Assembly: GCA_016744995.1 (NCBI GenBank) | Contig: JADGDG010000001.1 | Span: 38,011-102,010, forward strand | DNA: 64,000 bases | DNA from: Gammaproteobacteria bacterium | GTDB lineage: Bacteria > Pseudomonadota > Gammaproteobacteria > GRL18 | Direction: 5' to 3' | Part shown: positions 1 to 64,000 of the stretch, piece after piece | Layout: the number at the start of each line of letters is the position of its first letter | How positions within the stretch are numbered: the first letter of the stretch is position 1 | Made by a program: the position numbers and the translations under genes | Notes under the pieces: model-generated | The model's database searches: none | What the model was told of the DNA's origin: nothing | What the model saw: only the letters and a program-made list of their open reading frames with translations

Positions 1-209
1 TCACCATGACAAAGAATATTCCCTATGCCTATTGCATCTATGACAAACATCGTAAAGCATCTCTGCAGATTATTCATGACTGGCTGAAAAGCATTAATAT
101 TTTTCCTACCGGTCGCTATGGACTATGGACATACTTCTGGAGCGATGAGGCAATACTAAGCGGGAAAAGTACAGCAGAAAAGTTACTCAAATTAGAAAAG
201 ACAGCTTAA
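1..209 (+). CDS. FAD/NAD(P)-dependent oxidoreductase family protein, C-terminal fragment (gene starts upstream of window)
   Basis: C-terminal GRYGLWTY-type motif typical of amine-oxidase/UDP-galactopyranose-mutase-like flavoproteins. Only ~67 aa lie in the window. Confidence 0.3.
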   Translation, partial: TMTKNIPYAYCIYDKHRKASLQIIHDWLKSINIFPTGRYGLWTYFWSDEAILSGKSTAEKLLKLEKTA

Positions 210-229
210 ACCTGAAAATCAGCCCGCCA

Positions 230-775
230 ATGAATTTTTTTGAACAATTTAAGTACTGTCCTTGTTGTGCTCATAACTATTCACCTAAAGACTTTATTAG
301 CAGAGATTTTGTTTTTCATTGTCCTCAATGCCACTATGAATTTTATCAAAACGGCACACCTGCGGCTACCGCTTTAATTCCATATGCAGAAAACCCTGAA
401 CTTATTCTTCTTATTACAAGAAATACATCACCTGGTAAAGGTCTGTTAGATTTGCCTGGAGGAATATTGCGTTATGGCGAACTCCCGGAAGAGGCTGTTG
501 TTCGTGAAATTCAGGAAGAAACCTTACTTGATATTAAACCGACAGCAATTTTACAAATATCTGCCATTGATTATCACTATAAAGGCTATCAGGTTTTTGT
601 AGTGGAGACCTGTTTTTTAACCGAACCCATTAAAGATAACATCAGTAAAGTTAGTACTGATGAGGCTAGCAGCATTGGATATTACCCTGCAGCCAGCTTT
701 ATAAAACATCCTGATAGACTTGCTTTTCCAGAGCATGCAGAAATATTCAAAAAATACCTGAACTTTTTACAATAA
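230..775 (+). CDS. NUDIX hydrolase with N-terminal zinc ribbon (NudC-like)
   Basis: CPCC...CPQC zinc-ribbon followed by Nudix box GGILRYGELPEEAVVREIQEETLL. Confidence 0.6.
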   Translation: MNFFEQFKYCPCCAHNYSPKDFISRDFVFHCPQCHYEFYQNGTPAATALIPYAENPELILLITRNTSPGKGLLDLPGGILRYGELPEEAVVREIQEETLLDIKPTAILQISAIDYHYKGYQVFVVETCFLTEPIKDNISKVSTDEASSIGYYPAASFIKHPDRLAFPEHAEIFKKYLNFLQ

Positions 776-1037
776 AAGCTATATATTCTATATACCATTG
801 ATAAATAGGTATAAATTGGCGTGTCTCCCCCCCTTTCAAAATTGAGTACTCCCTCATTATTTTGATTTTTATGTCAACATTTTTTACATTTATTGATATT
901 TATTTGAATATCAACATAAGAAAAAAACAATATTTACTTATAACTCAACAAGTTACAACAACCTTTAAACGAAAGGTCTAATTTTTGCATATGTAACAGA
1001 AGGGTTAATTTATTCATCTTATTATTGGAGGACTACT

Positions 1038-1658
1038 ATGTGTAGGACCACAAAAGTAATACGTAATTTTCTTCTTACATTGATATTTGCACTACTAGGA
1101 AACGTTGCAGCTCATGCAACTATTGTTACTCCTGCAGGTTTTAACCCTGATGATGGTACTGAACTTTTCACTCACGGTAACCAAATCATCAGCCTGGAGT
1201 TATTCGATTTAGCAGGCAATTTAACACCGGGGAGTGGTGCAAGTTTTGGTTTCTATTTTGCTAACGATCCTAATACACTTATACCTATTTTCACCCCTGC
1301 CGATCATGACCCAGCAAGTGCAATAATTGACTTTACTCTTGGTGCTGTAGTTGATTTACAGACAAATGTTCTGCTTAATTTATTCAATGGTTCGGGAGAT
1401 ATTGGTTTTTTTCTCTCACTTTCCGGGACAACCCTTTATACGCAAGCAGCACTTAATCCTTTTGGCTTGGATTTAACAGCAACATTCTCCAATATTCTCA
1501 CTCCAAGCACTTATATGCTTGGTTTCGAAGCAAATGGCACCACATTAGCACTTGAAGTTGTCACTAATATCAGACCTGTAAATATTCCTGAACCAGAGAC
1601 ACTATTATTAATGCTTTTTGGATTACTATCTCTGGTGGTGCGCCAACGTACAGCGTAA
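1038..1658 (+). CDS. PEP-CTERM sorting-domain secreted protein
   Basis: N-terminal signal peptide. C-terminal PEP motif (NIPEPETLLLMLFGLLSLVVRQR) followed by a TM helix and basic tail. Confidence 0.6.
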   Translation: MCRTTKVIRNFLLTLIFALLGNVAAHATIVTPAGFNPDDGTELFTHGNQIISLELFDLAGNLTPGSGASFGFYFANDPNTLIPIFTPADHDPASAIIDFTLGAVVDLQTNVLLNLFNGSGDIGFFLSLSGTTLYTQAALNPFGLDLTATFSNILTPSTYMLGFEANGTTLALEVVTNIRPVNIPEPETLLLMLFGLLSLVVRQRTA

Positions 1659-1789
1659 GAGAAACTGTCAGTTTTTTTTACATTTTATTAATCCGTACTT
1701 GAGATCAGAATAAAATGTAAAAACTTGACATCTGATCTTCAAAAATATCATCCATTGTTTCCGGGACAACCAATAAATCATTTACCTTA

Positions 1790-2029
1790 TTATTGCCCAT
1801 ATTCCTGATATGCTTTTGAACCACCCATTATTAATGCCCCAAGCCCTGCACCAATTAAAGTAGATTTACGACTGTCACCAATAATCACACCAGCAGCAGC
1901 CCCTCCAACAGCACCTATAGCTGCACTTTTAGTAATTTCAATACCTTTATTATTCGTCGGCGTATTATAAGGATTGCTCGAACATCCGGATAAGAGAATA
2001 AAAATAAAAATGGTGGTCAGGATTTTCAT
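1790..2029 (-). CDS. Glycine-zipper (OsmB/YMGG-like) lipoprotein
   Basis: Lipobox LLSGC after signal peptide. Gly/Ala-rich zipper AIGAVGGAAAGVIIG...GAGLGALIMGG. Confidence 0.5.
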   Translation of the reverse strand: MKILTTIFIFILLSGCSSNPYNTPTNNKGIEITKSAAIGAVGGAAAGVIIGDSRKSTLIGAGLGALIMGGSKAYQEYGQ

Positions 2030-2141
2030 GGGTGCTACTCCTTGTGTTTGTTATGACTCAATTGTACGACCTCCTATATGAACAATGCATGAATCATTTT
2101 AGTCTTATTTTTTGATATAATAGCTCTTTTATCCAGCCTAT

Positions 2142-2483
2142 TTGGAATATAAACTTATGAAGCTTAAATTAATGATTGCAGGAACACTGGCGCTGATGTT
2201 AGCATTTGCAGCAATAAGCTATCTATTCACTGAGAAACAGCTTATTTCAATGCAAAAAAAAATTGACAGCAGTTGGAATAAAATTGAAGTTTTACTCGCT
2301 CAGAAAAAGCAGACAAACTCTGACAATCAACTGGATGTTGCAGGCACTCAATATAATCGTTTGGTCAAAAACTATAATGCAAGCATTAAACGTTTTCCCG
2401 GCAGTTTTATTGCCGAAAAAAACGATATGCAAGCACGGGTTTACTTTTTACCTGAAGAAGAAGAAAAAGAGAATACAAATTAA
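2142..2483 (+). CDS. LemA-like membrane protein (short)
   Basis: N-terminal TM helix and YNxLVKNYNASIKRFPGSFIA segment resembling the LemA family core. Shorter than typical LemA. Confidence 0.3.
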   Translation: MEYKLMKLKLMIAGTLALMLAFAAISYLFTEKQLISMQKKIDSSWNKIEVLLAQKKQTNSDNQLDVAGTQYNRLVKNYNASIKRFPGSFIAEKNDMQARVYFLPEEEEKENTN

Positions 2484-2929
2484 GCAGATCTGGTAGTACG
2501 ATAATCCTGACTGATCTGAAGAACCTTATTGAGTTCATCCTGACTCATTACTTTTTCTAATAGGGGGAATAATTCTCTCTCTTCAGTCCGCGTGTGCTTT
2601 TTGAGCAATAGACCAAAGTCTTTAAGGACTCTATAATTACCCTCTTTCATCTGTTCATAATACTCATCCATCTTCCTGTGTTCCTGCTGTAGAGACTGAC
2701 AAAGACTCGCCAACTCATCTGTACCTTCTATATAATGTTTAAAAATACTATCTTCTTCTATTTTGAAGTGAACTTTCCAGACAAGCGGATAGTCGTGAAC
2801 AATTTCTTCACATAATAAAGTCACTGCCTCTAAATCCTGGGCTTCACTGGTTTTTATGGCTTTTTGTGCCAGTGTGAGTGATTGATGATGCTCTCGCGAC
2901 AATTCTTGAAGTTGTTCAATACGTTTCAT
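2480..2929 (-). CDS. Hemerythrin-like (HHE cation-binding) domain protein
   Basis: Spaced His/Glu residues (EHHQSL, HFKIEED..KHY, EHRKMDEYYE) typical of hemerythrin-like domains. Confidence 0.4.
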   Translation of the reverse strand: MKRIEQLQELSREHHQSLTLAQKAIKTSEAQDLEAVTLLCEEIVHDYPLVWKVHFKIEEDSIFKHYIEGTDELASLCQSLQQEHRKMDEYYEQMKEGNYRVLKDFGLLLKKHTRTEERELFPLLEKVMSQDELNKVLQISQDYRTTRSA

Positions 2930-3100
2930 GTGACTTTTTCTTAATCTTAGTCGAAGTTAATGAGTTGACAATATCCTGGTAAGGACATGTTAAGACTTAG
3001 TATACTCTCCATTCTTTACAGCGTCATGCATCCTATTGCATAGACTTGGAGAGTGGAAACACGCGGGACTTCATTCGTTCAGGGCGATGTTGTATAATAT

Positions 3101-3313
3101 ATGACCAGTTTAAAGAAGAATCAATTTATGGATCACCCCAAATTAACCAAATATCTTGAAATTTTATGTCAGAGCGGCTGTAAAGCAGTTAATGCAACCA
3201 TTACTGCCATGGAAAATAATCAGTCTATCAGTGCCATTGATGACTTATCTCCTGATGAACGCAGAATTGTTCTTCAGGAGTTGAAAGCAATTATGTCCGT
3301 CTATGAGCATTAA
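3101..3313 (+). CDS. Hypothetical small protein
   Basis: 70-aa ORF with plausible spacing upstream of pilT/U. No recognisable motif. Confidence 0.25.
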   Translation: MTSLKKNQFMDHPKLTKYLEILCQSGCKAVNATITAMENNQSISAIDDLSPDERRIVLQELKAIMSVYEH

Positions 3314-3486
3314 GCACGGGGTCGAGAAACATTATTGTGCCTAAATTATTCCCTCACCTCTAACTGCTTCACAACTTTTTCTATCTCTCTCTGTCCTACC
3401 TATATTTATTGTGCTTGATTGCTATAATAGTTGCTATAATCCTGAATAAATCATAAAAATAGAATAACCAACTCTGAAGGCAAACT

Positions 3487-4584
3487 ATGGATATCACCAA
3501 ATTCCTACAACTAATGGTTGATGAAGAAGCATCCGATCTTTTCTTCAGCTCACACGCTTCAGTTTCAATGAAAGTCGTGGGGAAAATTCGTCCTGTGAGT
3601 AAACAGGCACTGACTTCAACACAATTAAATTCAATATTATCAAAGCTGGTTGATGAAGAACAATTGCAGGAATTTCATAATACTATGGAGTTAAATTTTG
3701 CTATTTCAGTACAGGGTGTGGGTCGTTTTCGTGCCAATGTATTCCGCCAGCGAGGTGATATTGCTCTGGTAATTCGACATATTAAAACAGAAATTCCAGT
3801 TGTTGAGGAACTGCATCTACCATTAACTTTAAATGAGCTGGTGGCACTTAAAAATGGCCTTATCATGGTTGTGGGTGCTACGGGCTCTGGCAAATCAACC
3901 ACTTTAGCAGCAATGATTGGTCATCGTAATACCAATATTGGCGGCCATATCCTCACCATTGAAGATCCAGTGGAGTTTATTCATTCTCATAAAAAAGCCA
4001 TTGTTAATCAACGTGAAGTCGGCCTGGATACTCTGAGTTATGAAAATGCTTTGAAGAACGCCATGCGCGAAGCACCTGATGTTATTTTGATTGGTGAGGT
4101 GCGAGATTCCAATACCATGGAACACGCTATGGCTTATGCTGATACGGGCCACCTGTGTTTAACGACTCTGCATGCCAGCAATGCCATTCAGGCTCTGGAC
4201 AGGATCTTTAACTTTTTTCCTAAAAATGCTCACCGCCAGTTATCTGAAGATTTATCACGCAACTTAAGAGCCATCGTTTCTCAACGCTTAATTCCTGGGC
4301 TGGATGGCAGTTTATATCCTGCCGTTGAAATCCTCATCAATACCCCCTATGTCACAGAAATTTTACAACAGGGTAAGTTGGAAAAATTGCCTGAAGCCAT
4401 GGAGCAAGGTACCAAATATGGTATGGCAACCTTTGATGAAGTACTTTATAAAATGTATAAATCAGGCACCATTGATGTGAAAACAGCTCTGGAATATGCG
4501 GACTCCTATAATAACCTGCAGTTGAAAATCCGCATGAGTGACGGTAGTGCTGGTGATGAGGTGTTCACTGATATTGAGTTCTAA
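3487..4584 (+). CDS. Type IV pilus retraction ATPase, PilT/PilU family
   Basis: Walker A GATGSGKSTT, Asp box, His box and length (365 aa) match twitching-motility PilT/PilU ATPases. Confidence 0.75.
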   Translation: MDITKFLQLMVDEEASDLFFSSHASVSMKVVGKIRPVSKQALTSTQLNSILSKLVDEEQLQEFHNTMELNFAISVQGVGRFRANVFRQRGDIALVIRHIKTEIPVVEELHLPLTLNELVALKNGLIMVVGATGSGKSTTLAAMIGHRNTNIGGHILTIEDPVEFIHSHKKAIVNQREVGLDTLSYENALKNAMREAPDVILIGEVRDSNTMEHAMAYADTGHLCLTTLHASNAIQALDRIFNFFPKNAHRQLSEDLSRNLRAIVSQRLIPGLDGSLYPAVEILINTPYVTEILQQGKLEKLPEAMEQGTKYGMATFDEVLYKMYKSGTIDVKTALEYADSYNNLQLKIRMSDGSAGDEVFTDIEF

Positions 4585-4622
4585 AGATTAAGATCAAGAA
4601 ACAGAGAAGTAAAAGATAATAA

Positions 4623-5519
4623 TCAGGAGTCAGGAGTCAGAAAACGGCTCCAGCGTATTGAGGTATCACCAAAAACAAAGAAGTTGGGGTTCAGTAATGA
4701 TTCTTTGGTGTTATACCGCATAGGCTGCATCTCAGTATTAGTGATCAGACCACCAGCTTCTTCAACAATACATTGTGCCGCAGCAGTATCCCACTCAGAA
4801 GTCGGCCCAAGCCGGGCATAGATATCAGCTTCACCATCAGCAATCATACAGGATTTTAGTGAGCTGCCCATATACTTCATTTCATAACCGCTGAACTCTG
4901 CAGTGAGATTGTCTAAAAAAACCTGTAATGCTGCACAGCGGGCAGAATGCGTACCTGCCACAACGATTTTTCTTGTCGTATCTCCGGGGCAACGGGCACA
5001 GACCTCAATTGAGCGAGCCTCATTCACATCATTTAAAAAGAAAGCACCGCTCCCCTTACAGGCATAATAGCCATTTTTTTTCACCGGACTGTAAATCACG
5101 CCCACTACCGGACGATGGCGATAAATGAGTGCAATGTTAACACTGAACTCACCTGTTTTTTCTATAAATGCCCGGGTACCATCCAGGGGATCAACCAGCC
5201 AGTATATTTCCCATTTTTGGCGTATTTCAAAAGGAATTTCATCTGATTCCTCAGATAAAATGGGAATATCCGGAGTCAGTTCAGAGAGCGTTTTAACGAT
5301 TAAATCATTAGCTGCCATATCTGCATTGGTGACCGGAGTATTATCTTTTTTACTTTTAATATAGAAATCAGTCTGATAAATTTCCATAATAAGTTCACCC
5401 GCCTGACGGGCTAATTCTATAGTTTCGGGTAACACTCGGCGTAATTGTGCATTCACAGAATCTGGTAATTCCTGCTCTTCTGCTAAATCAAGCGTTGCCC
5501 CGGTCTCAGTTGAATGCAT
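4623..5519 (-). CDS. cysQ: 3'(2'),5'-bisphosphate nucleotidase / inositol monophosphatase family (CysQ-like)
   Basis: IMPase signature WLVDPLDGTRAF and metal-binding EE...DP motifs. Confidence 0.6.
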   Translation of the reverse strand: MHSTETGATLDLAEEQELPDSVNAQLRRVLPETIELARQAGELIMEIYQTDFYIKSKKDNTPVTNADMAANDLIVKTLSELTPDIPILSEESDEIPFEIRQKWEIYWLVDPLDGTRAFIEKTGEFSVNIALIYRHRPVVGVIYSPVKKNGYYACKGSGAFFLNDVNEARSIEVCARCPGDTTRKIVVAGTHSARCAALQVFLDNLTAEFSGYEMKYMGSSLKSCMIADGEADIYARLGPTSEWDTAAAQCIVEEAGGLITNTEMQPMRYNTKESLLNPNFFVFGDTSIRWSRFLTPDS

Positions 5520-5537
5520 GTCACACCTTATTTTGTA

Positions 5538-6125
5538 TTATTCCACGAGACGCTTATCAAGTAATGACTTAACGATATAAGCAGCAGCAATAGTTCTTGC
5601 TTCTGTAACATCATTGCGCATAGATAATTCCTGAATATTATCCAGCTTCCATTCAACCACTTCCAGTGGTTCAGGCTCATCGCCTTCCAGTGTAGCAGGA
5701 TATAAATCTTCTGCCAATACAACGTGGGTCAGGTGCCCCATATAACCAGGAGCCAGGGTCATAGATTTGATTAAAGTGAGTTTTCTGGCAGCATAACCCA
5801 CCTCTTCCTGCAGTTCCCTGTTGGCCGCTTCTTCAATTGGCTCATCATTTTCAATGCGACCTTTAGGAAACATCAGTTCGTAACCTTCCACACCCACGCC
5901 ATACTCCCGCACCATCAAAAAAGTTTCATCATCCAGCAATGCAACCACCAGCACCCCCCCCCGACTGGATCCCTTTAAGCGCTCATATACAACTTCTTCG
6001 CCATTACTAAAGGTAATATCCAGTTGCTCAATGCGAAATAAGCGACTCTGAGCAACAACTTTACATTCCGTGATGATCGGTGCGTTTAATGTAATTGAAG
6101 ACGGGATTGAGGTTTTTTTTGACAC
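5538..6125 (-). CDS. nudE: NUDIX hydrolase, ADP-compounds hydrolase NudE-like
   Basis: Nudix box GRIENDEPIEEAANRELQEEVGY. Conserved adjacency to yrfG-like HAD gene as in enterobacterial nudE-yrfG. Confidence 0.55.
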   Translation of the reverse strand: MSKKTSIPSSITLNAPIITECKVVAQSRLFRIEQLDITFSNGEEVVYERLKGSSRGGVLVVALLDDETFLMVREYGVGVEGYELMFPKGRIENDEPIEEAANRELQEEVGYAARKLTLIKSMTLAPGYMGHLTHVVLAEDLYPATLEGDEPEPLEVVEWKLDNIQELSMRNDVTEARTIAAAYIVKSLLDKRLVE

Positions 6126-6195
6126 AGAACAGCCCTGATTTTTTAAAGTTGCTATAATAGCAGTTTTCTTGAATCATAAATAGAAGGTAGCTCTT

Positions 6196-6846
6196 TTGTT
6201 AAACTGGAACAAAATAGACACTGTTTTACTTGATATGGATGGTACTTTGCTGGATCTTCATTTTGATAATCATTTCTGGCTGGAGCACGTCCCTCAACGC
6301 TATGCAGAAAAGCACAAGCTCTCTCATCAGGAAGCACTTGATAAGCTGATCCCCCTGTTTAAGTCCATCGAAGGAACCATTAACTGGTATTGTGTCGACT
6401 ACTGGAGCAAAGAGCTTGAGCTGGACATTGCTCTGCTCAAAGAAGAGGTCAAACACCTGATTCAGGTACACCCTTTTGTGATTGAATTTTTAGAAAATCT
6501 GGCTAATGTAGGAAAACATCGTGTTCTGGTGACCAATGCTCATCAAAAAAGCCTTGACCTGAAAATGAAAAATACTCCTTTAGCTGGATTGCTGGATCAT
6601 ATTATCAGCGCTCACCAATTAGGTATTCCCAAAGAAGAACCTGTCTTCTGGGGCAAGCTTAAAACTCTGGAAAATTATGATCCACAGCGCACTCTGCTGA
6701 TAGACGATAATTTGTTCGCTCTCAGCTCTGCCAGAGACTATGGTATTAAACATTTACTGGCAATCTATAAGCCTGATAGCAAAGCCAGCCTGAAGGATGT
6801 GGGTGAGTTCCAGGCAATTCATTCTTTTAAAGAAATCATGCCCTAA
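6196..6846 (+). CDS. yrfG: HAD-family GMP/IMP nucleotidase YrfG-like
   Basis: TVLLDMDGTLLDLHFDNHFW and NWYCVDYWS match the E. coli YrfG N-terminus almost residue-for-residue. HAD motifs present. Confidence 0.6.
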   Translation: MLNWNKIDTVLLDMDGTLLDLHFDNHFWLEHVPQRYAEKHKLSHQEALDKLIPLFKSIEGTINWYCVDYWSKELELDIALLKEEVKHLIQVHPFVIEFLENLANVGKHRVLVTNAHQKSLDLKMKNTPLAGLLDHIISAHQLGIPKEEPVFWGKLKTLENYDPQRTLLIDDNLFALSSARDYGIKHLLAIYKPDSKASLKDVGEFQAIHSFKEIMP

Positions 6847-6865
6847 AAAAATAGAAGCAGCCGCT

Positions 6866-7198
6866 TTAAATCCGGTTTTTTCTCTCTGCTATGGTACCCA
6901 AAGCAATAAAAATACCCACGACCAGAGGGCCAAGATAAATCATACTGATTGAGGCCAACAATTTAGCCAGCATCGGTGTCATATAAATCAACAGAGCACC
7001 ATAACCAAAAGTGCATAATAAAATAAAAAGTACCGTTCGAAAGATAAAATGCAGACCGCTGATCTGACGCCTGAACAATCGGTTGACCGTTTCACCGTAA
7101 ATGACCAGAATCGTTGCCATAATTGCCATAGATATCTCACCTAACCAGGGATATAACCATTGTGAAAGTTGGATGATACTGGTTTTTATCTCATACAT
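6866..7198 (-). CDS. Small integral membrane protein, unknown function
   Basis: Three predicted TM helices. No motif. Confidence 0.3.
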   Translation of the reverse strand: MYEIKTSIIQLSQWLYPWLGEISMAIMATILVIYGETVNRLFRRQISGLHFIFRTVLFILLCTFGYGALLIYMTPMLAKLLASISMIYLGPLVVGIFIALGTIAERKNRI

Positions 7199-7258
7199 AT
7201 ATAATTTATTCTCTTCTCTTCTCTTCTATTTATTAACATAGAGTTGCTTATTTTAACG

Positions 7259-7975
7259 TTATATCAATCGGCCTAATAGTACTGGAATAGCATTCTCTAC
7301 TCTGAGGATCCGTGCCCCTAAATGACAACTGACAAAACCTGCCTGTTTAAATTTATCCACTTCATAATCAATAAACCCACCTTCGGGGCCAATAGCCAGA
7401 CAAGTGTGCAGGCCAGCCTTCGCCTTTTCCTCAAAGCAAAGTTCACCCGCTCCCGGATGAGCAATAATAGCACGACTTCCAGAAATCAAGTCGGGCACAA
7501 CATCTTCGACAAAGGGTTTAAAGCGCTGATAATATTTAACTTCAGCAATACAGGTATCTTTAGCCTGCTCAAGACCCAGAATCAGATGCTGCTGCAATTT
7601 GTCCTGTTCCAGCCAGGGGCTCTGCCAATAACTTTTTTCCACTTTAGCCGAGTGAATTAAACTCAGTTTTTTCACACCCATTGCACTGATTGTCTGCAAA
7701 ATACGTTTCAGCATTTTGGGGCGGGGCAACGCCAGAATCAAGTGTACACTTAATGGTGCAACCGGTTCTTTATCAAATTGTACTTCAAGCTCCACCTGAT
7801 ATTCATCAATAAATAAAACACGCCCATACCCTAGCTGCTTATTTAATAAACCAACCTCAAGCCTGTCATTAATCGAGACTTTTTTAATTGTTCTCAGGTG
7901 CGCCAGACGCTGATCGGTGAGTCGAACTCGATTGGCAGCAATAAAGTCCGGTTCAAAAAGAAGTAATAAATTCAT
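7259..7975 (-). CDS. rsmE: 16S rRNA (uracil1498-N3)-methyltransferase RsmE
   Basis: PUA-like N-terminus plus SPOUT core (ILALPRPKMLKRILQ..GV..L, IAIGPEGGF). Confidence 0.75.
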   Translation of the reverse strand: MNLLLLFEPDFIAANRVRLTDQRLAHLRTIKKVSINDRLEVGLLNKQLGYGRVLFIDEYQVELEVQFDKEPVAPLSVHLILALPRPKMLKRILQTISAMGVKKLSLIHSAKVEKSYWQSPWLEQDKLQQHLILGLEQAKDTCIAEVKYYQRFKPFVEDVVPDLISGSRAIIAHPGAGELCFEEKAKAGLHTCLAIGPEGGFIDYEVDKFKQAGFVSCHLGARILRVENAIPVLLGRLI

Positions 7976-7995
7976 TGATAAGTAGTTATTTTATA

Positions 7996-8403
7996 TTAAT
8001 TTGGCTTTTCCATTTTCTTCAGCTTTTTATCCCACTTTTTGAAACGTTTGCGACAATGTGTCAGCAATTCATCATATGTTTTAAAATACAGATCAAAGCC
8101 TTCTTCAGCAGGCGAGTCAAACTCACAATAATCATTAGAATATTCGCGACAAATATCAGGGCGCTCATGGTAGATACCACAGTCACCATTCTCTTTGAGT
8201 TGCTCACATGGCGTAATAAACATCAGAAACCAGCCGTCTTCATCTTTATAAAACTCAACATTGGCATGCGAAATCTGCCACAGCATCAGCTGAAAATCAT
8301 CTTTCTTTTTAGGCGTATCAATTTGTTGTGTTATGTATTGACAACACTTGGTTCCCGGACAGTGGCTGCATTTATTTTCAGGGGTAATCGTAATTGGATT
8401 CAT
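7996..8403 (-). CDS. YkgJ-family (UPF0153) Cys-cluster zinc/iron-chelating protein
   Basis: CxxCPGTKCC...CEQL..GDCGIY..RPDICREY cysteine pattern. Confidence 0.5.
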   Translation of the reverse strand: MNPITITPENKCSHCPGTKCCQYITQQIDTPKKKDDFQLMLWQISHANVEFYKDEDGWFLMFITPCEQLKENGDCGIYHERPDICREYSNDYCEFDSPAEEGFDLYFKTYDELLTHCRKRFKKWDKKLKKMEKPN

Positions 8404-8517
8404 ATTTAGGCTTTAACTTCTTATTTTAAACTACAACTAACAGACTTTTTATGTAAGAATATTCGTATAAAATGGATAATCCTATTAAACTTCCAGTCAA
8501 CTTACAATAAATAACTT

Positions 8518-10665
8518 ATGAAACGACATTCATTCTCAACTGTCAGGCAGTCAAAAGACTTTTATTCAGCAGTCGTTCGCTTTAGCCTGGGCTCAGTTAT
8601 TGCTCTGTACGTCTGGCTTGGCATGTCCAGTGGCGAGTTTGGTATTACCCGGGAACAATATAATTCATTTGCATCATTTTATTATTTCTTCACTATTATT
8701 TTTGCTATTGATATTTTTCGTCAACCCGACTGTAATCTTCGTCGCTATACTACCCTGATTTTTGATTTTACCTGTACCTCTTACGCCATTACCTTAACTG
8801 GCGGCGGCAGCAGTGAATTTCTCCTGATTTATATCTGGCTTTATATTGCCTATGGCACACGATATGGTTCCAGTTACTTGCTGGCTGGTGTCATCATTGT
8901 TATTGTTGAGTACAATTATATTCTATTTCTTGAAAACACCTGGGCAACCAATCCTCTGGGCACATCCGCACAGTTTTTTGTTCTGATCACCATGCCCCTT
9001 TATCTGCATTCAATGCTAAACAAATTACGCAAAGCAAAAAAAGCCGCAGAACAGGCAACTCGCGCTAAAAGCAGTTTTCTTGCCACCATGAGCCATGAAA
9101 TCCGCACGCCCATGAGCGGCATTATCGGTACCGCACACTTATTACAGAGGACCGAGCAAAATAAAGAACAACGTGAATACACAGGTGCTCTGCTGGATGC
9201 CTCAAAATCACTGCATGCACTGATTGATGATATTCTTGATTTTTCAAAGATTGAAGCTAATAAATTACAATTACAACGCTCAACTTTTGATTTACATCAC
9301 ACGATTAATGAAGTTATTGCCGTATTATCCCCTAATGCAGAATATCACTCTTTAGACTTTATCATCTACATTGACCCCAATTTACCCACTTATGTGATTG
9401 GTGACAGCCAGCGCATCAGACAAATTTTATTTAATTTAGTCGGCAATGCCATAAAATTTACAGAAGAAGGTGAAGTGACATTAAGAGTGACTGCAAAAAA
9501 AGAACCTTTAGCAGACAATGAGCCTTCAGCGGATATTGAGCCAAGCAAAAACACATCACTTATCCCCAGCAGCGGCAAAATCACCTTACAATTTGATATT
9601 ATTGATACTGGAATCGGCATCAATAAAGAACAACAGACAAAAATCTTTGATAGTTTCACTCAAGCTGAAAATCTTCAAACCCATCGATTTGGCGGAACCG
9701 GTCTGGGCACCACAATTTCCAAACAGCTTGTCGAGTTTATGGGTGGTGTAATTGGTGTTGACAGTGTGCTGGGTAAGGGTAGTCATTTCTGGTTTAAACT
9801 AAGCCTCCCCATAGAGAAGCGCGGTAATATTGAGCAACGTTACAAAAATATTTTTTTGGAAAAACGGGTCGCCATTGTCACCTGTAAAAGCGCGCTTTAT
9901 GATTCCCTGGAAAACTATTGTCGATATTTTGGTTTTATCGTGGATCGGTTTTATACAGAATCTGAGCTGCTTAATGGTCTGCAGCAGGCAGCTAAACACA
10001 ACAATCCCTTTGATCTGATACTTTTATCTACTAGTCGAGAGGAGACAAGCCCCCTCAGACTTGCTGATAAAATTGATGCGCTGGATTTAGGTCAGCATGC
10101 CAGACCTAAAAAGGTTTTTTTATCCTACCTGAGTAAACGTCAGGAGTTACAGCAAAATCACAATTCTCTGTTTGATGCCTATATTACTAAACCAATTAAT
10201 TTTGAGCGTCTGGGCGACGATTTATTAGAGCTGCTGAATCCTGAAAGCGCACAAATTCAAAAAACAAGTTGTTGTGAACTGGAGAACACTTCTTTAAGAA
10301 TATTGATAGCAGAAGATGAAGATATTAATGCTATGGTTCTCAGTAGTTTTCTTCAAGAGGCGGGGCATCAGACAAAACGTGTTCTCAATGGTGCTCAGGC
10401 AGTTGAAGAACTCAGACAAAACAAGTATGACATTGCTTTTATGGATATGCGAATGCCTGAAATGAATGGTCTGGAAGCCGCTATAGCCTGGCGAAAACGT
10501 GAAATCAAAGGACAGCATATACCAATTATTGCACTGACCGCTAATGCCACGACAGATGACAGAGAGGCCTGTTTAAATGCTGGGATGGATGATTTTATCA
10601 CTAAGCCAATTAGCCCGGAACAATTATCCAGTGCAATAAAAAAATTGTACTCACCCAGCACGTGA
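8518..10665 (+). CDS. Hybrid sensor histidine kinase/response regulator (membrane sensor, HisKA-HATPase, pseudo-receiver, C-terminal REC)
   Basis: Multi-TM N-terminus. H-box SHEIRTPM. N/G-box ATPase motifs. Internal receiver-like segment lacking the Asp pocket. C-terminal REC with DIAFMDMRMPEMNG and KP motif. Confidence 0.8.
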   Translation: MKRHSFSTVRQSKDFYSAVVRFSLGSVIALYVWLGMSSGEFGITREQYNSFASFYYFFTIIFAIDIFRQPDCNLRRYTTLIFDFTCTSYAITLTGGGSSEFLLIYIWLYIAYGTRYGSSYLLAGVIIVIVEYNYILFLENTWATNPLGTSAQFFVLITMPLYLHSMLNKLRKAKKAAEQATRAKSSFLATMSHEIRTPMSGIIGTAHLLQRTEQNKEQREYTGALLDASKSLHALIDDILDFSKIEANKLQLQRSTFDLHHTINEVIAVLSPNAEYHSLDFIIYIDPNLPTYVIGDSQRIRQILFNLVGNAIKFTEEGEVTLRVTAKKEPLADNEPSADIEPSKNTSLIPSSGKITLQFDIIDTGIGINKEQQTKIFDSFTQAENLQTHRFGGTGLGTTISKQLVEFMGGVIGVDSVLGKGSHFWFKLSLPIEKRGNIEQRYKNIFLEKRVAIVTCKSALYDSLENYCRYFGFIVDRFYTESELLNGLQQAAKHNNPFDLILLSTSREETSPLRLADKIDALDLGQHARPKKVFLSYLSKRQELQQNHNSLFDAYITKPINFERLGDDLLELLNPESAQIQKTSCCELENTSLRILIAEDEDINAMVLSSFLQEAGHQTKRVLNGAQAVEELRQNKYDIAFMDMRMPEMNGLEAAIAWRKREIKGQHIPIIALTANATTDDREACLNAGMDDFITKPISPEQLSSAIKKLYSPST

Positions 10666-10800
10666 TCAGGGGCAACAAGCCAACTTGATCACGCCCAGTT
10701 TATTACGATTCCTATTCTCAGACAGGATCTGGCCATTTCTGGATTTTTTTTCCTTATAGCCTACACTTAAATTTAATCACTGATATCAATAGACAGGCCT

Positions 10801-11613
10801 ATGGAAGAAAATACTCTAGCCGTTTCCGATTTAAATATTCTTATTGTTGAACCCTCAGCAGTGCAGGCCAGGATAATCCAGAGGCTTTTTCAGGATGCTA
10901 ATGTTAATAGTGTCCAGCTTGCACATAGTGGTCAACAGGCACTAGAGTCAATGTCTAAGTCCTTCAACCCACCTGATTTGATCGTTAGTGCACTCTACCT
11001 TCCAGATATGACTGGTACAGAATTAGTTCAGACCATACGTAATGATGATAAACTTGAAAAAGTTCCATTTATGCTGATCTCCAGTGAAACCTCATTTAAG
11101 GAACTTGACCCGATCCGCCAGGCAGGTGTAGTTGCCATTTTACCTAAGCCTTTTGTCTTTAATGACTTAAAAAGAGCCTTATTTAATACTCTGGACTTTA
11201 TTAACCCCAGTGCCAGTGAAGTTGAGGAGTTGGACTTTAATGACTTTCATGTTCTGGTGGTTGATGACAGCCTGATGGCAAGAAAACACATTAAACGAAT
11301 ACTGGGAAAAATGGGGATCACTTCATTTCACGAAGCCATCAATGGTAAAGAAGCCATCCCAAAAATTGAAAATACTTTTTTTGATCTGATTGTGACTGAT
11401 TATAATATGCCTGAAATGGATGGCGGTGAACTCACTCGTTATGTCAGAGAAAAAAGCTCTCAGAGTTCAGTTCCTATTTTAATGGTCACCAGCGAAAATG
11501 ATAATAATCGTCTTGCTGCAGTACAACAATCCGGTGTGTCCGGTATCTGCGATAAACCATTTGAACCCGACACAGTAAAAGCCTATTTAAAAAATATTAT
11601 GGCTGAACTCTAA
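10801..11613 (+). CDS. Tandem receiver protein (pseudo-REC + canonical CheY-like REC)
   Basis: First domain lacks the acidic pocket and phospho-Asp (IVEPS...LIVSALYLPDM). Second has VVDDS...DLIVTDYNMPEMDG...KP. Confidence 0.7.
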   Translation: MEENTLAVSDLNILIVEPSAVQARIIQRLFQDANVNSVQLAHSGQQALESMSKSFNPPDLIVSALYLPDMTGTELVQTIRNDDKLEKVPFMLISSETSFKELDPIRQAGVVAILPKPFVFNDLKRALFNTLDFINPSASEVEELDFNDFHVLVVDDSLMARKHIKRILGKMGITSFHEAINGKEAIPKIENTFFDLIVTDYNMPEMDGGELTRYVREKSSQSSVPILMVTSENDNNRLAAVQQSGVSGICDKPFEPDTVKAYLKNIMAEL

Positions 11614-11617
11614 GCAT

Positions 11618-12847
11618 ATGGGGAAGCCCGGCTCATTGCATATGATGACTCCAGAGCAAGCCTATAAAAACGCTCTCAAACAGCAAAACTTCTTACCCGA
11701 CCCCGTCCAGAAAGAAGCGGTCCAACTCACTCAACAACTTTACCAATGTCTCTGTGATCAATTTCCAAGCACACAGAAGTTCAACAAACACCCTCCTTCT
11801 GGATTGAACAGCTGGGTTAATTCATTACTTCTGAAAGGCCGGAATATCAAGGAAAAAATATCTACTCAAATTTTTCCGCAACTATTTGCTCAAAATCCCC
11901 TCCAAATAAAAGGGCTCTATTTTTGGGGGGGGGTGGGACGTGGAAAAACCTGGCTCATTGACAGTTTTTTCAATACCTTACCTTTTTCAAATAAGCGGCG
12001 GATCCACTTCCATGCTTTTATGCAGGACATTCATGAGCAGCTAAAGACTCTGCCGAAAACCCCTGATCCCCTGCCAATCCTTGGAAAGCAAATAGCACAG
12101 GAATTTCAACTGCTGTGTATTGATGAATTTCACGTTCAGGATATCACTGATGCCATGTTACTATCAGGGTTGCTTAAAGCTTTATTTGCACATGGTGTTG
12201 TATTAGTAGTCACATCAAATATCCCACCAGATGAACTCTATAAGAATGGCCTACAAAGAGAAAGTTTTTTACCTGCGATACACTTAATCAAGCAACATAT
12301 GCAAGTATTTGAACTCAATAGTAAAACGGACTATCGCACTTTAGTACTGGAAAAAGAAGGCTGTTATCACTCACCTCTCAATCCATATAATAAAAATATA
12401 ATGGAACAGCACTTTATAATGCTCAGCAACCATGCCACCATTCATCGACAAATTATTGAAATCAACAAACGCTCAATTCAGGTGCTGGGCATCAACCATA
12501 CTTCAGCCAAACACCCTCACTCAGTCATCTGGTTTAATTTTGATGAACTTTGTAATACCGCTCGTTCCAGCGCAGATTATTTATATATTGCCAAACAATA
12601 TACTCAAATTTTAATATCGAATGTGTATAGTATGGGAGAAGAAAAAGACGATATTGCCAAGCGTTTTGTACATCTCATTGATGCTCTGTATGACAATCAC
12701 TGTTCTTTAGTCATCTGTGCTGAAACTGAGCCTGATGAACTTTATCATGGGAGGCGACTTAAAATTTCTTTTCCAAGAACGGCAAGTCGTTTAAAAGAAA
12801 TGCGAAGTAAACTATATCGTGTCAAACAATTGAGCGAGCACAATTAG
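11618..12847 (+). CDS. zapE: Cell division protein ZapE (AFG1-family ATPase)
   Basis: Walker A GGVGRGKTWL and AFG1-like core. Confidence 0.75.
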   Translation: MGKPGSLHMMTPEQAYKNALKQQNFLPDPVQKEAVQLTQQLYQCLCDQFPSTQKFNKHPPSGLNSWVNSLLLKGRNIKEKISTQIFPQLFAQNPLQIKGLYFWGGVGRGKTWLIDSFFNTLPFSNKRRIHFHAFMQDIHEQLKTLPKTPDPLPILGKQIAQEFQLLCIDEFHVQDITDAMLLSGLLKALFAHGVVLVVTSNIPPDELYKNGLQRESFLPAIHLIKQHMQVFELNSKTDYRTLVLEKEGCYHSPLNPYNKNIMEQHFIMLSNHATIHRQIIEINKRSIQVLGINHTSAKHPHSVIWFNFDELCNTARSSADYLYIAKQYTQILISNVYSMGEEKDDIAKRFVHLIDALYDNHCSLVICAETEPDELYHGRRLKISFPRTASRLKEMRSKLYRVKQLSEHN

Positions 12848-12856
12848 AAACTTAAA

Positions 12857-13675
12857 TTACACAAATAACTGGGATTCTGCATCATCAGTTTCATCACAGC
12901 ATTCATTCATACCCGAAATTTTTTTCATCATTTCTCGATTTTTAATAACAATATGCTTACGCTCAGCTTTAATTAATCCATCCTCCTGAAAACGGGTAAA
13001 CATACGACTGACCGTTTCCACTGCCAGCCCAAGGTAATTGGCAATATCATTCCGAGACATGCTGAGGTAAAACTCAGTAGAAGAAAAACCACGTTGTTTA
13101 AAACGCAACGAAATGCTTAAAAGAAAAGCTGAAAGACGTGCTTCGGCGGTTTTTTTGCCTAACAGCAGCATCAATTCCTGATCATCAAAAATTTCTTTAC
13201 TCATCAGGCGCAGTAATTGGTGCTGAAGAGTAGGCAGTTCCTGTGTCAGTCCTTCAAGATGCTCAAAAGGAACCTCACAGACGCTGGTAGTTTCCAATGC
13301 TTTAGCTGCACAGGGATGTTTTCCCTTGCCAATAGCATCCAGGCCTAACAGCTCACCGGGTAAATGAAATCCCGTCACTTGCTCCTGACCATCAACTGTA
13401 GGTGAATAGGTTTTCAGAGAACCTGACCGAACAACATAAATAGAGTTAAAAGCGCTACCAACCTGAAAAAGGTGTTCATTACGCTTCAGCGGCCTTTTAC
13501 GTTCGATAATACTATCAAGTTTTTCTAAATCAGCACCAACAATTGAGCGAGGTAAACAGAGTTGATGCAGGCTGCATTCTTTACAGGCAACTTTAACAGA
13601 ATGGAGATCAAGCACTTTCTTTTGCCGTGGCTTATTGAGCTGTGTCTTTTGTTGCATCGTATTTTGCTGCCTCAT
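12857..13675 (-). CDS. fnr: FNR/ANR-type Crp-family oxygen-responsive transcription regulator
   Basis: N-terminal Cys cluster CKECSLHQLC plus Cys in HPCAAKALE, cNMP-like fold and C-terminal HTH. Close match to the E. coli FNR layout. Confidence 0.75.
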   Translation of the reverse strand: MRQQNTMQQKTQLNKPRQKKVLDLHSVKVACKECSLHQLCLPRSIVGADLEKLDSIIERKRPLKRNEHLFQVGSAFNSIYVVRSGSLKTYSPTVDGQEQVTGFHLPGELLGLDAIGKGKHPCAAKALETTSVCEVPFEHLEGLTQELPTLQHQLLRLMSKEIFDDQELMLLLGKKTAEARLSAFLLSISLRFKQRGFSSTEFYLSMSRNDIANYLGLAVETVSRMFTRFQEDGLIKAERKHIVIKNREMMKKISGMNECCDETDDAESQLFV

Positions 13676-13941
13676 TTTCAGTTGTTCCTAGAGTTGCTCT
13701 CGGTACTCACACATATACCGCTAAACATATACGCAACTAAACAATTGATAAATGTCAATTCTATACTAATTCCGCTTAAAAAAACAGCAACAATCTTAGA
13801 TATTGCTAATATTTACAAGACTTATATAATACAGGATAGGTCTGAGTATAAGGCAAGCTTAACCCTGTCTGAATACTTAAACACACGATACATAAAATGA
13901 CAATAATCCTTATAATTCAAGTCAATGGAGTCCGTTAACTT

Positions 13942-14547
13942 ATGTCAAAAAACCGCCCAGAAAGGCAAGCCTCTATCAAACGAGATACCAATGAAACACG
14001 CATAGAAGTGAACATTAACCTTGATGGTTCAGGAACCAGCCAGTTTGATACTGGCGTCCCATTTTTAGAACACATGATCGATCAAATCGCACGTCACGGG
14101 ATGATTGATATTTCTATCAAAGCCAGGGGTGACATTGATATAGATGCCCACCATACCGCCGAAGATATCGGCATCACACTGGGCATGGCAATGAAGCAGG
14201 CATTAGGGGATAAAAAAGGCATCACACGCTATGGTCATGCCTACGTTCCTCTGGATGAGGCATTATCACGCGTGGTGATTGATTTTTCCGGGCGTCCAGG
14301 CCTGGAAGATCAAGTGGATTACAAGCGTGAGACAGTGGGTAATTTTGACACTGAGCTTTTCCACGAGTTTTTTCAGGGTTTTGTCAACCATGCTCTCGTC
14401 ACTCTGCACATTGATAATATTCGCGGTAATAACAGTCATCATATTGCAGAAACAGTATTTAAGGCATTTGGCCGGGCAGTACGCATGGCAATCACTGAAG
14501 ATCCAAGAATGCAGGGCACTATCCCTTCGACTAAGGGTAGTTTATAA
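13942..14547 (+). CDS. hisB: Imidazoleglycerol-phosphate dehydratase (monofunctional)
   Basis: IGPD motifs (IDxHHxxE, HH...E) over the full length. Confidence 0.9.
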
Positions 14548-14598
14548 TAACGCCTCACATTACGATCCAGAACTTCTAAAATCGATGATCTCAAAGCT

Positions 14599-15294
14599 AT
14601 GACTACATCTATTACAGTGGCTGTTATTGACTACGGCATGGGTAACTTACACTCTGTTGCCAAGGCACTGGAGCACGCATCCCCGAGAGCCAGAGTACAG
14701 GTTACCTCCGATAAAAAGCTGATTGCAAATGCCGATCGGGTTCTGTTACCCGGTGTCGGCTCTATGCGCGACTGCATGGGTGAAATGCACCGCCTTGAGC
14801 TGGTAGATACCATCAAACAGGCAGCAGCAAATAAACCTTTTTTAGGGATCTGTATCGGCATGCAGGCACTGATGGCACATAGTACTGAAAATGGCGGTGT
14901 TAATTGTCTGGATATCATTCCTGGGGATGTTGAACGATTTTCCGATGATTTACACGATCCAATTGCGGCTCAATCAGGCCAACCTCTTGCAGATATCCGT
15001 TTAAAGATACCTCATATGGGCTGGAACCAGGTCAACCAGCAGATAAAACACCCTCTGTGGAAAAACATTCCTCAAAACCAGAGATTTTATTTTGTCCATA
15101 GCTATTTTGCCGTACCACAGGCACCAGAGCCCATTGCCGGTTCAACACATTATGGTCATCCTGTGTGCGTTGCTCTGGCTCAGGACAATATTTTTGCAAC
15201 ACAATTTCATCCCGAAAAAAGTGCCGATGCCGGCTTACAATTATTTTCCAACTTTATTGATTGGGATGGCAACTATCAAGTAAGCAGCGATTAG
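14599..15294 (+). CDS. hisH: Imidazole glycerol phosphate synthase glutaminase subunit
   Basis: Class-I amidotransferase triad (GICIGMQ, H..E) and HisH length. Confidence 0.9.
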   Translation: MTTSITVAVIDYGMGNLHSVAKALEHASPRARVQVTSDKKLIANADRVLLPGVGSMRDCMGEMHRLELVDTIKQAAANKPFLGICIGMQALMAHSTENGGVNCLDIIPGDVERFSDDLHDPIAAQSGQPLADIRLKIPHMGWNQVNQQIKHPLWKNIPQNQRFYFVHSYFAVPQAPEPIAGSTHYGHPVCVALAQDNIFATQFHPEKSADAGLQLFSNFIDWDGNYQVSSD

Positions 15295-15326
15295 TGCTTA
15301 ATAAATAAAACAAGAGTGAAAAATCA

Positions 15327-16067
15327 ATGATATTAATACCTGCTATCGATTTAAAAGATGGTCAATGCGTGCGTCTGCGTCAGGGCCGAATGGATGATGA
15401 TACTGTTTTTTCTGACAACCCCGTTGAAATGGCGGGACGTTGGTATGATGCAGGCGCTCGCAGGCTTCATCTGGTTGATTTAAATGGTGCCTTTGAAGGC
15501 AAGCCAGTTAATGGTGAAATTATCCAGGAGATCACCAGAACTTATCCCGATCTACCCGTAGAAATCGGTGGCGGCATCCGTTCTATTGACACGGTTGAAG
15601 CCTATCTTAATGCGGGTGTTGCCTACGTTATTATTGGCACTAAAGCCGTTGAAGAACCCGAATTTGTCACTCAGCTATGCAAAGAATTCCCTGGCAATGT
15701 GATTGTCGGTCTGGATGCTCTTGAAGGCAAGGTAGCAATTAAAGGCTGGGCTGAAGTCTCTGATGTTGATTTGTTTGAGCTGTCAAAACAATTTGAAAAT
15801 GATGGTGTGGATGCCATTATTTACACTGATATCAGCCGTGACGGGATGATGCAGGGTGCCAATGTTGACAACACAGCCGCTCTTGCTCAAGCTATCAACA
15901 TCCCGGTTATTGCCTCTGGCGGCATATATGACTTAAAGGATGTTGAAGCAATTTGTAAAGTGGCTCACCATGGTATTTCTGGAGCCATTACCGGCCGCGC
16001 TATTTATGAAGGTACGCTGGATTTTGCAGAAGGCCAAAAATTAGCTGACACTCTACTTGGAAAGTAA
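15327..16067 (+). CDS. hisA: ProFAR isomerase
   Basis: (beta/alpha)8 HisA motifs IPAIDL..G, VGGGIRS, ASGGI. Confidence 0.9.
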
Positions 16068-16226
16068 CTATTCAGCATGTTTAGATTTTGCCCGAGTTCA
16101 AGGCATTTTCGCACGGAGAATGTGAGCATATAAGTATATGTGACCATTTGAGTACGAAAATAACGCAGAAATCGAGCAAAAGATGAATACGCTGAGTAGT
16201 TACCTTGGAAATTAATAGGAACTGCA

Positions 16227-17000
16227 ATGGCACTCGCAAAACGTATCATCCCCTGTCTGGACGTCGATAAAGGACGAGTGGTTAAAGGCGTACAATTCGT
16301 TGATATCCGTGATGCCGGCGATCCGGTTGAAGTGGCTCGGCGTTATAATAGTGAAGGCGCTGATGAAATAACATTTTTAGATATCACCGCCACCCATGAG
16401 GGCCGTGATACTATTGTTCATGTTGTTGAACAGGTCGCTGGTGAAATCTTTATCCCTCTGACCGTAGGCGGCGGCATCCGAACTGTTGAAGATGTTCGTT
16501 TGATGCTTAATGCTGGTGCGGATAAAGTTGCCATCAATTCTGCAGCAGTTGCTAATCCTGATTTTGTCAGAGAAGCCGCAGAAAAATTTGGCAATCAATG
16601 TATTGTCGTTGCCATTGATGCCAAACAGGTTGAAACTGATGGCAGTGAACCTCGCTGGGAAATATTTACCCATGGTGGTCGTAAAGCAACTGGTATTGAC
16701 GCCATTGAGTGGTCCAAAAAGATGGTCTCCTATGGTGCAGGAGAATTGCTTGTCACCAGCATGGATAATGATGGTGTCAAAAATGGTTTTGATCTTCCGT
16801 TGACACGAACCATCAGTGATAATGTTGCTGTCCCGGTGATTGCTTCCGGTGGTGTTGGAAACCTTGATCACCTGGCTGAAGGTGTCCTTGAGGGACATGC
16901 TGATGCCGTTCTGGCCGCCAGTATTTTTCATTTTGCAGAATACAGTATTAGTGAAGCAAAGCGTCATATGGCAGAAAAAGGCATCGAGGTGCGCTTATAA
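16227..17000 (+). CDS. hisF: Imidazole glycerol phosphate synthase cyclase subunit
   Basis: [17 protein letters not shown] and ASGG motifs. Confidence 0.9.
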
Positions 17001-17422
17001 TGAGTACAGAAAAAGCAAGCTGGCTTGATGAACTCAAATGGGATGAACAAGGCTTAATGCCCGCAATTGCTCAGGACGAAAAAACAGGCAAGGTAGTGAT
17101 GTTTGCCTGGATGAATAGGGAGTCACTGGCAATGACCGTTGAGATGGGGCGTGCTGTGTATTGGTCACGTTCACGGGCAAAAATATGGCCAAAGGGCGAA
17201 GAGTCCGGTCATGTGCAAAAGCTTAAATCAATTCGTGTTGACTGTGACAAAGATGTTATCTTAATGAGCATCGAACAAATTGGCGGCATTGCTTGTCATA
17301 CCGGCCGGGAGAGTTGTTTCTATTTTGAACTGAGTGATATTAAGGAAGCTTCTCAGGAAGACATAAAACAGTGGCAAGCCGTTGAACCCGTTCTAAAAGA
17401 TCCTGATGAGATTTATAAATAA
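17000..17422 (+). CDS. hisI: Phosphoribosyl-AMP cyclohydrolase
   Basis: HisI core with C..D...H metal site. Start codon overlaps the hisF stop codon by 1 bp. Confidence 0.85.
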
Positions 17423-17451
17423 TTATTGATAGCTTTTTTATAGGAGCAGAT

Positions 17452-17781
17452 GTGTCAAACGACATCCTGGAACAGCTCGCACAAACTCTGGAAGCGCGCA
17501 AACATGCAGATCCCAAGACTTCTTATGTTGCTAAACTGCACCACAAAGGTCTGGATACCATCCTGAAAAAAATAGGTGAAGAAGCCACAGAAACGGTTAT
17601 CGCCTCAAAAGGTGGAAAAAAAGACGAAATCATTTACGAAACAGCTGATTTATGGTTTCATAGCATGGTTATGTTGTCTCATCATGGCTTAGGACCTGAA
17701 GATGTACTTAAGGAACTTTCTCGCCGCTTTGATTTATCAGGCATTGAAGAAAAAGCAAATCGGAAACCTAAATCTAATTGA
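17452..17781 (+). CDS. hisE: Phosphoribosyl-ATP pyrophosphatase
   Basis: MazG-like HisE helices (EEATE...E..D). Completes the his operon. Confidence 0.85.
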
Positions 17782-17866
17782 CAGCCCTGAGCTAATTGAT
17801 AGCCCTGAGCTAGTTGACAGCCCTGAGCTAAATACAGCCCTGGGCTAATTAACAGCCCTGAGCCTA
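17777..17866. repeat. Tandem array, 5 x ~18 bp (TTGACAGCCCTGAGCTAA)
   Basis: Five head-to-tail near-identical units between hisE and hinT. 12/18 identity to the coding repeat unit in tatB/tatC. Confidence 0.8.
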
Positions 17867-17891
17867 ATTTCAAGAGAAACGAGTAAGCAAT

Positions 17892-18227
17892 ATGAGCGAT
17901 TGTCTTTTTTGCAAAATAATTACGGGTGATATCCCTGCAGATATAATCTATCAGGATGATAAAATTCTGATCTTTAAAGACATTAACCCAAAGGCTGATG
18001 TACATTTGCTCATGATCCCTAAAGCTCATATTGAAAGTTTGGTCCAATTAAATGAATCACACAATGACCTCATAGCCTATATGATGTTAAAATTGCCTGA
18101 GCTTGCAAATGATCAAGGATTGAACAGCGGCTTTCGTACTATTATTAATACTGGAAGGGATGGTGGTCAGGAAGTTTTTCACCTCCATATCCATTTGCTC
18201 GGCGGACAAAACCTCCCCGGCTTTTAA
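17892..18227 (+). CDS. hinT: HIT-family (HinT-like) nucleotide hydrolase
   Basis: Histidine triad HLHIHLLGG. Confidence 0.8.
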
Positions 18228-18268
18228 CTTTTTTATTTTACTTGCTTTATTTATTACTGGAGAACCCC

Positions 18269-18514
18269 ATGGGATTTGGCCCTTTAGAATTATTTATTAT
18301 CCTGGCAATTGTACTGGTTTTGTTTGGCGCAAAAAAATTACGTAATATCGGTGGAGATCTGGGTGGCGCAATTAAAAACTTCAAGAGTGCAATGAACGAA
18401 GAAGAAAAAGCCGCTGAAGACAAATCAACGACTGAAAGTCAGGTTCAGCTTGATAAAGATGGCGGTACAACAATCGAAGGTAAGGTTGAAAACAAAACAA
18501 ACGAAAAGGTTTAA
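18269..18514 (+). CDS. tatA: Sec-independent translocase TatA
   Basis: [26 protein letters not shown] helix plus amphipathic helix. The ORF track begins 27 nt earlier, but the MGF start fits TatA. Confidence 0.8.
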
Positions 18515-18582
18515 TGCTTTTTATCCGTTTTAATAGACTGTTCTTATATTTGTTAATCTAAACAAGGTTGCTTTAGTAGGTT

Positions 18583-19074
18583 ATGTTTGATATAGGTTTT
18601 TGGGAACTCTCCCTGATTGGAATTGTTGCGTTATTGGTCATCGGCCCCGAACGTTTGCCCGCAGTTGCAAGAACTGTCGGTAAATATTTTGGCCGTGCCA
18701 ATCGTTTTATCACTAATGTAAAAAATGACATCAGCAAAGAGCTTAAAGATGAAGATCTGAAACAAATTCTCTTAGACCAACAAAAACTGGCTGATGATTT
18801 TAAAAACGCTGCCAGTTCAATGAATTCCGCCATCAGCTCTGAAACCGAATCACTCCGAGGCAGTGTCAGCATGGATGATATTCTGGAGATTGAGGAGTCT
18901 TCAACTAGTAAGGAGTCTTTAACGGGTAATGAGTCTTCAACTGGTAAAGAGCCTTCAGCTAATAAAGAGCCTTCAACTAGTAAGGAGCCCTCAGCTAGTA
19001 AAGAGCCTTCAGCTAACAAAGACAAAACTGAATCCACCTCATCTGAATCACAGAGCAGTACAGAAAAATCATGA
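18583..19074 (+). CDS. tatB: Sec-independent translocase TatB with repeat-derived C-terminal tail
   Basis: MFDIGFWELSLIGIVALLVIGPERLP TatB N-terminus. The C-terminal 45 aa are encoded by 7 x 18-bp repeats. Confidence 0.8.
   Translation: MFDIGFWELSLIGIVALLVIGPERLPAVARTVGKYFGRANRFITNVKNDISKELKDEDLKQILLDQQKLADDFKNAASSMNSAISSETESLRGSVSMDDILEIEESSTSKESLTGNESSTGKEPSANKEPSTSKEPSASKEPSANKDKTESTSSESQSSTEKS
18893..19018. repeat. In-frame 18-bp tandem repeat array (7 units, GAGCCTTCAGCTAGTAAA) inside the tatB 3' end
   Basis: Seven consecutive 18-mers encoding (E/K)(S/P)S(T/A)(S/G/N)K hexapeptides. Confidence 0.85.
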
Positions 19075-20021
19075 GTGAAAACCACCAGAATGCTGAGCCT
19101 CAAATGGAAAATGAACAGCCGTTCATGGCCCATTTGATTGAACTTCGCGATCGCATCTTACGCATTGTCATTGTCGTAACCGCCTTTTTTATGGTGCTGT
19201 TCTTTTTTGCTAACGATCTCTATCACTTAGTCTCTGCTCCCCTACTGGAACAATTGCCTGAAGAAAGCACAATGATTGCCACAGGCGTAGCAGCCCCTTT
19301 TTTAACTCCCTTTAAACTCAGCCTGGTTGCTTCAATCTTTCTTGCTGTCCCCTATATTTTTTATCAATTCTGGTCCTTTGTTGCCCCAGGTTTATACCAG
19401 CATGAAAAGCGTCTGGCGCTTCCTTTAGTAGCCTCAAGCGTTATCCTGTTTTACGGCGGTATAGTCTTCTCATTTTATATTGTTTTTCCATTAATGTTTG
19501 CTTTTTTTACCGCCACAACACCTGAAGGTGTTGCCATGATGACTGATATCAGCCAATATCTTGATTTTATTCTGAAGATGTTTTTTGCTTTTGGTATTGC
19601 CTTTGAAGTCCCGATTGTCACAATTGTTTTGACCATAACCGGCGTTACTAACGCCGATAAACTTGCAGAAAAACGCGCCTATGTCATTGTTGGCTCATTT
19701 GTTCTTGGCATGCTGCTGACACCACCTGATATCATTTCACAAACGCTACTGGCAATCCCCATCTGGCTCCTTTACGAGCTAGGTATCATCTTCTCACGCA
19801 TCATTGGCAACAGAAAAGCTAGAGAGGCTGAAAAAGCTAGTAAGGAGCAGGAGCCTTCAGCGAGTAAGGAGCCTTCAGCAAGTGAGGAATCTTCAGCAAG
19901 TGAAGAGCCTTCAACTTCAGAGGGTAAGAATAACGGTTCAGAAGAGCCTCGTTATAAGCCTATGACCGATGAAGAAATGGAAGCAGAACTGGATGCAATA
20001 GAACGAGAGGAAAAGCCATAA
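19071..20021 (+). CDS. tatC: Sec-independent translocase TatC with repeat-derived C-terminal extension
   Basis: Six-TM TatC core (start overlaps the tatB stop). The C-terminal tail contains 4 x 18-bp repeat units. Confidence 0.85.
   Translation: MSENHQNAEPQMENEQPFMAHLIELRDRILRIVIVVTAFFMVLFFFANDLYHLVSAPLLEQLPEESTMIATGVAAPFLTPFKLSLVASIFLAVPYIFYQFWSFVAPGLYQHEKRLALPLVASSVILFYGGIVFSFYIVFPLMFAFFTATTPEGVAMMTDISQYLDFILKMFFAFGIAFEVPIVTIVLTITGVTNADKLAEKRAYVIVGSFVLGMLLTPPDIISQTLLAIPIWLLYELGIIFSRIIGNRKAREAEKASKEQEPSASKEPSASEESSASEEPSTSEGKNNGSEEPRYKPMTDEEMEAELDAIEREEKP
19851..19922. repeat. In-frame 18-bp tandem repeat array (4 units) inside the tatC 3' end
   Basis: GAGCCTTCAGCGAGTAAG-type units encoding EPSASK/EPSASE. 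Confidence 0.8.
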
Positions 20022-20094
20022 GTTTCTGGAAAATAATCAGGAACTTATGATAAATATTTTTTTAATCCAAAATTGGTACGATCATCATTCCAGG

Positions 20095-21876
20095 TTATTT
20101 TGACTTAGTATCAACTTTAAACGAAACCCGCTCAAATGAGTCCGTCGCCATCAACACATTTGTTAAAGTAACAGAGTTCAATTTTTCATTGTGCCAGACT
20201 TTAAGAACACTCCCGCGATCATAAACACCTGATGGCACAATCAAGTGAAGCTTCCCACCTTTGCCCTTAGTATCATTTTCTGAAATTAAAAATGCTCTTT
20301 GATATTGTCCACCTGCACCAGCACCTTTAATCCCTTTGACTGCAATTGCTCTTGATTGTACCGCAAGCAGCTGTAGACCGATGGCCACTCCCTTATGAGG
20401 ATTGACTCGTAACCACTTAACCGTTGCAAGACAGTAAGCTTTTTCAACATTCAGTCGATAAGCCACCAGCATTCCAACGCCTATAGGCACATCAATGTCA
20501 TTTTTACTGACTAATAACATCCCATGAATACTTTCATTTTTCTGCTTCCAGTTTTCTTCTTTTAAGTGCTGATTTATTATCTCCTGCGATGCATTCATAT
20601 TGGCATTAACAATAGAGCTGGCATAAATGTGCTCCCATTCATCACCGATTACACTTGCTCCAGCAGAAAAGGGATTAAGACTCTGTAGTTCACCCATTGG
20701 ATTTTTTTTATCCAATAATTTAGCCTCTTCCAGTAAACCGACTAAATTAATATCCGAATCATCTTTTAATTGATTCTGTTCCAGTCTTTGCTCCAATTGT
20801 GCATCAATTTCAGCCTGAGGATTAAATGGCTTTCTATGGTCAATAAAATGATGACAGGCCCTAAGACCTGAAACTAATTTAATCTCATGCCCCACCAACG
20901 AACGTTCTTCTGAACGCTCTTCATGCACACTGATTTCATTCTCAATACGCTGCAGCATTTCATTATAGATCCGCGCCTGATACGAAAGTACGAGATGATT
21001 TTTTTCTTCATTCACCGTTTCCAAATGAGCATCTAAATAAATTTGCAATCGGTCAGTTGTCACTACACGCCCTTCAAATTTTTCTACATTCGATTTTTTA
21101 GTATCGGTTTTCTTATTATAATAATGAGGTGAGTGATCAGATAATAATTCAACCACAAAATTGCCTTCAGGAGCATGTTGCAAATAGTTTTCAATATCGC
21201 AGTGCTCAACCCAATCGGCCATCAGGTGATAAATTTTACGCGCCTCAAGACGCATAAATCGATAGGGGTTCATTATTTTCAAAATTGCAATTTGCAAATA
21301 ACAGCTTTTTATCGATGTGTGTTTTCTGATCACATCACCCTGAGCACCTATTCGTTCAGCTAACAAATAGAGCTGATTCAATTCCTGCCAGATAAAGGCT
21401 GGTTCTGATAAATAAAACTGAAAGCGCTCAACCAACAGCCTCGACAGGTAGAATAATGCCATAAATAATGACTCTGGCACCAAACTACCAAGGTATTGAT
21501 CGATCAAATCAGTATTCTGGGCAATATCATGAACAACAATTTGATAGGCTATTGAGCTTTCCAACAATAATTGCTGTAATTGATTAATAATTGAGTGGAA
21601 TTCTTCACTTATTGGGAAGGCTATTGAGTTGGTTTGCTTTACCAATAACTCCAGCTCTTTTTGAATTTCAGCATCCATGATTGCCATTATTGACATTCTG
21701 ACACCAGGAGGGCATTGAATTCGATTCAGTTTGGCCAGCGTATTTAAAAACTCCTGGTGATCCAGATGATCCCGCTTATTCAGCCAATTTTGCACAGATA
21801 TTTCATCAGGCCTGATCCCCTGATAATCACCAGAAACAACTTCCTGTCGTGGAATACGCAAAGTCGGAGTAAACAT
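20095..21876 (-). CDS. Large hypothetical protein (593 aa), possible C-terminal beta-rich PilZ-like domain
   Basis: Long uninterrupted ORF convergent with tatC. No confident motif. The C-terminal segment is Gly/Lys-rich and beta-strand-like. Confidence 0.4.
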   Translation of the reverse strand: MFTPTLRIPRQEVVSGDYQGIRPDEISVQNWLNKRDHLDHQEFLNTLAKLNRIQCPPGVRMSIMAIMDAEIQKELELLVKQTNSIAFPISEEFHSIINQLQQLLLESSIAYQIVVHDIAQNTDLIDQYLGSLVPESLFMALFYLSRLLVERFQFYLSEPAFIWQELNQLYLLAERIGAQGDVIRKHTSIKSCYLQIAILKIMNPYRFMRLEARKIYHLMADWVEHCDIENYLQHAPEGNFVVELLSDHSPHYYNKKTDTKKSNVEKFEGRVVTTDRLQIYLDAHLETVNEEKNHLVLSYQARIYNEMLQRIENEISVHEERSEERSLVGHEIKLVSGLRACHHFIDHRKPFNPQAEIDAQLEQRLEQNQLKDDSDINLVGLLEEAKLLDKKNPMGELQSLNPFSAGASVIGDEWEHIYASSIVNANMNASQEIINQHLKEENWKQKNESIHGMLLVSKNDIDVPIGVGMLVAYRLNVEKAYCLATVKWLRVNPHKGVAIGLQLLAVQSRAIAVKGIKGAGAGGQYQRAFLISENDTKGKGGKLHLIVPSGVYDRGSVLKVWHNEKLNSVTLTNVLMATDSFERVSFKVDTKSK

Positions 21877-22196
21877 AAATAATATCCAGAGTGTTTAATT
21901 GATATAACTAGTATAGCTTATGATAGTCATTCGCCTATAAATATGACCTATTTTCATGATAATTTATGTCATGGATCAATGAATCCTTTTCCATGACCTA
22001 TATTTATGAATATTCTAACTTTTCATGGGGTTTACTTTATTTCTCCTATGGAAAACCATAGTGACACTCAATATATCCTATAGCTTCTATATCTATTTCT
22101 GCCTGATATACTGAAAATTATACTACCCTTAATGTTTTCAGGGCTATTAATTCATACTGCCAACAGGGTTTAGCATATTATTAAGCGGTAATTAAT

Positions 22197-23177
22197 ATGA
22201 AGCATCCATTTACAAAATTTTTTCTACAGTTTTTCCTTTTCTTTTTCTCATCCATACTGATTGCAAATGATAAACCAGCCGGTAAAGTTAAAAACACTGA
22301 AGATATTCAGGTAAAAAAAATTATCTGGACAGGTTGCGGCATTACCAAAAAAGCATTTATGGCTGAAATTGCATCTGCCTATGAAAAAAAATATGGGGTG
22401 GTTATAGACTTAAAAGGTGGTGGTGCAACCCGGGGAATTCGTGATACAAAATCAGGTGTATCACATATCGGCGGCACCTGTAGAATTCCTTTACACAATC
22501 CTGAAGAGCAAAGCATGTTATTAAAATTAATTTTAGTTGCATGGGATGCTTTAGTAGTGATTGTTCATAAAGATACACCGATCAATGATATAAAAAAACA
22601 GGAACTTATTGATATTTTGAATGGAAAAATTATTTACTGGAATGAATTATCAGGCTGGCAGGGAAAAGCTGATAGTCAGCAGGAAATTGATATTTTCACC
22701 CGGACTTCAAAAATTTCCGGAGTAGGTTACACACTCCGAAAGATTTTATTTAATGATACAGAAATAGAATTTAGCTCAACAAAATCATTCCCATCTTCCG
22801 GGCCACTGGAAAAAGGCATCGAAAAAGAAAAATATTCCCTGGCAATCACTGGTATTTCCAGCGCAAGAAAAAGAAATGTTAAAATTCTTAACCTGAATGG
22901 GATCACCCCTGATTATGAAACCATTAAATCAGGTAATTATTTTATGTATCGCCCCTTGTACCTGACTTATACTTCACTTTACAAGTTACCTAAAAATGAA
23001 AAAAAAGAGGTCAAGCGTTTTCTAAAATTTATTAAAAGTGAAAAAAAAGAGGTCAAGCGTTTTCTAAAATTTATTAAAAGTGAAGAAGCAGCAAAAATTA
23101 TCAAGGCCAATGGCGTCGTACCATTCAAAGAAGGCTTTCACCTTATCAAACAACGAAAAGATATTTTTGGTAGTTAA
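22197..23177 (+). CDS. PstS-family phosphate-binding protein-like periplasmic substrate-binding protein (orphan)
   Basis: Signal peptide. GGGATRGIRD..SGVSHIGGTCR and downstream PBP-fold motifs resemble PstS. No pstCAB genes adjacent. Confidence 0.55.
   Translation: MKHPFTKFFLQFFLFFFSSILIANDKPAGKVKNTEDIQVKKIIWTGCGITKKAFMAEIASAYEKKYGVVIDLKGGGATRGIRDTKSGVSHIGGTCRIPLHNPEEQSMLLKLILVAWDALVVIVHKDTPINDIKKQELIDILNGKIIYWNELSGWQGKADSQQEIDIFTRTSKISGVGYTLRKILFNDTEIEFSSTKSFPSSGPLEKGIEKEKYSLAITGISSARKRNVKILNLNGITPDYETIKSGNYFMYRPLYLTYTSLYKLPKNEKKEVKRFLKFIKSEKKEVKRFLKFIKSEEAAKIIKANGVVPFKEGFHLIKQRKDIFGS
23001..23084. repeat. Perfect 42-bp tandem duplication (2 copies) inside the PstS-like gene
   Basis: AAAAAAGAGGTCAAGCGTTTTCTAAAATTTATTAAAAGTGAA occurs twice back-to-back in frame (KKEVKRFLKFIKSE x2). 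Confidence 0.9.
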
Positions 23178-23487
23178 AGCAGAATAAGGCTCATAGATTT
23201 ATTAAAATAATAGTCGTAAATTTTATTCTTCTGCTCAGAGCCAAATAATATAGTTTCATCATCAGCCTATAGTCAATTAATGCCCTCCGGGCCAAACAGA
23301 ATGTTTATTTTGACTCTTGATGCAGTCATCTCTTACTGATACTATATTAATATCTTTAACTAAATAATCTTGGAGGATACAAATGATTGTAGTAGCAACC
23401 CTCCGGGCGTTTAACGTATAACATTTCATTATACTTTTCTGCCCGGTTTCTAAGCCGGGGCACATAGCCCCAGAGTAGTTCTATTTA

Positions 23488-24549
23488 ATGCATTTCTATG
23501 CATTAGGGGTTTCTATGTCTAAATATTATTCGCTATCTCAATTGGGTTGGCAAGCTTTTTTTCAACACCAACTCTCTCTAGAGGAATGGGAGTCATGCCA
23601 GGTGGCTCGCATTGAAGCACTTGAACGGTCGACTATTTTTTTCTTAACGACCAGCGGCACTTCTTCTTTACCCCTCTCATCTTCAATGCCAGCAATGACA
23701 GTCGGTGACTGGATATTACTTAATAATTCTGGTTTATATCTCCGTTGTTTAGATCGATTATCTTTGTTTTCACGAAAAGCTGCGGGCACCAAAGTGGCTA
23801 CCCAGCTTATAGCCGCCAATGTAGATACTGTATTTATTGTTTCATCCCTTAATAAAGACTTTAATCTCAATCGGGTTGAACGTTATTTATCACTAACAAA
23901 TGAAATCAGTGTAGATACAGTATTCGTTTTGACGAAAGAAGATTGTTGCAGCAATACTCATGAGTATATCAATCAAGTTCAACAATTATCGCCATTATTG
24001 AATGTTCTCGCTGTCAATAGCCTCAATAGCAGCAGTGTAAAGCAACTATCACCATGGTGTTGTGAAGGAAAAACAGTTGCCTTTTTAGGCTCTTCAGGTG
24101 TTGGTAAGTCTTCAATTATAAATACATTATTGGGTCATACCATTCAACAAACAAATTCAATTCGCGGAGATGATGATAAAGGTCGCCATACCACAACACA
24201 GCGCACCCTTCATCTATTACCCACTGGAGGAATTTTAATTGATACGCCAGGAATGCGAGAGTTAAAGTTATCTGACTGTGAGCAAGGAATTGAAGATACC
24301 TTCAGTGAAATATCTGAATATGCAAAATATTGTAAATTTTCTGACTGCCAACATGAGAATGAGCCAGGTTGTGCTGTAAAGAAAGCAATTGATTCAAATA
24401 AACTCGATAAGAGGCGATTGACTAACTATCGTAAGTTAATGCGTGAGCAAGAGTTTAATACTGCAACTATAGCTGAAAAACGTGCTCGAGAGAAAAAATT
24501 GGGCCGATATATTCGTGCTGTTCAGGCTGAATCAAAAATGAACAGGTAA
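23488..24549 (+). CDS. rsgA: Ribosome small-subunit-dependent GTPase A
   Basis: Circularly permuted GTPase motifs (G4 then LGSSGVGKSS, DTPG) and C-terminal zinc finger CKFSDCQHENEPGC. Confidence 0.75.
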   Translation: MHFYALGVSMSKYYSLSQLGWQAFFQHQLSLEEWESCQVARIEALERSTIFFLTTSGTSSLPLSSSMPAMTVGDWILLNNSGLYLRCLDRLSLFSRKAAGTKVATQLIAANVDTVFIVSSLNKDFNLNRVERYLSLTNEISVDTVFVLTKEDCCSNTHEYINQVQQLSPLLNVLAVNSLNSSSVKQLSPWCCEGKTVAFLGSSGVGKSSIINTLLGHTIQQTNSIRGDDDKGRHTTTQRTLHLLPTGGILIDTPGMRELKLSDCEQGIEDTFSEISEYAKYCKFSDCQHENEPGCAVKKAIDSNKLDKRRLTNYRKLMREQEFNTATIAEKRAREKKLGRYIRAVQAESKMNR

Positions 24550-24730
24550 CTTCAATACTATATTAAAGCAATGTGTTCATTATCATATCATAGTGAACAC
24601 ATGCACAACAAAAAAGCTTAGAAATATTTTATTTTTGTTGAAAACATTATACTTATTTCCCATCCAGCTCAATATTCAATCGCAAAAGTTCAACAATTCC
24701 TGGACTTCATAAAATTTTAATCAGCTAAAT

Positions 24731-25516
24731 CTAAGCATAAATATTTTTCAGTGTTTTTCTAAAAAACTGATCAACTAGTTCATTATCCAATTTCATTTGT
24801 TTAGCAGGTAATAGCAAAGCAAGACGCTTCATTTCATCCGAGAGGAAAGTTTCAATTCCTGGATTTCTATTAACCTGATCCGTTTCATTTGAATTTTGTT
24901 TTATCCTTAATAACTCATCAATATCAGCCAGCAATTCTCCTTCCGGTAAAAAAGCACTCAGCAAATCTGAGAATAACATGGGCGGTTGGTTTCCTTTTTC
25001 AATAACCCAGCGACAACACAAGATCGGTCGCAAAGAATACAAGTATTTTTTAATGTTAACTTGTTTGCACTGAGAGATGACTTTCAAGTGTGTTTTTGCC
25101 ATAGAAAGATAATGATGACAACTGGCCAGTGGTAAAAAAGCTTCTTGAGACAAGTCTCTTATAGGTTCTATCACATCCTTAACATCCAGATATTGTATTG
25201 GTGAAGCCAGCCACTCCATTAATGCCGGATTGGATTGCTTCAGCAAAGCCAAAGCCTTTTGAATATCCCAGCCATTGATATCAAGAAGACCATCAATTGG
25301 TAATTCAATCACATCTCGTTTATTAAACACACTGAGATACCAATCAGGCTCATGACAATATAAAAAGCGAACATCATAATCACTATCCTGTGATGGAAAA
25401 CCCCAGGCCCGACTTCCAGACTCAACTGCCAGGATAATTTTAATATGATATTCAGCTTCAATTTTCTCCAATTGTTCAATAATATCTCTCTCAATTGAAT
25501 ATTTGTTTATTCTCAT
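24731..25516 (-). CDS. Pol-beta superfamily minimal nucleotidyltransferase (GS-x3-G-x5-SDxDV) with C-terminal helical domain
   Basis: GSRAWGFPSQDSDYDV catalytic motif within the first 50 aa, followed by a ~200-aa helical domain. Immediately downstream of the HNH gene. Confidence 0.45.
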   Translation of the reverse strand: MRINKYSIERDIIEQLEKIEAEYHIKIILAVESGSRAWGFPSQDSDYDVRFLYCHEPDWYLSVFNKRDVIELPIDGLLDINGWDIQKALALLKQSNPALMEWLASPIQYLDVKDVIEPIRDLSQEAFLPLASCHHYLSMAKTHLKVISQCKQVNIKKYLYSLRPILCCRWVIEKGNQPPMLFSDLLSAFLPEGELLADIDELLRIKQNSNETDQVNRNPGIETFLSDEMKRLALLLPAKQMKLDNELVDQFFRKTLKNIYA

Positions 25517-25569
25517 TTTTCTCTACTCTGATAGAGCCATATTAAATTCATGGCTCAGATGTTTTTTAT

Positions 25570-26136
25570 TTACAATAACAGACTGCCTTTAGGAAATCTG
25601 TCTTGTAAAAATTTTTGTTGTTCAGCAACAATCCTTCGAGTATTTTTCAAATACAAAAACTCTGACCAGTTGGGTACAAAAGGAACTGCTAATAATAAAT
25701 GCCCCCACTCTTCCGGAGTTCGATTGCTCTTGTCATGATTGCAGGTACAGCAACTGGTTGCGCTGTTTAACCATGAGTCATTTCCTCCCCGGCTTTTAGG
25801 GATAATATGATCACGAGTCAAGTTTCGTGGTGAAAAGGTTTCACCACAATAGAGACACATATGTCCATCTCTTGCAAAAAGCCCTCTATTTGAAAATGGC
25901 GGCACGTACTCTTTTGATAAGCGATTGGGCATCACTCTTTCTTTGGTTAATACGATTGAACTGACGGTAACTTGTGAACGCAGGCCAGACATTCGGTTAT
26001 GACCACCTCGAAACATAAATTCTTCTTCACCCAAATTGGCAATTACCCGTTCACTGGCCATAAGGGTGATGGCTTGCCGGTAGTTCAACCAGGCTGAAGG
26101 ATTTCCAGCGATGTCTAATTGTAAGATTGGGATCAT
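25570..26136 (-). CDS. HNH endonuclease with N-terminal uncharacterised domain
   Basis: HNH core CLYCGE...RDHIIPKSRGG..SWLN...CCTCNHDKSNR. Confidence 0.6.
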   Translation of the reverse strand: MIPILQLDIAGNPSAWLNYRQAITLMASERVIANLGEEEFMFRGGHNRMSGLRSQVTVSSIVLTKERVMPNRLSKEYVPPFSNRGLFARDGHMCLYCGETFSPRNLTRDHIIPKSRGGNDSWLNSATSCCTCNHDKSNRTPEEWGHLLLAVPFVPNWSEFLYLKNTRRIVAEQQKFLQDRFPKGSLLL

Positions 26137-26180
26137 TGTTAATCCTCCCTGTTTTAGTCAATTTAGGTTTACATTTAATA

Positions 26181-26266
26181 TGGTAGGCAAGGTCAGATTC
26201 GAACTGACAAACCCTTTCGGGAAAATGGTTCTAAGCCATTCGCGTTTTCCATTTCGCCACTTGCCC
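26181..26266 (-). tRNA. tRNA-Leu (anticodon TAG), class II
   Basis: Manual fold gives a 7-bp acceptor, 3-bp D-stem, anticodon loop CTTAGAA, long variable arm, T-loop TTCGAAT and encoded CCA. Confidence 0.8.
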
Positions 26267-26273
26267 TTGAGTA

Positions 26274-26348
26274 TGGCTGCCGTGCCTGGGTACGATCCAG
26301 GAATAATGGAGTCAAAGTCCATTGTGCTGCCAATTACACCACACGGCA
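26274..26348 (-). tRNA. tRNA-Gln (anticodon TTG)
   Basis: Manual fold gives acceptor TGCCGTG/CACGGCA, anticodon loop CTTTGAC and CCA. The T-loop reads ATCGTAC (A54/T58 swap). Confidence 0.7.
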
Positions 26349-26389
26349 ATTGTTTGGTGTACATTAACGTTCTTTTTATTAGTTAATCT

Positions 26390-26465
26390 TGGGGTGAGTA
26401 ATCGGGTTCGAACCGATATCATCTGGATTCACAGTCCAGAGCTTTACCATTAAGCTATACTCACC
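26390..26465 (-). tRNA. tRNA-His (anticodon GTG) with G-1
   Basis: Extra 5' G pairing with C73. Anticodon loop CTGTGAA. T-loop TTCGAAC. CCA encoded. Confidence 0.85.
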
Positions 26466-26473
26466 ATAATTCT

Positions 26474-26641
26474 TTATATGCGTTGTGCATGAAATATGGC
26501 TGTCAAAATTTGTGGGTGATCACGATTGGGTGCCACGCCTTGACGTAAAAACCAGAGTGCATTCGGCTGACTTGCTGTTTTCCGGTTTTCAGGTATTTTC
26601 ATATCTTTGACTACTTTTTCAAATTTTTCATAGTGATTCAT
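26474..26641 (-). CDS. Hypothetical 55-aa protein nested between tRNA-His and tRNA-Lys
   Basis: ATG preceded by GGAGGT RBS at optimal spacing. Not in the supplied ORF track (<60 aa). No homology recognised. Confidence 0.3.
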   Translation of the reverse strand: MNHYEKFEKVVKDMKIPENRKTASQPNALWFLRQGVAPNRDHPQILTAIFHAQRI

Positions 26642-26662
26642 AATTAATACCTCCTTTTTAAT

Positions 26663-26738
26663 TGGTGCGTCGCCCCGGCTACGATCCGGGAACTTACTGG
26701 TTAAAAGCCAGTTACTCTGCCAGTTGAGTTAGCGACAC
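26663..26738 (-). tRNA. tRNA-Lys (anticodon TTT)
   Basis: Clean cloverleaf with anticodon loop CTTTTAA and CCA. The T-loop reads ATCGTAG (A54/T58 swap, as in tRNA-Gln). Confidence 0.7.
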
Positions 26739-26739
26739 A

Positions 26740-26825
26740 TGGCTCCAGGACTCAGATTCGAACTGAGATAGGGAATTGCTCCCTCCGGTTAACAGCCGGG
26801 TGCCTTGCCAATCGGCCATCCTGGA
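26740..26825 (-). tRNA. Atypical class-II (long variable arm) tRNA with Asn anticodon GTT
   Basis: 86 nt. U1-A72 and G73 as in tRNA-Asn. Anticodon loop CTGTTAA is identical to E. coli tRNA-Asn. It has a 3-bp D-stem and a 13-nt variable stem-loop typical of Ser/Leu/Tyr-class tRNAs. T-loop TTCGAAT. CCA encoded. Confidence 0.55.
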
Positions 26826-27299
26826 ATTTTTTTAAGCTTTTTGTGGTACTTGCAAAGTTGATATTTGCTTGTTAAGCCTCAATGCTTTAAAAGCAAGGAA
26901 ACAACCCCCTCAGTCCCCCTTCTAAAGAAGGGGGAAGCTAAGAGCAATTTTTCAAGTGCCTCTTTTAATTTAAATAAGACCTGAGATTATAGTCTTAAGC
27001 GAAAATTCTTTAGCCAGATTATGAACAGGTTCCACCCTATTGCTTCCCAACGTATCCACTGATACCCACAAATGGCTTATCAGTTAATTTTCATGACCGC
27101 CTTTTTAAGCTGGTGGCAATCCCAGCATACATAACAATACTCAGCACTTCGTTTTACCGTCTGAGCCGATCAAAGCTCATCTGTGTAACTTAGTACCAGA
27201 AACATCAGCTTGGGGCTTCTGTTTCACCTAAGTTCAGAGAACTGCTCAGGTTTAGGTCATTTTCTTGTTACGCTGAAGTACGTCTTTCCTTTTATTAAG

Positions 27300-27374
27300 T
27301 GGTTTTGTAAGGATGACTCGAACATCCAACCGATTGATTATAAATCAACTGCTCTACCATTGAGCTATTACAAC
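27300..27374 (-). tRNA. tRNA-like gene, anticodon TAT, G1xA72 mismatch (possible tRNA-Ile(UAU) or decayed CAT-family tRNA)
   Basis: Full 75-nt cloverleaf with encoded ACCA. D-arm and anticodon loop resemble the CAT-anticodon tRNA-like gene at 32982-33054 except for C34>T. Confidence 0.4.
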
Positions 27375-27890
27375 AATCTGCCAAGACGTGCGTACTTCGG
27401 TTGTTTTGAAACCTTTTGAGTCACAAAATGCAACACGCCTTATACCTTTCACATTCCTGCTACTAAGTGGCTTTTCAGGATGCCGGTTTTTATCCTTTAC
27501 CCTTCAAACTTCATTAGCGCCCTTGTCTGACGTCTCGGACTGACTAATGTACCCTTCATTCTTCATAGTGCAGTCAGTTGGCTCATGGCGATCACTGCCA
27601 GATGATCCTTCGGTGGTACTGTTTGCAGCCCCTCACCTTATAAACCATGCCGACCTTTTCTATTATCTCCAGGAGACCTGAAGACAAAGAGAACTGGGCT
27701 TGCGTAAACCGACCAGAGCAATATCACTAACCACTCTGGTGAGGGCATGCAGACATTCCCTCTTTTTTACTGTCACCAGTAATTATCGTTACCGATCTCA
27801 CGCAACCGGCTACTTTCCTGCAAGCAGGAAATTGTAAATAAGTTCTAAATTATTAAAGAGCCTGGGCATAACCTTGAGACACTTTTTTCA

Positions 27891-28007
27891 GGCAAAAAAA
27901 ACCCGGATGCCTGGTCAGCACATCCGGGGTTTTACAAATTTGTAATCACTCGGAAGGTGCTTTTTTGCAACCTTCCAGGACTTTTTGAAAGGTTATATTA
28001 TGTTGGA
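27891..28007. repeat. ~115-bp conserved element, copy A (direct repeat of 33243-33357)
   Basis: Shares GGCAAAAAAAACCCGGATGC...GGAAGGTGC-loop-GCAACCTTCC...TTTTTGAAAGGTTA with copy B in the same orientation. Confidence 0.6.
27894..27934. terminator. Bidirectional rho-independent terminator hairpin
   Basis: A8-CCCGGATG-loop-CATCCGGG-GTTTT. Perfect 8-bp GC-rich stem flanked by A- and T-runs. Confidence 0.5.
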
Positions 28008-28415
28008 TGGCTCATGAGAGTCAAACCTGGCTGACAAGGCTTACCTTGTCCAAACATTTTCTCTACTAATAAATGACACAACAATAGATTGGAAACTCTA
28101 TTGGTATTCATTTCATTTTGTATTGTACTTGTCTGATATTTCATAATTCTTTAAGTTTTGTGTTCTATTAAAAGTTTTTAAAAATATGATTTTAAATAAT
28201 GTATTCTGTAATATTTATTGCGTTGATGTTTTTGTATTCTAAACACCTGATTTTTAATGTCAACACTTTTTAGCATTATTCTTGCCATTAACAGCAAGAT
28301 TCTTTCTCTTCTATTTAATATATAGTGCAATCCTTACAAACAATAATTATGTTTATTTATAAAAACTGCACTAATGCAAACACAGAATGACTTTTCATTC
28401 AAATAAATGAGCCCA

Positions 28416-29612
28416 TCATCCCTTAACGCAAATGACTTGTCGCAGTGTATGTACCACTTCAACTAAGTCACTTTGATGTTCCATTACCTCATCAATATCT
28501 TTATAGGCGCCTGGAATTTCATCAATAACTCCCTTGTCTTTACGACACTCAACACCTTCTGTTTGTGCCTCCATATCACTTTCATTAAAATGTCGTTTTG
28601 CCTTACCACGACTCATGCGTCGACCAGCACCATGTGAACAGGAGCAGAATGATTCAGGGTTACCTTTACCACGAACAATATAGGACTTATCCCCCATACT
28701 ACCAGGAATGATCCCAAGTTTATCCTCACCGGCATCTATCGCTCCTTTACGAGTCAGATAAACTTCTTCACCAAAGTGGTTTTCCAGTGACACATAATTG
28801 TGGTGGCAATTAATCACTTCTTTGGTCACACCAAATTTACGCAGTTTCTTTCTCAGGGCATCAATAATCAAACGCATCATTTCACGTCGATTATTTAATG
28901 CATAATCCTGAGCCCAACTCACTGCTTCAATATAATGCTCAAAATGCTCAGCACCCTCACTAAAATAAGCAAGATCCTTATCAGGCAGATCCTGAATATG
29001 TCTGCCCATGTCTTTTTGTGCCAGGCGGATAAAATATTGACCAATGACATTACCCACACCACGACTACCAGAATGAAGCATTACCCAGACATCATCATTT
29101 TCATCGATACAAAGCTCAATAAAATGATTACCACCCCCAAGTGTGCCTAATTGGCGAACCCAGGTTTGGTAAGGCTTTTTTTGCATCTTTAATAATTTCG
29201 GATGCTTGCCTATAAGGCTGTCCAGCCCAACAGACAATGCTCGAATTGTCGATGCTCTGGCCTTGTCTGTCTTATGCATATTAAATCCCACTGGAATGGC
29301 ATCCTCAATGGTAAATCGTATGGCCCGTAAATTATCAGGCAAATCATTCGCCTTGATCGACAGGCGTAAAGCATTCATCCCACAGCCAATATCAACCCCG
29401 ACCGCAGCAGGTATAATTGCTTTGTGACAAGGAATTACTGAGCCCACAGTTGCCCCTTTACCATAATGTACATCTGGCATTGCTGCCACATGGTGATGAA
29501 TAAAAGGCAGTTGTGAAATATTCAGTAACTGCTGATAGGCTTCGTGTTCAATATCATCCGTGAAGATTTTTACTGGCACTTTGCCTTTTGTAATTTGTTT
29601 CTTAATTGGCAT
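28416..29612 (-). CDS. rtcB: RNA-splicing ligase RtcB
   Basis: RtcB metal-binding motifs (DVHYGKG, VGVDIGCGMN, HNYV, SHGAGRRMSRG). Confidence 0.8.
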   Translation of the reverse strand: MPIKKQITKGKVPVKIFTDDIEHEAYQQLLNISQLPFIHHHVAAMPDVHYGKGATVGSVIPCHKAIIPAAVGVDIGCGMNALRLSIKANDLPDNLRAIRFTIEDAIPVGFNMHKTDKARASTIRALSVGLDSLIGKHPKLLKMQKKPYQTWVRQLGTLGGGNHFIELCIDENDDVWVMLHSGSRGVGNVIGQYFIRLAQKDMGRHIQDLPDKDLAYFSEGAEHFEHYIEAVSWAQDYALNNRREMMRLIIDALRKKLRKFGVTKEVINCHHNYVSLENHFGEEVYLTRKGAIDAGEDKLGIIPGSMGDKSYIVRGKGNPESFCSCSHGAGRRMSRGKAKRHFNESDMEAQTEGVECRKDKGVIDEIPGAYKDIDEVMEHQSDLVEVVHTLRQVICVKG

Positions 29613-29622
29613 AATTTTTTAC

Positions 29623-29880
29623 CTATTCTCTATAATAAGAATGACGCTCAACGCCATCATATCGCCTGGTCTGTAGACAACAATTCTTGAAATCTGCGAC
29701 CAGAACCACAAACACAGGGGTCATTCCTACCCAGTTTTTCACAGAGTTCTTTGTTTCCATGTATTATTCTTGTGCCACGTTTGACCCTTGTTTCAGAGGG
29801 GTATCCTTTGCGGCGTTTACTGGTTATCTCAAAAGGAATATTCCTGATTGATTAAGTTATATTTACTCATGATGCACCTC
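29623..29880 (-). pseudogene. Frameshifted SEC-C zinc-ribbon motif ORF remnant
   Basis: One frame encodes ...[14 protein letters not shown]. The +1 frame continues [14 protein letters not shown] single extra A splits the CxCGSGxxFKNCC SEC-C motif. No start codon for the first frame. Confidence 0.3.
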
Positions 29881-29908
29881 CTGGTGATAGTATTTTCATT
29901 TATATTTT

Positions 29909-31366
29909 CTATGCATATCTGGCGATAGAAAATCCTTGTTTTCTGGCCCAGCGATAAATCACTTCCATTTCAATATCGCTGGCAAAACGATTTCGTAAAC
30001 CGCGTATCTGACAAATAGTTCTACTCAGTGTATGCAATTCAATAGTCAGTAATTTTTGCCTCATTTGAGCCTTATTTGCATAGAGACAATTCTGTAATTC
30101 CATTGTCCATATCGATGTCTTACCCGTAAAACAGGAGCGGGCATAAGATGCAACACAATGGCTCTGTTTTCGCCCTTCAGCAATCAATTCATTACTACTC
30201 AGTAATTCACTGATTGTCCATATTTTCATATTACAATTATTTTCACGGCCTTCTACATAATTATAATCAGCAAACTCAGATTTAACCCACTGTAAATCAC
30301 CACCTCGTAATTCCTTTCCCAATTGTCGATGCCAGATTTCAACCTGCTTCAATAAAGTGTCTGCTGTGCGCCCACGCATAGTGAAATTAGGTTGTGCAGG
30401 ACCTTCTTCTCTGGCAACTCCACGCTCAATAAACACCATACGATTTTCATATTTCTGATCCCATATATAATCCACAATAGGATTATATTGACTGACATCC
30501 AGCATTGGATTGTCAATAAAAAATCGCATCACACTTAAGTTAAATTCATTGTCAGTAAAGACTCGTGCCAACTGAGTTCCAGATACCCCGTCAGCTATTA
30601 TTTTATTTCCACCCAGAGCATGGATCTGTGCCCAACAAAAAGCGGCATTGATCTCATAATGTGCAGGTGCCTGAATAAAATAATGTGCCATTTTCTTAGT
30701 CATTCTGATTGGCAATGAATAAGCGGTACGGATATTTTTTCCCTCTCCAATATGGATATACCATTTCTGAGCATTTACATCGTCTTTATACCAGACTGAA
30801 TCCATAAAAGCAGGCACCTTATATTGGGCGAATAAATAACGTGCCAGAGCCGAAAACTGCCGGGCTGCGTTACGTGTTCCTGGCTGCCACTCCATAACCG
30901 GACGAATCCACCAGGTATAATATTTCACAAAACTAATGATCCCTTTCACATAATCTGTATGAGTGAGCAGCTTTGTATGTTCATCAAGATATAAAAAAAC
31001 ATCTCGTAACAATGATTTATTTTGTGTTGTTTTAAAACCATGACTGATTAGTTTTAAAACATCATTATTCAAATCTTTATATCGAATTTCATTTGCATAG
31101 ATTTTTTGTATCAGGTAATGTTTATTCTCTTCACGCTTATACTGTTTCATTCTTTGTAAGGCAAAGACTTGTTTATAACGTTGCAGTTCATGTTCCAGCT
31201 GAATCTGAGTTTTATTGATATTAGTACTAAAGCCTTGCTGCATACACCATTGCTGATATGCCTCTATGGTATGTAAATTTAAGGCACGAGCATAAGTCAG
31301 TATCGTGGTATTACGATCCTGCTTTTTTTTATTTAATTTATTTTTACGTGCCATTTTCTTTTCCAT
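29909..31366 (-). CDS. PcfJ-like domain protein (485 aa)
   Basis: C-terminal region with HCVASY..C..GKTSIW motif resembling PcfJ-like proteins of conjugative/mobile elements. Lys-rich N-terminus. Confidence 0.4.
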   Translation of the reverse strand: MEKKMARKNKLNKKKQDRNTTILTYARALNLHTIEAYQQWCMQQGFSTNINKTQIQLEHELQRYKQVFALQRMKQYKREENKHYLIQKIYANEIRYKDLNNDVLKLISHGFKTTQNKSLLRDVFLYLDEHTKLLTHTDYVKGIISFVKYYTWWIRPVMEWQPGTRNAARQFSALARYLFAQYKVPAFMDSVWYKDDVNAQKWYIHIGEGKNIRTAYSLPIRMTKKMAHYFIQAPAHYEINAAFCWAQIHALGGNKIIADGVSGTQLARVFTDNEFNLSVMRFFIDNPMLDVSQYNPIVDYIWDQKYENRMVFIERGVAREEGPAQPNFTMRGRTADTLLKQVEIWHRQLGKELRGGDLQWVKSEFADYNYVEGRENNCNMKIWTISELLSSNELIAEGRKQSHCVASYARSCFTGKTSIWTMELQNCLYANKAQMRQKLLTIELHTLSRTICQIRGLRNRFASDIEMEVIYRWARKQGFSIARYA

Positions 31367-31423
31367 TAATTAATTCAGGTCTAAATATTTTTAAACCTGA
31401 ATTAATCCCTATACATCAATTTA

Positions 31424-32578
31424 TTAATCCGCATTCACTTTGATTCGGACTGTATCTTTTAGAATACCTTCCAAACCACCGAATACAGTTAATTTGTCAA
31501 TTTTTTCAGTGACTTTTTCCAGAACTTCCAATTCTTTCAAACGCATCAAAGTCGGGTTGTCATCCATCAAACGTGCAGTGTTCAACAGAGAACGTGTTGC
31601 CGCTGTTTCTTCACGTCGTTTGATCACGTTGGCCTGTGCTACTTTTTCTGCCGCCACTACCTGGTTCAATATATCTTTCATTTCACCGGGTAGAATGACA
31701 TCTTTCACACCGACACTTCGCACTTCAATTCCAAACTGTGTAATTTTTTTATGTACTAATTCAAAAATTACTGCATCCATTTCATTCTTGCTTCCTAACA
31801 AAGAATCTAAAGTACGTACACCCACAACCTGACGCAAAGCAAACTGGAGCTCACGGTAAATATAGTCTGTGATATTCAGCAACTTGCTTCGAGCAGTTAC
31901 TGGCTCAGTGATCTGGTAATGTGCAGACAAGTTAATACGCAAGCTGACTTTATCTTTAGTCAGGATCTCCTGACCTTGAACTTCCATCACTTGCAAACGT
32001 AATTCAACCTGTTCAACTTTCACTGTACGGTTAAACTTCCAGTAAGCATGTATTCCAGGTTTTAACTGTTGTACTAACTTACCATTAACAATTAACAGTC
32101 CGATATGATCATCAGATACTTCACAGGCATATACTGAATTAACCACTTCACGTGACATTGAAGTCATACGAGCATTGCTAATCAAACCAACCAGTTTTTC
32201 AGGTATGGTAAAATCCTGCTCAATATCCAGCACTTCAATTTTCACATCAACTGGATCTTTCCAGTACAGTTTTCGAGTACCAGGGGATAGAACACCGCTT
32301 AACTGACCATTTTTATAAACCAGTCCCACCTTGTGCTCACCCAAATCGATAAACTGAAAATACTTATCCACTAATTCTCGGTTTTCTTTTACCAGCACAT
32401 CTAAGTACGGGTAATTAAATTCCGGCACTGTCAAGTCATGAACCTCAATCATCACTCGATTTAATAAATTGAATTGATGATAGATGCCCGGTTCAAGGAT
32501 CTTGGCAATGCTGCGATCTTTTATGTACACACCACGTTCATGTTGTGCAATCACAATACGTTTCAATCCGAACATCAT
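31424..32578 (-). CDS. SPFH/band-7 (stomatin/prohibitin-like, slipin) family protein
   Basis: Central SPFH core (VDVKIEVLDI...AVIFELV...GIEVRSVGVKDVILPGE) and coiled-coil C-terminus. No NfeD partner adjacent. Confidence 0.7.
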   Translation of the reverse strand: MMFGLKRIVIAQHERGVYIKDRSIAKILEPGIYHQFNLLNRVMIEVHDLTVPEFNYPYLDVLVKENRELVDKYFQFIDLGEHKVGLVYKNGQLSGVLSPGTRKLYWKDPVDVKIEVLDIEQDFTIPEKLVGLISNARMTSMSREVVNSVYACEVSDDHIGLLIVNGKLVQQLKPGIHAYWKFNRTVKVEQVELRLQVMEVQGQEILTKDKVSLRINLSAHYQITEPVTARSKLLNITDYIYRELQFALRQVVGVRTLDSLLGSKNEMDAVIFELVHKKITQFGIEVRSVGVKDVILPGEMKDILNQVVAAEKVAQANVIKRREETAATRSLLNTARLMDDNPTLMRLKELEVLEKVTEKIDKLTVFGGLEGILKDTVRIKVNAD

Positions 32579-32894
32579 TACTACTCCTTTTTTAACTTCT
32601 AAATAACTAAATATGAAAAATTCTCCACACGCTCATTGCGGGGAATAATATTAAGCTGTCATAAGTTTTAAGTGACAACAGGTTTAGTTTTAATTTCCAT
32701 GACGGTTTAAGCAATCAGCCATTGAAAAATAACATTCAACCTGTCTGTCTAATTAATAACCTTTAAAACTACTGACAGATAATTATTACACCGCAGGCAA
32801 TCAGCATGCTGTCACATAAAATGTGCATCACTCACCTGATGTACAATCCAGATCAGCCAATTCCATTTATGTCACTGGAGTATTTTCCTTTTTA

Positions 32895-32945
32895 GGTGGT
32901 ATTATCACCCGTATGCGGAGTCGAACCGCGTGGCTTTCGCCATTA
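32895..32945 (-). pseudogene. tRNA 3'-fragment (T-arm GCGGTTCGACTCCGC plus downstream acceptor-like segment)
   Basis: Canonical T-arm without a matching 5' half. Confidence 0.35.
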
Positions 32946-32981
32946 CCAATCACAGCCATTATTTTATCAATAGGAGCTGTT

Positions 32982-33054
32982 GAGAAAGAGTGGGAGTTGA
33001 ACCCACGCCAGACCAATTATGAGTTGGTTGCTCTACCCACTGAGCTATCTTCCA
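32982..33054 (-). tRNA. tRNA-like gene, anticodon CAT (Met/Ile2 family), U1xU72 mismatch, no encoded CCA
   Basis: Good D-arm, anticodon arm (ACCAA-CTCATAA-TTGGT) and T-arm (GTGGG-TTCAACT-CCCAC). The acceptor stem is unpaired at 1:72. Confidence 0.4.
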
Positions 33055-33242
33055 CTAGGCAATTGACTATTTACGGTTTTGTATACACCTTGCAATTTCA
33101 GCCTCAGTGCACAGGTCAGGCATACTGAGCCTGAACCGCTAAACCAATAAATATTTTCAAGTGCTTCTGAATTGCATGTCCTTAATTCAAGAAATAAAAC
33201 ACACAATCGCAATTCTTATTACTTACTTCTAATTAAAAAAAA

Positions 33243-33357
33243 GGCAAAAAAAACCCCGGATGCTTAATACGCACCCAGGGTTCTACTGTTCAGTATTTCC
33301 AGGAAGGTGCCTATTTCAGCAACCTTCCACACATTTTTGAAAGGTTACATCATCACA
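33243..33357. repeat. ~115-bp conserved element, copy B
   Basis: See copy A. The second hairpin GGAAGGT-loop-ACCTTCC followed by TTTTTGAAAGGTTA is conserved. The first hairpin is degenerate in this copy. Confidence 0.6.
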
Positions 33358-33691
33358 TAACTATTTTTTTCAGCTTCAAATGAAGGCAAAAAAACGCTTG
33401 CGAGTTCATTTGTATACTGCCTATTTTGTGTGTTAGTCAGATGTATCATAATTTTCCGTATCTCTTTCAAAAAGTTTAAATAATTTTTTAAAGCAGTCTT
33501 TTAAATGAACATGACTTGCTTTAATGATGGCTATTCTATACCTATATTTTTCAATGTCAACAATAAATGGCAAGTTTCTTGCCCTTTATTGGCAATTATC
33601 TTTCTTTTTATTTTTAAAAGTTTATTTTCATTTTATTTCAATCAGTTATATAATTACTCAATTCTAGACAATTTTATTTTTAGGTATTGCC

Positions 33692-34300
33692 ATGAGTCGA
33701 AAAATCACAACTAACGAACATAAAAAAATTGTCGGCGAACGGATCCGACAAGCCCGGCAGATGGCTGGATTTAATACCATTGCATCACTGACTGAATGCT
33801 TTCCTGATTGGAGTGAGCGACGTCTGGGTAACTATGAAAATGGTACTTCCCTTCCCAACCCATTAGATATTTTACGTATTTCAAAAGAAACAAAAACCAG
33901 CCCTTGCTGGATCACCTTTGGCATTGGCAGTATCCGTTCTTCTGACAGAGACTTACAGGCTATCCGGTATCAAAATTTTTCTCATCTGTATGAAAAAATG
34001 AATAAGTCGGAACAATTAGAGCTGAGAAAGGCAATTAAGTTAAAACCCAAAGAAGTAAATCATCATCTGGACAACCCTTATTTCAAAATCACAGAGACAA
34101 TGTGTTATAAAATTGAGCGTCACTTGAAAAAATCTAAAGGCTGGATGGAGCAACAACATGTTGAAATGGATGGTTTATGTGATTTCTTTCCTGAGGATGT
34201 GAAAGAATTATTATCAATTTATTCTAATCTGGATAGCGATGCTCGTGCCATGTTATTAGATATATCTCGTACGGTGAAAACTTATAAAAAGAAAGATTAA
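33692..34300 (+). CDS. XRE-family HTH transcriptional regulator with C-terminal unknown domain
   Basis: N-terminal HTH (IGERIRQARQMAGFNTIASL...). Confidence 0.45.
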   Translation: MSRKITTNEHKKIVGERIRQARQMAGFNTIASLTECFPDWSERRLGNYENGTSLPNPLDILRISKETKTSPCWITFGIGSIRSSDRDLQAIRYQNFSHLYEKMNKSEQLELRKAIKLKPKEVNHHLDNPYFKITETMCYKIERHLKKSKGWMEQQHVEMDGLCDFFPEDVKELLSIYSNLDSDARAMLLDISRTVKTYKKKD

Positions 34301-34370
34301 CATCATTCTTTAAGTACCTTTTAGGTGAAGTCATTCACCTGATTTTGATGACCATCCTTAACTCACGAGT

Positions 34371-35279
34371 TTACCGGCTAATTATATTCAGTATTTCTTC
34401 CAATTTTCTAACCGCTTCTGTTCCCTCATCAGCACTAGCTGATACACAACCATCAAGCGAACCATAATGGTGCTCAAGGCAATTCAATAGCAGCTGCCTG
34501 ATAGCGCGTTCATTCGGTTTTTGTTGTAACAAGCTGGTCAGATAAAGTTCTTCTAAATGCTTCTCTTTGTTATTGAAGAATTCTCTTAACTGAATTTTAG
34601 TCCATTCACCCCGACGAATTGATTTGAGCTGTTCACGATTTCTTGTTAAATCCAGATCACCTTCATTCAGGATCATTTCCACTTCAGAAATTAATCGGAC
34701 AACATGATAGGCAAACTTTGTTGAATAACCATGCTTATCATAATCAGCTCTTCGTTCAGTTCCTTCCTGCGGCACTGAATGTTCTGCTTTATGCAATTGT
34801 GCATAGCTATAACCTTTGAATTTATGCCATGCACCTTTATGTAAAAATAGTTTTCGATTTTCTCTGACCAGCTCTCCAACCTGAGTGGAATATAAAATGC
34901 AACGCCTGGGTACAAAAAGTGAATCAATCATGTTGGGATTGTTTTCCATACACAATTGAAAATATTTGACGATGGAATAAATTGTAAAATCATATTCCTG
35001 TGCTTTTTTCCCTGATGAGGATGTATCAAAAACATGATGCTGCTGATATTGTTCAAATCGTTTAGCCTGAGTACCAAAGCCAACAATTTCTCCTCTCGTA
35101 TGTGGAAAAACATCTTCTCGATTTGGAATACAAAAGCCATAAACATCCATATCAGAGCTATCATTAGAAACACCATAGGCCACCGAGCCCATCACAACTT
35201 CCATTTGAATGGCATTGGCTAGAAATTTAGGTGGTTTAATGAGTTTTTTCTTAACTAATTGTTGTATTGTGCTACTCAA
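34371..35279 (-). CDS. Pol-beta superfamily minimal nucleotidyltransferase, paralog of the 24731-25516 gene
   Basis: MGSVAYGVSNDSSDMDV (GS-x3-G-x5-SDxDV) near the N-terminus plus a C-terminal helical domain. Same architecture as the other NTase. Confidence 0.45.
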   Translation of the reverse strand: MSSTIQQLVKKKLIKPPKFLANAIQMEVVMGSVAYGVSNDSSDMDVYGFCIPNREDVFPHTRGEIVGFGTQAKRFEQYQQHHVFDTSSSGKKAQEYDFTIYSIVKYFQLCMENNPNMIDSLFVPRRCILYSTQVGELVRENRKLFLHKGAWHKFKGYSYAQLHKAEHSVPQEGTERRADYDKHGYSTKFAYHVVRLISEVEMILNEGDLDLTRNREQLKSIRRGEWTKIQLREFFNNKEKHLEELYLTSLLQQKPNERAIRQLLLNCLEHHYGSLDGCVSASADEGTEAVRKLEEILNIISR

Positions 35280-35499
35280 AAAAACATTCCTTTTAATATT
35301 TCCTTAGAGAATTTATTTTATAGACAGATTCACTGGGCCAGTAAAAATATCAGTTTAAGTCGTGCTATTTAATCAACCTTAAAAGAAATATTGTAATTGT
35401 AAGCATGATTAAAAAATGATCCTCTTTCACCAAAACTTATAACCTTTTTTAATAACTGCTAAGACTTAGCGAGCAATCCATGACTTTATTTAGACATTT

Positions 35500-36186
35500 T
35501 TAATTTTCATACCATTGCATCGGTTCTGGCAATTTCATTGCTGAATACTCAAGGTGAATGATCCTGCGATGCTTTGGTTCTATTGCTTTTCTTGATGAGT
35601 GAAAAAGTAAAGGATTCATAAGAAGAATATCACCTGGGTTTGCATTGCAGTTAATTATTTCTGAATTTTCTACAATGTCCATTAATTTGCCTGATTTTAC
35701 TCTGCCATCACTATGAGAACCAGAGACAACTCTAAGAACACCATTTTTCTCATTTGTAGGATCAAGATGTATTCTCAGGGTTAAAATTGATGCAAGATAT
35801 TTTTCTGGTGGCTCTACATGAGGCACGCCTTGTTTTTCTCTCCATTTGTTAAAACCCGGCATTTTTATTTTTTCTTTAACAACTATTGAAGTATCCTGAT
35901 GCCAGGCGACATTCCAGTTTGCTTCTGGAACTTTATCAAAAAAAACTGAGCGAATTGGTTTTGCCTGCTCACCCAGAACCTCTTTTGCTATCTGTAGAAG
36001 CAGTAATGACATCGCTAAATTTTTTACATATGGCACTTTATCCATTAAGTTACGAATGCCGTAATTATTGATTTCGTTATTAAATACACTCATTTCTTTA
36101 ATTAACGAAGCAACTTCATTTTCACTAAGGGCATTCTGAATTAAATGGTATCCATTTTGTTCATATTGTAAATTCATCAGCAGCAT
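35500..36186 (-). CDS. PhyH-family Fe(II)/2-oxoglutarate dioxygenase
   Basis: WHQD..., HxD...H facial-triad spacing and a C-terminal RxS motif typical of phytanoyl-CoA dioxygenase-like proteins. Confidence 0.55.
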   Translation of the reverse strand: MLLMNLQYEQNGYHLIQNALSENEVASLIKEMSVFNNEINNYGIRNLMDKVPYVKNLAMSLLLLQIAKEVLGEQAKPIRSVFFDKVPEANWNVAWHQDTSIVVKEKIKMPGFNKWREKQGVPHVEPPEKYLASILTLRIHLDPTNEKNGVLRVVSGSHSDGRVKSGKLMDIVENSEIINCNANPGDILLMNPLLFHSSRKAIEPKHRRIIHLEYSAMKLPEPMQWYEN

Positions 36187-36419
36187 CCAAGTTTATAATT
36201 TTTCCAGATTAGCCAAATACTCACGAGCGGTTTTCTTACCTCATTTCTAACTGACCACTGGGCAATTTCAATAATTTTCCGGTATAAATAGTAGCCTCAC
36301 CTTTTACTGATGAAGCGGTCAAAATAACTATACTACTACACTTCTCAAAATGATGGGAAATTTAGCAGCACAACAACAATTGAAAATAGTTTTAGATATT
36401 AATGAAAATAGTCTCTTAA

Positions 36420-37100
36420 TTACTCAATGGTGCTTATTTTGGATACTGAAATAATCTCTGAGCCATCCCAGATGTATTCGTAATGACAGCCCTGGTCAAT
36501 TTTATCGATGTATTTTGGCGTGAACAAAGCGTAGCAGTTAGCATAGTTGTTTCTTACTGAACCGTACCAGATGCCTGAAGAACTTTCTTCTTTAACTTTT
36601 GCACCTAATTGTTGAGCGGCTGTATAGTCATCTGTATCATACCACCCACGGTCATCAATTAATGGGTCGGCGATATTAATCAGTTCTGCTGAAAAGGTGG
36701 TGCATAAAGTTCGCATGACAATTCTTTCATACTTAAAGCCCTCTACATTTTTTAAGTATTTTTCCTGATGGTATACCGTTTCAGTGATAGCCGTTTCTAT
36801 ATTTTCAGCAGCATAATAGATGCCATACCTACCATCAGAAAAGCGCGAGCCTTCTGAGCTGATGTGTGTGAAAGGTGCTATTGCCCAGTTACATCCGGGG
36901 ATATCAAAGGGTATTTCTTTAGCAGGCAACAGATTTAAGTTGCCTGCTTCATTTTGAACCCTGGGGTTAGTCATTGCCTGTATTTCATAGAGGGCCTCAA
37001 ATTCATCGGCATCAGCAACATCATCAAAGAGAGCAATGGGCGGAAATTTACTATTGATTAAGCGGTAACATACTTGCTTAGCAAATGTTGTTGTTACCAT
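36420..37100 (-). CDS. RES-domain toxin (MbcT/RES NAD+ phosphorylase family)
   Basis: R...E...S catalytic arrangement (GSRFSDGRYGIYYAAENIETAITE). Overlaps the upstream Xre-like antitoxin by 7 nt. Confidence 0.7.
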   Translation of the reverse strand: MVTTTFAKQVCYRLINSKFPPIALFDDVADADEFEALYEIQAMTNPRVQNEAGNLNLLPAKEIPFDIPGCNWAIAPFTHISSEGSRFSDGRYGIYYAAENIETAITETVYHQEKYLKNVEGFKYERIVMRTLCTTFSAELINIADPLIDDRGWYDTDDYTAAQQLGAKVKEESSSGIWYGSVRNNYANCYALFTPKYIDKIDQGCHYEYIWDGSEIISVSKISTIE

Positions 37101-37498
37101 TGACCGCCTCTTAAAGCAGTGATCTGATTATTGACTTCGTAAAGATTCGCAACACTTCCACTAGTCATTATATCCATTGGCGTTGCACCATTAAAGAAAT
37201 AGTTTGAATTAGGCATGCGAACAAAGCCATAGACATTATCTTTATTATCAAAAAGAATTCTTAGTGATGAATGAATGTTGAGCAAGTAACTGACTCTTTC
37301 CAGTAAGTCATGTGAGACTCTGGCTGAATAGGGATCACTTTGATATTTATGCAGCGTAGAACGACCTATCCCCAATAGAGCCATTTTCTCTTGTTCACTA
37401 CATTCCCACTTATCAAGAATATTCAAGGCTGTTTTTAATGCAATTTGCCTCTTATCTTTAGATTGATTGTTTGCTTGAGTTCTATTTTGTGTAGTCAT
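37094..37498 (-). CDS. Xre-like antitoxin (MbcA/ParS, DUF2384) of RES toxin
   Basis: C-terminal toxin-binding domain similarity. Positioned upstream of the RES gene in typical TA arrangement. Confidence 0.65.
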   Translation of the reverse strand: MTTQNRTQANNQSKDKRQIALKTALNILDKWECSEQEKMALLGIGRSTLHKYQSDPYSARVSHDLLERVSYLLNIHSSLRILFDNKDNVYGFVRMPNSNYFFNGATPMDIMTSGSVANLYEVNNQITALRGGQW

Positions 37499-37658
37499 AA
37501 CTATACCCTTTAATGTCCATATTAGTACAGAATACCTAGATTTGTCTATATATGGATGTAAATATTGTAAGAGTTATTGAGTACACAGGAAAAAGCCCGT
37601 ACTAAATGATTCGGTTCTTCAAATAAATGTTAATAGTTGTATTTTTTACCATGTACAC

Positions 37659-37691
37659 TATAATATCACGTACATTAATAATGAACACAAT
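37659..37691 (+). promoter_or_regulatory. Promoter/operator-like motif TATAAT-N7-GTACATTAATAATGAACA, directly upstream of the 37698 start codon
   Basis: Perfect -10 hexamer. An 18-bp core is repeated exactly at 39821-39838. Confidence 0.35.
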
Positions 37692-37697
37692 ATTATA

Positions 37698-38774
37698 ATG
37701 AACGAAAATCATAAACTGCCTGGAATTAAAAAAAATATATTAGAAGAAGCAATAGAAGCCGTTTATCAACAAACAGGTTTAAGACTTATCCTGCCTGATA
37801 ACAATGTAATTGAAGAATCTCACGATGAGATAACTATAATGATTGAGGGAAATTTTCACCTTCATTTTACAGCTAAGGTAAAACGATGGGCACAACAGGC
37901 TAATTTCGGAGCACTAGTTAATGAGATCCAGCAACTATCGACGAAAGGTATACTGGCTGCCGATTATGTAAATCCAAGAATGGCAGATAAGCTTCGTAAA
38001 CTAGACATACCTTTTATAGATACTGCTGGTAATGTATTTATCAATGAAAAACCAACCTATCTTTTTGTTAAAGGCATTAAAAACACCCACAAAACAGAGA
38101 TAAGCAATCAACCCAAAGAAACACAAACTCATGGCAGAGCATTCATGCCATCAGGGCTAAAAGTTGTTTATGCATTCATACAATCGCCCAAATTAATCGA
38201 TGCACCTTATAGAGAAATTGCAAATATTTCAGGTGTTGCACTAGGTACTGTTGGCTGGGTTATTAATGATCTGAAACTGGGGGGCTATTTAGTCGCATTT
38301 GATGAAAAAAAACGGAGATTAACAAACAAAAAACATCTATTAAATAAATGGGTTGATGCCTATTTAGAAAAATTACGCCCAAAATTGTTTTTAGGTAACT
38401 TTAGTGCTGAGGATGATAGTTGGTGGATGAAACTGGATAAAAATATAGTGGATTATGGTACGTTGTGGGGAGGGGAAATTGCAGCATCTAAACTCACAGG
38501 ATATATCAAACCAGAAAAAGTTATTCTTTATCGACCCAAAGAAGGCAATAATAAATTATTTGCCGATAATCGTTTCCGAAAAGATCCAAATGGGAATATT
38601 CAAGTATTTCAAGCTTTCTGGGACATAGATGAAAAACATATTTTAAATTCAAGTGGTCTTGTTGAACCATTAATTGTCTATGCCGATCTCCTGGCAACAG
38701 GTGATAGCAGGAATTTAGAAACAGCAAGGGTACTATATGATAAAGAACTCACTGGATTTATCCAGGAAGATTGA
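37698..38774 (+). CDS. AbiEi-like wHTH protein (putative antitoxin/regulator partner of downstream NTase)
   Basis: Internal winged-HTH-like segment (YREIANISGVALGTVGWVINDLKLGGYLV). 38-nt overlap with the downstream NTase gene. Confidence 0.3.
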   Translation: MNENHKLPGIKKNILEEAIEAVYQQTGLRLILPDNNVIEESHDEITIMIEGNFHLHFTAKVKRWAQQANFGALVNEIQQLSTKGILAADYVNPRMADKLRKLDIPFIDTAGNVFINEKPTYLFVKGIKNTHKTEISNQPKETQTHGRAFMPSGLKVVYAFIQSPKLIDAPYREIANISGVALGTVGWVINDLKLGGYLVAFDEKKRRLTNKKHLLNKWVDAYLEKLRPKLFLGNFSAEDDSWWMKLDKNIVDYGTLWGGEIAASKLTGYIKPEKVILYRPKEGNNKLFADNRFRKDPNGNIQVFQAFWDIDEKHILNSSGLVEPLIVYADLLATGDSRNLETARVLYDKELTGFIQED

Positions 38775-39588
38775 TTCTGTAACAATAAAATTATTCTGCC
38801 TCATAGATCAAGTAGCAAAAAGTCTGAATGTTTCATACGTTGTCATCGGTGCAACTGCAAGAGATATAGTGCTTCATTGTGGGTATGGTGCTGAGATCAG
38901 AAAAGCCACCACTGATATTGATTTTGGCATACAGGCTAATAGTTGGGAGGGATTTAAAGAATTAAAAATCAAATTATTGGAAATAGGTTTTCAACCCACA
39001 AAGGTGGGACACCGATTGACTTCACCTATAGGTCTCGCTGTTGATCTTGTTCCTTTTGGAGCAATTGAAGATACAAGTTCAAATATTCAGTGGCCACCTA
39101 ATGGTGATTTTGAAATGAATATGCTTGGTTTTCAAGAAGCACATGATCATGCAATAAAAGTTATCATTCAGGAAAGGCCATTTATAGAGATTTCTGTAGC
39201 AACATCACAGGGTCTGGTCCTACTCAAATTAATTGCATGGTCAGATCGTGTGAGAGATCTAAGAAAAAAAGATGCCCTGGATTTGGTTTATCTGCTTGAA
39301 ACATATGAAAGAGTTGATGGTATTGTCGATCAACTCTATGAAGAAGACGGCTTAATGGAACAATACGACTGGGATATTAAATTTGCGAGTGCACATCGTC
39401 TCGGTATTGATTCAGCTTTAATCTCACAAGAAGCAACAAAAAAACAAATCTACAAAATTTTAGAAAATAACTTAAATACTGATAAGCAAAATATTCTAGT
39501 TGAAGAAATGTGTGGTCAAAATGAAAAAGATGATTATGAGAAAAATTTTAGCTTACTAAAGGCATTTGCTGCGGGATTTAGAAAATAA
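38737..39588 (+). CDS. AbiEii/DUF1814-like nucleotidyltransferase (putative type IV TA toxin)
   Basis: IGATARD...x20...TTDIDFG resembles the GGTA...SEDIDL catalytic motifs of AbiEii-family NTases. Confidence 0.4.
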   Translation: MIKNSLDLSRKIDSVTIKLFCLIDQVAKSLNVSYVVIGATARDIVLHCGYGAEIRKATTDIDFGIQANSWEGFKELKIKLLEIGFQPTKVGHRLTSPIGLAVDLVPFGAIEDTSSNIQWPPNGDFEMNMLGFQEAHDHAIKVIIQERPFIEISVATSQGLVLLKLIAWSDRVRDLRKKDALDLVYLLETYERVDGIVDQLYEEDGLMEQYDWDIKFASAHRLGIDSALISQEATKKQIYKILENNLNTDKQNILVEEMCGQNEKDDYEKNFSLLKAFAAGFRK

Positions 39589-39809
39589 AATAATGACCAG
39601 ATATTTGAGTGCTCTCACTTATACCTCTCACACAAAATGTTCTGCGTAGAACATATAAAGCATAGAAGTCCAGTAGCACTTACAAAAATTACAAGGAATG
39701 GTCAGGATGATCTAAAAGATGGCAAATATGGTTTTAAATGTTTCGCGGCGAAACACTTATCAAGTAAAAGAGACTTTTTTGGCTGATCAATACTATTTTC
39801 TGTGTTCAT

Positions 39810-39842
39810 TATAATGTCAAGTACATTAATAATGAACAGAAT
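39810..39842 (+). repeat. Second copy of the TATAAT...GTACATTAATAATGAACA motif, with 10-bp inverted arms TGTTCATTAT/ATAATGAACA
   Basis: 18-bp exact match to the motif upstream of the AbiE-like cassette. Followed by a 25-codon ORF starting MNRIR (compare MNENH). Confidence 0.5.
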
Positions 39843-40770
39843 CAGAGCGATATTATATAAAGTAGATATCAAACTTCCCGTTGGCAATAGCGACAGATAC
39901 TTGCCTTAAGAATAGGGGGCTTATTTATTGACAGAAAGTTAGTCACATCAGAATATAAATTTACAAAATTCCATCCTGATGTGTAAGATGCTAATTATTA
40001 ATCACAAAACGTATTAGATTGCTCACCAAATTGATTCAACCATTATTCTAAAGTTGAACGTTTATATCGGATGGTAGAACCAATTTTTATATATGCTGGC
40101 GCTTTGATGCCAAACAATGTACCACTTACACGACTTTGTCACAAAGTGGTTTTGGCACATGTGGGATATATTGCAGCGTCTGAGTTCGAAAGAAGTTCAC
40201 TCGTTTGAATATTTTCAGATGACATAATTTAGTCTCCAATTTAAATTTTTTAAATACCTGTAAAATATAAATGAAAACTAAACGGACATTATTATGTCAA
40301 TTGAGATATTTACAAAAACTATCTCATCGGTTATTATTTTCAGCGTACTTAGCCGAATCAGCACAGGCTATAAATGTCGACAAGAGCTTGGAGGGTCGAA
40401 ACTACAAGCTCTTAAACTATATTAATATACTGATGTGTATTAATACTGATACTGATATTAAGCACCGAACAGCAGAATAGCAAACCATTTTAGGGTGCTA
40501 TTTTCAAGAAATGAGCGGTTCCTTCATAGCCTCTACAAAATAAGGGGTTTCAGAATTGCTTTGTAAATTTTTTTCGTATTTTATCTGAAAAATCGTAAAA
40601 TTTGGCCTGCTACAAGCATCGTAACAAACAAAAGCTTATCAACAATTAATAACCCGCTTTCTTATCAAGCCCAGACGAATTAATACAATTTTCTAAGAAA
40701 TAATAACATGGAATAAACAGGTGTAAATGCGGTGTAAAGTTTATAAAAAACTTTTTATGGGGAAATCTCA

Positions 40771-40809
40771 GGCAATAAAAAGCCCTATAACCAATTGAAT
40801 TATAGGGCT
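40771..40809 (-). terminator. Rho-independent terminator downstream of the minus-strand tRNA(CAT)
   Basis: Perfect 10-bp hairpin AGCCCTATAA-loop-TTATAGGGCT followed on the minus strand by TTTTATTG. Confidence 0.5.
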
Positions 40810-40815
40810 TAATTA

Positions 40816-40892
40816 TGGTGGGCCTGGACAGACTCGAACTGTCGACCTGCCGATTATGAGTCGGATGCTCTAACCAACTGAGCTACAGGCCC
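40816..40892 (-). tRNA. tRNA with CAT anticodon, most likely tRNA-Ile2 (lysidine) rather than elongator Met
   Basis: Clean 77-nt cloverleaf with CCA. C4-G69 and C5-G68 in the acceptor stem match TilS identity elements. Confidence 0.8.
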
Positions 40893-41006
40893 TTATTAGG
40901 ATGGAAATATATTTTCCTGAGAAGATGAGTTTTCCCAGAAAGCAGGCATTATATCGGGTTATTTATAAGATGACCAGCTTCTGGAAGGGAAATATGACGA
41001 ACGGGA

Positions 41007-42845
<1,839 letters not shown>

Positions 42846-43059
42846 AGACCTCTTGATCCGTAAAAAAGAAACAATAAAAATTTCGAAAGATAACTTACCA
42901 TTTTAGCATATCAAGTACTATTCTGCGAGTTGCTAAGCATGAATCTGCTAAAAAAACATCAAAAGAATTCAATTTTGTTCTCTTAATTGAGAATAAAATT
43001 ATTCTTTAAAGAAAAAATCTGCCTTAAGTGACAATGCACCGCATTTAATAGTATTAATC

Positions 43060-44865
43060 TTATGATTTTAACGCTTGTAATAATTGCAGGTATTCATTTT
43101 TTTCCAGTGAACTAAGACCTTGCTGTCTTTCTTTGCGCTGCAATTGCGTAATTCGCTGCTGCTGATACTGTCGTGTAAATAATAGCAAGAGATCGTTAAA
43201 CTCACCGCTGACAGCAGTTTCATCATTAATCAACAGGGGTTCAACCGCCAGACGAGCAAGAAATTGATGTTGTTCTTTATCAGACCAGTTTGCGAGTATC
43301 CTTGCAGTTGTTAAATTGGGGTCATTCTGAAGTATATCAAGTAATTGTATGAAAACATTAATGTCTGCAAGTTCTAAAGAGGAGAATCGACCGGGATCAC
43401 CCGCTTTTTCTGCTAAAGAAGGATACTGTAGCAGATAGGTGATGGCTTTTTTTACCGGTGCAGGCCCCTGAACCTTGTGAATAGAAGCTGTCTTACGTTG
43501 ATCCCCTCTGGCGCTTACTGATGCCCCGGTCATCATTGAAACAGATTTTATTCCTAACAGAGGCAGTAAGCTTGCCTTCTCAATATCAGCCAGTTCTGAT
43601 AATCGAGCCACCATCAATGTCTGAAATGCCCCCTCCTGTATTTTTTCCAGATAGGGTTTGCACAGATCGATCAGTTTAGAACGCCCATCCAGAGATTCCA
43701 TGTTGACCTGCTGCATCAGATGGTCAAAAAAGAATTCTGAAAAGGTCATGGCTTTATCCATTTCAGCTTCAAATCCTGCTTTTCCCTGGTGGCGAACTAC
43801 GGTGTCTGGATCCTCACCATCAGGCAGAAACATAAATCGAGCCTGTTTACCCGGTTTAATGACTGGTAAAGCATTATTCATTGCACGCCAGGCGGCATCT
43901 CTACCAGCCCGATCACCATCAAAGCAAAAAAAGACTTCATCACACAAGCGAAACAATTTCTGTAAATGATCGCTTGTGGTAGCGGTACCTAACGTTGCCA
44001 CACTATAATTAACATCAAATTGTGCCAGAGAAACAACATCCATATAGCCCTCAACCACCAGGATCCGTTCTATCTTGCGTAATGCCTGTTTAAGCTCATA
44101 GAGACCATAGAGTTCATGACCTTTATGAAACAGACGAGTTTCTGGTGAATTCAGGTATTTAGGTTTGCCGTCACCCAGGATGCGACCACCAAAGGCTATT
44201 GTGCGCCCTCTTCGATCCCGGATAGGAAACATCAGTCGCTCTCTGAAGCGATCATACCAGGGTGATTTATTGGGGTGAGCTTTACTGTCTTCATCTCGTT
44301 TAATCAGCATACCGGTATCGAACAATGCCTGTATTTTTTTCTGATCGCCTGCACCAATTACATTAAGAACATTGTCCCAACCTGGTGGTGAGAATCCCAG
44401 TCCAAAGGTGTTAATAACTTCAGGGCTTAATCCACGCTGCTTAACATAATCCTGAACTTGTGCTGATTTGGGGTGATGGTTAAGTTGATGCTGATAATAA
44501 TTTGAAACTTGATCTAATAGCTCAAATTGTTCAGGAGCTTTTTTTTGCGGCTCCGTACTATAGGCAATCTTAGGCACCTGTAACCCAGCCATCTGGGCTA
44601 GCTCTTCAATGGCTTCGACAAAAGACTGATGCTCATACTCCATCAGAAAACGAATGGCATCACCACTTGCACCGCAACCAAAGCAATGATAGAACTGTTT
44701 TGGTTGACTCACGCTGAACGAAGGTGTTTTTTCACCATGAAAAGGACAACAGGCCATATGGTTATTGCCTGAGCGTTTAAGAGGCACACGGGAATCTATC
44801 AGTTCAACAATATCAGTATAGGCCAATACTTCGTCAATAAATTCTCTGGGGATCGTGCCGGCCAT
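43060..44865 (-). CDS. dnaG: DNA primase
   Basis: Zinc-binding CCPFHGEKTPSF, TOPRIM (EGYMDV, DGDRAGR) and C-terminal helicase-binding domain. Confidence 0.9.
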   Translation of the reverse strand: MAGTIPREFIDEVLAYTDIVELIDSRVPLKRSGNNHMACCPFHGEKTPSFSVSQPKQFYHCFGCGASGDAIRFLMEYEHQSFVEAIEELAQMAGLQVPKIAYSTEPQKKAPEQFELLDQVSNYYQHQLNHHPKSAQVQDYVKQRGLSPEVINTFGLGFSPPGWDNVLNVIGAGDQKKIQALFDTGMLIKRDEDSKAHPNKSPWYDRFRERLMFPIRDRRGRTIAFGGRILGDGKPKYLNSPETRLFHKGHELYGLYELKQALRKIERILVVEGYMDVVSLAQFDVNYSVATLGTATTSDHLQKLFRLCDEVFFCFDGDRAGRDAAWRAMNNALPVIKPGKQARFMFLPDGEDPDTVVRHQGKAGFEAEMDKAMTFSEFFFDHLMQQVNMESLDGRSKLIDLCKPYLEKIQEGAFQTLMVARLSELADIEKASLLPLLGIKSVSMMTGASVSARGDQRKTASIHKVQGPAPVKKAITYLLQYPSLAEKAGDPGRFSSLELADINVFIQLLDILQNDPNLTTARILANWSDKEQHQFLARLAVEPLLINDETAVSGEFNDLLLLFTRQYQQQRITQLQRKERQQGLSSLEKNEYLQLLQALKS

Positions 44866-45010
44866 AAATAACCATTATTAAAAAGATAGAGTATGATATA
44901 TATTTGAACAGCTTCAGCTGGATGAAACTTTAATGAACAGAAGCTAAACTCGAATGAGACAGACTTCCAGGGTTAGTTTTCAGAAACAACAATGCTCTAA
45001 GACAAAAAGT

Positions 45011-45460
45011 TTAAGACAAGCGTTGCTTGATAAGAGAACTCACCTGAGACATATCGCCTCGCCCCTGTACTTTAGGTTTTAGCAACCCCATGACTTTGCC
45101 CATGTCTTTCATTGACTCAGCTCCGCTTGCTTCGATGGTTTGGTCAATTAACTGGGTTATTTCATCTTCGGTTAAAGCAGTGGGAAGATACTCCTGGAGT
45201 ATGCCCATTTCCATTTCTTCTTTTTCAACCAGATCCATTCGATCGGCATCACGGAATTGCTGAGCTGAGTCACGCCGCTGCTTAACCAGCTTGTCTAATA
45301 TCGCCAGGATCTGGGTATCATCAAGCTCAATTCGTTCATCAATTTCACGCTGTTTGATAACCGCTAATGTGCCACGAATGACAAGCAGGCGGTCTTTTGC
45401 TTTAGCCCGCATAGCACTTTTCATATCATCTTGAAGACGAGTCTTTAAAGTCTGGCTCAT
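45011..45460 (-). CDS. yqeY: GatB/YqeY domain protein
   Basis: YqeY-family helical protein in the conserved position between rpsU and dnaG. Confidence 0.75.
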   Translation of the reverse strand: MSQTLKTRLQDDMKSAMRAKAKDRLLVIRGTLAVIKQREIDERIELDDTQILAILDKLVKQRRDSAQQFRDADRMDLVEKEEMEMGILQEYLPTALTEDEITQLIDQTIEASGAESMKDMGKVMGLLKPKVQGRGDMSQVSSLIKQRLS

Positions 45461-45531
45461 GGTTTATCGCTCACAGCTTATTTTGTGAAATATTAGAACA
45501 TCAGATAAGACAATGTATGTCTTATCTGATT

Positions 45532-45747
45532 TTAGTACATACGTCTACGACGGCCAATCTCACGAGATTGTTTCTTCTGCCAGCGTTTAACAGCTGCAGC
45601 AGCTTTACGTTTACGAACAGCTGTTGGCTTTTCATAATGTTCGCGACGACGAACTTCTGATAAAACGCCTGCTTTTTCACATGAACGTTTGAAACGACGT
45701 AATGCTACGTCAAATGGCTCGTTTTCTTTAATCTTAACCGATGGCAT
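45532..45747 (-). CDS. rpsU: 30S ribosomal protein S21
   Basis: Near-identical to E. coli S21 ([33 protein letters not shown]). Confidence 0.9.
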
Positions 45748-45918
45748 GTAGACTCCTGGCTCCTACCAAAATAAATATAAAATTCTTTAATATACGCTCA
45801 TTATCACAAAGACAGCCTAAATCATCCGGCCGAGAACGCAGAGACGGGATCATACTCTTACTGGCAAATAAATGCAAAAGATCTTTATTTTTTATTTATA
45901 TGAGCAGACAATACGGAC

Positions 45919-46938
45919 ATGAAAGTATTAGGTATTGAAACATCTTGTGATGAAACTGGCATTGCTATTTATGATAATAAGCAGGGGTTGCTGGCTGAAG
46001 CACTCTATAGCCAAATTGAATTGCATGCTGATTATGGCGGCGTTGTCCCCGAGCTGGCATCCAGAGATCATGTCCGGCGTATTATTCCGCTCATCGATCA
46101 GGTTATGAAACAGGCTGGTTGCCAACCCAATGATATTGACGGCATCGCTTATACCTCCGGTCCCGGCCTGATGGGTGCCTTAATGGTTGGTGCTGCAGTG
46201 GGTCGTTCATTAGCATGGACCTGGAAGTGCCCCAGTGTCGGAGTCCACCATATGGAAGGTCATTTACTGGCCCCTATGCTGGAAGAAAATACTCCTGATT
46301 TCCCTTTCCTGGCTTTATTGGTCTCAGGCGGACACACTTTATTAGTCGATGTCACAGGTATAGGCCAGTACAATATAATTGGTGAATCTCTGGATGATGC
46401 CGTCGGTGAAGCATTCGATAAAACGGCAAAGATGCTGGGCTTAGGCTATCCCGGTGGCCCGATTATTTCTGAACTTGCACTTTCTGGTCACAGTGGTTTG
46501 TATCAATTCCCTCGACCAATGGTCAATCGCCCCGGTCTGGATATGAGTTTCAGCGGCTTAAAAACCTTTGTCTTAAATACCTGGGCCAAGTCGGATAAAA
46601 CAGAGCAAACAAAGGCAAATATTGCCTATGCCTTTCAGGAGGCAGTTGTGGATACTCTGGCAATAAAATGTCAGCGTGCTTTAAAAGAAACTGGGCATCA
46701 ACGCCTGGTGATTGCCGGGGGCGTCAGTGCCAATACACGCCTGCGTGCCCGCCTGAATGAACTGGCTCAAAAGCAATCTCTGGAAGTTTTTTATCCTAAA
46801 CACCAGTTCTGTACTGATAATGGCGCTATGATAGCTTATGCCGGTCTGCAAAGATTAAATGCCGGGGAAAAAGACGCTGAAGGATTCTCAACCAGACCTC
46901 GCTGGCCGTTGGGTGAACTCGAAATACCTGGCATTTAA
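45919..46938 (+). CDS. tsaD: tRNA N6-adenosine threonylcarbamoyltransferase
   Basis: Kae1/TsaD motifs (GIETSCDET, HxxGH) and divergent position from rpsU. Confidence 0.9.
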
Positions 46939-47015
46939 TTGAGGCGTTAAGAAAAGGATATAAAAGGGCTTAACTCGCTATAATGGCTTTGGCTTTTTCT
47001 TAGCACCAACATGTT

Positions 47016-47618
47016 CTATGTTTCAGTACCCTCTATCATCCGTTTGATATTGCTGCGATGCCGCCAGATAAGCAGTGTTGAAATAAAAACAGCCATAATA
47101 GTTAGTGTGATTGAGCCATCAAACCACCAAAAATAAAATGGGGCTAATGCAGCAGTCACTATTGCTGACATGGATGATACTTTCAGACCATAAGCTACCG
47201 TTAGCCAGGTCACCAGCATTGCTAAGGCAACAGGCCAACTGACTCCCGCTATCGCACCAAAAGCAGTTGCCACACCTTTGCCACCTTTAAAACCAAAAAA
47301 CACTGGGTATAAGTGACCCAAAAATGCAGCACTGGCGACCAGTGCCAGAGTTAAATTGTCACCGTTTAATGCCACAACCAGCAGAACAGGTAGAAGACCT
47401 TTAAGCATGTCACCCAGCAAAGTGATCACTGCGGCTTTTTTCCCGCCTATTCGCAACACATTTGTTGCTCCTGGATTATTTGAGCCCTGAGTCCTGGGAT
47501 CAGGCAAACCCATAGCTTTACAGGTAATGATAGCGGCTGAAATTGAGCCGAAGAGATAGGCCGTCAAGCTTAGAACAAGCGTTAAAATAGGTTCGGTTGG
47601 CACTGTGGTTATCGGCAT
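47016..47618 (-). CDS. plsY: Glycerol-3-phosphate acyltransferase PlsY
   Basis: FGSISAAII...GSNNPGATNVLR motif and five TM helices. Confidence 0.85.
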   Translation of the reverse strand: MPITTVPTEPILTLVLSLTAYLFGSISAAIITCKAMGLPDPRTQGSNNPGATNVLRIGGKKAAVITLLGDMLKGLLPVLLVVALNGDNLTLALVASAAFLGHLYPVFFGFKGGKGVATAFGAIAGVSWPVALAMLVTWLTVAYGLKVSSMSAIVTAALAPFYFWWFDGSITLTIMAVFISTLLIWRHRSNIKRMIEGTET

Positions 47619-47793
47619 TAGTTATCTACGTTAGTTTCAATATCAATGAATAAGCCGGTTATTATACAGTAATTTTTCAATTATGTTTTATTGACATTTA
47701 TCAATAAATGCATAGACTCTTAATTTCTCCCTCTGCACTATAGCCGCCATTCAGAGGGCGTAGGAATTAACTCTCACATTTAAGGAATAAATT

Positions 47794-48249
47794 ATGTCAC
47801 ACTCTCTCAAGTCATCTCACTCAGAAAAAACAGCGAATTCACGACGTACATTTTTAAAAGGTGCATTATCTGCTGCCACTGTCGCAACAGTGGCGTCAGT
47901 TGCAACAACAAGCAATGCACTGGCTTCAAGTCATGCTTCAATGGCGGGTATTGTTTATACTAAGAAAAATCCTGGTAAATGGGCAAAAAAAGTGGGTGGC
48001 CACTTACCCAGCATCACGATTGAAGGCAATAAAGTTACAGTCAATACGGATCACGGTATGTCAGCCAAACATTATATAGTTCGACACACACTGGTTTCTA
48101 AGGATGGTGAAACTTTGGGAGCAAAAACATTCACTCCTGATGATGATGCCACTTCCAGCTATACTCTGCCTGATGGCTATAAGGGTACTTTATATGCAAG
48201 CAGTTTTTGTAACAAGCATGACTTCTGGCTGGCAGAAAGCAAAGTCTAA
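47794..48249 (+). CDS. Tat-exported superoxide-reductase (neelaredoxin/desulfoferrodoxin centre II)-like protein
   Basis: Twin-arginine signal SRRTFLKG..ALA. Fe ligands in SOR spacing: GGHLP, HGMSAKHYI, FCNKHDFW. Confidence 0.5.
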   Translation: MSHSLKSSHSEKTANSRRTFLKGALSAATVATVASVATTSNALASSHASMAGIVYTKKNPGKWAKKVGGHLPSITIEGNKVTVNTDHGMSAKHYIVRHTLVSKDGETLGAKTFTPDDDATSSYTLPDGYKGTLYASSFCNKHDFWLAESKV

Positions 48250-48330
48250 GGCTCAACCTTTTTAGCTATCAATCACCAGCCAAATGCTATCTTTGAAAGT
48301 GAGTATTTCTGGCTGGTGTGTATGCTATTT

Positions 48331-49524
48331 TTATCCTGCCTGACCATCAACTCTTGGCTGAGTTAAAACCGGGATATAAACAATAGTAAAAATGAGAAAA
48401 GCAATGCTCCAGAGCACAGCAGAAATTTCAACCCAAAGAACATAGTGTGTCATGGAAAATATAGGAAAGATGACGCGGATCACTGCAGCAATAAAAAGCA
48501 GATAAAAACCAACTACAGCAAATTTCGAAGGCTGCATCTCTCGGCCCGTATGTCCCAATGAAACTCTTGCCATCATTCCATAGGTTGTGATCCCAATCAC
48601 ACCGACAGTCCAGGCATGAATCGCCAGATTATTAGCCACCAGTTCCAGACCGACCATCATTTTAAGTGCAAAACCAACTAGGAACCACAAATAACCGGCG
48701 TAAAGCACCCAAAGTATTGGTGTGCTTAGTACTGGCTTTGAAAACCAGGGAGACACTCGCATAATATGTGCGACTAAAAGCACCCCTGCAAGTAAAGCAA
48801 TTATAAGTCCGTTAAGTGCAAGCACATCAGCAAGAGCCAATAATAGTAAAACAATCAGTAATATTTTTTCTAATAATGGCCGCTCAACAACTTGAGTATC
48901 AGGTACGACCACTCGGGTAAAGAAAGGCATCACCCGCCCTGTCAAAACTTGAATAATAAGCAGGATGCTATAAAGAGCAAGTAAGTTACCTTTGACAACA
49001 CCATTGGCCATAAGCCCCAGATGCTGAGCTTGTACGAGTATATCTCCCACCATGAACATGCTGAGAATAGCAATCATAATGAGGTTATTCCATTGCTTTA
49101 CTTTGAGTATAGGATGTGCAACAGCCAGCGCTAAAAAGAAAAAGAAAGACACATCAACCAGAGCAATAATTAAACCGGGAACCGGAGTAAAAGGTAAAAT
49201 TCTTGCTAAAACCCAAATGCCGGCAAGCAGTGCTAAAGGTGTTTTAGAGATAGTATCAACATTGGTCCAGTTTCTTACTGCGGTCAGCAAAAAGCCAGCA
49301 ATCACAGCCGCAGCATAACCAAATAACATCTCATGACTATGCCAGTCAATAAAACCATAATAGCTCTTGAGTTGAATAATATTAGAATAAGATAGACCCC
49401 AAATTACCATCAAAATGGCTGCAGATAATGCTGCAAACAAGAAAAATGGACGAAATCCTAAATTAAACAGAGCAAATGATTTTTTCGGCTGCTCATTAAT
49501 TTGTATCAACACGTATATCCCCAA
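48331..49524 (-). CDS. nnrS: NnrS-family membrane protein (NO-response, haem/copper)
   Basis: N-terminal ALFNLGFRPFFL motif and about 12 TM helices typical of NnrS. Confidence 0.55.
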   Translation of the reverse strand: MGIYVLIQINEQPKKSFALFNLGFRPFFLFAALSAAILMVIWGLSYSNIIQLKSYYGFIDWHSHEMLFGYAAAVIAGFLLTAVRNWTNVDTISKTPLALLAGIWVLARILPFTPVPGLIIALVDVSFFFFLALAVAHPILKVKQWNNLIMIAILSMFMVGDILVQAQHLGLMANGVVKGNLLALYSILLIIQVLTGRVMPFFTRVVVPDTQVVERPLLEKILLIVLLLLALADVLALNGLIIALLAGVLLVAHIMRVSPWFSKPVLSTPILWVLYAGYLWFLVGFALKMMVGLELVANNLAIHAWTVGVIGITTYGMMARVSLGHTGREMQPSKFAVVGFYLLFIAAVIRVIFPIFSMTHYVLWVEISAVLWSIAFLIFTIVYIPVLTQPRVDGQAG

Positions 49525-49619
49525 TAAAATTTAAGAGTCTTCAACTAATCAGTAGAATAAAAATGATATTAGAACAATAATCACATAATTAAAAAATGAT
49601 TAAGATCAAGATGAAAAAA

Positions 49620-50012
49620 TTATGAATAACTAAAGATCACAGCAGGTGCTTTATAATGGGCGACGTAGACAATATAGGAAAAAATCATAACGGCTAATCC
49701 AGCAGCAATGATCCTGATCTTTTTTGTTTTACCCCACCTTAATGCCACCATGCCCAGTAAAATATAAACAATTAAACCGGTAATTTTTTCTGCAATCCAG
49801 AAAGTTGTAAATGGGTTAACTCCCAGGATATAAACCATCGTCAATGCCGAAGCCAGCAGAACAATATCCACCTTGTGGGGTAATTTTTTAAACCAGTATT
49901 TTGTTTGATTCGGAGAATTATTTGACTTTAAAATAACTCGAAGAATAAAACCTGAGATAGACAGTGTTATTGCAGTCACATGTATATATTTAACCAATTC
50001 GTAAAAAGTCAT
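49620..50012 (-). CDS. SirB2-family small membrane protein
   Basis: Four TM helices and a KLPHKVDIVLL motif resembling SirB2. Confidence 0.4.
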   Translation of the reverse strand: MTFYELVKYIHVTAITLSISGFILRVILKSNNSPNQTKYWFKKLPHKVDIVLLASALTMVYILGVNPFTTFWIAEKITGLIVYILLGMVALRWGKTKKIRIIAAGLAVMIFSYIVYVAHYKAPAVIFSYS

Positions 50013-50154
50013 TTTTCATTCTGTTTAAGTTAAAATAGAGGCCTGAATATATAGATTGATATTCATTAATAAAGTTCAATCGCTTATACTGCGACTTGAT
50101 TTTACCTGACTAATAAACGAACATGCTAGCTAAAAATACAGAATAAGTGACTCT

Positions 50155-50296
50155 GGTTACATGAGAAGCCTTTAGCAATTACATGAAAAGCCTTTAGTGA
50201 TTACATGGAGCCTTCAGCGGTTATATTAAGAAGCCTTTAGCAGTTACATATGAAGCCTTCAGCGATTTCTTAAAAAGATTACATAAACAGCCCTCG
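50155..50296. repeat. Tandem array, ~5 x 22 bp (TTACATGARAAGCCTTTAGCRA)
   Basis: Member of the AGCCYTNAGC repeat family. Intergenic, upstream of folB. Confidence 0.8.
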
Positions 50297-50333
50297 GCCA
50301 AATAAAAGTTACAATAAGCATAGGAACGACAAA

Positions 50334-50723
50334 ATGAATCCTGACATGGATATTGTCTTTATTGAAGAACTTAAACTGGAAACCATTATTGGGATCCATG
50401 ATTGGGAAAGAGAGAAAAAACAGCCTATTAGTCTGAACATTGATATCGGCTGTTCAATCAAATCTGCAGCAAAAAGTGATAAAATTGAACATTGCATTGA
50501 TTATTTCAAAGTGTGTGAAAGTTTAAAAAAACTGGCAGAAGTTCACCAGTATCAATTGGTTGAATCTTTCGTCGAAGAGGTGAGCCGCATTATCCTGGAA
50601 GAATATATGGCACCATGGGTTCGGGTCAAATTAAACAAACCTGAGGCGGTTAATGAGGCCAGTGGTGTTGGTGTTATTATAGAGAGATACCAGCCTGTAA
50701 AAAGTGAACAAGAGAATAAATAA
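50334..50723 (+). CDS. folB: Dihydroneopterin aldolase
   Basis: FolB motifs (IFIEELKLETIIGIHDWEREKKQ...). Confidence 0.8.
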   Translation: MNPDMDIVFIEELKLETIIGIHDWEREKKQPISLNIDIGCSIKSAAKSDKIEHCIDYFKVCESLKKLAEVHQYQLVESFVEEVSRIILEEYMAPWVRVKLNKPEAVNEASGVGVIIERYQPVKSEQENK

Positions 50724-50726
50724 ATC

Positions 50727-51239
50727 ATGGGTACACATTTGGTCTATGTCGGTATTGGCAGCAATATTGAACAGGAAAAGTACATTCGCCTTGCTGTACA
50801 ATCTCTGCAGGAATCGTTTGGTGAGCATTGCCAGCTACGTCTCTCCCCTGTCTATAAGACACAGGCTATTGGTTTTGACGGAGATGATTTTTTTAATCTG
50901 GTGGCTTCTTTTTCAACCGGACTCTCGCCATTCGAAGTTGAAAAAGAGCTAAAAAAAATTGAGCATAAGAATGGTCGCCGCCGAGGTCAGGAAAAATTTG
51001 CCCCACGCACGCTGGATATTGATTTGCTTTTATATGATCAGGAAATTATCAGCAGCCAAAGTGTCAATATTCCCAGAGATGAAATTGAAAAATACGCATT
51101 TGTACTTTCTCCTCTGGCAGATTTGAGCCCTGAACTCATCCACCCCCAAACCCAAAGAAGTATTTTCCAGATGTGGCAGGAATTGAGCCCATCAGTCAAG
51201 ACAGGGGAATTAAAAAAAATTGACTTCGACTGGAGATAG
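50727..51239 (+). CDS. folK: HPPK (2-amino-4-hydroxy-6-hydroxymethyldihydropteridine pyrophosphokinase)
   Basis: VYVGIGSN...RTLDIDLL motifs. 4 nt after folB. Confidence 0.85.
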   Translation: MGTHLVYVGIGSNIEQEKYIRLAVQSLQESFGEHCQLRLSPVYKTQAIGFDGDDFFNLVASFSTGLSPFEVEKELKKIEHKNGRRRGQEKFAPRTLDIDLLLYDQEIISSQSVNIPRDEIEKYAFVLSPLADLSPELIHPQTQRSIFQMWQELSPSVKTGELKKIDFDWR

Positions 51240-51252
51240 GTCTGGTACAGTG

Positions 51253-52497
51253 CTAGATATGCAAGAGTGACTTGATTTCAGTAATTTTCTCATGTGCTTT
51301 TTCCAGAACCTTAATACTCAGTTTTGGCGTGAGCTTTCCTAAAGCCAGCTTATGAAATGCAGGCGTCTGATCGATAATTGGAACATCTCTTTGCTGAGAT
51401 GAGCCAATATAACTGTGCAGATGGGCCATATTGACAATATCAACCAGATCCGGCTTCTCATGTTCATCATACATCCAGTTTTCTGTTTCATCTGTTACGC
51501 TGATAAAATCATCTGAAAAATCCCAGCGTCTTAAAATTGAACTGCCGACCTGAGCATGCATTTTGTGAATAATTTTATCCAGATGCTCTTCACTATCCAT
51601 GATCAGTGGATGATCCATGGCTTTATTTAGTATGGCAATATTACCGATATCATGAATCAGTCCCGCGAGCATCGCATGCTCGGGATCAAACCCCGGAGTA
51701 ACTTTTGCCAGAATGTAACTGATTGCCGCAATTTCAATACTGTGTTCCCACAGTCTCTGCATGCGTTTTTCCAGTATTGGATTGGAGACATTAAACAATT
51801 CTTTTAAAGCAAATGACGTCACTAATTGCACCGTCACTTTTGTCCCCAGACTAACTACTGCCGTCTTACAGTCCTCTGCTTTTTTACGTCTCTGATAGAG
51901 TGCACTATTTGATGCTTTAATAATTTTAGCCGCAATAGAAGGGTCTGCCATTATGACCCGTGCTATCTCTTCCGCGCCTGAGTTTTCATCCTCAACGGTT
52001 TCACGAATTTTTGTTGCCACACAAGGCAGGCTGGGCAAAATAAAATTACCTTGTTGAAGTTCAAGGATCAATTCATATAAAATTCGATCCTCTTCATGCT
52101 CATCATCCAGAAATGTTTCATTCAGATTAATCGATGAGCTAACCTCAGACTGTTCAATGGCAGTATTTAAAAAATCATCCTGCAACACCAGCAGTTTGCA
52201 CAACGTTTTAGTTGTGACCAGATAACGGCTGGGCCTGAGTTGGGCAACAGGATTTCGAGCACGTACACTATCTGCCTCAATAATACTTTCTGAATCATCA
52301 AAGGCTTTCAGCTTTAAAATACCCTCAAGTAAAAGATATTTATCCTGTGAGTCCGAATTCAAGTCAATAACCGTCTGCCCAGAACCCACACTTATTATTT
52401 GCGCATTAATAGCGATATATTCTAATTGTGTATCAGTAAGACCTTGAAACGGAGCAAACAGTTTTAAACGCTCAATATCAATAACTTCTGTTTCCAT
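51253..52497 (-). CDS. Signalling protein with cNMP-binding-like N-terminus and HDOD domain
   Basis: HDOD core (AKIIKASNSALYQ..., LIHDIGNIAIL). Confidence 0.55.
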   Translation of the reverse strand: METEVIDIERLKLFAPFQGLTDTQLEYIAINAQIISVGSGQTVIDLNSDSQDKYLLLEGILKLKAFDDSESIIEADSVRARNPVAQLRPSRYLVTTKTLCKLLVLQDDFLNTAIEQSEVSSSINLNETFLDDEHEEDRILYELILELQQGNFILPSLPCVATKIRETVEDENSGAEEIARVIMADPSIAAKIIKASNSALYQRRKKAEDCKTAVVSLGTKVTVQLVTSFALKELFNVSNPILEKRMQRLWEHSIEIAAISYILAKVTPGFDPEHAMLAGLIHDIGNIAILNKAMDHPLIMDSEEHLDKIIHKMHAQVGSSILRRWDFSDDFISVTDETENWMYDEHEKPDLVDIVNMAHLHSYIGSSQQRDVPIIDQTPAFHKLALGKLTPKLSIKVLEKAHEKITEIKSLLHI

Positions 52498-52697
52498 ATT
52501 AATTCGTATCTTGGTGTCTCAGTTGATTATAAACAGGCGCAAAATTCCACCGAATAATGGATAAGGATAGCACAGATATAATGAATGTACCTGTTTATTG
52601 CATCACATCTATGTGACAAAGTCTTCGTGTAGGATTTTACCTACATTGCAATTGCGATTAGTCGCAACTTTTCTAAATTCATCACCATAAACCTTCC

Positions 52698-53561
52698 ATG
52701 ACTAAAAATATGTTCTACTATTTAAATAGAGAACAAATACAAGAATACGGTCAATACATTATGAGTTTACATATGAATATTAGAAACCCGGCTGTTGCCG
52801 GAACTTTTTATCCAGAGAATACAAGTGAATTAGATATTGCCATAAAGGCTTATCTGGATAATAGTGAAACACAGGCAATTGCAACAAAACCACGGGCCTT
52901 AATCGTCCCACATGCTGGTTATATATACTCCGGCCCGATTGCTGCCAGTGCCTATACCCAGCTTATTCCTTTTGCCCAGCAAATATCAAAAGTCGTATTG
53001 CTCGGACCATCACATAAAATCCCCTTACTTGGCATTGCCAGCAGCTCACAAGATTTTTTTCAGACTCCTTTAGGGGAAATCCCTCTGGATAGAAAAATAA
53101 TAGCTCAGTTGGAGCAATTGCCCTTTGTACAGGCTTATGACGATGCTCACGCTCAAGAGCATAGTCTTGAAGTTCAGCTGCCTTTTTTGCAAAAAATCCT
53201 ACCCCGATTTACTTTGATTCCTCTGGTCATCGGCCAGGCTGAAGATCAGCAAGTAAGTGAGGTCATAGAAAAATTATGGCAGGAAGAAGACACGCTTTTT
53301 TTAATCAGCTCCGACCTCAGCCATTTTCTTGATTACCAACGAGCCAGAGAGTGTGATCAAGCAACCAATACAGCAATCTCTGCTTTTAATCCGGAAAAAA
53401 TTCACTACGAACAAGCCTGCGGCCGCTCAGCGATTGCAGGTCTGCTTTTAAGCGCCCAAAAACACCATTTAAATGTCCAGACACTGGACTTACGTAATTC
53501 AGGTGATACTGCAGGCAGCAAAGACCGTGTGGTTGGTTATGGAGCCTGGGTTTTTTATTAA
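52698..53561 (+). CDS. AmmeMemoRadiSam system protein B (MEMO1 family)
   Basis: AGTFYPEN...LIVPHAGYIYSGPIAA motif. The true start may be internal (MSLHMNIRNP at 52761). Confidence 0.7.
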   Translation: MTKNMFYYLNREQIQEYGQYIMSLHMNIRNPAVAGTFYPENTSELDIAIKAYLDNSETQAIATKPRALIVPHAGYIYSGPIAASAYTQLIPFAQQISKVVLLGPSHKIPLLGIASSSQDFFQTPLGEIPLDRKIIAQLEQLPFVQAYDDAHAQEHSLEVQLPFLQKILPRFTLIPLVIGQAEDQQVSEVIEKLWQEEDTLFLISSDLSHFLDYQRARECDQATNTAISAFNPEKIHYEQACGRSAIAGLLLSAQKHHLNVQTLDLRNSGDTAGSKDRVVGYGAWVFY

Positions 53562-53562
53562 A

Positions 53563-53612
53563 GAGCCTTCAGCTTATCTTGTAAAAACAGCCTTCAGCCA
53601 GATAAAAAATTA
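53563..53612. repeat. Two copies of the AGAGCCTTCAGC repeat unit
   Basis: aaAGAGCCTTCAGCttatcttgtaaaaACAGCCTTCAGCcag between the MEMO and AMMECR1 genes. Confidence 0.7.
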
Positions 53613-53624
53613 AACAGGTGAGTT

Positions 53625-54194
53625 ATGTATTCACAAGCTGAGCAGCAGCAACTAAAAGATATTGCAAAACAATCAGTTTTGACGGGACTGGAATCTCAAC
53701 ATCCCATTAAACTGAAGCTGTCAGACTATCCTGATTCTCTGCAGATAAAGCGGGCAACCTTTGTCACCTTAAATATCAGGCATCAATTACGAGGCTGTAT
53801 CGGCAGCTTAAGTCCACGCCGGGCTTTAGTCGAAGATATTGCTCACAATGCCTATGCAGCTGCATTTTCAGATCCCCGATTTCCAGCACTCAGACAGCAG
53901 GAATATGATCAGCTTGAATACTCTATTTCAATACTAAGTAACACCCATCCAATGCAGTTTGAATCGGAGCAGGATCTATTAGCACAAATTCGTCCAGGAA
54001 TTGACGGGCTGGTTTTGAAGGATAACTCTCCTGAAACCGGGGGCAACCGGCAGGGGACATTTTTACCTTCTGTCTGGGAGCAGTTAACCCAGCCCGAAGA
54101 ATTTTTGCAACACCTCAAGCAAAAAGCCGGACTGCCTGCAGATTATTGGAGCGATACTTTACAGATCAGCCGTTATACGGTTGACTATTTCTAA
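53625..54194 (+). CDS. AmmeMemoRadiSam system protein A (AMMECR1 domain)
   Basis: ATFVTLNIRHQLRGCIGSL core. Confidence 0.7.
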   Translation: MYSQAEQQQLKDIAKQSVLTGLESQHPIKLKLSDYPDSLQIKRATFVTLNIRHQLRGCIGSLSPRRALVEDIAHNAYAAAFSDPRFPALRQQEYDQLEYSISILSNTHPMQFESEQDLLAQIRPGIDGLVLKDNSPETGGNRQGTFLPSVWEQLTQPEEFLQHLKQKAGLPADYWSDTLQISRYTVDYF

Positions 54195-54200
54195 GCATCC

Positions 54201-54581
54201 TTACAACTCCATCACAGCATCCATTTCAACCCCGGCTGCCTTGGGTAATGATGCCACTCCGATTGCCGCTCTGGCAGGATAAGGCTGAGAGAAATAACGA
54301 GCCATTATTTCATTCACTAATGGAAAATGCCCCAGATCAGTCAGAAAAATATTTAGCTTAACAATATCATTCAAATCACCACCAGCTGCCTGCGCAACAG
54401 CCATTAAATTATCAAAAACACGCACAATCTGGGCCTCCATATCACCTTCTACCATTTCCATACTTTCAGGGATGAGAGGTATCTGCCCGGAAAGGTAAGC
54501 CGTACTGCCAACTTTTACAGCCTGAGAATACGTGCCAATTGCCTGAGGGGCTTTATCTGTTGAAATTATTTCTCTGCTCAA
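54201..54581 (-). CDS. ridA: RidA/YjgF-family reactive-intermediate deaminase
   Basis: YjgF signature (AIGTYSQAV..., [12 protein letters not shown]). Confidence 0.8.
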
Positions 54582-54661
54582 AATGTTCTCCTGGTTTTAA
54601 ATTTATTCTGTTTATATTTGTGTGTTTTCGAGTTTATAGCATGTTGTATTCTGGCTTTGAC

Positions 54662-55429
54662 TTACAAATACAACGATCGCCCGCCATCTACAGCAATGAT
54701 CTGTCCGGTAATATATCCAGCATTACTCACCAGAAACAAAACTGTTTTAGCTATATCTTGTGCCGAGCCTTTACGTTTTAAATAGGTGCGTGAAACAATA
54801 CGCTGTTTTGTCACTTCATCCATGTTTGTAGAAGGCCACATAATAGCACCAGGAGCAACACCATTAACACGAATATTGGGCCCCAATTCAAAAGCCAGTG
54901 TTTTCACCAGCATAGCCAACCCCGCTTTTGCCATATTATAAACACTATGCCCTCCCATTGGTCGTTGGGCATGAATATCAACGATATTGATAATACAGCC
55001 TTGCTGTTTTTCTAAATAAGGTGCCGCTAATTGTGATAAAAAAAACGGGGCTTTCATATTACTACCGATAAGATCATCCCAGTGCTTTTCAGTAACAGAT
55101 CCCAGGGGAGTTGGGTAAAAGCTGGAAGCATTATTTACTAAAATATCCAACCTCCCCCATTGCTCCAGGCTCTTATCAACCAGACCTTTCAGTTTCTCGG
55201 TTTCAAGTAAATCTGCCTGCACAAGAACCACAGAATTCTTTCGAATTTCATGTAACTCCGTTTGCAAGTCCAGTGCCTGTTGTCGAGAGTGACGATAGTG
55301 TAATAGAATATTTGCACCAGCCGCATGCAATAAACGTGCGGTCATTGCCCCGACTCGCTGAGCACCTCCGGTGATCAAAACCACTTTATCCGTTAAGTCA
55401 CTTTTGAGCATCTCATCAATTGTTTCCAT
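54662..55429 (-). CDS. SDR-family oxidoreductase, pteridine-reductase (FolM/PTR1)-like
   Basis: TGGAQRVG Rossmann. HYRHS-type segment characteristic of pteridine reductases. YxxxK. Confidence 0.55.
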   Translation of the reverse strand: METIDEMLKSDLTDKVVLITGGAQRVGAMTARLLHAAGANILLHYRHSRQQALDLQTELHEIRKNSVVLVQADLLETEKLKGLVDKSLEQWGRLDILVNNASSFYPTPLGSVTEKHWDDLIGSNMKAPFFLSQLAAPYLEKQQGCIINIVDIHAQRPMGGHSVYNMAKAGLAMLVKTLAFELGPNIRVNGVAPGAIMWPSTNMDEVTKQRIVSRTYLKRKGSAQDIAKTVLFLVSNAGYITGQIIAVDGGRSLYL

Positions 55430-55519
55430 TAAGGCTTAGTTTCCTGTTCGTAATAGTGGATGTTAGCGAATAAGTTTAGCATAATATAAGCACCTGAGAA
55501 AAAAGAAATAAAAGCCTTT

Positions 55520-56746
55520 ATGCCAAGTGAAACAAAAACAAACAATACCCCTCATGCCTTTCCTGAGCCATCTCCTGAAACAAAAGCACATAGCGATCAA
55601 CTAAAATCTTTTATCCAGAATAAGATAAAAGCCAGTGGCGGAAAAATATCTTTTGCCGACTATATGAATCTGGCACTTTATGCACCGGGACTGGGTTACT
55701 ATAGTGCAGGATTAAAAAAGTTTGGTAAACAGGGGGATTTCATTACTGCACCTGAAATCTCCCCACTTTTTTCTCAATGTCTGGCACTACAATGCATACA
55801 AATAATGAAACAGACCCAACAACAGGTTTTGTTGGAAATTGGTGCCGGATCAGGCATTATGGCTATTGAGCTGATCCTTGAACTCGAAAAACAGGCGCAA
55901 TTACCTGAGCAGTATCTCATACTGGAATTAAGCGCTGATCTGCGTGAACGCCAACAACAGGCAATCCAGAATCGTATACCTCATCTATCTGAGCGTTTTT
56001 TATGGCTTGACCGACTGCCGGATAAACCATTTAACGGGATCATTATTGCCAATGAGTTATTGGATGCCATGCCGGTGCATCTGCTGAAACTTAAAGCAGA
56101 TAATGTGTTTGAACGATATGTTTCTGTTGATGGGAACGGACAGTTCATCTGGCTGGATTCTGCCCCTGAGAATACCCGCCTGCAGAAAATTGCAAACGAA
56201 ATAAAGTCATTGCATCAGGAGTATGCCCATCTCAATGATGAACCAGAAGCATCCTATACTACTGAAGTCAACTTACAGGCTATTGACTGGATAAAAACCA
56301 TTGCTGAGCTTTTAGGCTCTGGTGCTATTCTATTAGTGGATTATGGCTATACTGCTCAGGAATATTATCACCCACAACGCTCAATGGGCACTTTAATGTG
56401 TCATTATCAACATCACCGCCATGATGATCCTTTTTATCTGCCCGGCCTTCAGGACATCACAGCCCATGTTAATTTCAGCAGTATTGCCCGTGCTGCAACA
56501 GAGTCAGGACTCAGTGTTTGCGGCTTTACGACTCAGGCCCATTTTTTAATGTCAGGCGGTCTGGTTGAATTAACCAAAGATCTGGATCCTGATGACGTCC
56601 TGCGTTTTTCTGAAGTCGCCAGGCAAATAAAGATGCTCACCCTACCCGAAGAAATGGGTGAGTTATTTAAAGTCATTTTACTTGCCAAAGACAAACCGCT
56701 ATCATTAGCTGCATTTCAATTTAAGGACTTCCAGAATCGTTTATAG
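55520..56746 (+). CDS. MidA/NDUFAF7-family (DUF185) SAM-dependent methyltransferase
   Basis: GDFITAPEISPLF signature and SAM fold (LLEIGAGSG). Confidence 0.65.
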   Translation: MPSETKTNNTPHAFPEPSPETKAHSDQLKSFIQNKIKASGGKISFADYMNLALYAPGLGYYSAGLKKFGKQGDFITAPEISPLFSQCLALQCIQIMKQTQQQVLLEIGAGSGIMAIELILELEKQAQLPEQYLILELSADLRERQQQAIQNRIPHLSERFLWLDRLPDKPFNGIIIANELLDAMPVHLLKLKADNVFERYVSVDGNGQFIWLDSAPENTRLQKIANEIKSLHQEYAHLNDEPEASYTTEVNLQAIDWIKTIAELLGSGAILLVDYGYTAQEYYHPQRSMGTLMCHYQHHRHDDPFYLPGLQDITAHVNFSSIARAATESGLSVCGFTTQAHFLMSGGLVELTKDLDPDDVLRFSEVARQIKMLTLPEEMGELFKVILLAKDKPLSLAAFQFKDFQNRL

Positions 56747-56784
56747 ATGGACACCTCTTATCTGACAGCAACACGGCTATTTTA

Positions 56785-56871
56785 GCTGAAGGCTCTTTTC
56801 TTGCTGAAAGCTCTTTTTTAGCTAATAGCTCTTTTAGCTAAAGGCTCTTTTTTGCTAATGGCTCTTATAGG
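56785..56871. repeat. Tandem array, 5 x ~18 bp (GCTGAAGGCTCTTTT), reverse orientation of the family unit
   Basis: Reverse complement of AAAAGAGCCTTCAGC. Immediately upstream of uppP. Confidence 0.8.
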
Positions 56872-56877
56872 AAAACT

Positions 56878-57693
56878 ATGGATTTAATTCAAATTATTGT
56901 ATTAGCACTGGTTCAGGGACTGAGTGAGTTTTTGCCTATATCAAGCTCTGCGCATCTGATCCTGGTTCCCCAGCTTCTGGGCTGGAATGATCAGGGACTT
57001 GCTTTTGATGTTGCCACACACTTTGGCACACTCATCGCAGTCGTATGGTACTTTCGCAAAGACATTCAGCCCCTGTTCCTGGACTGGATGAAATCCATTC
57101 AACTAAAACACAACACCGGAAACAGCCTGCTGGCCTGGGGCATCATTATTGGTACAATTCCAGCCGGTGTCATTGGACTACTGATCAATGACTATGCTGA
57201 ACATCTGCGTAACCCACTGATTATTGCCTGCACAACGATTCTTTTTGGTTTGCTTCTCTGGTATGCCGATGCCAGAGTGCAAAAACAAATGGCTGATAAA
57301 ATTGAACTGCGTACTGAACACCAGCTCAATTTAAAAATTATTTTATTTATTGGTTGTGCTCAGGCTCTGGCTTTAATACCAGGTACATCTCGCTCTGGTA
57401 TTACCATCACCGCCGCGTTATTAATGGGCATGAGCCGCCATGCAGCAGCGCGCTTTTCTTTTTTATTATCCATCCCGTTAATCATGGCTGCAAGCCTGAT
57501 GAAAACAATCGAATTAAGCCAGTCAGCAAGCCACATTCCCTGGTTAGATATTTTTATGGGAGTTGGATTATCTGCAGTCAGTGCTTATTTTTGTATCCAT
57601 TATTTTATTAAGTTACTGGATAGTGTAGGAATGATGCCCTTTATCATCTATCGCTTATTTTTGGGGATCTTTCTTTTCTGGATATTTGTGTAG
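56878..57693 (+). CDS. uppP: Undecaprenyl-diphosphatase
   Basis: SEFLPISSSAHL and PGTSRSG motifs. Confidence 0.85.
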   Translation: MDLIQIIVLALVQGLSEFLPISSSAHLILVPQLLGWNDQGLAFDVATHFGTLIAVVWYFRKDIQPLFLDWMKSIQLKHNTGNSLLAWGIIIGTIPAGVIGLLINDYAEHLRNPLIIACTTILFGLLLWYADARVQKQMADKIELRTEHQLNLKIILFIGCAQALALIPGTSRSGITITAALLMGMSRHAAARFSFLLSIPLIMAASLMKTIELSQSASHIPWLDIFMGVGLSAVSAYFCIHYFIKLLDSVGMMPFIIYRLFLGIFLFWIFV

Positions 57694-57711
57694 CACAGGA
57701 CTATCTATAAC

Positions 57712-58101
57712 ATGCACTATAAAAATCTTTGGCTTGCTGCTGGAGTCACCTATGTCTGTTTTATTCTGGTCGCCTCACTGACTAACATTCCTGAAATTGA
57801 GCTTGGAAAAATCATTCATAGAGATAAAATTATTCATTTTATGCTGTACTTCATTCTGGTTGGATGGTTTGTTCAGCTCTATAAAAATAAGGGGACTCGA
57901 GCCTTAATTTTAGTCTCGGCAATCACTCTGGGAATGGTCATTGAATATCTTCAGGGCATGACTTCATATAGGAGTTTTGACTGGTATGATGGTGTTGCCA
58001 ACAGTCTGGGGGCTTGCTGTGCCTTTTTTCTGGCCAGTACTTCCTTTGATTCAATCTTGAATAAAGCAGATAGACGACTGTATCACTTTTTTAATGATTA
58101 A
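57712..58101 (+). CDS. VanZ-like family membrane protein
   Basis: Four TM helices. DKIIHFMLYFIL motif. Confidence 0.4.
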   Translation: MHYKNLWLAAGVTYVCFILVASLTNIPEIELGKIIHRDKIIHFMLYFILVGWFVQLYKNKGTRALILVSAITLGMVIEYLQGMTSYRSFDWYDGVANSLGACCAFFLASTSFDSILNKADRRLYHFFND

Positions 58102-59308
58102 CTGCTTTAACTGCCGCAATGCGCTTAATTCTTAATTGCTCAGCAATAGATGCACCTTGGAATCCCTGGGCAACAATATCTGCCGTATTGACCTGTTTTG
58201 CCGCCTGAAAAAAAGCTCTAAAACGCTGAGTTTTTTTATCTGAGCTATTTTCATAACCCGTTCTTCCCTTTGCATCAGCCTCACAGGCCAGGAGGAAATA
58301 TTCAAAACGTTCCGGACGCCTGAATGCATCTAAACGAGACAGTAAATCAACAATAGTGGCATTTTTCAGTTCTTCAATACGGTGATAATTCAAATGAAAT
58401 TCAGTCACCAGCAAAGCCAGAGCAGTATAATGTTTTGGTACTTTCATACGCTGACAAAGCGCCTGAACCAAAGGAACACCCCGGGACTCATGAGCAATAT
58501 GTCTGGGCCATTCATGCTCAGGAGTGATCCCTTTGCCCAGATCATGCAATAAGGCAGCAAAGCGAACAACTGGTTCCGGAGTTAAGCGTGCCGCCTGCTC
58601 CAGAACCATCATCGTATGGGTACCGGTATCAATTTCAGGATGCCATTGAGGCGATTGCGGCACACCAAACAATTGTTCTATTTCCGGAAAAAGGCGGCCC
58701 AGAGCCCCACACTGTCTGAGGACATCAAAAAAGATGCGGGGATTATCATCAGCTAGTGCTTTTTCAACTTCTTGCCAGACACGTTCAGCAACCAGGGCAT
58801 CCACTTCATCATGGTCTACCAAACACTGCATCATGGTCATTGTTTCGTCCGCAATAGAAAAGCCATAGCCTGCATATCGGGCAGCAAAGCGCGCCACTCT
58901 GAGCACTCGCAGTGGATCTTCAGCAAAGGAGGGGGAAACATGTCTTAAAACACGTTTACTAAGATCTTCAATACCATGATGGGGATCGTAAAGTATACCA
59001 GACTCATCTTCAGCAATCGCATTAATGGTCAGATCCCGGCGCACCAGATCATCTTCCAGAGTAACATCTGCCGCCGCATAAAACTCAAAACCATGATAAC
59101 CTCTGGCCACTTTACGCTCAGTTCTGGCCAAAGCATACTCTTCATGAGTTTCCGGGTGCAGAAAAACAGGGAAATCTTTACCAACAGGCGTATAACCGGC
59201 CGCTAACATATCTTCAACAGTCGCCCCGACAACCACATAATCATGATCAACAACTTTTCTATTGAGCAGCTTATCTCTGACAGCGCCGCCGACTTTATAA
59301 ATTTTCAT
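58091..59308 (-). CDS. cca: Multifunctional CCA tRNA nucleotidyltransferase (HD-domain type)
   Basis: GGAVRD...DHDYVV head motif and HD phosphohydrolase domain. Confidence 0.85.
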   Translation of the reverse strand: MKIYKVGGAVRDKLLNRKVVDHDYVVVGATVEDMLAAGYTPVGKDFPVFLHPETHEEYALARTERKVARGYHGFEFYAAADVTLEDDLVRRDLTINAIAEDESGILYDPHHGIEDLSKRVLRHVSPSFAEDPLRVLRVARFAARYAGYGFSIADETMTMMQCLVDHDEVDALVAERVWQEVEKALADDNPRIFFDVLRQCGALGRLFPEIEQLFGVPQSPQWHPEIDTGTHTMMVLEQAARLTPEPVVRFAALLHDLGKGITPEHEWPRHIAHESRGVPLVQALCQRMKVPKHYTALALLVTEFHLNYHRIEELKNATIVDLLSRLDAFRRPERFEYFLLACEADAKGRTGYENSSDKKTQRFRAFFQAAKQVNTADIVAQGFQGASIAEQLRIKRIAAVKAVNH

Positions 59309-59442
59309 AACAATTAATAACTATTTTCGATACATATCATTCTTGAACATTAAGAAAAGAATAATAAACGATAATAGCCTAATATGCCCGAATTTCTTTT
59401 GCTTTGGACTTTCCTGACTCTAGCCACATAAAGACTAGAAAT

Positions 59443-60393
59443 TTAACGTCTTGATTTTGCTCTAAAATAATCCATTTTACCGGAAAAATCCTTACCACCT
59501 AGATATTGGGGCACAATACTCTCAATACTGCGCAACTCAAGATCCAGTTCAGTATTGGCTGCACTCTGGGCTTCATCAGAACAGACACTATCCACACTCA
59601 TGCTTTTATAATTATCCAGCGTAATGGGTGCTCCTGGAAACAGCCCCATAAATTGGGCAAGCGGTTTTGAGAAAAAACGGTTCAAAGACATAATAGTGCA
59701 GCGGCTATTGATTTGTCCTGCCGTATATTGAACCAGTTCTTTTAATGAAAAAGACTCCGGTCCACAAAGGTTGTAATTCTTACCATAAGTATCAGTATTA
59801 TCAATACTATTAATAAAAGCATCAACCACATCACCAATATAGATTGGTGCAAAGCGTGCACTGGCACAGGTCAGGGGAAAAATACCCGGCATTATTTTTA
59901 ACAATTGTGCAAAACGATTAAAAAAGCTATCCGCTTCACCAAAAATAACTGATGGTGAAAAAGTAGTTACATACAGACCGTCAATGGCAAGAATTTTCTT
60001 CTGTGCTCTTCCTTTTGAACGGAGATAGTCACTGCTGGCATTTTCATCTGCATTCAAAGCACTCATATGCAGTAGTCTTGGTGTACCTACTGCTTTTGTA
60101 GCCTCTGCAATTCTCAAGGCAACTTTCTCATGCACCAGTTCAAAGGTATTGGCGCCAGATGGATTTAATATACCCGCCAGGTTAATCACCACATCATAAG
60201 TATCAATCTGACGTTCAAGAATTTTATTCCCAAAAAAATCAATATCGACAATTTTAACTGTTGGCAGCGTTCTTAGATGACGATGACGTTCAGGTCTTCT
60301 GGTAATAACCTTTATCGAGTGTCCCTGACTCACTAAGGTGGTGATCAGATGAGTCCCGACAAACCCTGTGCCTCCAATGATACAAATTTTCAA
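59443..60393 (-). CDS. NAD(P)-binding NmrA/NDUFA9-like atypical SDR
   Basis: IIGGTGFVG Rossmann motif and complex-I NDUFA9-like length. Confidence 0.55.
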   Translation of the reverse strand: MKICIIGGTGFVGTHLITTLVSQGHSIKVITRRPERHRHLRTLPTVKIVDIDFFGNKILERQIDTYDVVINLAGILNPSGANTFELVHEKVALRIAEATKAVGTPRLLHMSALNADENASSDYLRSKGRAQKKILAIDGLYVTTFSPSVIFGEADSFFNRFAQLLKIMPGIFPLTCASARFAPIYIGDVVDAFINSIDNTDTYGKNYNLCGPESFSLKELVQYTAGQINSRCTIMSLNRFFSKPLAQFMGLFPGAPITLDNYKSMSVDSVCSDEAQSAANTELDLELRSIESIVPQYLGGKDFSGKMDYFRAKSRR

Positions 60394-60668
60394 TGTGTTA
60401 TCCTTTTAAAATTCACTATTCCCAATATTCTGCTCTGAGGGCATTTTTTTCTTATTATAAAGGGAATATCTATTAGCAATTAATTATATTATAATACACG
60501 TTTAATTATATATTTCAATCTGAATAAACCCTACAGCTCCATACCTATTGAAAATACTGGATTTCAAATAGTTTGAGTATAAACATCAGATCCGTGTTTT
60601 AATTTCTGTATAATAACTTTGGCCTAACCTTAAGGCCATCAATACAACATCTGAAATACTGGAATTAT

Positions 60669-61895
60669 ATGATCAACCCTTCATTCAGCCTGTCTCATTT
60701 CCCTCGAATTGAATTTGGTTCTGGACGTATTAAACTGCTCCCGGAAAAAATTGCACTCTATGGCCAGACAGTTCTGTTAATCACTGGCAGACAATCCTTC
60801 TATCTCTCTGCACAATGGGATGAGCTCATCTCAAAACTAGAAAGTCTGCAGATTAAATGGTTTCACACTACCATTAGCGGAGAACCTTCACCCCAGTTCA
60901 TTGATCAAAGCGTCCAACAATTCATTGCTGATAAAATTCAATGTGTTGTTGCCATCGGAGGCGGCAGTGCCCTGGACAGTGGCAAAGCCATCAGCGGCTT
61001 GCTGCACAGCGGTGATTCTGTCATGGAATACCTGGAAGGCGTCGGTGCCGGGAAAAAATACATCGGCCCAGCTATTCCCTTTATAGCTATACCAACCACT
61101 GCAGGTACCGGCAGTGAAGCTACAAAAAATTCGGTGTTAAGCAATATTGGCACCGAAGGTTATAAGAAATCATTTCGAGATGAACAACTAATCCCCCAAT
61201 ATGCCATTATTGACCCGGATTTATTAGCAAGTTGCCCCAAGGCACTGATCGCTGCCAATGGTATGGATGCCCTGACTCAATTAATGGAATCTTACTTATC
61301 AACCAGAGCCAACTCATTCACTGATGCACTGGCCCTCAACGGTATAGAAAGGGTTCGTGACAGCTTATTACTCTGGTATCACAGCAGTAATAAGTTATCA
61401 CAAACTGATTCTTGCTCAAATGAGATAAATCAAGCACGCGCTAATATGGCCTATGCCGCACTAATTTCTGGTATCACACTGGCTCAGGTTGGCTTAGGTA
61501 GTGTTCATGGATTAGCATCACCACTAGGTGCTTTTTTCCCGATCCCTCATGGCACAGCCTGTGGTACTGTACTTGCTGACGCAACCCGGATTAATATTAA
61601 GGCCATGTCAGAGCGTGAACCCAAAAATTCCGGACTCAGGCGCTATGCACAAATCGGCCGCCTGCTCACCAGAAAAAATGAACTCACTGACACACAGGCA
61701 CATAAGGAATTAGTAAAACTATTATCCGACTGGAGCCAGCAAATGGCACTGGAACCCTTATCAGCTTATGGTGTTAGCGAAGAAGATATCCCCAGGTTAG
61801 TGGTAAATATCAGCCCCAGCAGCATGCAGACAAATCCGATTATCCTGACTCAGGAGGAAAAAGAAGAACTCGTTCGTTCAGGCATTAAAGCATAG
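60669..61895 (+). CDS. Iron-containing alcohol dehydrogenase family protein
   Basis: AIGGGSALDSGK and H..H metal-site motifs. Confidence 0.6.
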   Translation: MINPSFSLSHFPRIEFGSGRIKLLPEKIALYGQTVLLITGRQSFYLSAQWDELISKLESLQIKWFHTTISGEPSPQFIDQSVQQFIADKIQCVVAIGGGSALDSGKAISGLLHSGDSVMEYLEGVGAGKKYIGPAIPFIAIPTTAGTGSEATKNSVLSNIGTEGYKKSFRDEQLIPQYAIIDPDLLASCPKALIAANGMDALTQLMESYLSTRANSFTDALALNGIERVRDSLLLWYHSSNKLSQTDSCSNEINQARANMAYAALISGITLAQVGLGSVHGLASPLGAFFPIPHGTACGTVLADATRINIKAMSEREPKNSGLRRYAQIGRLLTRKNELTDTQAHKELVKLLSDWSQQMALEPLSAYGVSEEDIPRLVVNISPSSMQTNPIILTQEEKEELVRSGIKA

Positions 61896-61918
61896 TAGTT
61901 AAAAAGTTAAAATTATCC

Positions 61919-62560
61919 CTATGCCCCATATCGATCCCGATAAGTCTGAATTTTATCGTAATAATGTGCCATCTCAGTATTATCTTTCAAAAAGAGGATC
62001 AGATGTTCCAGTTTGATAATACTGGTGACCGGCATATTATAATTTTTTTCAATTTCAGCAATGGCAGAGACATCGCCTTTTCCTAATTCTTGCCGATCCA
62101 GTGCAATGACCACCCCTGCAGGAGTTGCCTTAGCCTGATTAATCAGCTCGATGGATTCACGAACAGAGGTGCCTGCAGAAATCACATCATCAATGATCAT
62201 CACCTTGCCTTGCAGATCCGCTCCAACGATCGTACCACCTTCACCATGATCTTTTGCTTCTTTTCGATTAAAACTATAGGGTAAATCTCGAGCATGTTCA
62301 TCGGCCAGCGCAATCGAACAAGTCGAAGCCAGAGGAATACCTTTGTAAGCCGGGCCAAAGAGCATATCAAATTCTATTTGATTATCAATCAAAGCACTGG
62401 CATAAAATCGCCCCAGCTTTGCCAGAGATCCACCCGTGTCAAACAGGCCGCTATTAAAAAAATAAGGGCTGATACGCCCGGATTTCAGAGTGAATTCACC
62501 AAAGCGAAGCACTCCTTTGTTAATGGCAAATTCAATAAAATCACGTTGGTAATCCTGCAT
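61919..62560 (-). CDS. pyrE: Orotate phosphoribosyltransferase
   Basis: PRPP-binding [13 protein letters not shown] and OPRT N-terminus. Confidence 0.9.
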
Positions 62561-62733
62561 TGTCTAACCTGCTTTCTTTTCAATACTATTATTTAATACG
62601 GTAACTTAACTCAGTGTCTGGAGTCTGTCTGAGACTGCCTCACAAGTCAATGAATTATACCTCAGGTTGGGTTATAATAGCGCCTCTTTATTTTACACCT
62701 CTGATTATAAAAAGAGCATTAACAAAATATATT

Positions 62734-63510
62734 ATGAAAGTTATTTCTGCAAATCTGAATGGTATACGCGCTGCAGCAAAAAAAGGTTTTTTTGAATGGA
62801 TGCAGGATGAATCTCCTGATGTGCTCTGTATACAGGAAACCAAGGCACAGCTTGATCAATTAGATGCACCGGTCTTTTCTCCTCCCGGATATTTTCGTTA
62901 TTTTTTTGATGCGCATAAAAAGGGCTATAGCGGGACTGCCATTTATTCAAAAAAAGAACCTGATTTTATCACTACAGGGTTGGGCTGGGATGTTGCTGAC
63001 ACTGAAGGTCGATACATTCAGGCAGATTTTGGTGATTTAAGCATTGCTTCATTATACCTGCCATCAGGCTCTTCTAAAGATGAGCGCCAGATATTAAAGA
63101 TGGAATTTTTAGAGCAGATAACTCCCATGCTCAAAGAGATGGCCCAGAGTTCTCGCCAATACATAATCTGCGGCGACTGGAACATTGTTCATAAAAGAAT
63201 TGATATTAAGAACTTTAACGGCAATAAAAAACGCTCCGGCTGTCTACCGGAAGAGCGTGCCTGGCTGGATCAGCTTTTTGGCGATGATATTGGTCTTTGT
63301 GATGCCTTCAGAGTGTTAAACAAAGAAGAACATCAATACACCTGGTGGTCAAATCGAGGCCAGGCCTGGGCAAATAATACCGGATGGCGTATTGACTATC
63401 AGGTAATTTCAGCCTCACTGGCCCCCTTATTGGAATCAACGTCAATTTATAAGGAGCAACGCTTTTCTGATCATGCCCCTCTTATCATGACTTATAATAG
63501 AGAACTTTGA
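62734..63510 (+). CDS. xthA: Exodeoxyribonuclease III
   Basis: MKVISANLNGIRAA start and EEP-family motifs. The ORF track's earlier start at 62614 adds a non-homologous leader. Confidence 0.85.
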   Translation: MKVISANLNGIRAAAKKGFFEWMQDESPDVLCIQETKAQLDQLDAPVFSPPGYFRYFFDAHKKGYSGTAIYSKKEPDFITTGLGWDVADTEGRYIQADFGDLSIASLYLPSGSSKDERQILKMEFLEQITPMLKEMAQSSRQYIICGDWNIVHKRIDIKNFNGNKKRSGCLPEERAWLDQLFGDDIGLCDAFRVLNKEEHQYTWWSNRGQAWANNTGWRIDYQVISASLAPLLESTSIYKEQRFSDHAPLIMTYNREL

Positions 63511-63513
63511 TAA

Positions 63514-64000
63514 ATGCCTGTTGAAATATCTTATCTGACCGCATTTATTGCCGGCTTACTGGGAGGTGTCCACTGCCTTGGTATGTGCGGAGGGATTGTC
63601 GGTGCTCTGACATTTGGCATAAAGGGAGGTTCAAACAAGAGCTCTCTGCCTTATTTGATTGCCTATAATAGCGGGCGGATCATGAGCTATACCCTGGCAG
63701 GAATTTTAGTCGGTGGGATCAGTATGCTGGCTTCCAACCTCCCCATTTTACATAATGTCCAGTTTGCTCTGCAGATTTTTGCAACACTCTTTATGATTGC
63801 TCTGGGCCTTTATATTGGCGGCTGGTGGTTTGGTTTGAGAAAAATAGAAAAAGCAGGGGGGCTCATCTGGAAACAAATTGAACCCATTAGTCGACGTTTT
63901 ATACCGGTTAAATCCACTTTTCAGGCATTTATTCTAGGTTCATTATGGGGCTGGCTGCCCTGTGGACTGGTTTACACCATCCTGATCTGGTCCATTTCAA
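63514..64000 (+). CDS. DsbD_2/UreH-like transmembrane protein (HCLGMCGG motif), 5' part only
   Basis: GGVHCLGMCGGI in the first TM helix. The ORF continues past the window end. Confidence 0.35.
   Translation, partial: MPVEISYLTAFIAGLLGGVHCLGMCGGIVGALTFGIKGGSNKSSLPYLIAYNSGRIMSYTLAGILVGGISMLASNLPILHNVQFALQIFATLFMIALGLYIGGWWFGLRKIEKAGGLIWKQIEPISRRFIPVKSTFQAFILGSLWGWLPCGLVYTILIWSIS

Follow-up and report, generated by a model that had tools for sequence, protein, structure and literature searches.

Tandem repeat arrays within the window

The window, which is the whole 64-kb stretch of DNA analysed here, contains seven arrays of short tandem repeats that belong to one family according to TRF, Pfam and the core count. 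Four of the arrays are intergenic and three lie in frame within coding sequence. Pfam analysis identified the neighbours of the intergenic arrays as hisE and HIT, SirB (minus strand) and FolB, Memo and AMMECR1, and Methyltransf_28 and BacA, and it also confirmed TatB and TatC. The arrays are listed below in their order along the window.

9502–9552, plus strand: kinase-loop array, in frame in the ATP-lid loop of a hybrid histidine kinase (ORF 8518–10665); units GAACCTTTAGCAGACAAT, GAGCCTTCAGCGGATATT, GAGCCAAGC..., translated as EPLADN, EPSADI, EPS
17774–17869, plus strand: array A, hisE stop codon (17779–17781) to HIT start (17892); five units of 18 nt, consensus CTAATTGACAGCCCTGAG
18895–19022, plus strand: tatB array, in frame in the C-terminal tail of TatB (ORF 18583–19074); about seven units of 18 nt, consensus GAGCCTTCAGCTAATAAA, translated as ESSTSK...KEPSANKEPSTSKEPSASKEPSANK
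19849–19913, plus strand: tatC array, in frame in the variable C-terminal tail of TatC (ORF 19071–20021); 3.6 units of 18 nt, consensus GAGCCTTCAGCGAGTAAG, translated as EPSASK EPSASE ESSASE EPSTSE
50157–50296, plus strand: array B, in the spacer between the divergent genes sirB (minus) and folB (plus); five units of about 22 nt, consensus TTACATGAGAAGCCTTTAGCGA, and one degenerate sixth unit reaching 50296
53563–53612, plus strand: array C, Memo stop codon (53559–53561) to AMMECR1 start (53625); two units of 25 nt, consensus AGAGCCTTCAGCTTATCTTGTAAAA, with cores 25 nt apart
56780–56871, minus strand (strand of the core): array D, Methyltransf_28 stop codon (56746) to uppP/BacA start (56878); five units of 17–18 nt, minus-strand unit GAGCCTTTAGCTAAAAAA

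TRF assigned array A a period of 18 with 5.3 copies and a score of 141, array B (50157–50267) a period of 22 with 5.1 copies, and array D (56780–56870) a period of 17–18 with about five copies and the core on the minus strand. The three coding arrays encode (EPSAxK)n. The middle unit of the kinase-loop array is identical at 16 of 18 positions to the cross-genus consensus described below, and array A is the most divergent member of the family. The GC content of the window lineage is approximately 40%. When about 9 kb was added on each side of the window, covering about 82 kb of the genome, no further arrays were found. The kinase-loop array at 9502–9552 is a third coding array that was absent from the sequence-only reading made earlier of this DNA.

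The window arrays are members of a dispersed family of 17–25 bp tandem repeats with an 11-base core, GAGCCNTCAGC. As is typical of minisatellites, which have units of about 10–100 bp, the units are arranged head to tail with a period of 17–25 nt and two to seven copies by TRF, and the seven loci share the sequence RAGCCNTNAGC together with its flank. The motif AGCCYTNAGC occurs 18 times in the window against an expectation of 0.84 ± 1.05, a count reached by none of 100 shuffles. Of the six strongest tandem repeats that the window contains, five are family members, as are all of its strong arrays of period 12–30. Under a fixed TRF filter, array density is 7.8 per 100 kb in the window and 0.41 per 100 kb across loci from unrelated bacteria totalling 737 kb, and all ten arrays that pass this filter in the window and its close relatives belong to the family. 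Core-anchored units from different loci are identical at 12–16 of 18 positions, with the tatB unit and the minus-strand unit of array D matching at 16. The earlier reading had proposed that four intergenic arrays with a common core form a single dispersed short-tandem-repeat family between housekeeping genes and share their unit with the repeats in tatB and tatC, and the sequence, TRF, the core count and the Pfam flanks agree with it on each of these points; its coordinates for the four arrays are also correct. It had further put the identity of array A to the unit inside tatB/tatC at 12/18. Against the tatB unit the figure is 13/18, and a match at least this good would arise by chance with a probability of about 0.003 at the best rotation and strand.

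Behaviour of the arrays in related genomes

Relatives were retrieved by a metagenome scan with a TatC alignment, and a single Memo protein query of the same kind retrieved none. The source names of the TatC and Memo homologues include sulfur-oxidising symbionts of lucinid clams and of Gigantopelta, as well as Thiohalomonas. The syntenic relatives comprise L123, L125–L129, L249 and L250 at 74–86% protein identity, and L248 at about 94.5% nucleotide identity.

Array C has two copies in the window, five in L248 and none in L249, and its site in L250 is occupied by an unrelated 12-nt array. Array D has five copies in the window, four in L248, two in L249 and none in L250. Array B is present in L248 at a similar length and absent from L249 and L250; it differs between the window and L248 by 17.0%, compared with 2.8% for the adjacent 144-nt non-repeat spacer. 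A hand count of the orthologous units of array B gave about 6/55 differences in the core and 9/55 in the spacer, which is no clear contrast. The hisE–HIT spacer measures 110 nt in the window and 38, 44, 27 and 2 nt in four syntenic relatives, where it holds one or two unit-like seeds overlapping the hisE stop codon (in L125, AAGCCTTGAGCCAGTAAT.AACTTGAGTCAATAAAGAG). Four relatives lack the array in their TatB tails. The TatC tails of the relatives carry EPSA units of six or seven amino acids in varying copy number, as in the pair P0011 (309 aa) and P0028 (330 aa), which differ by exactly three units of seven amino acids. In every intergenic case across the relatives, the stop codon and the ribosome-binding and start region are intact.

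The family thus changes fast between relatives, in the manner of a minisatellite, the same locus differing in copy number between close relatives for arrays C and D and the TatC tails. The sequence-only reading had suggested looking for length polymorphism and at sister genomes, where missing or unrelated arrays would have spoken against it; this is not what the sister genomes show. Polymorphism was found between relatives at these three loci, which are common to relatives about 74–95% identical; the other arrays are absent there, apart from array B in L248. Two assemblies of the window population from different samples have identical copy numbers, and no copy-number polymorphism within the population was seen between them.

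Two loci record the arrival of units at new sites. The hisI gene of L125 and L126, which are independent assemblies, contains GGTTCTTTACCCGCTGAAGGCTCT, the reverse complement of GAGCCTTCAGCGGGTAAAGAA. This solo antisense unit adds GSLPAEGSH to a length-variable loop that is shorter in other relatives, and the 18-nt insert has GAAGG microhomology on both sides. Compared with the orthologous kinases of L125 and L129, the kinase-loop array is an insertion as well. New units tend to land at sites that already bear a likeness to part of the unit: the end of hisE reads AAGCCTTGA, and the Memo stop codon reads TAAAG. Flanking DNA was captured during the amplification of array B, as the TTACATGAG part of its unit derives from the ancestral local sequence CTGGTTACAC.

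Constraint on the core

Within-array mismatch was measured against the consensus of each array, after dropping the two units per array that the search forced to be exact. Core positions 1–5 and 7–11 show 0–9% mismatch, compared with 26–32% at position 6, 12–22% at position 12 and 16–21% in the spacer. This makes the core about five times less variable than position 6, position 12 and the spacer, a contrast given without a formal P value because the units of one array are not independent. The pattern is alike in 12 coding arrays, 11 arrays with a period that is not a multiple of 3, and 10 others.

Third codon positions in the coding arrays fall at 3, 6, 9 and 12; positions 3 and 9 are synonymous yet conserved, and positions 6 and 12 are free. 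The TatC-tail units were recovered by protein homology alone, and they encode Glu by GAG in 16 of 17 cases and Ser by TCA in 16 of 19, compared with a genome-wide usage of 27% for each of the two codons; their Pro and Ala third positions vary. Conservation of the core at synonymous sites and in non-coding arrays implies a constraint on GAGCC-N-TCAGC at the level of the nucleic acid, and its low variability relative to the spacer, in these same sites and arrays, indicates that a sequence-specific process reads it. In the window lineage the core is looser, approximately RAGCCNTNAGC, with positions 6 and 8 variable. Position 6 of the core toggles between C and T, and with C at this position the sequence CCTCAGC is the BbvCI/Bpu10I-type site.

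Distribution across Gammaproteobacteria

When one genome per species was scanned for pairs of exact copies of the 10-mer AGCCTTCAGC, 6–16 nt apart, at least 119 loci emerged. Because the loci were ascertained by an exact 10-mer, the abundance and taxonomic spread given here are lower bounds from a biased sample. About a quarter of the matches listed are (AGCCTTC)n heptamer arrays, mostly outside Gammaproteobacteria, and the remainder are arrays of period 13–25 with an extended consensus that was absent from the query. Among the matches listed are 27 arrays of at least five units, in which position −1 is G in all 27, positions −2 and −4 are A in 22 each and position −5 is T in 19; all four positions lay outside the search pattern. 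The cross-genus unit among the matches listed is (A)TAAA-GAGCCYTCAGC-G, most commonly in the form GAGCCTTCAGCGGATAAA.

Gammaproteobacteria account for 52 of the 65 assignable GAGCC-type loci among the matches listed, and for 6 of the 47 loci that belong to the other repeat classes. Carriers among these matches include Alteromonas, Aliidiomarina, Glaciecola, Halieaceae, Azotimanducaceae, Pseudohongiella, Arenicella, Marinimicrobium, Psychrobacter, Halomonas and Marinobacterium. Psychrobacter sp. DM4 (NZ_CP195536), OZ247498, OZ245834 and AP019416 are complete genomes that carry the repeat, and Alteromonas sp. P256 and Psychrobacter sp. DM4 are carriers that can be cultured. Genomes with more than one array and with differing spacers, as in the window, are represented by L057, by L018 and L064, and by L016 and L107. 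The core therefore recurs in many marine Gammaproteobacteria and is not specific to the lineage of the window, and the description "lineage-specific" given in the earlier reading is wrong, as the same extended unit forms arrays in dozens of other gammaproteobacterial genera.

Shuffled-10-mer controls were run on viral contigs only and gave 1 and 7 loci, compared with 30 for the real core, of which at least 13 are unrelated (AGCCTTC)n heptamer arrays. A phage origin was rejected, as nearly everything found in the viral contigs consists of these heptamers or of coding repeats with two copies; G stands at position −1 in just 2 of 8 viral cases. An origin in E. coli-type sequence or in a conserved abundant RNA was rejected as well, since three consensus units gave no blastn match in 5,426 E. 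coli genomes, and the same units had no match among PLSDB plasmids. Literature searches by sequence string and keywords returned primers and unrelated papers, with no description of the repeat family.

Orientation and reading frame

Both orientations are found among the cross-genus arrays, which lie between genes or within disordered segments of proteins, where they are read in the EPSA or the AEGS frame. Arrays with a period not divisible by 3 fall outside any open frame and abut gene ends, about half in sense and half in antisense. Sense arrays within long ORFs are without exception read as EPSAxK, and the hosts of this frame include disordered parts of RNase E, FtsY, CheA, FimV, ComEC, NuoA, a ZapG-like protein and an MFS-type protein. 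The antisense orientation, read in the ..AEGS frame, is found in real genes encoding an ATP-grasp protein, a sulfatase, ZipA, RseA and a dUTPase. Four frames are open, and the arrays are seen only in the two that are most hydrophilic, which is what selection on a DNA-level element would produce.

RNA structure, regulatory signals and mobile elements

Folding of the sense strands against shuffles gave z-scores of −0.5, +1.6, +0.6 and −1.0. The minus strand of array A alone reaches z = −3.2, because its variant core is quasi-palindromic. An Rfam 15 search at gathering score across the whole window found no match overlapping any array. With sense-strand z-scores of this range and no Rfam match, a role in RNA structure, as raised in the earlier reading, receives no support. 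Phase variation, also raised there, is unlikely in its classical form for the coding arrays because their unit lengths are multiples of 3 nt. The arrays were not classed as contingency loci either, since their coding units of 18 or 21 nt keep the frame and that class has units of 1–8 nt that alter frame or promoter spacing. Array B is the only array in a promoter region. A promoter and terminator scan of the arrays gave consensus-level matches only, with promoters no better than shuffles, and the periods, which range from 13 to 25 nt, show no preference for helical phasing.

A Chi-like role was considered and rejected: GCTGAAGG is present four times outside the arrays (three plus, one minus) without strand skew, and the canonical GCTGGTGG is present seven times. 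The antisense unit junction GCTCTTTA resembles the boxA of the Nus factors, a reading that was dismissed because six of the seven arrays are wrongly oriented for such transcription. Resemblances to CpxR, DnaA-box and IHF sites seen by eye were dropped because they depend on the locus-specific spacers. The arrays were also compared with REP/BIME/REPIN elements, whose stable hairpin is not seen in the sense strands (z −1.0 to +1.6), and no transposase, such as the RAYT (Y1) enzyme that accompanies those elements, was seen among the annotated neighbouring genes. Membership in CRISPR arrays was rejected, as the conserved part is 11 nt and the spacers are near-identical within an array, compared with repeats of at least 23 nt, unique spacers and cas genes in that class. 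Iterons and origin repeats were rejected on the basis of the neighbours, which are hisE, HIT, folB, Memo, AMMECR1 and uppP, and of the PLSDB plasmids without a match.

Proposed origin and alternative explanations

The reading that we favour, with modest confidence, is that of a dispersed minisatellite family acting at the level of DNA, dependent on its core and tolerated in spacers and disordered protein segments. The unit would consist of the constrained 11-nt core GAGCC-N-TCAGC, usually preceded by an A-rich 5' flank (..TAAA), and a locus-specific spacer of 2–14 nt. The differences in copy number suggest that arrays expand and contract fast, most likely through slipped-strand mispairing or unequal exchange. 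New loci would be seeded occasionally, by one or a few units arriving at a site that already resembles the core flank. The insertions in hisI and the kinase loop show that arrival occurs, and its mechanism may be, for example, microhomology-guided template switching or ectopic copying. Amplification would then take in neighbouring local sequence, as array B shows, so that each locus acquires its own period. Arrays would persist where harm is small, namely between a stop codon and the next ribosome-binding site or in disordered tails, loops and linkers, and in coding DNA they would be limited to the hydrophilic frames, EPSAxK in sense and xxAEGS in antisense. A process that reads the core could select units for amplification (molecular drive) or give the arrays a function in the host. 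The process is placed at the level of DNA rather than RNA because of the two orientations, the unstable sense folds, the lack of an Rfam match and the coding arrays running both ways. Seeding and amplification are steps that we infer, as the analysis turned up no protein that reads the core and no nickase, transposase or reverse transcriptase.

One alternative is that the arrays are binding platforms, with a conserved gammaproteobacterial DNA-binding protein (a regulator, nucleoid factor or segregation factor) recognising GAGCCNTCAGC and the copy number tuning its occupancy or the expression of neighbouring genes. The constraint on the core in non-coding arrays and at synonymous sites would fit such a protein, as would the irrelevance of orientation, the sharing of one motif by many genera of a single class and the position of array B in a divergent promoter region. 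We nevertheless consider it unlikely, since arrays also lie inside coding tails and loops of unrelated proteins and between the genes of operons, the periods of 13 to 25 nt lack helical phasing, and no candidate protein was found. Moreover, arrays are absent at orthologous sites in relatives whose proteins are about 80% identical, which means that a function tied to one locus is not conserved. The core could also be a DNA signal that promotes itself, like an uptake sequence or a recombination hotspot: DNA bearing it would be preferentially taken up, protected against degradation or recombined, and the motif with its arrays would accumulate by molecular drive. Such a signal would account for the use of both orientations in coding and non-coding DNA, the restriction to benign frames and poorly constrained protein segments, the A/T-rich core flank, the conserved synonymous sites, the confinement to one class and the appearance of new copies where partial similarity already existed. 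Known uptake sequences, however, occur about once per kb, and we know of no uptake signals that are arranged as tandem arrays; in the window isolated copies are few, a single exact core standing alone in 64 kb, and the Chi candidate GCTGAAGG, found four times outside the arrays, shows no strand skew. This explanation is accordingly given a low probability.

Selection could instead act on the protein, favouring flexible (EPSAxK)n linkers, in which case the intergenic arrays would be decayed remnants of tails. Long ORFs do carry arrays mostly in the EPSA frame and in disordered regions, several intergenic arrays abut the upstream stop codon in sense orientation (A and C in the window), and the units of the TatC tail keep their peptide while Pro and Ala third positions vary. 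Against this, the non-coding arrays run antisense to their neighbouring gene in about half of the cases (array D in the window), and many non-coding periods are 17, 19, 20, 22, 23 or 25 nt. The synonymous positions 3 and 9 are as conserved as the replacement positions, with GAG and TCA used against the codon bias, and the antisense coding arrays and the hisI insertion yield a different peptide, AEGS. A protein-level origin is therefore held to be as improbable as the self-promoting signal. The least credible of the alternatives, to which very little weight is given, is that the arrays are cis-acting RNA elements of polycistronic mRNAs that serve in processing, stability or translational coupling or as a protein sponge. 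The spacers between cistrons that arrays A, C and D fill retain an intact stop codon and ribosome-binding site, and the units contain the SD-like AAAGAG, but the sense folds are no stabler than shuffles, no Rfam family matches, orientation relative to transcription is mixed both in the window (array D) and in other genera, and the arrays are absent from the orthologous spacers of relatives.

A more far-reaching interpretation, tentative and rather doubtful, is that GAGCC-N-TCAGC may be recognised by a conserved gammaproteobacterial reader acting on DNA, which would cause its own site to be amplified and to spread. The reader could be a factor for uptake, recombination, nicking or pausing, or else a system linked to methylation. 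If a putative reader of this kind does drive its own site, the family would be a pan-class selfish minisatellite that remodels the spacers and the disordered tails of housekeeping proteins. If the family is genome-wide, a single 11-nt core would be shared by many genera from several orders and be conserved both in non-coding DNA and at synonymous sites, with members in inter-cistronic spacers and in disordered segments of TatB, TatC, RNase E, FtsY, CheA, ZipA and FimV. In combination, these properties point to an undescribed sequence-specific process. The family offers a natural system for the seeding and expansion of short repeats, and its arrays can serve as VNTR markers for uncultured symbiont-related lineages. 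Arrays may also explain part of the hypervariability in linker and tail length among marine Gammaproteobacteria, and they probably break up metagenome assemblies and inflate apparent protein diversity.

Comparison with known repeat families

The closest known systems are the MIRU-type VNTR families and the core minisatellites of the Jeffreys type, and uptake sequences and Rickettsia palindromic elements are partial analogues. The mycobacterial interspersed repetitive units (MIRU), reportedly described by Supply et al. in 1997/2000, resemble the family in having many loci with a shared consensus, often in operon spacers, and a copy number that varies between relatives. The arrays are not MIRU proper, which have units of 46–101 bp, contain short ORFs overlapping the stop and start codons of the genes on either side and belong to the genus Mycobacterium. 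In this gammaproteobacterium the units are 17–25 nt with only the 11-nt core and a short flank common between loci, arrays also lie in frame inside genes and in both orientations, and the core extends across many genera and orders instead of one genus. Human minisatellite core families likewise comprise many loci with locus-specific units and a shared core of about 10–15 nt, and Jeffreys et al. are said to have proposed in 1985 that this core promotes its own duplication or unequal exchange. The present family is bacterial and its core sequence is unrelated; the Chi-like idea was checked for it, and the counts speak against it.

The DUS of Neisseria and the USS of Pasteurellaceae share with the family a short asymmetric motif with an A/T-rich flank, the use of both orientations, an occurrence both between genes and, in tolerated frames, within variable regions of proteins, and conservation above the species level. 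The arrays were not assigned to this class, in which isolated copies are dense, since the cores of the family stand in tandem arrays apart from the single exact solo copy, far below one per kb. Rickettsia palindromic elements are also very small, spread within the genome and can insert in frame without destroying genes, but they are palindromic and 100–150 bp in length, whereas the family is non-palindromic, and the core is not shared.

The cyanobacterial small dispersed repeats, STRR and HIP1 are similar in being very small repeated DNA that spreads within a genome. PMC3116915 mentions the small dispersed repeats (SDRs) of cyanobacteria. The analogy with STRR/HIP repeats drawn in the sequence-only reading stands as a loose likeness and fails for the type of unit: STRR are heptamers and HIP1 is the palindromic octamer GCGATCGC, neither of which shares the core of the family, and the arrays, with periods of 17–25 nt and a non-palindromic core, were excluded from both. 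The (AGCCTTC)n heptamer arrays of other phyla are a separate class.

Arrays related to or distinct from the GAGCC family

The heptanucleotide arrays (AGCCTTC)n are a class apart from the GAGCC family, despite the string AGCCTTCAGC that is common to both. Among the matches listed, 28 heptamer loci could be assigned taxonomically, and 25 of them lie outside Gammaproteobacteria. The heptamers occur in many non-gammaproteobacterial phyla and groups (Acidobacteriota, Planctomycetota, Gemmatimonadota, Desulfuromonadales and Bacteroidota), with genomic loci L005, L008, L010, L013, L023, L024, L028, L043 and others, and in IMG/VR viral contigs (L130, L135, L138, L141, L143, L152 and L159).

Very dense composite arrays were identified at two loci of the core scan, L016 (1540-4548) and L107 (2271-7362), from a K189A clade MAG. 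Each contains 11-13 GAGCCYTCAGC cores that are irregularly spaced at 13-40 nt and interleaved with a second motif, AAAAGGGAATAGA.

The syntenic loci of relatives also carry short intergenic tandem arrays with a period of 12-15 nt, the units of which differ from the GAGCC family:

Short-period arrays in relatives
L250, 10798-10847
L129, 4484-4528
L123, 1664-1732
L127, 7236-7279
L125, 9221-9256

One of these, a (AAAGAGTTRAAY)x4 array, occupies precisely the place between Memo and AMMECR1 where the window has array C (53563-53612). In this clade, arrays thus seem to arise repeatedly in some of the same spacers. In two independent assemblies of a syntenic locus from a relative, L125 (8431-8457) and L126 (same insertion), a single antisense GAGCC-family unit forms an in-frame insertion in hisI, contributing the residues GSLPAEGSH, with a GAAGG direct repeat at its borders.

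Two in-frame coding repeats have no relation to the GAGCC family:

Coding repeats
Window 22991-23084, 42-bp unit, 2.2 copies, 98% identity, inside the PBP_like_2 ORF (22197-23177)
L253 (extension around the window) 2419-2594, 42-bp unit, 4.2 copies, 91% matches, inside a Wzz-family gene

The repeat in PBP_like_2 is a recent 14-aa duplication, and that in the Wzz-family gene lies outside the window, approximately 6.5 kb upstream of its first position.

TatC C-terminal tail

All clade members among the TatC homologues (P0001-P0097) keep an acidic motif, (E/D)(P/A/S)RY(K/R/Q)xM(T/S)DxEMEAELDAIE, near the C-terminus and downstream of the hypervariable repeat region. Conservation past these repeats suggests, from the aligned tails, that the motif is a functional tail element, which the variable linker would separate from the membrane domain.

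Chi octamers

The E. coli Chi octamer GCTGGTGG is present seven times in the whole window (three on the plus strand and four on the minus strand) against an expectation of about 0.7 by our own composition-based estimate, so the canonical Chi may be used in this genome.

GOLLD RNA and apparent tRNA island

The window contains what looks like a phage-type tRNA/GOLLD island within a gammaproteobacterial chromosome:

Island features
24731-25516, minus strand, island ORF
25570-26136, minus strand, island ORF
26181-27441, minus strand, tRNA/GOLLD island region
26978-27441, minus strand, full-length GOLLD RNA (Rfam RF02032, 154 bits versus a gathering score of 150)
27300-27374, tRNA-Ile(TAT), nested within the GOLLD RNA

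Beside the GOLLD RNA lie five clustered tRNAs (Leu-TAG, Gln-TTG, His-GTG, Lys-TTT and Asn-GTT), together with an HNH endonuclease and a gene of the RlaP family.

Follow-up and report, generated by a model that had tools for sequence, protein, structure and literature searches.

In-frame minisatellites of a dispersed repeat family in variable segments of TatB and TatC of a gammaproteobacterium

The tatB and tatC genes described here carry a real and mostly ordinary in-frame minisatellite in dispensable tails, built around a conserved DNA core that remains unexplained. The most probable reading is that each gene holds an array of a dispersed repeat family in a tail that was already disordered, where it is close to neutral for Tat function and is driven by slippage. 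The window, the whole 64-kb stretch of DNA analysed, contains a tatABC cluster and several further arrays of the same family, and the features are listed in Table 1.

Table 1. Genes of the tatABC locus and repeat arrays in the window; profile E-values refer to a profile built from the tatB and tatC units only.
Feature	Position	Strand	Remarks
tatA	18269–18514	+	First gene of the tatABC cluster; TIGR01411, 71.8 bits
tatB	18583–19074	+	163 aa; stop overlaps tatC start (ATGA)
tatC	19071–20021	+	316 aa; TIGR00945, 237 bits; PF00902
tatB array	18895–19020	+	Seven in-frame 18-bp units; TatB aa 105–146; type E[SP]S[TA]xK
tatC array	19851–19922	+	Four in-frame 18-bp units; TatC aa 261–284; within variable linker
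Conserved TatC C-terminal motif	19947–20003	+	PRYKPMTDEEMEAELDAIE; 3' of the tatC array
Antisense ORF	18573–19133	-	186 aa (...LLAEGSLLAEGS...); stop-free antisense frame of the unit
hisE-hinT spacer array	17774–17869	+	5.3 copies of CAGCCCTGAGCTAATTGA; diverged variant, 13/18 identical to the unit in register (position by position)
Units in histidine kinase	9502–9556	+	Three units (KEPLAD NEPSAD IEPSKN) in HATPase_c loop of hybrid histidine kinase (8518–10665); E = 6e-6
Intergenic array	50157–50267	+	Five copies, period 22, core RAGCCTTYAGC; E = 3.6e-3
Intergenic copies	53563–53604	+	Two copies, period about 25, 2 nt past the upstream gene's stop codon; E = 2.9e-3
Intergenic array	56778–56870	-	About five copies, period 16–18 (AAGAGCCTTYAGCTAAAA), opposite orientation; E = 3.9e-7

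The Tat proteins themselves are canonical in their cores. TatB matches the profile TIGR01410 at residues 2–70, spanning the N-terminal TM helix and the amphipathic helix (74 bits, cut-off 56.5), and the position of its gene next to tatC in the cluster agrees with its assignment as TatB. The TIGR00945 match of TatC covers the polytopic core at residues 19–235 and lies well above the cut-off of 132.7 bits, and a protein identical to it (P0001) has PF00902 on record. In alignments with relatives the conserved TatC core ends ...IFSRIIGNRKARE, and the invariant columns of both Tat cores are intact. A preliminary description of this DNA had called the two components essential; this label has no support here, and E. 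coli can dispense with its tat genes under standard conditions.

The same DNA repeat is present in both genes, as that description had proposed, and its counts of seven and four 18-bp units are borne out, all in frame 0 of their own gene. Read in codon register, the tatB units are ESSTSK ESLTGN ESSTGK EPSANK EPSTSK EPSASK EPSANK and those of tatC are EPSASK EPSASE ESSASE EPSTSE. The tatB array had been placed at 18893–19018, which is correct in extent (126 bp) and 2 nt off the codon register. Tandem Repeats Finder reports a period of 18 in both genes, with 6.7 copies in tatB (18895–19015, 82% matches, score 137) and 3.6 copies in tatC (19849–19913, 85% matches, score 95). The units differ among themselves by 1–5 nt, and the TatB array is flanked by a conserved MDDILEIEES motif before it and a semi-conserved C-terminal ...STEKS after it. 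With up to three mismatches allowed, the 18-mer consensus has 10 matches in the window against 0.04 expected, and the 11-mer core with at most one mismatch has 16 against 0.78 expected. Both arrays, with head-to-tail units in the range of about 10–100 bp and a likeness beyond chance, are minisatellites.

The preliminary description regarded the repeats as appended to otherwise canonical proteins, a view that does not hold, as every relative already has a variable, low-complexity TatB tail and TatC linker. Among 112 TatB relatives the tails vary from 15 to 89 aa, and all of 100 TatC relatives share a layout of a conserved juxtamembrane stretch, a variable linker of 24–78 aa, and a conserved motif. 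Nor does the TatC repeat form the C-terminal end; the array is internal, forming part of the linker between TM6 and a conserved C-terminal helix (PRYKPMTDEEMEAELDAIE), which is nearly invariant in about 100 relatives and can be recognised in relatives of 57% identity. Other lineages have tails filled with other simple repeats of varying length (e.g. K-runs and NS-runs), and at least three copies of the repeat motif are found in only 17 of the 100 TatC and four of the 112 TatB relatives. The tails had been called unusual, which is true of Tat proteins generally and not within this clade, and they are not confined to one lineage: the same repeat type occurs in lineages with only 77–86% TatC identity.

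The disorder prediction that had been proposed gives a consistent picture. The tails are composed of 81–96% disorder-promoting and 0–2% hydrophobic residues, and AlphaFold models both arrays as coil with pLDDT below 50. In TatB, helices at 6–20, 22–94 and 97–103 are followed by coil from 105 to 163 (pLDDT 38–49); in TatC, residues 260–292 are coil and the predicted helix at 300–314 has the highest pLDDT in the model. Both models are of low quality in the membrane part (mean pLDDT 59 and 64) and served only for this contrast between tail and helix. The TatB array lies in a region resembling the known variable C-termini of TatA and TatB: published work calls the C-terminal domain of TatB dispensable, strongly hydrophilic and lacking in conservation (PMC13186574), and cryo-EM resolves only TatB 1–63 and TatC 6–236 (PMC13323110). 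Tat tails of the E. coli type differ in having no tandem DNA repeats, and the conserved helix that ends the long TatC linker is absent from the E. coli picture. The segments that bear the arrays are already long, variable and predicted to be disordered in relatives, before any repeats.

The same repeat type, with 18- or 21-bp units, is also present in the tatC genes of related uncultured marine Gammaproteobacteria and in some of their tatB genes, and the number of units varies between close strains. For example, L206 and L207 share 99.3–99.8% identity across 2.9 kb, and a 63-bp indel (3 x 21 bp) separates their tatC arrays, which have four units in L206 and seven in L207, such that tatC is a VNTR in these relatives. 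Whole-unit differences also separate other TatC relatives (P0002 and P0008; P0010, P0021 and P0040). The earlier suggestion of a tolerated slippage hotspot fits the L206 and L207 pair, at about 99.5% identity and exactly three units apart. The search for strain variation suggested in the preliminary description was successful in these relatives; for the species of the window only identical copies were found. With units of 18 or 21 bp, both multiples of three, every change of copy number keeps the frame; phase variation was rejected on this ground, and neither array is a phase-variable contingency locus.

The unit (18 bp, with core GAGYCTTCARC) is one of a family dispersed through the genome. 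Within the 64 kb, six loci contain the exact 11-mer GAGCCTTCAGC, namely tatB, tatC, the histidine kinase and three intergenic spacers, so that many copies are present, including in-frame copies in unrelated genes. The histidine kinase units are in the same reading frame of the unit as those in tatB and tatC, and the HATPase_c domain that contains them extends over 137 aa where its profile has 110 positions. Periods are 18 or 21 in coding arrays and 16–25 in intergenic arrays of the window, and non-coding arrays found in metagenomes include periods of 19 and 20; the arrays of the window and of the metagenomes share a short core and differ in the remainder of the unit and in period, as core-sharing minisatellites do. 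The diverged hisE-hinT array was not detected by the profile built from the tatB and tatC units alone. Its site has one copy in the closest relative (L003), two to three degenerate copies in L006, and none in other relatives; the difference between one copy in L003 and 5.3 in the window is evidence for expansion in place. A promoter-like array was set aside at this site, where by inspection only the hisE-hinT unit contains TTGACA, with no -10-like hexamer at the right spacing. No structure was found when six arrays were folded (z-scores -1.0 to +1.8), which speaks against REP/BIME, MITE or RPE-type hairpins and terminator-like elements, and no Rfam family was found at the arrays, so a known RNA family was also rejected.

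These observations can be accommodated by a simple scheme. Arrays would arrive in the TatB tail past the amphipathic helix and in the TatC linker between TM6 and the conserved acidic C-terminal helix, and their copy number would then change through replication slippage or unequal exchange. Selection would remove only those variants with a broken frame, stops or an unsuitable peptide, and under such selection the arrays that survive would be those with 18- or 21-bp units whose frame encodes the hydrophilic E-P/S-S-A/T-x-K. To the translocase, such an array would serve as a flexible spacer with little or no effect on fitness. Arrays are present in both tatB and tatC in three lineages (the window, L003 and L209), and this co-occurrence could reflect exchange between the genes or a shared benefit.

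Neither slippage alone nor slippage with neutrality accounts for the conservation of the core at the DNA level. Nine lineages (the window and eight related loci) supplied 49 units defined at the protein level. Among these, Glu is encoded by GAG in all but one (48/49), compared with 27% of Glu codons in the genome, the third-position Ser by TCA in 45 of 49, and Pro by CCT in 28 of 32. Across lineages the unit keeps its wobble positions 3, 6 and 9, whereas position 12, in the fourth codon, is free; as an internal control, the codons for E, S and P that stand as single copies in these genes differ from lineage to lineage, and synonymous identity in the TatC core is only 0.41–0.64. Arrays with different spacers have only 11–13 bp in common, which is too short for ordinary RecA-mediated gene conversion, and concerted evolution across loci is therefore no easy answer.

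A scan of 241 million metagenome records, with a pattern itself selected for the core codons, yielded 110 arrays for analysis, with periods of 18–21 bp. The core is GAGCCTTCAGC in 82 and GAGTCTTCAAC in 14, with mixed forms in only four. A purine stands immediately 5' of the core in 105 of the 110, including all 39 non-coding or other-frame arrays as well as arrays read on the antisense strand, in which this base is a Ser wobble position. Contigs with a GC content of at least 0.6 have CCT rather than CCC in 29 of 36 cases. The sense (EPSAxx, 41) and antisense (xxAEGS, 38) frames are used about equally, and both orientations of the core occur; its hosts include RNase E, CheA and the N-terminus of a distant TatC, besides arrays that are non-coding. 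The RNase E arrays are in C-terminal regions on eight contigs whose catalytic domains are 64–77% identical, with one array antisense; the TatC with the repeat at its N-terminus (L124) is 46% identical to that of the window. A base-pairing interpretation of the coupled variants (C4/G10 to T4/A10) was not adopted, with a stem of only 2–3 bp and an unconserved flanking position. The core resembles part of an old Illumina paired-end adapter; contamination was rejected on the grounds that the arrays keep the frame of conserved genes, that their spacers vary, and that strains differ in the number of copies. A literature search with the core string matched only primers, searches on Tat tail repeats and on bacterial core-sharing minisatellites returned nothing directly relevant, a protein search with a synthetic EPSAxK repeat gave five weak matches, and blastn of a synthetic array against plasmids gave none, for which low-complexity masking is a possible cause.

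A less likely explanation, though one to be taken seriously, is that the core (R)GAGCCTTCAGC, of 11–12 nt, is itself propagated or selected, either as a double-stranded DNA motif (protein-binding, or a recombination or replication signal) or as a selfish repeat, with the Tat tails as bystanders. The core would seed minisatellites at many loci and be kept inside genes only where the peptide is harmless. The conserved wobble positions point this way, as do the exact 11-mer in coding and intergenic arrays of the window in both orientations, the uniformity of core and 5' purine in metagenome arrays read in either frame, and the independent colonisations of RNase E and of the L124 TatC. Against it, by a rough estimate tens of chance arrays per 11-mer are plausible in a collection of this size, the scan chose these codons, and the evidence from codon bias is confined to the clade of the window. 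The arrays have no structure or Rfam family, no associated transposase or binding protein was identified, no intergenic arrays were found in the 9–17 kb examined around tatC in relatives, and a scan of viral contigs gave only three matches. We put forward only tentatively that a group of marine Gammaproteobacteria has a core-sharing minisatellite family in which (R)GAGCCTTCAGC is maintained at the DNA level regardless of frame or orientation, repeatedly seeding spacers and disordered segments of TatB, TatC, RNase E, CheA and histidine kinases.

It is rather improbable that the repeat tails are adaptive, with the peptide under selection either as a tuned entropic spacer that sets the position of the C-terminal helix of TatC or as a segment rich in Ser and Thr for regulation or interaction. 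The layout of linker and conserved helix is kept in every relative, both genes have arrays in three lineages, and the three coding arrays of the window all use the same one of the stop-free frames. The linker, however, varies in length and is unconserved in sequence, few relatives have three or more copies of the repeat motif, near-identical strains are three units apart, and the same DNA unit is also present in intergenic DNA and unrelated proteins. Moreover, the synonymous sites are conserved and the variable fifth and sixth residues are not.

Two further assemblies, L001 (ENA) and L002 (from Logan, run SRR11072026), agree with the window at every base of tatB and tatC, although all three may stem from the same reads. 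With units that differ from one another and a tatC array of 72 bp, less than the length of a typical short read, the arrays are unlikely to have been collapsed or inflated. The antisense ORF is present as described earlier, and its dismissal there as a spurious product of the repeats agrees with a unit that has no stop in that frame and with a stop-free stretch over tatB of 67 to 186 aa across relatives. An artefact, with mis-sized copy numbers or a real antisense gene, is thus very improbable: short-read assemblers can mis-size tandem repeats and the ORF is long, but the arrays are only 72–126 bp, independent genomes, L206 and L207 among them, have the same architecture, and the family matches are on the sense strand, with the ORF not conserved.

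The preferred reading, of slippage-driven arrays in tolerant tails, has partial parallels in known systems. Like bacterial in-frame coding VNTRs, the arrays have head-to-tail units of a multiple of three, strain-variable copy number and a low-complexity disordered peptide. Coding VNTRs are best known in surface and secreted proteins under diversifying selection, whereas the hosts here are cytoplasmic tails of housekeeping membrane proteins, and the unit recurs at other loci including intergenic ones. MIRU (mycobacterial interspersed repetitive units) are similar in having tandem units dispersed in short spacers between co-directional genes with strain-variable copy number; their units are 40–100 bp, and they are not known from housekeeping coding sequences in a comparable way.

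Rickettsia palindromic elements, reportedly described by Ogata et al. in 2000 as selfish repeats inserted in frame into protein-coding genes, are likewise dispersed between genes and in frame in unrelated housekeeping genes at tolerated positions. They are palindromic single copies of about 100–150 bp, unlike the tandem 18–21-bp units here, which have no hairpin and no evident mechanism of mobility. Hypervariable minisatellites sharing a core, said to have been described in vertebrates by Jeffreys et al. in 1985, are comparable in occupying many loci with a short core of about 11–13 nt and a differing unit remainder and period (16–25 bp in the window and 18–21 bp in metagenomes); the present arrays are bacterial, much shorter and partly coding, and any part played by the core in recombination is purely conjectural. 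Rickettsia palindromic elements are mentioned in PMC1779305 and PMC10969869.

For Tat biology the finding is mainly reassuring, as the repeats occupy stretches in which the translocase accepts nearly any sequence; they also delimit the functional core and bring to light a conserved TatC C-terminal helix whose linker is free in length. For genome dynamics, one short core recurs in arrays between genes and in disordered parts of several housekeeping proteins, with its synonymous positions conserved across lineages whose other silent sites are nearly randomised. If selection on the core were the true reading, the family would correspond in bacteria to the core-sharing minisatellites of vertebrates or to in-frame selfish elements. 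Should a sequence-specific process lie behind the conservation, it would be an undescribed route by which repeat DNA creates or resizes disordered segments of bacterial proteins, and one should then be wary of taking such tails for adaptations of the protein that bears them.

The hisE, hinT, tatA, tatB and tatC genes are all on the forward strand of the window, and tatB and tatC each contain an array of an 18-bp tandem repeat. Tandem Repeats Finder places these at 18895-19015 and 19849-19913, and in codon register they resolve into seven in-frame units in tatB (ESSTSK ESLTGN ESSTGK EPSANK EPSTSK EPSASK EPSANK) and four in tatC (EPSASK EPSASE ESSASE EPSTSE); with up to three mismatches, the consensus 18-mer has 10 matches in the window against 0.04 expected. 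The preliminary description had reported both arrays and a long antisense ORF, and as an observation it is confirmed: the tatC units lie exactly where it placed them, the ORF is present, and for tatB the repeats, frame and number stand, only the register (18893-19018) being off by 2 nt. Its interpretation is borne out only in part.

The repeat belongs to a dispersed family. Exact copies of its 11-nt core, GAGCCTTCAGC, lie at six different loci of the 64-kb window, and with at most one mismatch there are 16 matches, where 0.78 are expected. Four of the six loci lie outside tatB and tatC: one in a histidine kinase, in a HATPase_c domain that takes up 137 aa over 110 profile positions, and three intergenic arrays. 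A profile built only from the tatB and tatC units recovers all four (E = 4e-7 to 4e-3). This profile misses the diverged array in the hisE-hinT spacer, which by manual count is identical to the unit at 13 of 18 positions in register. At that site there is a single copy in L003, the closest genome found, two or three degenerate ones in L006 and none in the other relatives; the hisE-hinT array has therefore expanded in place. No significant secondary structure was found in the arrays (z -1.0 to +1.8), and an Rfam search of them matched no family.

Features of the tat region, members of the repeat family and other elements in the window
Feature	Position	Strand	Remarks
Loop in the HATPase_c domain of a hybrid histidine kinase (8518-10665)	9502-9556		KEPLAD NEPSAD IEPSKN, unit frame as in tatB and tatC
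Array CAGCCCTGAGCTAATTGA			18-bp, 5.3 copies; fills hisE-hinT spacer
tatA	18269-18514	+	
Antisense ORF	18573-19133	-	186 aa
tatB	18583-19074	+	above curated cut-off of TIGR01410
tatB array	18895-19020	+	
tatC	19071-20021	+	above curated cut-off of TIGR00945
tatC array	19851-19922	+	
TatC acidic C-terminal motif PRYKPMTDEEMEAELDAIE	19947-20003		aa 293-311
Gene for 593-aa protein, downstream of tatC	20095-21876	-	precomputed Pfam matches FimW_N and FimW_C
42-bp tandem repeat TAAAAGTGAAAAAAAAGAGGTCAAGCGTTTTCTAAAATTTAT	22991-23084		2.2 copies, 98% identical (Tandem Repeats Finder); unrelated to 18-bp family
Cluster of five tRNAs	26184-26825		adjoins GOLLD RNA
GOLLD RNA	26978-27441	-	RF02032, 154 bits (gathering score 150)
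tRNA embedded in GOLLD RNA	27303-27374		
Intergenic array	50157-50267		period 22
Intergenic array	53563-53604		period ~25
Intergenic array	56778-56870		period 16-18, opposite orientation

The 593-aa protein had no match in our own Pfam and NCBIfam scans, and its gene adjoins tatC in the related loci L206 and L207 too. A GOLLD RNA with a tRNA cluster is usually a sign of phage or prophage DNA.

Similar arrays are present in related genomes. In L003 (overall TatC identity 85%), tatB carries five units of 21 bp (ESSTSNK) and tatC six of 18 bp; L209/L210 has arrays in both genes, and tatC arrays occur in L006, L009, L024, L206/L207 and L208. At the protein level, at least three motif copies are found in 17 of 100 TatC and 4 of 112 TatB relatives. 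The repeat type is thus a property of a clade rather than of the window's strain, and the tails, suspected of being lineage-specific, are not confined to this strain. Copy-number variation, anticipated in the preliminary description, is found in relatives: L206 and L207, which stem from separate sequencing runs, share 99.3-99.8% identity across 2.9 kb and have four and seven tatC units, the 63-bp indel being exactly three 21-bp units, and several protein pairs also differ by whole units. The array segments of tatB and tatC are therefore copy-number hotspots.

The window's TatC was compared with its best 120 relatives (56-86% identical), which come from uncultured Gammaproteobacteria of marine origin, some of them MAGs labelled as symbionts of lucinid clams; both tail ends could be anchored in 100. 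All 100 share one C-terminal plan, in which a conserved stretch next to the membrane (IFSRIIGNRKARE) leads into 24-78 aa of low-complexity linker (median 52) and then a nearly invariant motif, (E)PRYxPMTDEEMEAELDAIE. The tatC repeats had been described as appended, but the array is part of this shared linker and no terminal appendage. The 112 TatB relatives have the conserved motif MDDILEIEES and, after it, a tail of 15-89 aa that is variable, rich in Ser, Thr, Asn, Glu and Lys, and mostly ends in ...TEKS at the tatB/tatC overlap; some other lineages build this tail from different simple repeats (Lys runs and NS runs, of differing lengths), which suggests that it is a general hotspot of low-complexity expansion.

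The AlphaFold models are weak in their membrane parts (mean pLDDT 59 and 64), the contrast between tail and helix being nonetheless clear: TatB residues 105-163, of which the array spans 105-146, are coil at pLDDT 38-49, TatC residues 260-292 are coil below 50, and the most confident part of the TatC model is a helix at residues 300-314. Disorder-promoting residues make up 81-96% of the arrays by composition. The predicted disorder agrees with the disordered tails proposed earlier. The acidic C-terminal motif of TatC, strongly conserved and predicted as a confident helix, is kept in relatives down to ~57% identity, with a variant, DDPDLAEQITDEEMERELD, in another subgroup; it is not known from E. 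coli TatC. NS runs of 3-5 copies and Lys runs of 9-11 residues occur among the TatB tails of P0173, P0176, P0184, P0185 and P0230-P0239. The TatB C-terminal domain is described as dispensable, hydrophilic and non-conserved (PMC13186574), and only TatB 1-63 and TatC 6-236 are resolved by cryo-EM (PMC13323110).

Codon usage was compared in units chosen by the peptide E[PS]S[AT] alone, from tatB and tatC of nine lineages (the window and eight related loci). Glu is encoded by GAG in 48 of 49 units (27% of Glu codons genome-wide), Pro by CCT in 28 of 32 and the third-position Ser by TCA in 45 of 49, with free wobble at the fourth codon (Ala: GCG 13, GCT 10, GCA 6, GCC 1; Thr: ACT 8, ACC 7, ACG 3, ACA 1). 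As an internal control at the same loci, the conserved single-copy EES of TatB and EP of TatC EPRY use GAA/GAG, TCT/TCC/TCA and CCT/CCG/CCC freely, and conserved residues of the TatC core have codon identities of only 0.41-0.64. Because the unit codons are near-fixed while these vary, the unit's first 11 nt are under constraint as DNA. Slippage evens out units inside one array but does not account for the fixity of the consensus across lineages; where the spacers differ, arrays have no more than 11-13 bp in common, a short tract for RecA-dependent conversion.

The breadth of the family beyond the clade is provisional. A metagenome scan for three successive copies of the core (GAGYCYTCARC) with 7-10 nt between them matched at least 120 contigs with GC of 0.28-0.75; 110 arrays among the matches listed were analysed, the scan itself having selected for these codons. 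Among these (L083-L202), core positions 4 and 10 covary, the core being exactly GAGCCTTCAGC in 82 of 110 arrays, GAGTCTTCAAC in 14 and of mixed form in only 4; the two forms stand side by side inside single arrays in the window's tatB, L003 and L207. A purine precedes the core in 105 of the 110 listed arrays, among them all 39 that lie outside coding sequence or are read in other frames. By a rough estimate, tens of chance arrays are possible for any given core in a collection of such size; we argue against pure chance, since one of eight allowed core variants dominates and the flanking purine is conserved.

Periods among the matches listed are 18 (71 arrays), 21 (23), 19 (13) and 20 (3), and a period of 19 or 20 bp rules out a simple coding repeat. 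Listed arrays in long ORFs are split about evenly between sense (EPSAxx, 41) and antisense (xxAEGS, 38) reading, in host proteins that include RNase E, CheA, histidine kinases, S41 peptidase, YhdP, AcrB and a DNA polymerase III subunit. Nine listed RNase E ORFs cluster, and eight, which we take to be gammaproteobacterial because their catalytic domains are 64-77% identical to one another, include one with an antisense-oriented array. In a distant lineage (L124, GC 0.54), the same DNA core recurs in five EPSAGK units (GAGCCTTCAGCGGGCAAA; 3454-3545) that begin right behind the tatB stop, at the N-terminus of a TatC with 46% identity to the window's; this N-terminus is another cytoplasmic tail.

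The best supported explanation, which we consider probable, is that a dispersed minisatellite would land in cytoplasmic segments of TatB and TatC that are already disordered and be expanded there by slippage; selection would see only the reading frame and peptide character, and the array would be a spacer of free length that in TatC tethers the conserved helix. A partly overlapping reading, possible although we hold it only tentatively, is that what is maintained is the core itself, as a DNA motif or a selfish repeat, and that it seeds arrays at any site that tolerates them; this reading covers the conservation at synonymous sites, the occurrence in either orientation and the copies between genes. 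It is unlikely that the repeat peptide is adaptive with a Tat-specific role, as it varies freely in both length and sequence, and spacers and unrelated proteins contain the same DNA; of the slippage hotspot and the selected disordered tail first proposed, copy number in relatives favours the former, and this same freedom and dispersal speak against the latter. An artefact is very unlikely, the tatB/tatC region being base-identical in the ENA assembly and the Logan assembly of SRR11072026, possibly built from the same reads.

Among known systems, the TatB and TatC arrays behave like in-frame VNTRs. Like Rickettsia palindromic elements, the repeat is dispersed and tolerated in frame, but it has neither a palindrome nor their size; it resembles vertebrate core-sharing minisatellites in its shared core and variable unit remainder. 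A phase-variation locus is ruled out by a unit length that is a multiple of three, and a REP-like element by the lack of a hairpin. Neither tandem-repeat tails in Tat components nor a bacterial core-sharing minisatellite family is described in the literature searched, where coverage was incomplete and absence is weak evidence. The significance of the repeat comes mainly from the DNA-level conservation of its core, and less from the Tat tails.

Follow-up and report, generated by a model that had tools for sequence, protein, structure and literature searches.

The window, that is, the whole 64,000-nt stretch of DNA analysed here, contains an island flanked by chromosomal genes, in which a cluster of six tRNA genes (five contiguous ones and a tRNA-Ile gene inside a GOLLD RNA) is found together with genes for an HNH endonuclease and an RtcB RNA ligase. 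The gene under study, a tRNA gene with anticodon GUU and a long variable arm, had been placed by the first-pass annotation at the end of this cluster; in transcription order, however, it is the first of the five contiguous tRNA genes, downstream of the GOLLD RNA. The array and its surroundings are composed of the following features.

34371..35279: second RlaP paralogue
28416..29612, minus strand: RtcB RNA ligase (Pfam PF01139, E 1e-130; PHROG tRNA splicing ligase)
26978..27441, minus strand: GOLLD RNA, conserved part, directly upstream of the array (Rfam RF02032, 154 bits, E 1e-42)
27300..27374, minus strand: tRNA-Ile(UAU) embedded in the GOLLD RNA (Rfam)
26740..26825, minus strand: tRNA(GUU) with long variable arm, 86 nt; encoded CCA at 26740..26742, discriminator G73 at 26743
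26663..26738, minus strand: tRNA-Lys(UUU), separated by 1 nt from the CCA of the preceding Asn tRNA (ARAGORN, Rfam)
26390..26464, minus strand: tRNA-His(GUG) (ARAGORN, Rfam)
26274..26348, minus strand: tRNA-Gln(UUG) (ARAGORN, Rfam)
26181..26266, minus strand: tRNA-Leu(UAG) (ARAGORN, Rfam)
25570..26136, minus strand: HNH endonuclease, flanking the array downstream (Pfam HNH_5/HNH; PHROG HNH endonuclease)
24731..25516, minus strand: RlaP-family nucleotidyltransferase, RNA-repair-associated (Pfam PF10127, E 2e-85)

Because of the 1-nt spacing, tRNA-Lys(UUU) is probably co-transcribed with the Asn tRNA. Two tRNA-Met genes (32981..33055 and 40816..40892) were considered as attachment-site duplicates of the island and rejected, as they are different genes. 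PADLOC, run on ten island proteins, reported AbiEii and a weak RmrA only, and no tRNA-targeting nuclease.

Structure of the long-arm tRNA

ARAGORN called the gene as tRNA-Asn(gtt), with the anticodon from gene position 33, and the Rfam tRNA model (RF00005) matched 26743..26825 with 50.4 bits (E 3e-9; gathering threshold 29 bits). The Rfam alignment, a full-length match, presented a cloverleaf with GUU, in which 13 nt are inserted in the variable region and C27.A43 is the one non-standard pair. The two programs bear out the first-pass description of an 86-nt tRNA(GUU) with a long variable arm, the covariance-model fold agrees with it, and all the elements that it had listed are present in the sequence, as follows.

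26819..26825, minus strand: 5′ strand of the acceptor stem, UCCAGGA, pairing with 26744..26750 (U1-A72, C2-G71, C3-G70)
26802..26816, minus strand: D-arm of 15 nt, GCC-GAUUGGCAA-GGC (in DNA letters GCC-GATTGGCAA-GGC), a 3-bp stem plus G13.A22
26784..26800, minus strand: anticodon arm, CCCGG-CUGUUAA-CCGGA, with GUU at 26791..26793 and the C27.A43 mismatch
26768..26783, minus strand: variable region of 16 nt, GGGA-GCAAU-UCCC-UAU, a 4-bp hairpin followed by 3 unpaired 3′ bases
26751..26767, minus strand: T-arm, CUCAG-UUCGAAU-CUGAG (sequence and Rfam alignment)

The cloverleaf including the variable hairpin was also the minimum-free-energy structure (−32.3 kcal/mol, RNAfold), with a z-score of −1.58 that is not significant when taken alone. 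A variable loop of 4-5 nt characterises class I tRNAs, and the 16-nt hairpin of the window tRNA does not fit that class. The elements used in translation are all kept, including U8, A14, G18G19, U33, A37, the T-loop UUCGAAU, the 7/5 stack of acceptor and T stems and the encoded CCA. A pyrimidine at position 15 gives an unusual 15-48 pair; both this base and the C27.A43 mismatch had been missed in the first-pass annotation.

Long-arm tRNA-Asn genes in phages and mobile elements

With a search pattern covering the anticodon arm and T-loop, run on viral contigs, tRNA(GUU) genes with a long variable arm were found in at least 120 contigs (107 distinct sequences). An unbiased scan gave 10 long loci out of 120 among the matches listed (about 8%, or roughly one in twelve of the pattern-matching phage tRNA-Asn genes). 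Cellular genomes of 185,579 species yielded 118 matches, many of which were archaeal introns or array-bearing MAG contigs; the intron-containing archaeal tRNA-Asn genes, about one third of the cellular matches, were excluded as family members. Two cultured phages, Sinorhizobium phage Phosso and Mesorhizobium phage Cp1R7A-A1, carry long-arm genes of 86 nt and 88 nt, both annotated simply as tRNA-Asn, and our literature search found no description of a long-arm tRNA-Asn. Anticodon-based callers label such genes tRNA-Asn without comment, while isotype models may flag a mismatch. The gene is thus not the singular chimera that the first-pass annotation had taken it for, and long-arm tRNA-Asn apparently constitutes a large, widespread and so far uncharacterised family of phages and mobile elements.

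We delimited the family by U1-A72, G73 and GUU, a variable hairpin of 3-5 bp followed by about 3-4 unpaired 3′ bases, and a position within a multi-tRNA array carried by a phage or mobile element. U1-A72 was present in 67 of 105 unique viral long sequences, and all 67 of those had G73. The typical arm is made up of 1 nt, a stem of 3-4 bp, often a GNRA loop (47 of 67 variable regions), and then 3-4 unpaired nucleotides. Hairpins of at least 3 bp were found in 94% of the family's variable regions, compared to 37% of shuffled sequences. The variable helix covaries across the family, with 4 of 4 pairs changed on both sides in the model alignment, and in the acceptor helix pairing reaches 99% and all 7 pairs covary (alignment A3). 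The Asn identity set is therefore combined with a conserved, covarying long arm in a sizeable share of phage tRNA-Asn genes. The window tRNA has all of these sequence and structure features as well as the array location, and belongs to the main group. Its top-scoring relatives in global alignment were other long Asn tRNAs, and our own model R1 gave it 89.8 bits, although it was itself among the R1 seed sequences. The window tRNA is an ordinary member of this family, not a unique recoding device.

A separate viral tRNA(GUU) subgroup has G1-C72 and a Ser-type D-arm (GCCGAGUGGUUUAAGGC), and about 7 of its members have a Ser-type arm. A search for recent in-locus duplication from Ser, Tyr or short Asn genes gave no neighbour with at least 70% identity; the only in-locus pair at that level was two long Asn copies in one locus (L037), which matched each other.

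Conservation in the lineage of the window

A second genome (L356) contains a copy of the long-arm Asn tRNA identical to that of the window, while the GOLLD-embedded tRNA differs between the two at 2 positions, one of which is the wobble base. Another gammaproteobacterial MAG with the same type of island (L173) has a diverged copy in which the fold is kept: C12-G23 is replaced by U12-A23, a compensatory change, C27.A43 by G27.U43, and the variable stem is retained while its loop is rewritten. Judging from the identical copy and from a fold maintained by compensatory changes, the window tRNA is more than a product of chance. The same observations bear on the possibility of a decaying pseudogene, a tRNA-Asn broken by a small insertion. 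The C27.A43 mismatch and an Rfam score that is modest compared to the neighbouring tRNAs would be in line with decay, but the compensatory changes, the identity of the gene in a genome whose nearby GOLLD-embedded tRNA has changed, and the more than 100 distinct family members that keep a covarying hairpin at the same site argue strongly against it, and we give a pseudogene hardly any chance.

Both relatives share the RlaP module with the window, and the GOLLD RNA of L173 scored 143.8 bits (RF02032). Three distant RlaP homologues (L358, L359 and L361) had no tRNAs nearby, which shows that RlaP alone is no marker of such arrays. The exact lineage has so far been found only in the window, L001/L002, L356/L357 and L173. 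Megablast of 25000..29000 against cultured phages gave no match, the exact string of variable arm and anticodon was not found in viral contigs, the RlaP protein had no confirmed relatives in viral contigs, and sub-lineage patterns had no matches (two in JGI metagenomes, one in viral contigs).

In both versions of the island, the gene lies directly downstream of GOLLD; the gap measures 152 nt in the window, compared to 28 nt in L173. According to one proposal, phage tRNAs are held within GOLLD cages (PMC12286853), and together with the anticodon-stem mismatch of the window copy this could suggest a non-translational tRNA-like RNA. Such an RNA might serve as a nuclease or synthetase decoy or sponge, associate with the GOLLD nanocage as its cargo or its partner, or act in regulation. 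However, every element needed for translation is conserved, and neither GOLLD nor ROOL was found in the 13 viral loci whose long Asn tRNAs are most similar, which indicates that the family does not depend on GOLLD. We regard a non-translational role as improbable.

Amino-acid identity

Bacterial Asn identity consists of the anticodon and G73, and U1-A72 is a determinant for amidation by GatCAB in the indirect pathway (PMC9976931). This set is complete in the window tRNA (GUU in the loop CUGUUAA, G73 and U1-A72), which also shares C2-G71, C3-G70, the 7/5 stack and a standard T-loop with canonical bacterial tRNA-Asn of class I. It differs from the canonical tRNA in its 16-nt hairpin variable region instead of 4-5 nt and in its 3-bp D-stem with G13.A22, both the long arm and the short D-stem being features of the bacterial class II tRNAs for Tyr, Leu and Ser. 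The mosaic anatomy noted at first pass, an Asn-like acceptor end and anticodon combined with a class-II-like D-arm and variable arm, was confirmed by nearest-neighbour analysis, in which the acceptor and T-arm bodies of the main group had phage Gln and class I Asn tRNAs as their nearest neighbours, and the D-arms had those of Ser, Leu and Tyr.

A long arm and G73 are the two strongest determinants for SerRS in several systems (PMC9976931). With G73 and C11-G24 present in the window tRNA, and with Ser-like bodies in the viral GUU subgroup described above, Ser or dual Ser/Asn charging could be envisaged as a means of deliberate mistranslation or recoding by a mobile element, as the first-pass annotation had proposed. 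In bacterial tRNA-Ser, however, G1-C72 and G2-C71 are conserved, and C2-G71 has been reported as an antideterminant for E. coli SerRS (PMC9976931); the U1-A72 and C2-G71 pairs of the window tRNA thus argue against SerRS. The geometry of the arm points the same way. Among tRNAs of the same phages, the number of unpaired bases 3′ of the variable stem is 3-4 in this group, 0-1 in Ser, 2 in Leu and 3 in Tyr tRNAs, and 59 of the 73 phage Ser tRNAs whose arm folds have 0-1 such bases; the stems of phage Ser tRNAs measure 4-7 bp. With 4 bp and 3 unpaired 3′ bases, the arm of the window tRNA is Tyr-like, not Ser-like, being shorter than the Ser arm and differently linked, and the best match to its geometry is phage tRNA-Tyr, with which it also shares G34 and U35. 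The 15-nt D-arm is without the extended D-loop common in Ser tRNAs, and other isotypes with a similar arm keep their own discriminators (see below). Charging with serine, alone or in addition to asparagine, is in our view unlikely.

TyrRS and LeuRS require A73, and G73 is an antideterminant for both (PMC9976931), so that the G73 of the window tRNA speaks against either enzyme; U36 in place of A36 is a further difference from tRNA-Tyr, and the Tyr and Leu isotype profiles gave no match to the window tRNA. Anticodon-masked phage isotype profiles, whose held-out accuracy was 74%, scored its full sequence at 17.6 for Cys, 16.3 for Ser, 15.7 for Lys and 15.5 for Asn, compared to means of 44 for true Asn tRNAs and 35.8 for true Ser tRNAs, and the phage class I Asn profile gave it 15.5-22.8 against the same mean of 44. 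For the L173 copy, the best masked profile was Asn (22.2, at the same held-out accuracy).

Class II synthetases such as AsnRS approach the tRNA from the variable-loop side (compare the AspRS-tRNA complex), and the long arm could for this reason hinder AsnRS. This possible hindrance, the unclear placement by masked profiles, the C27.A43 mismatch and the position-15 pyrimidine could all count against an Asn tRNA. By published identity rules, the window tRNA is nevertheless most likely charged with asparagine, and would most likely insert asparagine rather than recode to serine.

In the same loci, 72 tRNAs belonging to other class I isotypes carry a similar arm. They keep discriminator bases apparently typical of their own isotypes, which suggests that the arm was added without disturbing identity. 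The bacterial class II tRNAs of textbooks are those for Leu, Ser, Tyr and Sec. In phage arrays this class boundary is blurred from both sides, as only about 60% of the Leu tRNAs keep the long arm, and among other class I tRNAs about 7% have acquired one.

Proposed role of the altered shape

Taken together, we think it moderately probable that the window gene encodes a functional, horizontally acquired tRNA that reads AAC and AAU, is most likely charged with asparagine, and is set apart from the host tRNA-Asn by its altered shape. A short hairpin added in the variable region, with a D-stem often cut to 3 bp, would place a class-II-like body on the Asn identity set. Charging could occur directly, by AsnRS through the GUU anticodon and G73, or indirectly, by a non-discriminating AspRS and then amidation by GatCAB, for which U1-A72 is needed. 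The island would in this way supply a replacement Asn decoder of a shape distinct from the host tRNA, which may be a poorer substrate for tRNA-targeting nucleases while the synthetase and the ribosome could still use it. That the arm exists for nuclease evasion is more weakly inferred, from context and analogy: RtcB and RlaP adjoin the array and offer an anti-nuclease context, and the PARIS nuclease AriB is documented to target tRNA-Asn(GUU) and tRNA-Lys(UUU), of which phage T5 versions rescue infection (PMC12409363). The PADLOC result, in which no known defence nuclease appeared, counts against evasion.

The arm of a functional Asn tRNA could also be without any role in defence, and instead compensate structurally for a core weakened by the 3-bp D-stem and the odd 15-48 pair or, in polycistronic tRNA arrays that evolve rapidly, provide a handle for processing or modification. 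A standard 13-22 pair occurs in 37 of 67 long Asn tRNAs compared to 30 of 34 short ones, stable hairpins with GNRA loops commonly act as modules for stabilisation or docking, only 1 nt separates the Asn tRNA from the tRNA that follows, and the two-way blurring of the class boundary is consistent with such a role as well. It leaves unexplained, though not decisively, the strong preference for Asn among class I isotypes, the 33 of 118 loci in which long Asn genes occur alongside short ones, and the enrichment of long Asn genes in contigs of at least 200 kb with large arrays (14 of 80, compared to 2 of 74). We assign this explanation a minor but appreciable chance.

Returning to nuclease evasion, a broader and more tentative proposal is that phages and mobile elements have repeatedly made "armoured" neo-class-II tRNAs from class I tRNAs, in which a short GNRA-capped hairpin beside the anticodon stem would block defence nucleases while cognate charging and decoding are kept. 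Asn would be the isotype most affected, with Lys, Thr(UGU), Met, Ile, Cys and His less so; the arm might also block host modification enzymes, and the Asn decoder of the window would be deployed together with the RtcB/RlaP repair enzymes and GOLLD. The smaller, Ser-bodied GUU subgroup might additionally cause real Asn/Ser ambiguity. If the arm does protect against tRNA nucleases, it would represent a new mode of phage counter-defence, based on structure rather than point mutation, and the idea is directly testable because Phosso and Cp1R7A-A1, both cultured, carry long-arm genes.

Comparison with known systems

The closest parallel for evasion is provided by the tRNA-Lys, tRNA-Thr and tRNA-Asn of phage T5, which act against PARIS AriB (PMC12409363). 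As in T5, the window tRNA is a mobile-element copy of an isoacceptor targeted by nucleases, structurally diverged from host tRNAs, and like phage escape tRNAs it sits among other commonly targeted isoacceptors. Known escape variants carry point substitutions in the anticodon stem-loop (PMC12409363; for the anticodon loop, PMC10264068), whereas the window tRNA has a whole extra arm and its escape is only putative.

Nematode nev-tRNAs have a variable arm with Gly or Ile anticodons on a tRNA-Leu body, and are charged with leucine in vitro (PMC3333845, PMC4300185). The window tRNA resembles these eukaryotic tRNAs in combining a class II body with the anticodon of a class I amino acid; unlike in nev-tRNAs, no identity conflict is predicted because its acceptor end matches the Asn anticodon. 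Allo-tRNAs (PMC5389517) likewise come from metagenomes and phages and have a long variable arm, and their anticodons need not match their Ser or Ala identity. They are defined by an 8/4 or 9/3 arrangement of acceptor and T stems (PMC5389517), in contrast to the 7/5 arrangement of the window tRNA, and the allo-tRNA-like recoding suggested at first pass was accordingly not supported.

At the level of the array, the nearest counterparts are the GOLLD/HNH tRNA arrays of Mycobacterium (PMC6582537), which similarly contain GOLLD with an embedded tRNA, an HNH gene and tRNA-Ile(UAU), and whose tRNAs are structurally unlike the chromosomal ones. The window array differs from them in being small (5+1 genes), gammaproteobacterial, and linked to RtcB and RlaP. 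For the Mycobacterium arrays, a short variable loop was noted in a Leu tRNA, but no long-arm Asn tRNA (PMC6582537).

The tRNA(GUU) gene, its island and its relatives

The 86-nt gene at 26740..26825 on the minus strand was called as tRNA-Asn(gtt) by ARAGORN, and the Rfam tRNA model matched it from end to end (50.4 bits), placing 13 inserted nt in the variable region and flagging a single non-standard pair, C27.A43. It reads UCCAGGA-UG-GCC-GAUUGGCAA-GGC-A-CCCGG-CUGUUAA-CCGGA-GGGAGCAAUUCCCUAU-CUCAG-UUCGAAU-CUGAG-UCCUGGA-G-CCA, and the minimum free energy structure given by RNAfold is a cloverleaf with a variable-arm hairpin. Every structural element listed in the first-pass annotation was found in place by sequence, ARAGORN, Rfam and RNAfold, and we hold with high confidence that this is a real tRNA gene under selection.

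The window is bacterial chromosomal DNA recovered in a metagenome assembly; the non-essential region of its rpoD suggests a proteobacterium, and its nearest relatives bear the label Gammaproteobacteria. Housekeeping genes enclose the surrounding island, with rsgA, his and tat at one end and tRNA-Met, rpoD, dnaG and tsaD at the other. Its minus strand carries, in order, genes for an SPFH protein, a PcfJ-like protein, RtcB ligase, GOLLD RNA, the tRNA array, an HNH endonuclease and an RlaP nucleotidyltransferase. The array runs Asn, Lys(UUU), His, Gln(UUG), Leu(UAG), with the Asn tRNA the first 3′ of GOLLD and the Lys tRNA beginning 1 base after it.

Features of the island
24731..32578, minus strand: RlaP-HNH-tRNA array-GOLLD-RtcB-PcfJ-like-SPFH module, kept as a unit in the window and in two other genomes, L356 and L173
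26978..27441, minus strand: GOLLD RNA (Rfam RF02032, 154 bits)
27300..27374, minus strand: tRNA-Ile(UAU) embedded in the GOLLD variable region
34371..35279: second RlaP, in the island shared with the tRNA array
35500..36186: PhyH-family dioxygenase
36420..37498, minus strand: RES-Xre toxin-antitoxin pair
37698..39588, plus strand: AbiEi/AbiEii (AbiE) toxin-antitoxin pair

The island, in which no phage structural genes or integrase were seen, is of a mobile-element type and not an intact prophage. It matches the GOLLD/HNH tRNA arrays of mycobacteria, whose tRNAs are structurally unlike the chromosomal ones and among which long-arm tRNA-Asn was not reported (PMC6582537). Promoter-like sites at 28263..28236 and 28024..27997 (minus strand), upstream of the Rfam match, suggest a transcription start for GOLLD well 5′ of that match. 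A terminator-like hairpin with a T-rich tail (26905..26930, minus strand) separates the 3′ end of GOLLD from the Asn tRNA, and a promoter scan detected no strong promoter-like site in the stretch from this hairpin to the tRNA. A divergent tRNA-Met(CAU) was also observed inside the island (32981..33055, minus strand), and was rejected as an attachment-site duplicate because it clearly differs from the chromosomal tRNA-Met at 40816..40892.

The module is present in three gammaproteobacterial assemblies, two of which carry it at the same chromosomal site, adjoining rsgA. In the second of these (GCA_053999595.1, L356), the Asn tRNA is identical to that of the window, and the island is near-identical; its GOLLD-embedded tRNA carries A34, which makes the anticodon AAU, and a single change in the T-loop. 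The metagenome-assembled genome (MAG) L173 has a more distant version with RlaP (77% identity), HNH, array, RtcB, PcfJ-like protein and, where the window has its SPFH gene, a sixth ORF; its GOLLD (143.8 bits) embeds a tRNA-Arg(CCU) and is directly followed by an 86-nt tRNA(GUU). This conserved module ties GOLLD to RNA-repair enzymes. From the window to the L173 Asn tRNA, C12-G23 became U12-A23, a compensatory change, C27.A43 became G27.U43, one acceptor base differs, and the loop of the variable arm (V-arm) changed from GCAAU to UACCU, while its stem GGGA/UCCC and the trailing UAU are unchanged. As read from the aligned genes, these differences have the pattern of selection on the tRNA fold, extra arm included.

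Long-arm tRNA-Asn genes in phages

Viral contigs were searched with the pattern GGCTGTTAACC-N17-30-GTTCRANTC, which demands a long spacer between anticodon arm and T-loop. At least 120 loci matched, in which ARAGORN called at least 122 tRNA(GUU) genes of at least 80 nt, at least 107 of them distinct. With any spacer allowed, 10 of the 120 matching viral loci listed were long, and therefore, among the matches listed, the arm is present in about 8% of the phage tRNA-Asn genes that have this anticodon stem. Also among the matches listed, the median number of tRNAs per locus was 10 for long-arm and 3 for short-arm loci, and contigs of at least 200 kb made up 14 of 80 long-arm versus 2 of 74 short-arm cases (p = 0.003).

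Cellular genomes (one per species, 185,579 species) matched the long-spacer pattern in only 118 places. About one third were archaeal tRNA-Asn genes (L133, L139, L159, L200, L215, L245 and others, from Thermoplasmata, Pyrobaculum and Thaumarchaeota), which match because they contain an intron 3′ of the anticodon loop and were rejected as family members; most others were MAG contigs with 7-40 tRNAs within 8 kb. Two cultured phages carry the long form annotated as plain tRNA-Asn, Sinorhizobium phage Phosso (86 nt) and Mesorhizobium phage Cp1R7A-A1 (88 nt), and in the latter an 88-nt tRNA-Lys adjoins it (L125, 197..284). The literature searched in full text, with incomplete coverage, gave no description of a long-arm tRNA-Asn. 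It is apparently a widespread, phage-associated and so far undescribed variant with a class-II-like body, and the window tRNA is a conserved member of this family. GOLLD lies outside the general picture of the family, since neither GOLLD nor ROOL was present in those 13 viral loci that have the most similar long Asn tRNAs.

In two bacterial MAGs (L205, 4451..4542; L221, 6321..6410), tRNA-Asn genes called by ARAGORN as 90-92-nt tRNAs contain a tandemly duplicated T-arm segment (GGTTCGAATCCAG... twice), which reflects either another way in which a tRNA-Asn can become over-long or an artefact of assembly.

Anatomy of the long arm

U1-A72 occurs in 67 of the 105 distinct viral sequences that parsed well, always together with G73, and the window tRNA belongs to this type; G1-C72 occurs in a further 36. 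The variable region of the U1-A72 group spans 11-23 nt, usually with a single unpaired base leading into a stem of 3-4 bp that is capped by a tetraloop and followed by 3-4 unpaired bases. Of these regions, 94% formed a hairpin with 3 bp or more, versus 37% of shuffles, the loop was GNRA in 47 of 67, and 42 different 5′ stem strands occurred. When the best 150 matches to a covariance model of seven family members were aligned, all four V-helix pairs had changed on both sides and 85% of cells were paired, similar to the D helix, and the whole structure scored far above shuffled and slid controls, in an alignment that is biased toward the modelled structure by being fitted to it. The standard 13-22 pair is absent in 45% of long versus 12% of short Asn tRNAs, and therefore the core moves toward the class II layout together with the arm.

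Arm geometry was compared by isotype within the same phage loci, using the unpaired bases between V-stem and T-stem.

V-arm geometry in phage loci (isotype: unpaired 3′ bases; stem)
Ser: mostly 0-1; 4-7 bp
Leu: mostly 2; 3-4 bp
Tyr: mostly 3; 3-4 bp
Long Asn (U1-A72): 3-4; 3-4 bp

With 4 bp and 3 unpaired bases, the arm of the window tRNA is therefore Tyr-like and not Ser-like. In nearest-neighbour comparisons leaving out the anticodon arm and variable region, the acceptor/T-arm body of the U1-A72 group was nearest to phage Gln and short Asn tRNAs, and its D-arm to Ser/Leu/Tyr, so the earlier description of a mosaic is apt. Anticodon-masked isotype profiles (74% held-out accuracy) gave the window tRNA no clear isotype (Cys 17.6, Ser 16.3, Lys 15.7, Asn 15.5), and L173 scored best as Asn (22.2). 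With these same profiles of 74% held-out accuracy, Leu matched neither gene, and Tyr matched only L173 (11.9).

Charging and decoding

Anticodon and G73 suffice to transplant bacterial Asn identity, U1-A72 directs GatCAB amidation of Asp-tRNA-Asn, bacterial tRNA-Ser conserves G1-C72 and G2-C71, and C2-G71 is an antideterminant for E. coli SerRS (PMC9976931). The window tRNA, with GUU, G73, U1-A72 and C2-G71, has the full set of Asn elements, and each class II identity set has at least one element missing or negative in it. It passes the identity tests of a canonical tRNA-Asn but fails on class I architecture; its arm geometry is like that of tRNA-Tyr, but it lacks the A73 and A36 of that tRNA, and it fails both the acceptor and arm-geometry tests for tRNA-Ser. 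Allo-tRNA was rejected because the layout is 7/5. Conceptually closest are the nematode nev-tRNAs, with class II bodies and class I anticodons; their identity is that of Leu, which leads to misacylation, whereas here acceptor identity and anticodon agree. The proposal of a unique Ser/Asn recoding chimera therefore finds little support, given the failed Ser tests and the large family.

In the long-Asn loci, 72 tRNAs of other class I isotypes, including Met, Ile, Lys, Thr(UGU), Cys and His, bear a similar arm. Their discriminators, read sequence by sequence, appear isotype-typical (A in Lys/Met/Ile, U in Thr/Cys, C in His), which fits the arm being an add-on without effect on identity. Class IIb synthetases dock on the variable-loop side of the tRNA, and a long arm could therefore hinder AsnRS. 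From the Asn elements and the apparent add-on nature of the arm, we infer with moderate confidence, by published identity rules, that the window tRNA is charged with Asn, reads AAC/AAU and works like a tRNA-Asn.

Better candidates than the window tRNA for Ser/Asn dual identity might be found in the second viral group, which has G1-C72 and a Ser-type D-arm (GCCGAGUGGUUUAAGGC), and in which about 7 genes with G73 have a Ser-type variable arm of 5-7 bp with 0-1 unpaired 3′ bases.

Examples of viral G1-C72 tRNA(GUU) genes
L024, 5534..5622
L005, 4718..4803
L060, 3928..4014

Class I tRNAs with an added variable-arm hairpin (neo-class II) account for about 7% of the class I tRNAs other than Asn in long-Asn loci, versus about 2% in control loci (p = 8e-6), and only about 60% of tRNA-Leu genes in the viral loci L004-L123 retain the long arm; in the phage arrays of these loci, the dividing line between class I and class II is blurred. 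In one viral array of about 40 tRNAs (L083), the gene at 7415..7497 passed the threshold of the Rfam tRNA-Sec model with 53 bits.

Possible role of the arm

Phage tRNAs evading nucleases by sequence change is an established idea (PMC10264068), and PARIS is neutralised by phage T5 variants of its target tRNAs, tRNA-Asn(GUU) and tRNA-Lys(UUU) (PMC12409363). A hairpin directly beside positions 39-43 could plausibly hinder tRNA nucleases, and we propose, with low to moderate confidence, that the arm serves to evade nucleases; a purely structural role, or one in processing, is a serious alternative. Weak hints in support of nuclease evasion are that long and short Asn genes occurred together in 33 of 118 loci among the matches listed, that long forms of Thr tRNA were found for the UGU isoacceptor only (5/40 vs 0/37, p = 0.055), and that ANN-reading isotypes are about 2-fold enriched among neo-class II tRNAs (p = 0.004).

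Follow-up and report, generated by a model that had tools for sequence, protein, structure and literature searches.

Paired units and the genes behind them

The window, the whole 64-kb stretch of DNA analysed here, carries a pair of direct repeats at 27891-28007 (copy A) and 33243-33357 (copy B), lying in the same orientation 5.35 kb apart, as the sequence-only reading that first pointed them out had stated, with the sequence blocks it quoted common to both. The GGAAGGT-loop-ACCTTCC hairpin and a 29-nt core pattern of the repeats each occur exactly twice in the window, against 0.00 occurrences expected (100 shuffles), and a covariance model run on the window found only these two copies, with scores of 89 and 97 bits over 27891-27999 and 33243-33351, respectively. 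Pairwise alignment of the copies yields ~73% identity. The ~115-bp repeats are thus present as described, but each is the 3' end of a larger duplicated unit: because similarity runs ~300 nt further upstream in the minus-strand sense, up to an identical promoter (TTGACA-16-TAGAAT), the full repeat unit measures ~430 nt rather than 115. Judging from the sequence, the functional strand of both repeats is the minus strand, because a C-G and an A-U pair of the copy A terminator stem correspond to G.U wobbles in copy B, two positions that pair in minus-strand RNA only and would give C/A mismatches on the other strand, and because a T-run lies 3' of the G+C-rich terminator hairpin on the minus strand.

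Ahead of unit B stands the palindrome GGCAAGAAACTTGCC (core CAAGAAACTTG; 33569-33583), a candidate operator upstream of the -35 box of a minus-strand sigma-70 promoter (33560->33533) that matches 11 of 12 consensus positions, has the joint best score in the region and shares its hexamers and spacing with the promoter of unit A. A minus-strand leader ORF of 34 aa follows (MIHLTNTQNRQYTNELASVFLPSFEAEKNSYVMM; 33345-33449), and its TAA stop (33345-33347) is the start of segment 1 (UAACCUUUC; 33339-33347). Segment 1 pairs with segment 2 (GGAAGGUUGC; 33319-33328; helix 1:2, dG -10.1, z -3.0), which can alternatively pair with segment 3 (GCACCUUCC; 33302-33310; helix 2:3, dG -14.7), and segment 3 in turn with the 5' arm of the terminator (helix 3:4, dG -13.4, eight pairs). 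A small P3 hairpin (33284-33295) and an intrinsic terminator (arms 33271-33280 and 33254-33263, T8 at 33246-33253) occupy 33246-33295; the terminator scan reports 14 pairs plus a T-run, with dG -21.1. The first cargo is a conserved structured non-coding stretch (32579-33243, minus strand) that ends at the SPFH start, embeds tRNA-Met(CAU) (32981-33055) and has 91 predicted pairs, 45 of them with compensatory changes. Protein genes identified by Pfam matches occupy 28416-32578 on the same strand: SPFH (31424-32578), PcfJ-like (29909-31366) and RtcB (28416-29612).

Unit A repeats this layout on the minus strand, with a sigma-70 promoter (28263->28236) and a 48-aa leader ORF (MKYQTSTIQNEMNTNRVSNLLLCHLLVEKMFGQGKPCQPGLTLMSHPT; 27998-28144) whose TAA stop (27998-28000) ends 2 nt before segment 1 (UAACCUUUC; 27987-27995; helix 1:2, dG -10.3, z -4.2), 6 nt upstream of the stop column of the attenuator family described below. 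Segments 2 (GGAAGGUUGC; 27967-27976) and 3 (GCACCUUCC; 27952-27960) have the same alternative partners as in unit B (helix 2:3, dG -13.9; helix 3:4, dG -13.5, 10 pairs), and the P3 hairpin and intrinsic terminator lie at 27894-27945 (P3 27932-27945; arms 27921-27928 and 27902-27909; T8 27894-27901; terminator dG -16.1). The cargo directly behind is a GOLLD RNA (26978-27890, minus strand), whose 3' domain (26978-27441) matches RF02032 at 154 bits, above the gathering score of 150 (E 3e-41), and embeds tRNA-Ile(UAU) (27300-27374, minus strand); the extent of the presumed 5' domain (27442-27890) is inferred from similarity to two related loci, L025 and L026. The remainder of the operon (24731-26825, minus strand) comprises a tRNA array (26181-26825; Asn, Lys, His, Gln, Leu), an HNH gene (25570-26136) and RlaP (24731-25516).

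The sequence-only reading had placed a CAT-family tRNA with a non-Watson-Crick 1:72 pair 0.2-0.5 kb from each repeat. The anticodon is right for copy B, with tRNA-Met(CAT) at 188 nt, and wrong for copy A, where the tRNA, at 517 nt, is tRNA-Ile(TAT); tRNA-Ile does have G.A at 1:72, and in tRNA-Met a T.T lies near the top of the acceptor stem. Its description of a duplicated composite unit was right in spirit, copies A and B being paralogous units of promoter, leader ORF and attenuator, each followed by RNA genes.

A probable attenuator family beside an HTH gene

Divergent from unit B lies a plus-strand gene for an XRE/DicA-like HTH regulator (33692-34300), with a weak Pfam HTH_3 match and a weak DicA-like NCBIfam match below the cut-off. 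Genomically, the attenuator family is partnered with this gene: the gene's product has 45 homologues, and in ~70 of 80 metagenomic loci fetched via these homologues the attenuator (model R1) was present on the strand opposite the HTH gene, ~300-450 nt upstream of that divergent gene and ahead of tRNA genes. Family counts, such as those out of 56 copies given below, do not represent independent events, because the metagenomic sequences are mutually related. A CAAG-N(2-6)-CTTG palindrome (mostly CAAGAAACTTG) stands upstream of the -35 box in 47 of 55 related leaders, and in nearly all 47 its first base precedes that of the -35 hexamer by 21 nt; the HTH protein would bind the palindrome at 33569-33583, the candidate operator. 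The window copies are atypical of the family in their weak Shine-Dalgarno sequences, in the displaced stop of copy A and in the absence of the CAAGAAACTTG palindrome upstream of unit A. The family is widespread, and we could not find it described in the literature.

Same-strand tRNAs stand behind 32 of the 36 elements whose sequence continues for at least 900 nt downstream, and the arrays reach 23-24 genes. HNH, RtcB and SPFH homologues lie beyond the tRNAs, and those of SPFH and RtcB are present downstream in many related loci. GOLLD is downstream of the attenuator in the window, L025 and L026. Within the window the gene set is divided, copy B heading tRNA-Met and SPFH-PcfJ-RtcB and copy A heading GOLLD, the tRNA array, HNH and RlaP.

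These loci bear on the proposal of att-like direct repeats, or of a target duplication, delimiting a mobile 5.3-kb RtcB-PcfJ-SPFH module. Two copies in the same orientation 5.35 kb apart beside tRNA genes would suit such a module, as would the Thiotrichaceae locus L030, where two copies lie ~315 nt apart (start to start) without an RtcB-PcfJ-SPFH module between them. The copies are only ~73% identical, however, and each is a complete promoter-ORF-attenuator unit whose conserved features, examined below, are those of a translated leader and of mutually exclusive RNA helices; no integrase was found between them, as the sequence-only reading had also noted, or beside them. Comparison with relatives, which that reading had proposed, is also adverse: the close relative L025, whose HTH protein is 92% identical, retains the segment together with both copies, each diverged in parallel, and across the ~70 related loci the element occurs singly or as a tandem pair, never bracketing a module, the family being single-copy and constant in its position next to the HTH gene. 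The att-like reading is already contradicted by these observations, and we give it almost no credence; a MITE/REP reading of the repeats fails on the same grounds.

Predicted leader translation and alternative helices

The aligned stop column holds a stop codon in 54 of 56 copies (TAG 24, TAA 19, TGA 11). Upstream of it the leader frame stays open over a median of 70 codons, versus 1 and 5 in the other two frames, and at least 40 codons are open in 49/56 copies in the leader frame versus 0/56 in each other frame. A strong Shine-Dalgarno sequence precedes the leader ATG in most copies, and leader length is mostly ~50-67 codons (34 in window copy B and 48 in copy A). The penultimate codon is an invariant ATG and the last is ACN, with all four third bases seen. 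In the L025 orthologue of the unit A leader the frame survives a 15-nt indel and a switch of the stop from TAA to TAG, and in that of unit B frame and stop are kept though the length differs near both ends. No run of a single regulatory codon was found in the family leaders. The peptides carry conserved motifs (N-terminal T-x-T/H, QPG, NEQ and GMT-stop), which could mean that the peptide itself is functional or is an arrest peptide.

Each unit can form helices 1:2, 2:3, 3:4 and 4:5, the last being the intrinsic terminator. The fit of alignment A6 used helices 2:3 and 4:5, with helix 1:2 outside the model; this helix is 93.4% paired, with 8 of 10 pairs changed on both sides, a result equalled by 0/500 shuffles, and shifting the partner by 1 to 3 columns lowers pairing to 36-54%. 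The stop codon's own third base covaries with segment 2 (A-U in 29, G-C in 24). Helix 2:3 is 96.2% paired, with changes on both sides in 5 of 9 pairs, and helix 3:4 is 82% paired, falling to 35-49% when its partner is shifted by 1 to 3 positions; helix 3:4 is conserved with little column-wise covariation, its register shifting between the window's lineage and the majority. In unit A of L025, a C->U change in segment 3 is compensated by G->A in the terminator arm. Mean dG values for helices 1:2, 2:3, 3:4 and 4:5 are -12.0, -15.3, -12.8 and -19.9, each below shuffles. Folding of the nascent transcript without a ribosome predicts helices 1:2 and 3:4 in 46/56 copies, whereas masking 14 nt from the stop predicts 2:3 and leaves the terminator arm free of 3:4 pairing in 44/56; both window copies show this predicted switch. 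An upstream partner for segment 1 was sought and none was found, and because segment 1 lacks one, the default state without translation would be read-through, unlike in classical trp/his attenuators.

Open leader frames could instead mark genes for a small conserved protein of ~35-65 aa, the element serving as 3' UTR and terminator and the protein, rather than its translation, being functional. The ORF is clearly selected to stay open, with conserved motifs and a strong Shine-Dalgarno sequence, and gene callers annotate it in several contigs. A plain terminator, however, leaves unexplained both the two mutually exclusive covarying helices, the first strand of which contains the stop, and the covariation between the stop's third base and segment 2; the peptide, moreover, matches no known protein family, and its sequence changes fast between close relatives that have kept frame and stop. 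We consider this explanation unlikely, although the leader peptide may also act in trans besides its part in attenuation.

An attenuator with another logic is similarly improbable. Under this scheme, ..DLGMT-stop would be a TnaC-like regulated arrest peptide, with a ligand or factor prolonging occupancy of the stop and so increasing termination, or with Rho involved. Conservation of the last codons is indeed strong and extends to the synonymous third base of GGT (40/43), and the stop is mostly followed by C, which in E. coli makes for slow termination. Nothing points to a ligand, however, and the window copies, ending in ..VMM and ..HPT, lack the C-terminal motif and yet keep the RNA switch; Rho is not needed because the intrinsic terminator is strong.

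A conserved single-stranded 5' block, UAACCUUUCAAAAA, would be the putative seed if the terminated leader (~290-340 nt), or a ~100-nt RNA from a proximal promoter, acted as a trans-acting sRNA. A promoter-like TTGACT-16-CATAAT does lie just upstream in copy A (28024->27997), the hairpin-plus-terminator shape resembles Hfq-type sRNAs, and attenuator-derived sRNAs such as rnTrpL are a known precedent. The proximal promoter, however, is not conserved and belongs to 45 nt that copy B lacks, and the putative seed is engaged in cis pairing with segment 2, covaries with it and overlaps the conserved stop codon, which makes a trans-acting sRNA very unlikely.

Proposed regulatory logic and known systems

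The attenuators are conserved in anatomy, covary in their helices and are linked to tRNA, GOLLD and RNA-repair cargo. The repeats are probably the 3' parts of paralogous minus-strand ribosome-dependent attenuators heading two consecutive, co-oriented operons of a tRNA/RNA-repair accessory island. The direction of the switch, its signal and the role of the HTH protein are inferred. From the sigma-70 promoter, a leader of ~300 nt would be transcribed with a short ORF whose stop lies in or just before segment 1, and segment 1 could pair with 2, or 2 with 3, or 3 with the 5' arm of the terminator (segment 4). A ribosome at the leader stop would mask segment 1, allowing 2:3 and then the terminator to form and transcription to end; with the ribosome stalled upstream or absent, 1:2 would form and 3:4 would sequester the terminator arm, giving read-through into tRNA-Met, SPFH, PcfJ and RtcB from unit B and into GOLLD, the tRNA array, HNH and RlaP from unit A. 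Repression at the promoter by the divergent HTH protein is probably a further layer of control. Since a stalled or absent ribosome would give read-through, the module would be switched on when translation is impaired; if this logic is true, spare tRNA genes, GOLLD RNA and RNA-repair genes are turned on when protein synthesis falters.

Amino-acid operon attenuators (trp, his, thr, leu, pheA; Rfam His_leader) are alike in their promoter-proximal ORF with Shine-Dalgarno sequence, in a stop abutting the first alternative segment, in the opposition of antiterminator and intrinsic terminator and in ribosome position deciding between them. Alteromonadaceae his leaders have the same stop and segment layout, with TAA directly before segment 1, and share ACCTTTCAGG, CTGGAAGGT and ACCTTCC; an Rfam scan of the element returned no leader family at E up to 1. 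The units described here differ in having a long leader with conserved peptide motifs and no run of cognate codons, in lacking an upstream segment for 'superattenuation' without translation, and in controlling tRNA genes, GOLLD RNA and RNA-repair genes instead of biosynthetic enzymes.

The proposed logic is the same as that of the whiB7 leader of mycobacteria, toiL/topAI of E. coli and vmlR/bmrCD of Bacillus, in which a ribosome stalled anywhere in the leader ORF reportedly lifts premature termination and triggers a stress response (PMC12121999, 10.1101/2023.06.02.543512, PMC9226507). These systems differ in sequence, host and cargo, some use Rho and not an intrinsic terminator, and no control of tRNA arrays or of a large ornate RNA is reported for any of them.

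GOLLD loci (RF02032) are usually found in phages or prophages beside tRNA islands, whereas the GOLLD of the window is chromosomal; like GOLLD generally, it has an embedded tRNA and a tRNA array alongside (PMC12286853). The phage record collection gave no match, and scans of IMG/VR with patterns of the attenuator element found nothing. We found no description in the literature of a GOLLD directly behind a leader-peptide attenuator, as it stands in the window.

In line with the proposed logic, the gene content matches that of the L-array regulon of Anabaena, in which a long tRNA array, rtcB, an HNH gene, a slipin gene and the gene of a ribosome-associated GTPase are jointly induced by translational stress (PMC8421152, PMC10272220); the same gene set (tRNA array, RtcB, HNH, slipin/SPFH, ribosome-associated GTPase) lies behind the attenuators or next door here. 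The words attenuator, leader and terminator appear in neither of those papers, and control there differs, being exerted by TrcR, a ribbon-helix-helix repressor that binds direct repeats at the promoter (PMC8421152, PMC10272220), whereas in the window the regulatory neighbour is of the XRE-type HTH class and what is chiefly conserved is an RNA switch tied to a leader ORF.

The paired repeats and their genomic setting

The two elements singled out in the sequence-only reading, copy A at 27891-28007 and copy B at 33243-33357 (both read on the minus strand), are present at those positions, and the sequence blocks quoted for them are common to both copies. The GGAAGGT-loop-ACCTTCC hairpin occurs exactly twice in the window, with no occurrences expected from shuffled sequences, and the same is true of the core pattern TAACCTTTCAAAAA-N5-GGAAGGTTGC (two occurrences, none expected from shuffles). 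A covariance model built later returned copies A and B as its two matches in 64 kb, and nothing else. Pairwise alignment of the copies, which the same reading had proposed as a check, confirmed conserved blocks within the ~115 nt, but revealed an identity of only ~73% over aligned 181-nt stretches.

Read on the minus strand, the hairpin of each copy is followed by a G+C-rich hairpin and a T8 tract, forming an intrinsic terminator (27894-27928 and 33246-33280, both on the minus strand). The terminator stem of copy B contains two G·U wobbles at positions that are Watson-Crick paired in copy A, and because these wobbles can pair only in minus-strand RNA, the minus strand is the functional one. 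Alignment of the full intergenic regions shows that the similarity extends ~300 nt upstream in the minus-strand sense and ends at a promoter, TTGACA-16-TAGAAT, that is identical in both (28263->28236 and 33560->33533); these two sites score highest among the promoter matches of the region. Since the similarity reaches an identical promoter, each copy is part of a ~430-nt unit of promoter, leader and terminator, hereafter unit A and unit B. A proximal promoter making a 100-nt small RNA was also considered and discarded, as the stretch containing it is missing from copy B. A cmscan of 26000-34000 against Rfam (E up to 1) returned only the large structured RNA GOLLD, tRNAs and one chance plastid match, with no covariance-model match to His_leader or to any other curated leader or riboswitch family.

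The window is chromosomal DNA of an uncultured gammaproteobacterium with relatives among Thiotrichaceae metagenome-assembled genomes, and its housekeeping genes include rpoD, dnaG, tsaD, rsgA and a histidine kinase gene. Both units lie within an island (~24700-40900) spanning from rsgA (23488-24549) to a tRNA(CAT) gene located 3' of rpoD at the ileX position (40816-40892). The operon headed by unit A comprises, on the minus strand, GOLLD with an embedded tRNA-Ile(UAU) (26978-27441; RF02032), an array of five tRNAs (26181-26825), HNH (25570-26136) and RlaP (24731-25516). The operon headed by unit B, also on the minus strand, comprises tRNA-Met (32981-33055) followed by SPFH, PcfJ-like and RtcB genes (28416-32578). 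Past copy B lie a divergent gene encoding an XRE/DicA-like regulator (33692-34300, plus strand; hereafter the HTH gene), a second RlaP-like gene and two toxin-antitoxin pairs, RES-Xre and AbiE. The island also holds a PhyH-like dioxygenase gene, and PADLOC detected only generic HNH and HTH matches to defence systems.

The sequence-only reading had offered two interpretations of the repeats, a duplicated composite unit or an att-like pair delimiting an inserted module, and our analysis supports the first and rejects the second. The copies lack the near-identity of the att sites of an integrative element, and no integrase was found among the larger ORFs of the island, all of which were scanned against Pfam. 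The expectation that relatives would lack the segment and carry a single copy in its place was not borne out: a close relative (L025; HTH protein 92% identical) retains the RtcB-PcfJ-SPFH segment and both copies, with no empty site. Megablast of 26900-33800 against a phage collection and three pattern scans of IMG/VR produced no match, so the element has no detectable phage carriage. That the RtcB-PcfJ-SPFH segment seems enclosed by the repeats, and that each repeat is paired with a tRNA, follows from their being the heads of two operons.

Several other repeats were observed in the window. A 52-nt direct repeat containing TATAAT-like boxes (37640-37691 and 39791-39842; 81% identity) brackets the AbiEi/AbiEii pair (37698-39588), an intergenic region (22991-23074) contains a tandem 42-nt repeat in perfect register (98%), and long 18-nt coding tandem repeats, rich in Ser, Glu and Pro, span 17764-19916 in ORFs at ~18.5-20 kb.

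A family of elements upstream of tRNA arrays and GOLLD

Database searches with the HTH protein identified 45 homologues, from uncultured Gammaproteobacteria and Thiotrichaceae where a source is named. Gene order in L025 is that of the window; in other relatives the HTH gene is followed by the element and then by GOLLD and tRNAs, and in further relatives by the element, a tRNA array and HNH. A Thiotrichaceae metagenome-assembled genome (L017) is syntenic with copy B and encodes an HTH orthologue with 63% identity. It carries two tandem elements on the strand opposite the HTH gene, one of them with a compensatory U-A to C-G change between the first two RNA segments described below.

A metagenome scan with the HTH alignment returned 80 loci, of which ~70 were matched by a covariance model of the element (R1) built from ten copies. 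In every case the match and the HTH gene are on opposite strands, with ~300-450 nt between the match and the HTH start. This single fixed position relative to the HTH gene across the 80 loci, together with the presence of just two copies in 64 kb, argues against a dispersed repeat of the MITE or REP type. A Thiotrichaceae metagenome-assembled genome (L030, 9193-9606, minus strand) harbors two tandem attenuators, ~315 nt apart from start to start, preceding an array of ten tRNAs that is inserted behind rplQ; a 61-aa ORF with a good Shine-Dalgarno sequence precedes the second attenuator.

Upstream of the leader -35 box, 47 of 55 leaders contain a palindrome of the form CAAG-N(2-6)-CTTG, mostly CAAGAAACTTG, which where present almost always starts 21 nt before the start of the -35 hexamer, and a TTCTTG half-site lies in the spacer. 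The palindrome is found at 33571-33581 in copy B. It does not occur in that form at copy A, which has a differently arranged palindrome, TCTTGC-N8-GCAAGA (28280-28299). The CAAGAAACTTG-type palindrome is a plausible, and likely, candidate operator of the divergent HTH protein.

Where the 3' sequence runs to 900 nt or more (36 elements), same-strand tRNA genes come next in 32. The arrays behind the attenuator reach 23-24 genes, with HNH, RtcB and SPFH homologues further on. That of the window is short, with five tRNAs plus the one inside GOLLD. It shows the features of an L-array (PMC8421152), namely dense same-strand supernumerary tRNAs with RtcB, HNH, SPFH and RlaP adjoining, an assignment based on the array and its neighbor genes. 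An attenuator precedes GOLLD in three loci, those of the window, L025 and L026. At 154 bits over model positions 1-416, the window match exceeds the gathering score (150), and the L026 match (137 bits) falls below it. The embedded tRNA-Ile(UAU), which has a G·A mismatch at 1:72 and an encoded CCA end, sits in a variable linker of the chromosomal GOLLD (26978-27890, minus strand).

The minus-strand interval between attenuator B and the SPFH start (32579-33243) is a conserved non-coding stretch in which tRNA-Met(CAU) is embedded. Its pre-tRNA part recurs in 22 loci and its post-tRNA part in nine; in at least eight loci checked by tRNA scan the stretch has a neighboring tRNA whose anticodon differs between loci (Ile, Lys, Tyr, Thr), and several loci with both stretch and tRNA also carry a downstream SPFH homologue. 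RNAalifold analysis of eight homologues of the 3' part predicted 91 pairs, 45 of them with compensatory changes, in a fold comprising a T-arm-like hairpin and a long-range closing helix. The stretch matched no Rfam 15 family and is a candidate for an undescribed large structured RNA or 5' UTR which, like GOLLD, carries a tRNA. A metagenome contig (L001) that is 99.9% identical to the window fuses position 33085 to ~31474, so that tRNA-Met, the structured RNA and the greater part of SPFH are missing from it. Its first 107 nt, before the junction (window 33085-33191), are just 94% identical, and the junction reflects either a deletion present in the population or a chimeric assembly.

Alternative RNA helices and the leader ORF

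The element can be described as five RNA segments that pair alternatively as helices 1:2, 2:3, 3:4 and 4:5, the last being the intrinsic terminator. Helix 1:2, between the stop codon plus CCUUUC(GC) and (GC)GGAAGGU, is paired in 93.4% of cells, and eight of its ten pairs change on both sides. None of 500 shuffles equals it, and sliding the partner by 1 to 3 columns reduces pairing to 36-54%. Helix 1:2 was not part of the model, so the alignment was not fitted to it. The third base of the stop codon itself covaries with its partner in segment 2 (A-U in 29 copies, G-C in 24). Helix 2:3, to which the alignment was fitted, is paired in 96.2% of cells, with five of nine pairs changing on both sides.

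Helix 3:4 joins segment 3 to the 5' arm and loop of the terminator, with 8-12 pairs involving the arm. Conservation and energy speak for it, and it covaries less than 1:2 and 2:3. In the 42 majority-clade copies it is 82% paired, with little variation, and displacing the partner by 1 to 3 positions gives 35-49%. Helix 3:4 also fits two double changes seen within lineages: in L025 copy A, segment 3 carries C to U and the terminator arm G to A, and L030b has another C to U that pairs with a G to A change. Column-wise covariation of this helix between the window lineage (AGCAC/GUGCU) and the majority (AUGCC/GGCAU) was set aside, the register being shifted by one, and the evidence retained consists of within-clade counts and energies. 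Mean dG values are -12.0 (1:2), -15.3 (2:3), -12.8 (3:4) and -19.9 (4:5, across 56 copies), all below those of shuffles.

Constrained folding reveals how these helices could exchange. When the nascent transcript up to the terminator loop is folded without constraint, 46 of 56 copies form 1:2 together with 3:4, and when 14 nt from the stop are masked, 44 of 56 form 2:3 without 3:4 pairing to the terminator arm. Both window copies flip structure on masking.

Segment 1 is preceded by an ORF. The aligned stop column is a stop codon in 54 of 56 copies (TAG 24, TAA 19, TGA 11), and the leader frame stays open over a median of 70 codons, compared with 1 and 5 for the other two frames; at least 40 open codons are found in 49 of 56 copies in the leader frame and in none of the 56 in either other frame. 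The penultimate codon is an invariant ATG and the last is ACN, with all four third bases occurring. Most copies have a Shine-Dalgarno sequence (TGGAGA or CAGGAA a few bases 5' of ATG) and encode 50-67 residues with recurrent motifs QPG, NEQ and GMT-stop. The peptide family has no Pfam or NCBIfam match. This pattern of conservation suggests translation of the leader, or at the least maintenance of its open frame.

In the window, the minus-strand leader ORFs of unit A (28144->27998, 48 aa) and unit B (33449->33345, 34 aa) have weaker Shine-Dalgarno sequences than most family copies. The unit B stop (TAA, 33345-33347) is the start of segment 1. The unit A stop (TAA, 27998-28000) is separated from segment 1 by two bases and precedes the family stop position by 6 nt; given the size of the ribosome footprint, a ribosome at this stop would still mask roughly five bases at the 5' end of segment 1. 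When the window is compared with L025, the copy A frame survives a 15-nt indel and the replacement of TAA by TAG, with many residues differing; the copy B ORFs are both 34 aa, with frame and stop kept and lengths differing near both ends. Six-frame translation of copies A and B alone reveals no shared peptide, so the leader ORF is recognizable only with orthologues.

No run of a single regulatory codon was found in the leader. Codons -15 to -4 encode a conserved polar stretch (NEQxKSY.SD) rich in middle-A codons, with a middle-A fraction of 0.48 against 0.20 mid-ORF (Wilcoxon p ~1e-6), an enrichment that is weak in the window's own copies. The stretch is compatible with sensing of particular tRNAs and would look the same under selection for polar residues. 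Comparison of leader codons with the tRNAs of the downstream arrays gave no significant signal for small arrays, and large arrays cover nearly all amino acids.

Proposed mechanism and comparison with known systems

The repeats are probably a pair of paralogous, translation-sensing attenuators belonging to a conserved family, and we place considerable confidence in their identification as attenuators. A ribosome at the leader stop would cover segment 1, favoring helix 2:3 and the terminator, and only a short leader RNA would be made. A ribosome delayed before approximately the last four codons, or never loaded, would leave 1:2 and 3:4 to form, allowing polymerase read-through. A search for an upstream segment 0 able to pair with segment 1 yielded none (mean duplex z +0.7), which would make ON the default without translation; with such a default, the device would report general translation competence and not the supply of one amino acid. 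The polarity itself, ON when translation fails, is somewhat more likely than not.

A more specific and rather doubtful proposal is that the leader ORF is a dedicated tRNA-damage sensor, opening the attenuator for back-up tRNAs, repair enzymes and GOLLD. Middle-A codons are read by tRNAs with Q34 and xm5s2U34, which anticodon nucleases typically attack. Once nucleases triggered by a phage or toxin had cleaved or depleted these tRNAs, the ribosome would stall on the polar stretch, and the opened attenuator would allow expression of a back-up tRNA set, the RtcB and RlaP repair enzymes and GOLLD. If true, GOLLD would belong to a translation-damage response and not to phage lysis as such.

The element has every structural feature of a leader-peptide attenuator except a cluster of regulatory codons. 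It is thus the same kind of device as the classical attenuators without their run of such codons, and it also differs from the trp and his attenuators in lacking segment 0. A scan of one genome per species with a strict DNA pattern (ACCTTTCA..GGAAGGT..ACCTTCC) returned 22 matches, most of them his leaders (13 in Alteromonadales, mostly Alteromonadaceae, and one in Marinomonas). The his leaders found (L004-L023; Alteromonadaceae and Marinomonas) encode a His-rich leader peptide whose TAA stop immediately precedes CCTTTCAGG; the GGAAGGT/ACCTTCC hairpin comes next, and then a terminator. These histidine-operon leaders share with the element both the layout of TAA before segment 1 and the segment sequences ACCTTTCAGG, CTGGAAGGT and ACCTTCC. 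In its proposed function, the element resembles whiB7, toiL and vmlR, upstream-ORF sensors of general translation stress.

Long supernumerary tRNA arrays occur widely, as does GOLLD, and little is understood of how they are regulated or what purpose they serve; GOLLD forms RNA nanocages, with no known function (PMC12286853). A switch readable from sequence that ties transcription of tRNA arrays and GOLLD to the state of translation leads to the hypothesis that these RNAs are made when ribosomes stall. The literature searched, which is sparse for subscription journals, contained no description of an attenuator, upstream ORF or leader peptide associated with tRNA arrays, GOLLD or RtcB, nor of this family heading tRNA-array, GOLLD and RNA-repair modules. 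As far as that literature shows, this would be the first leader-peptide attenuator governing tRNA genes and a large ornate RNA.

The gene set of the attenuator modules matches the translational-stress regulon of Anabaena, which comprises a tRNA L-array, rtcB, HNH, slipin and ribosome-associated GTPase genes and is controlled at the promoter by the ribbon-helix-helix repressor TrcR (PMC8421152, PMC10272220); neither paper mentions an attenuator or leader. The location of rsgA beside the island parallels the ribosome-associated GTPase gene of the TrcR regulon. This correspondence suggests that marine Gammaproteobacteria reach the end served by the Anabaena TrcR regulon through a different mechanism.
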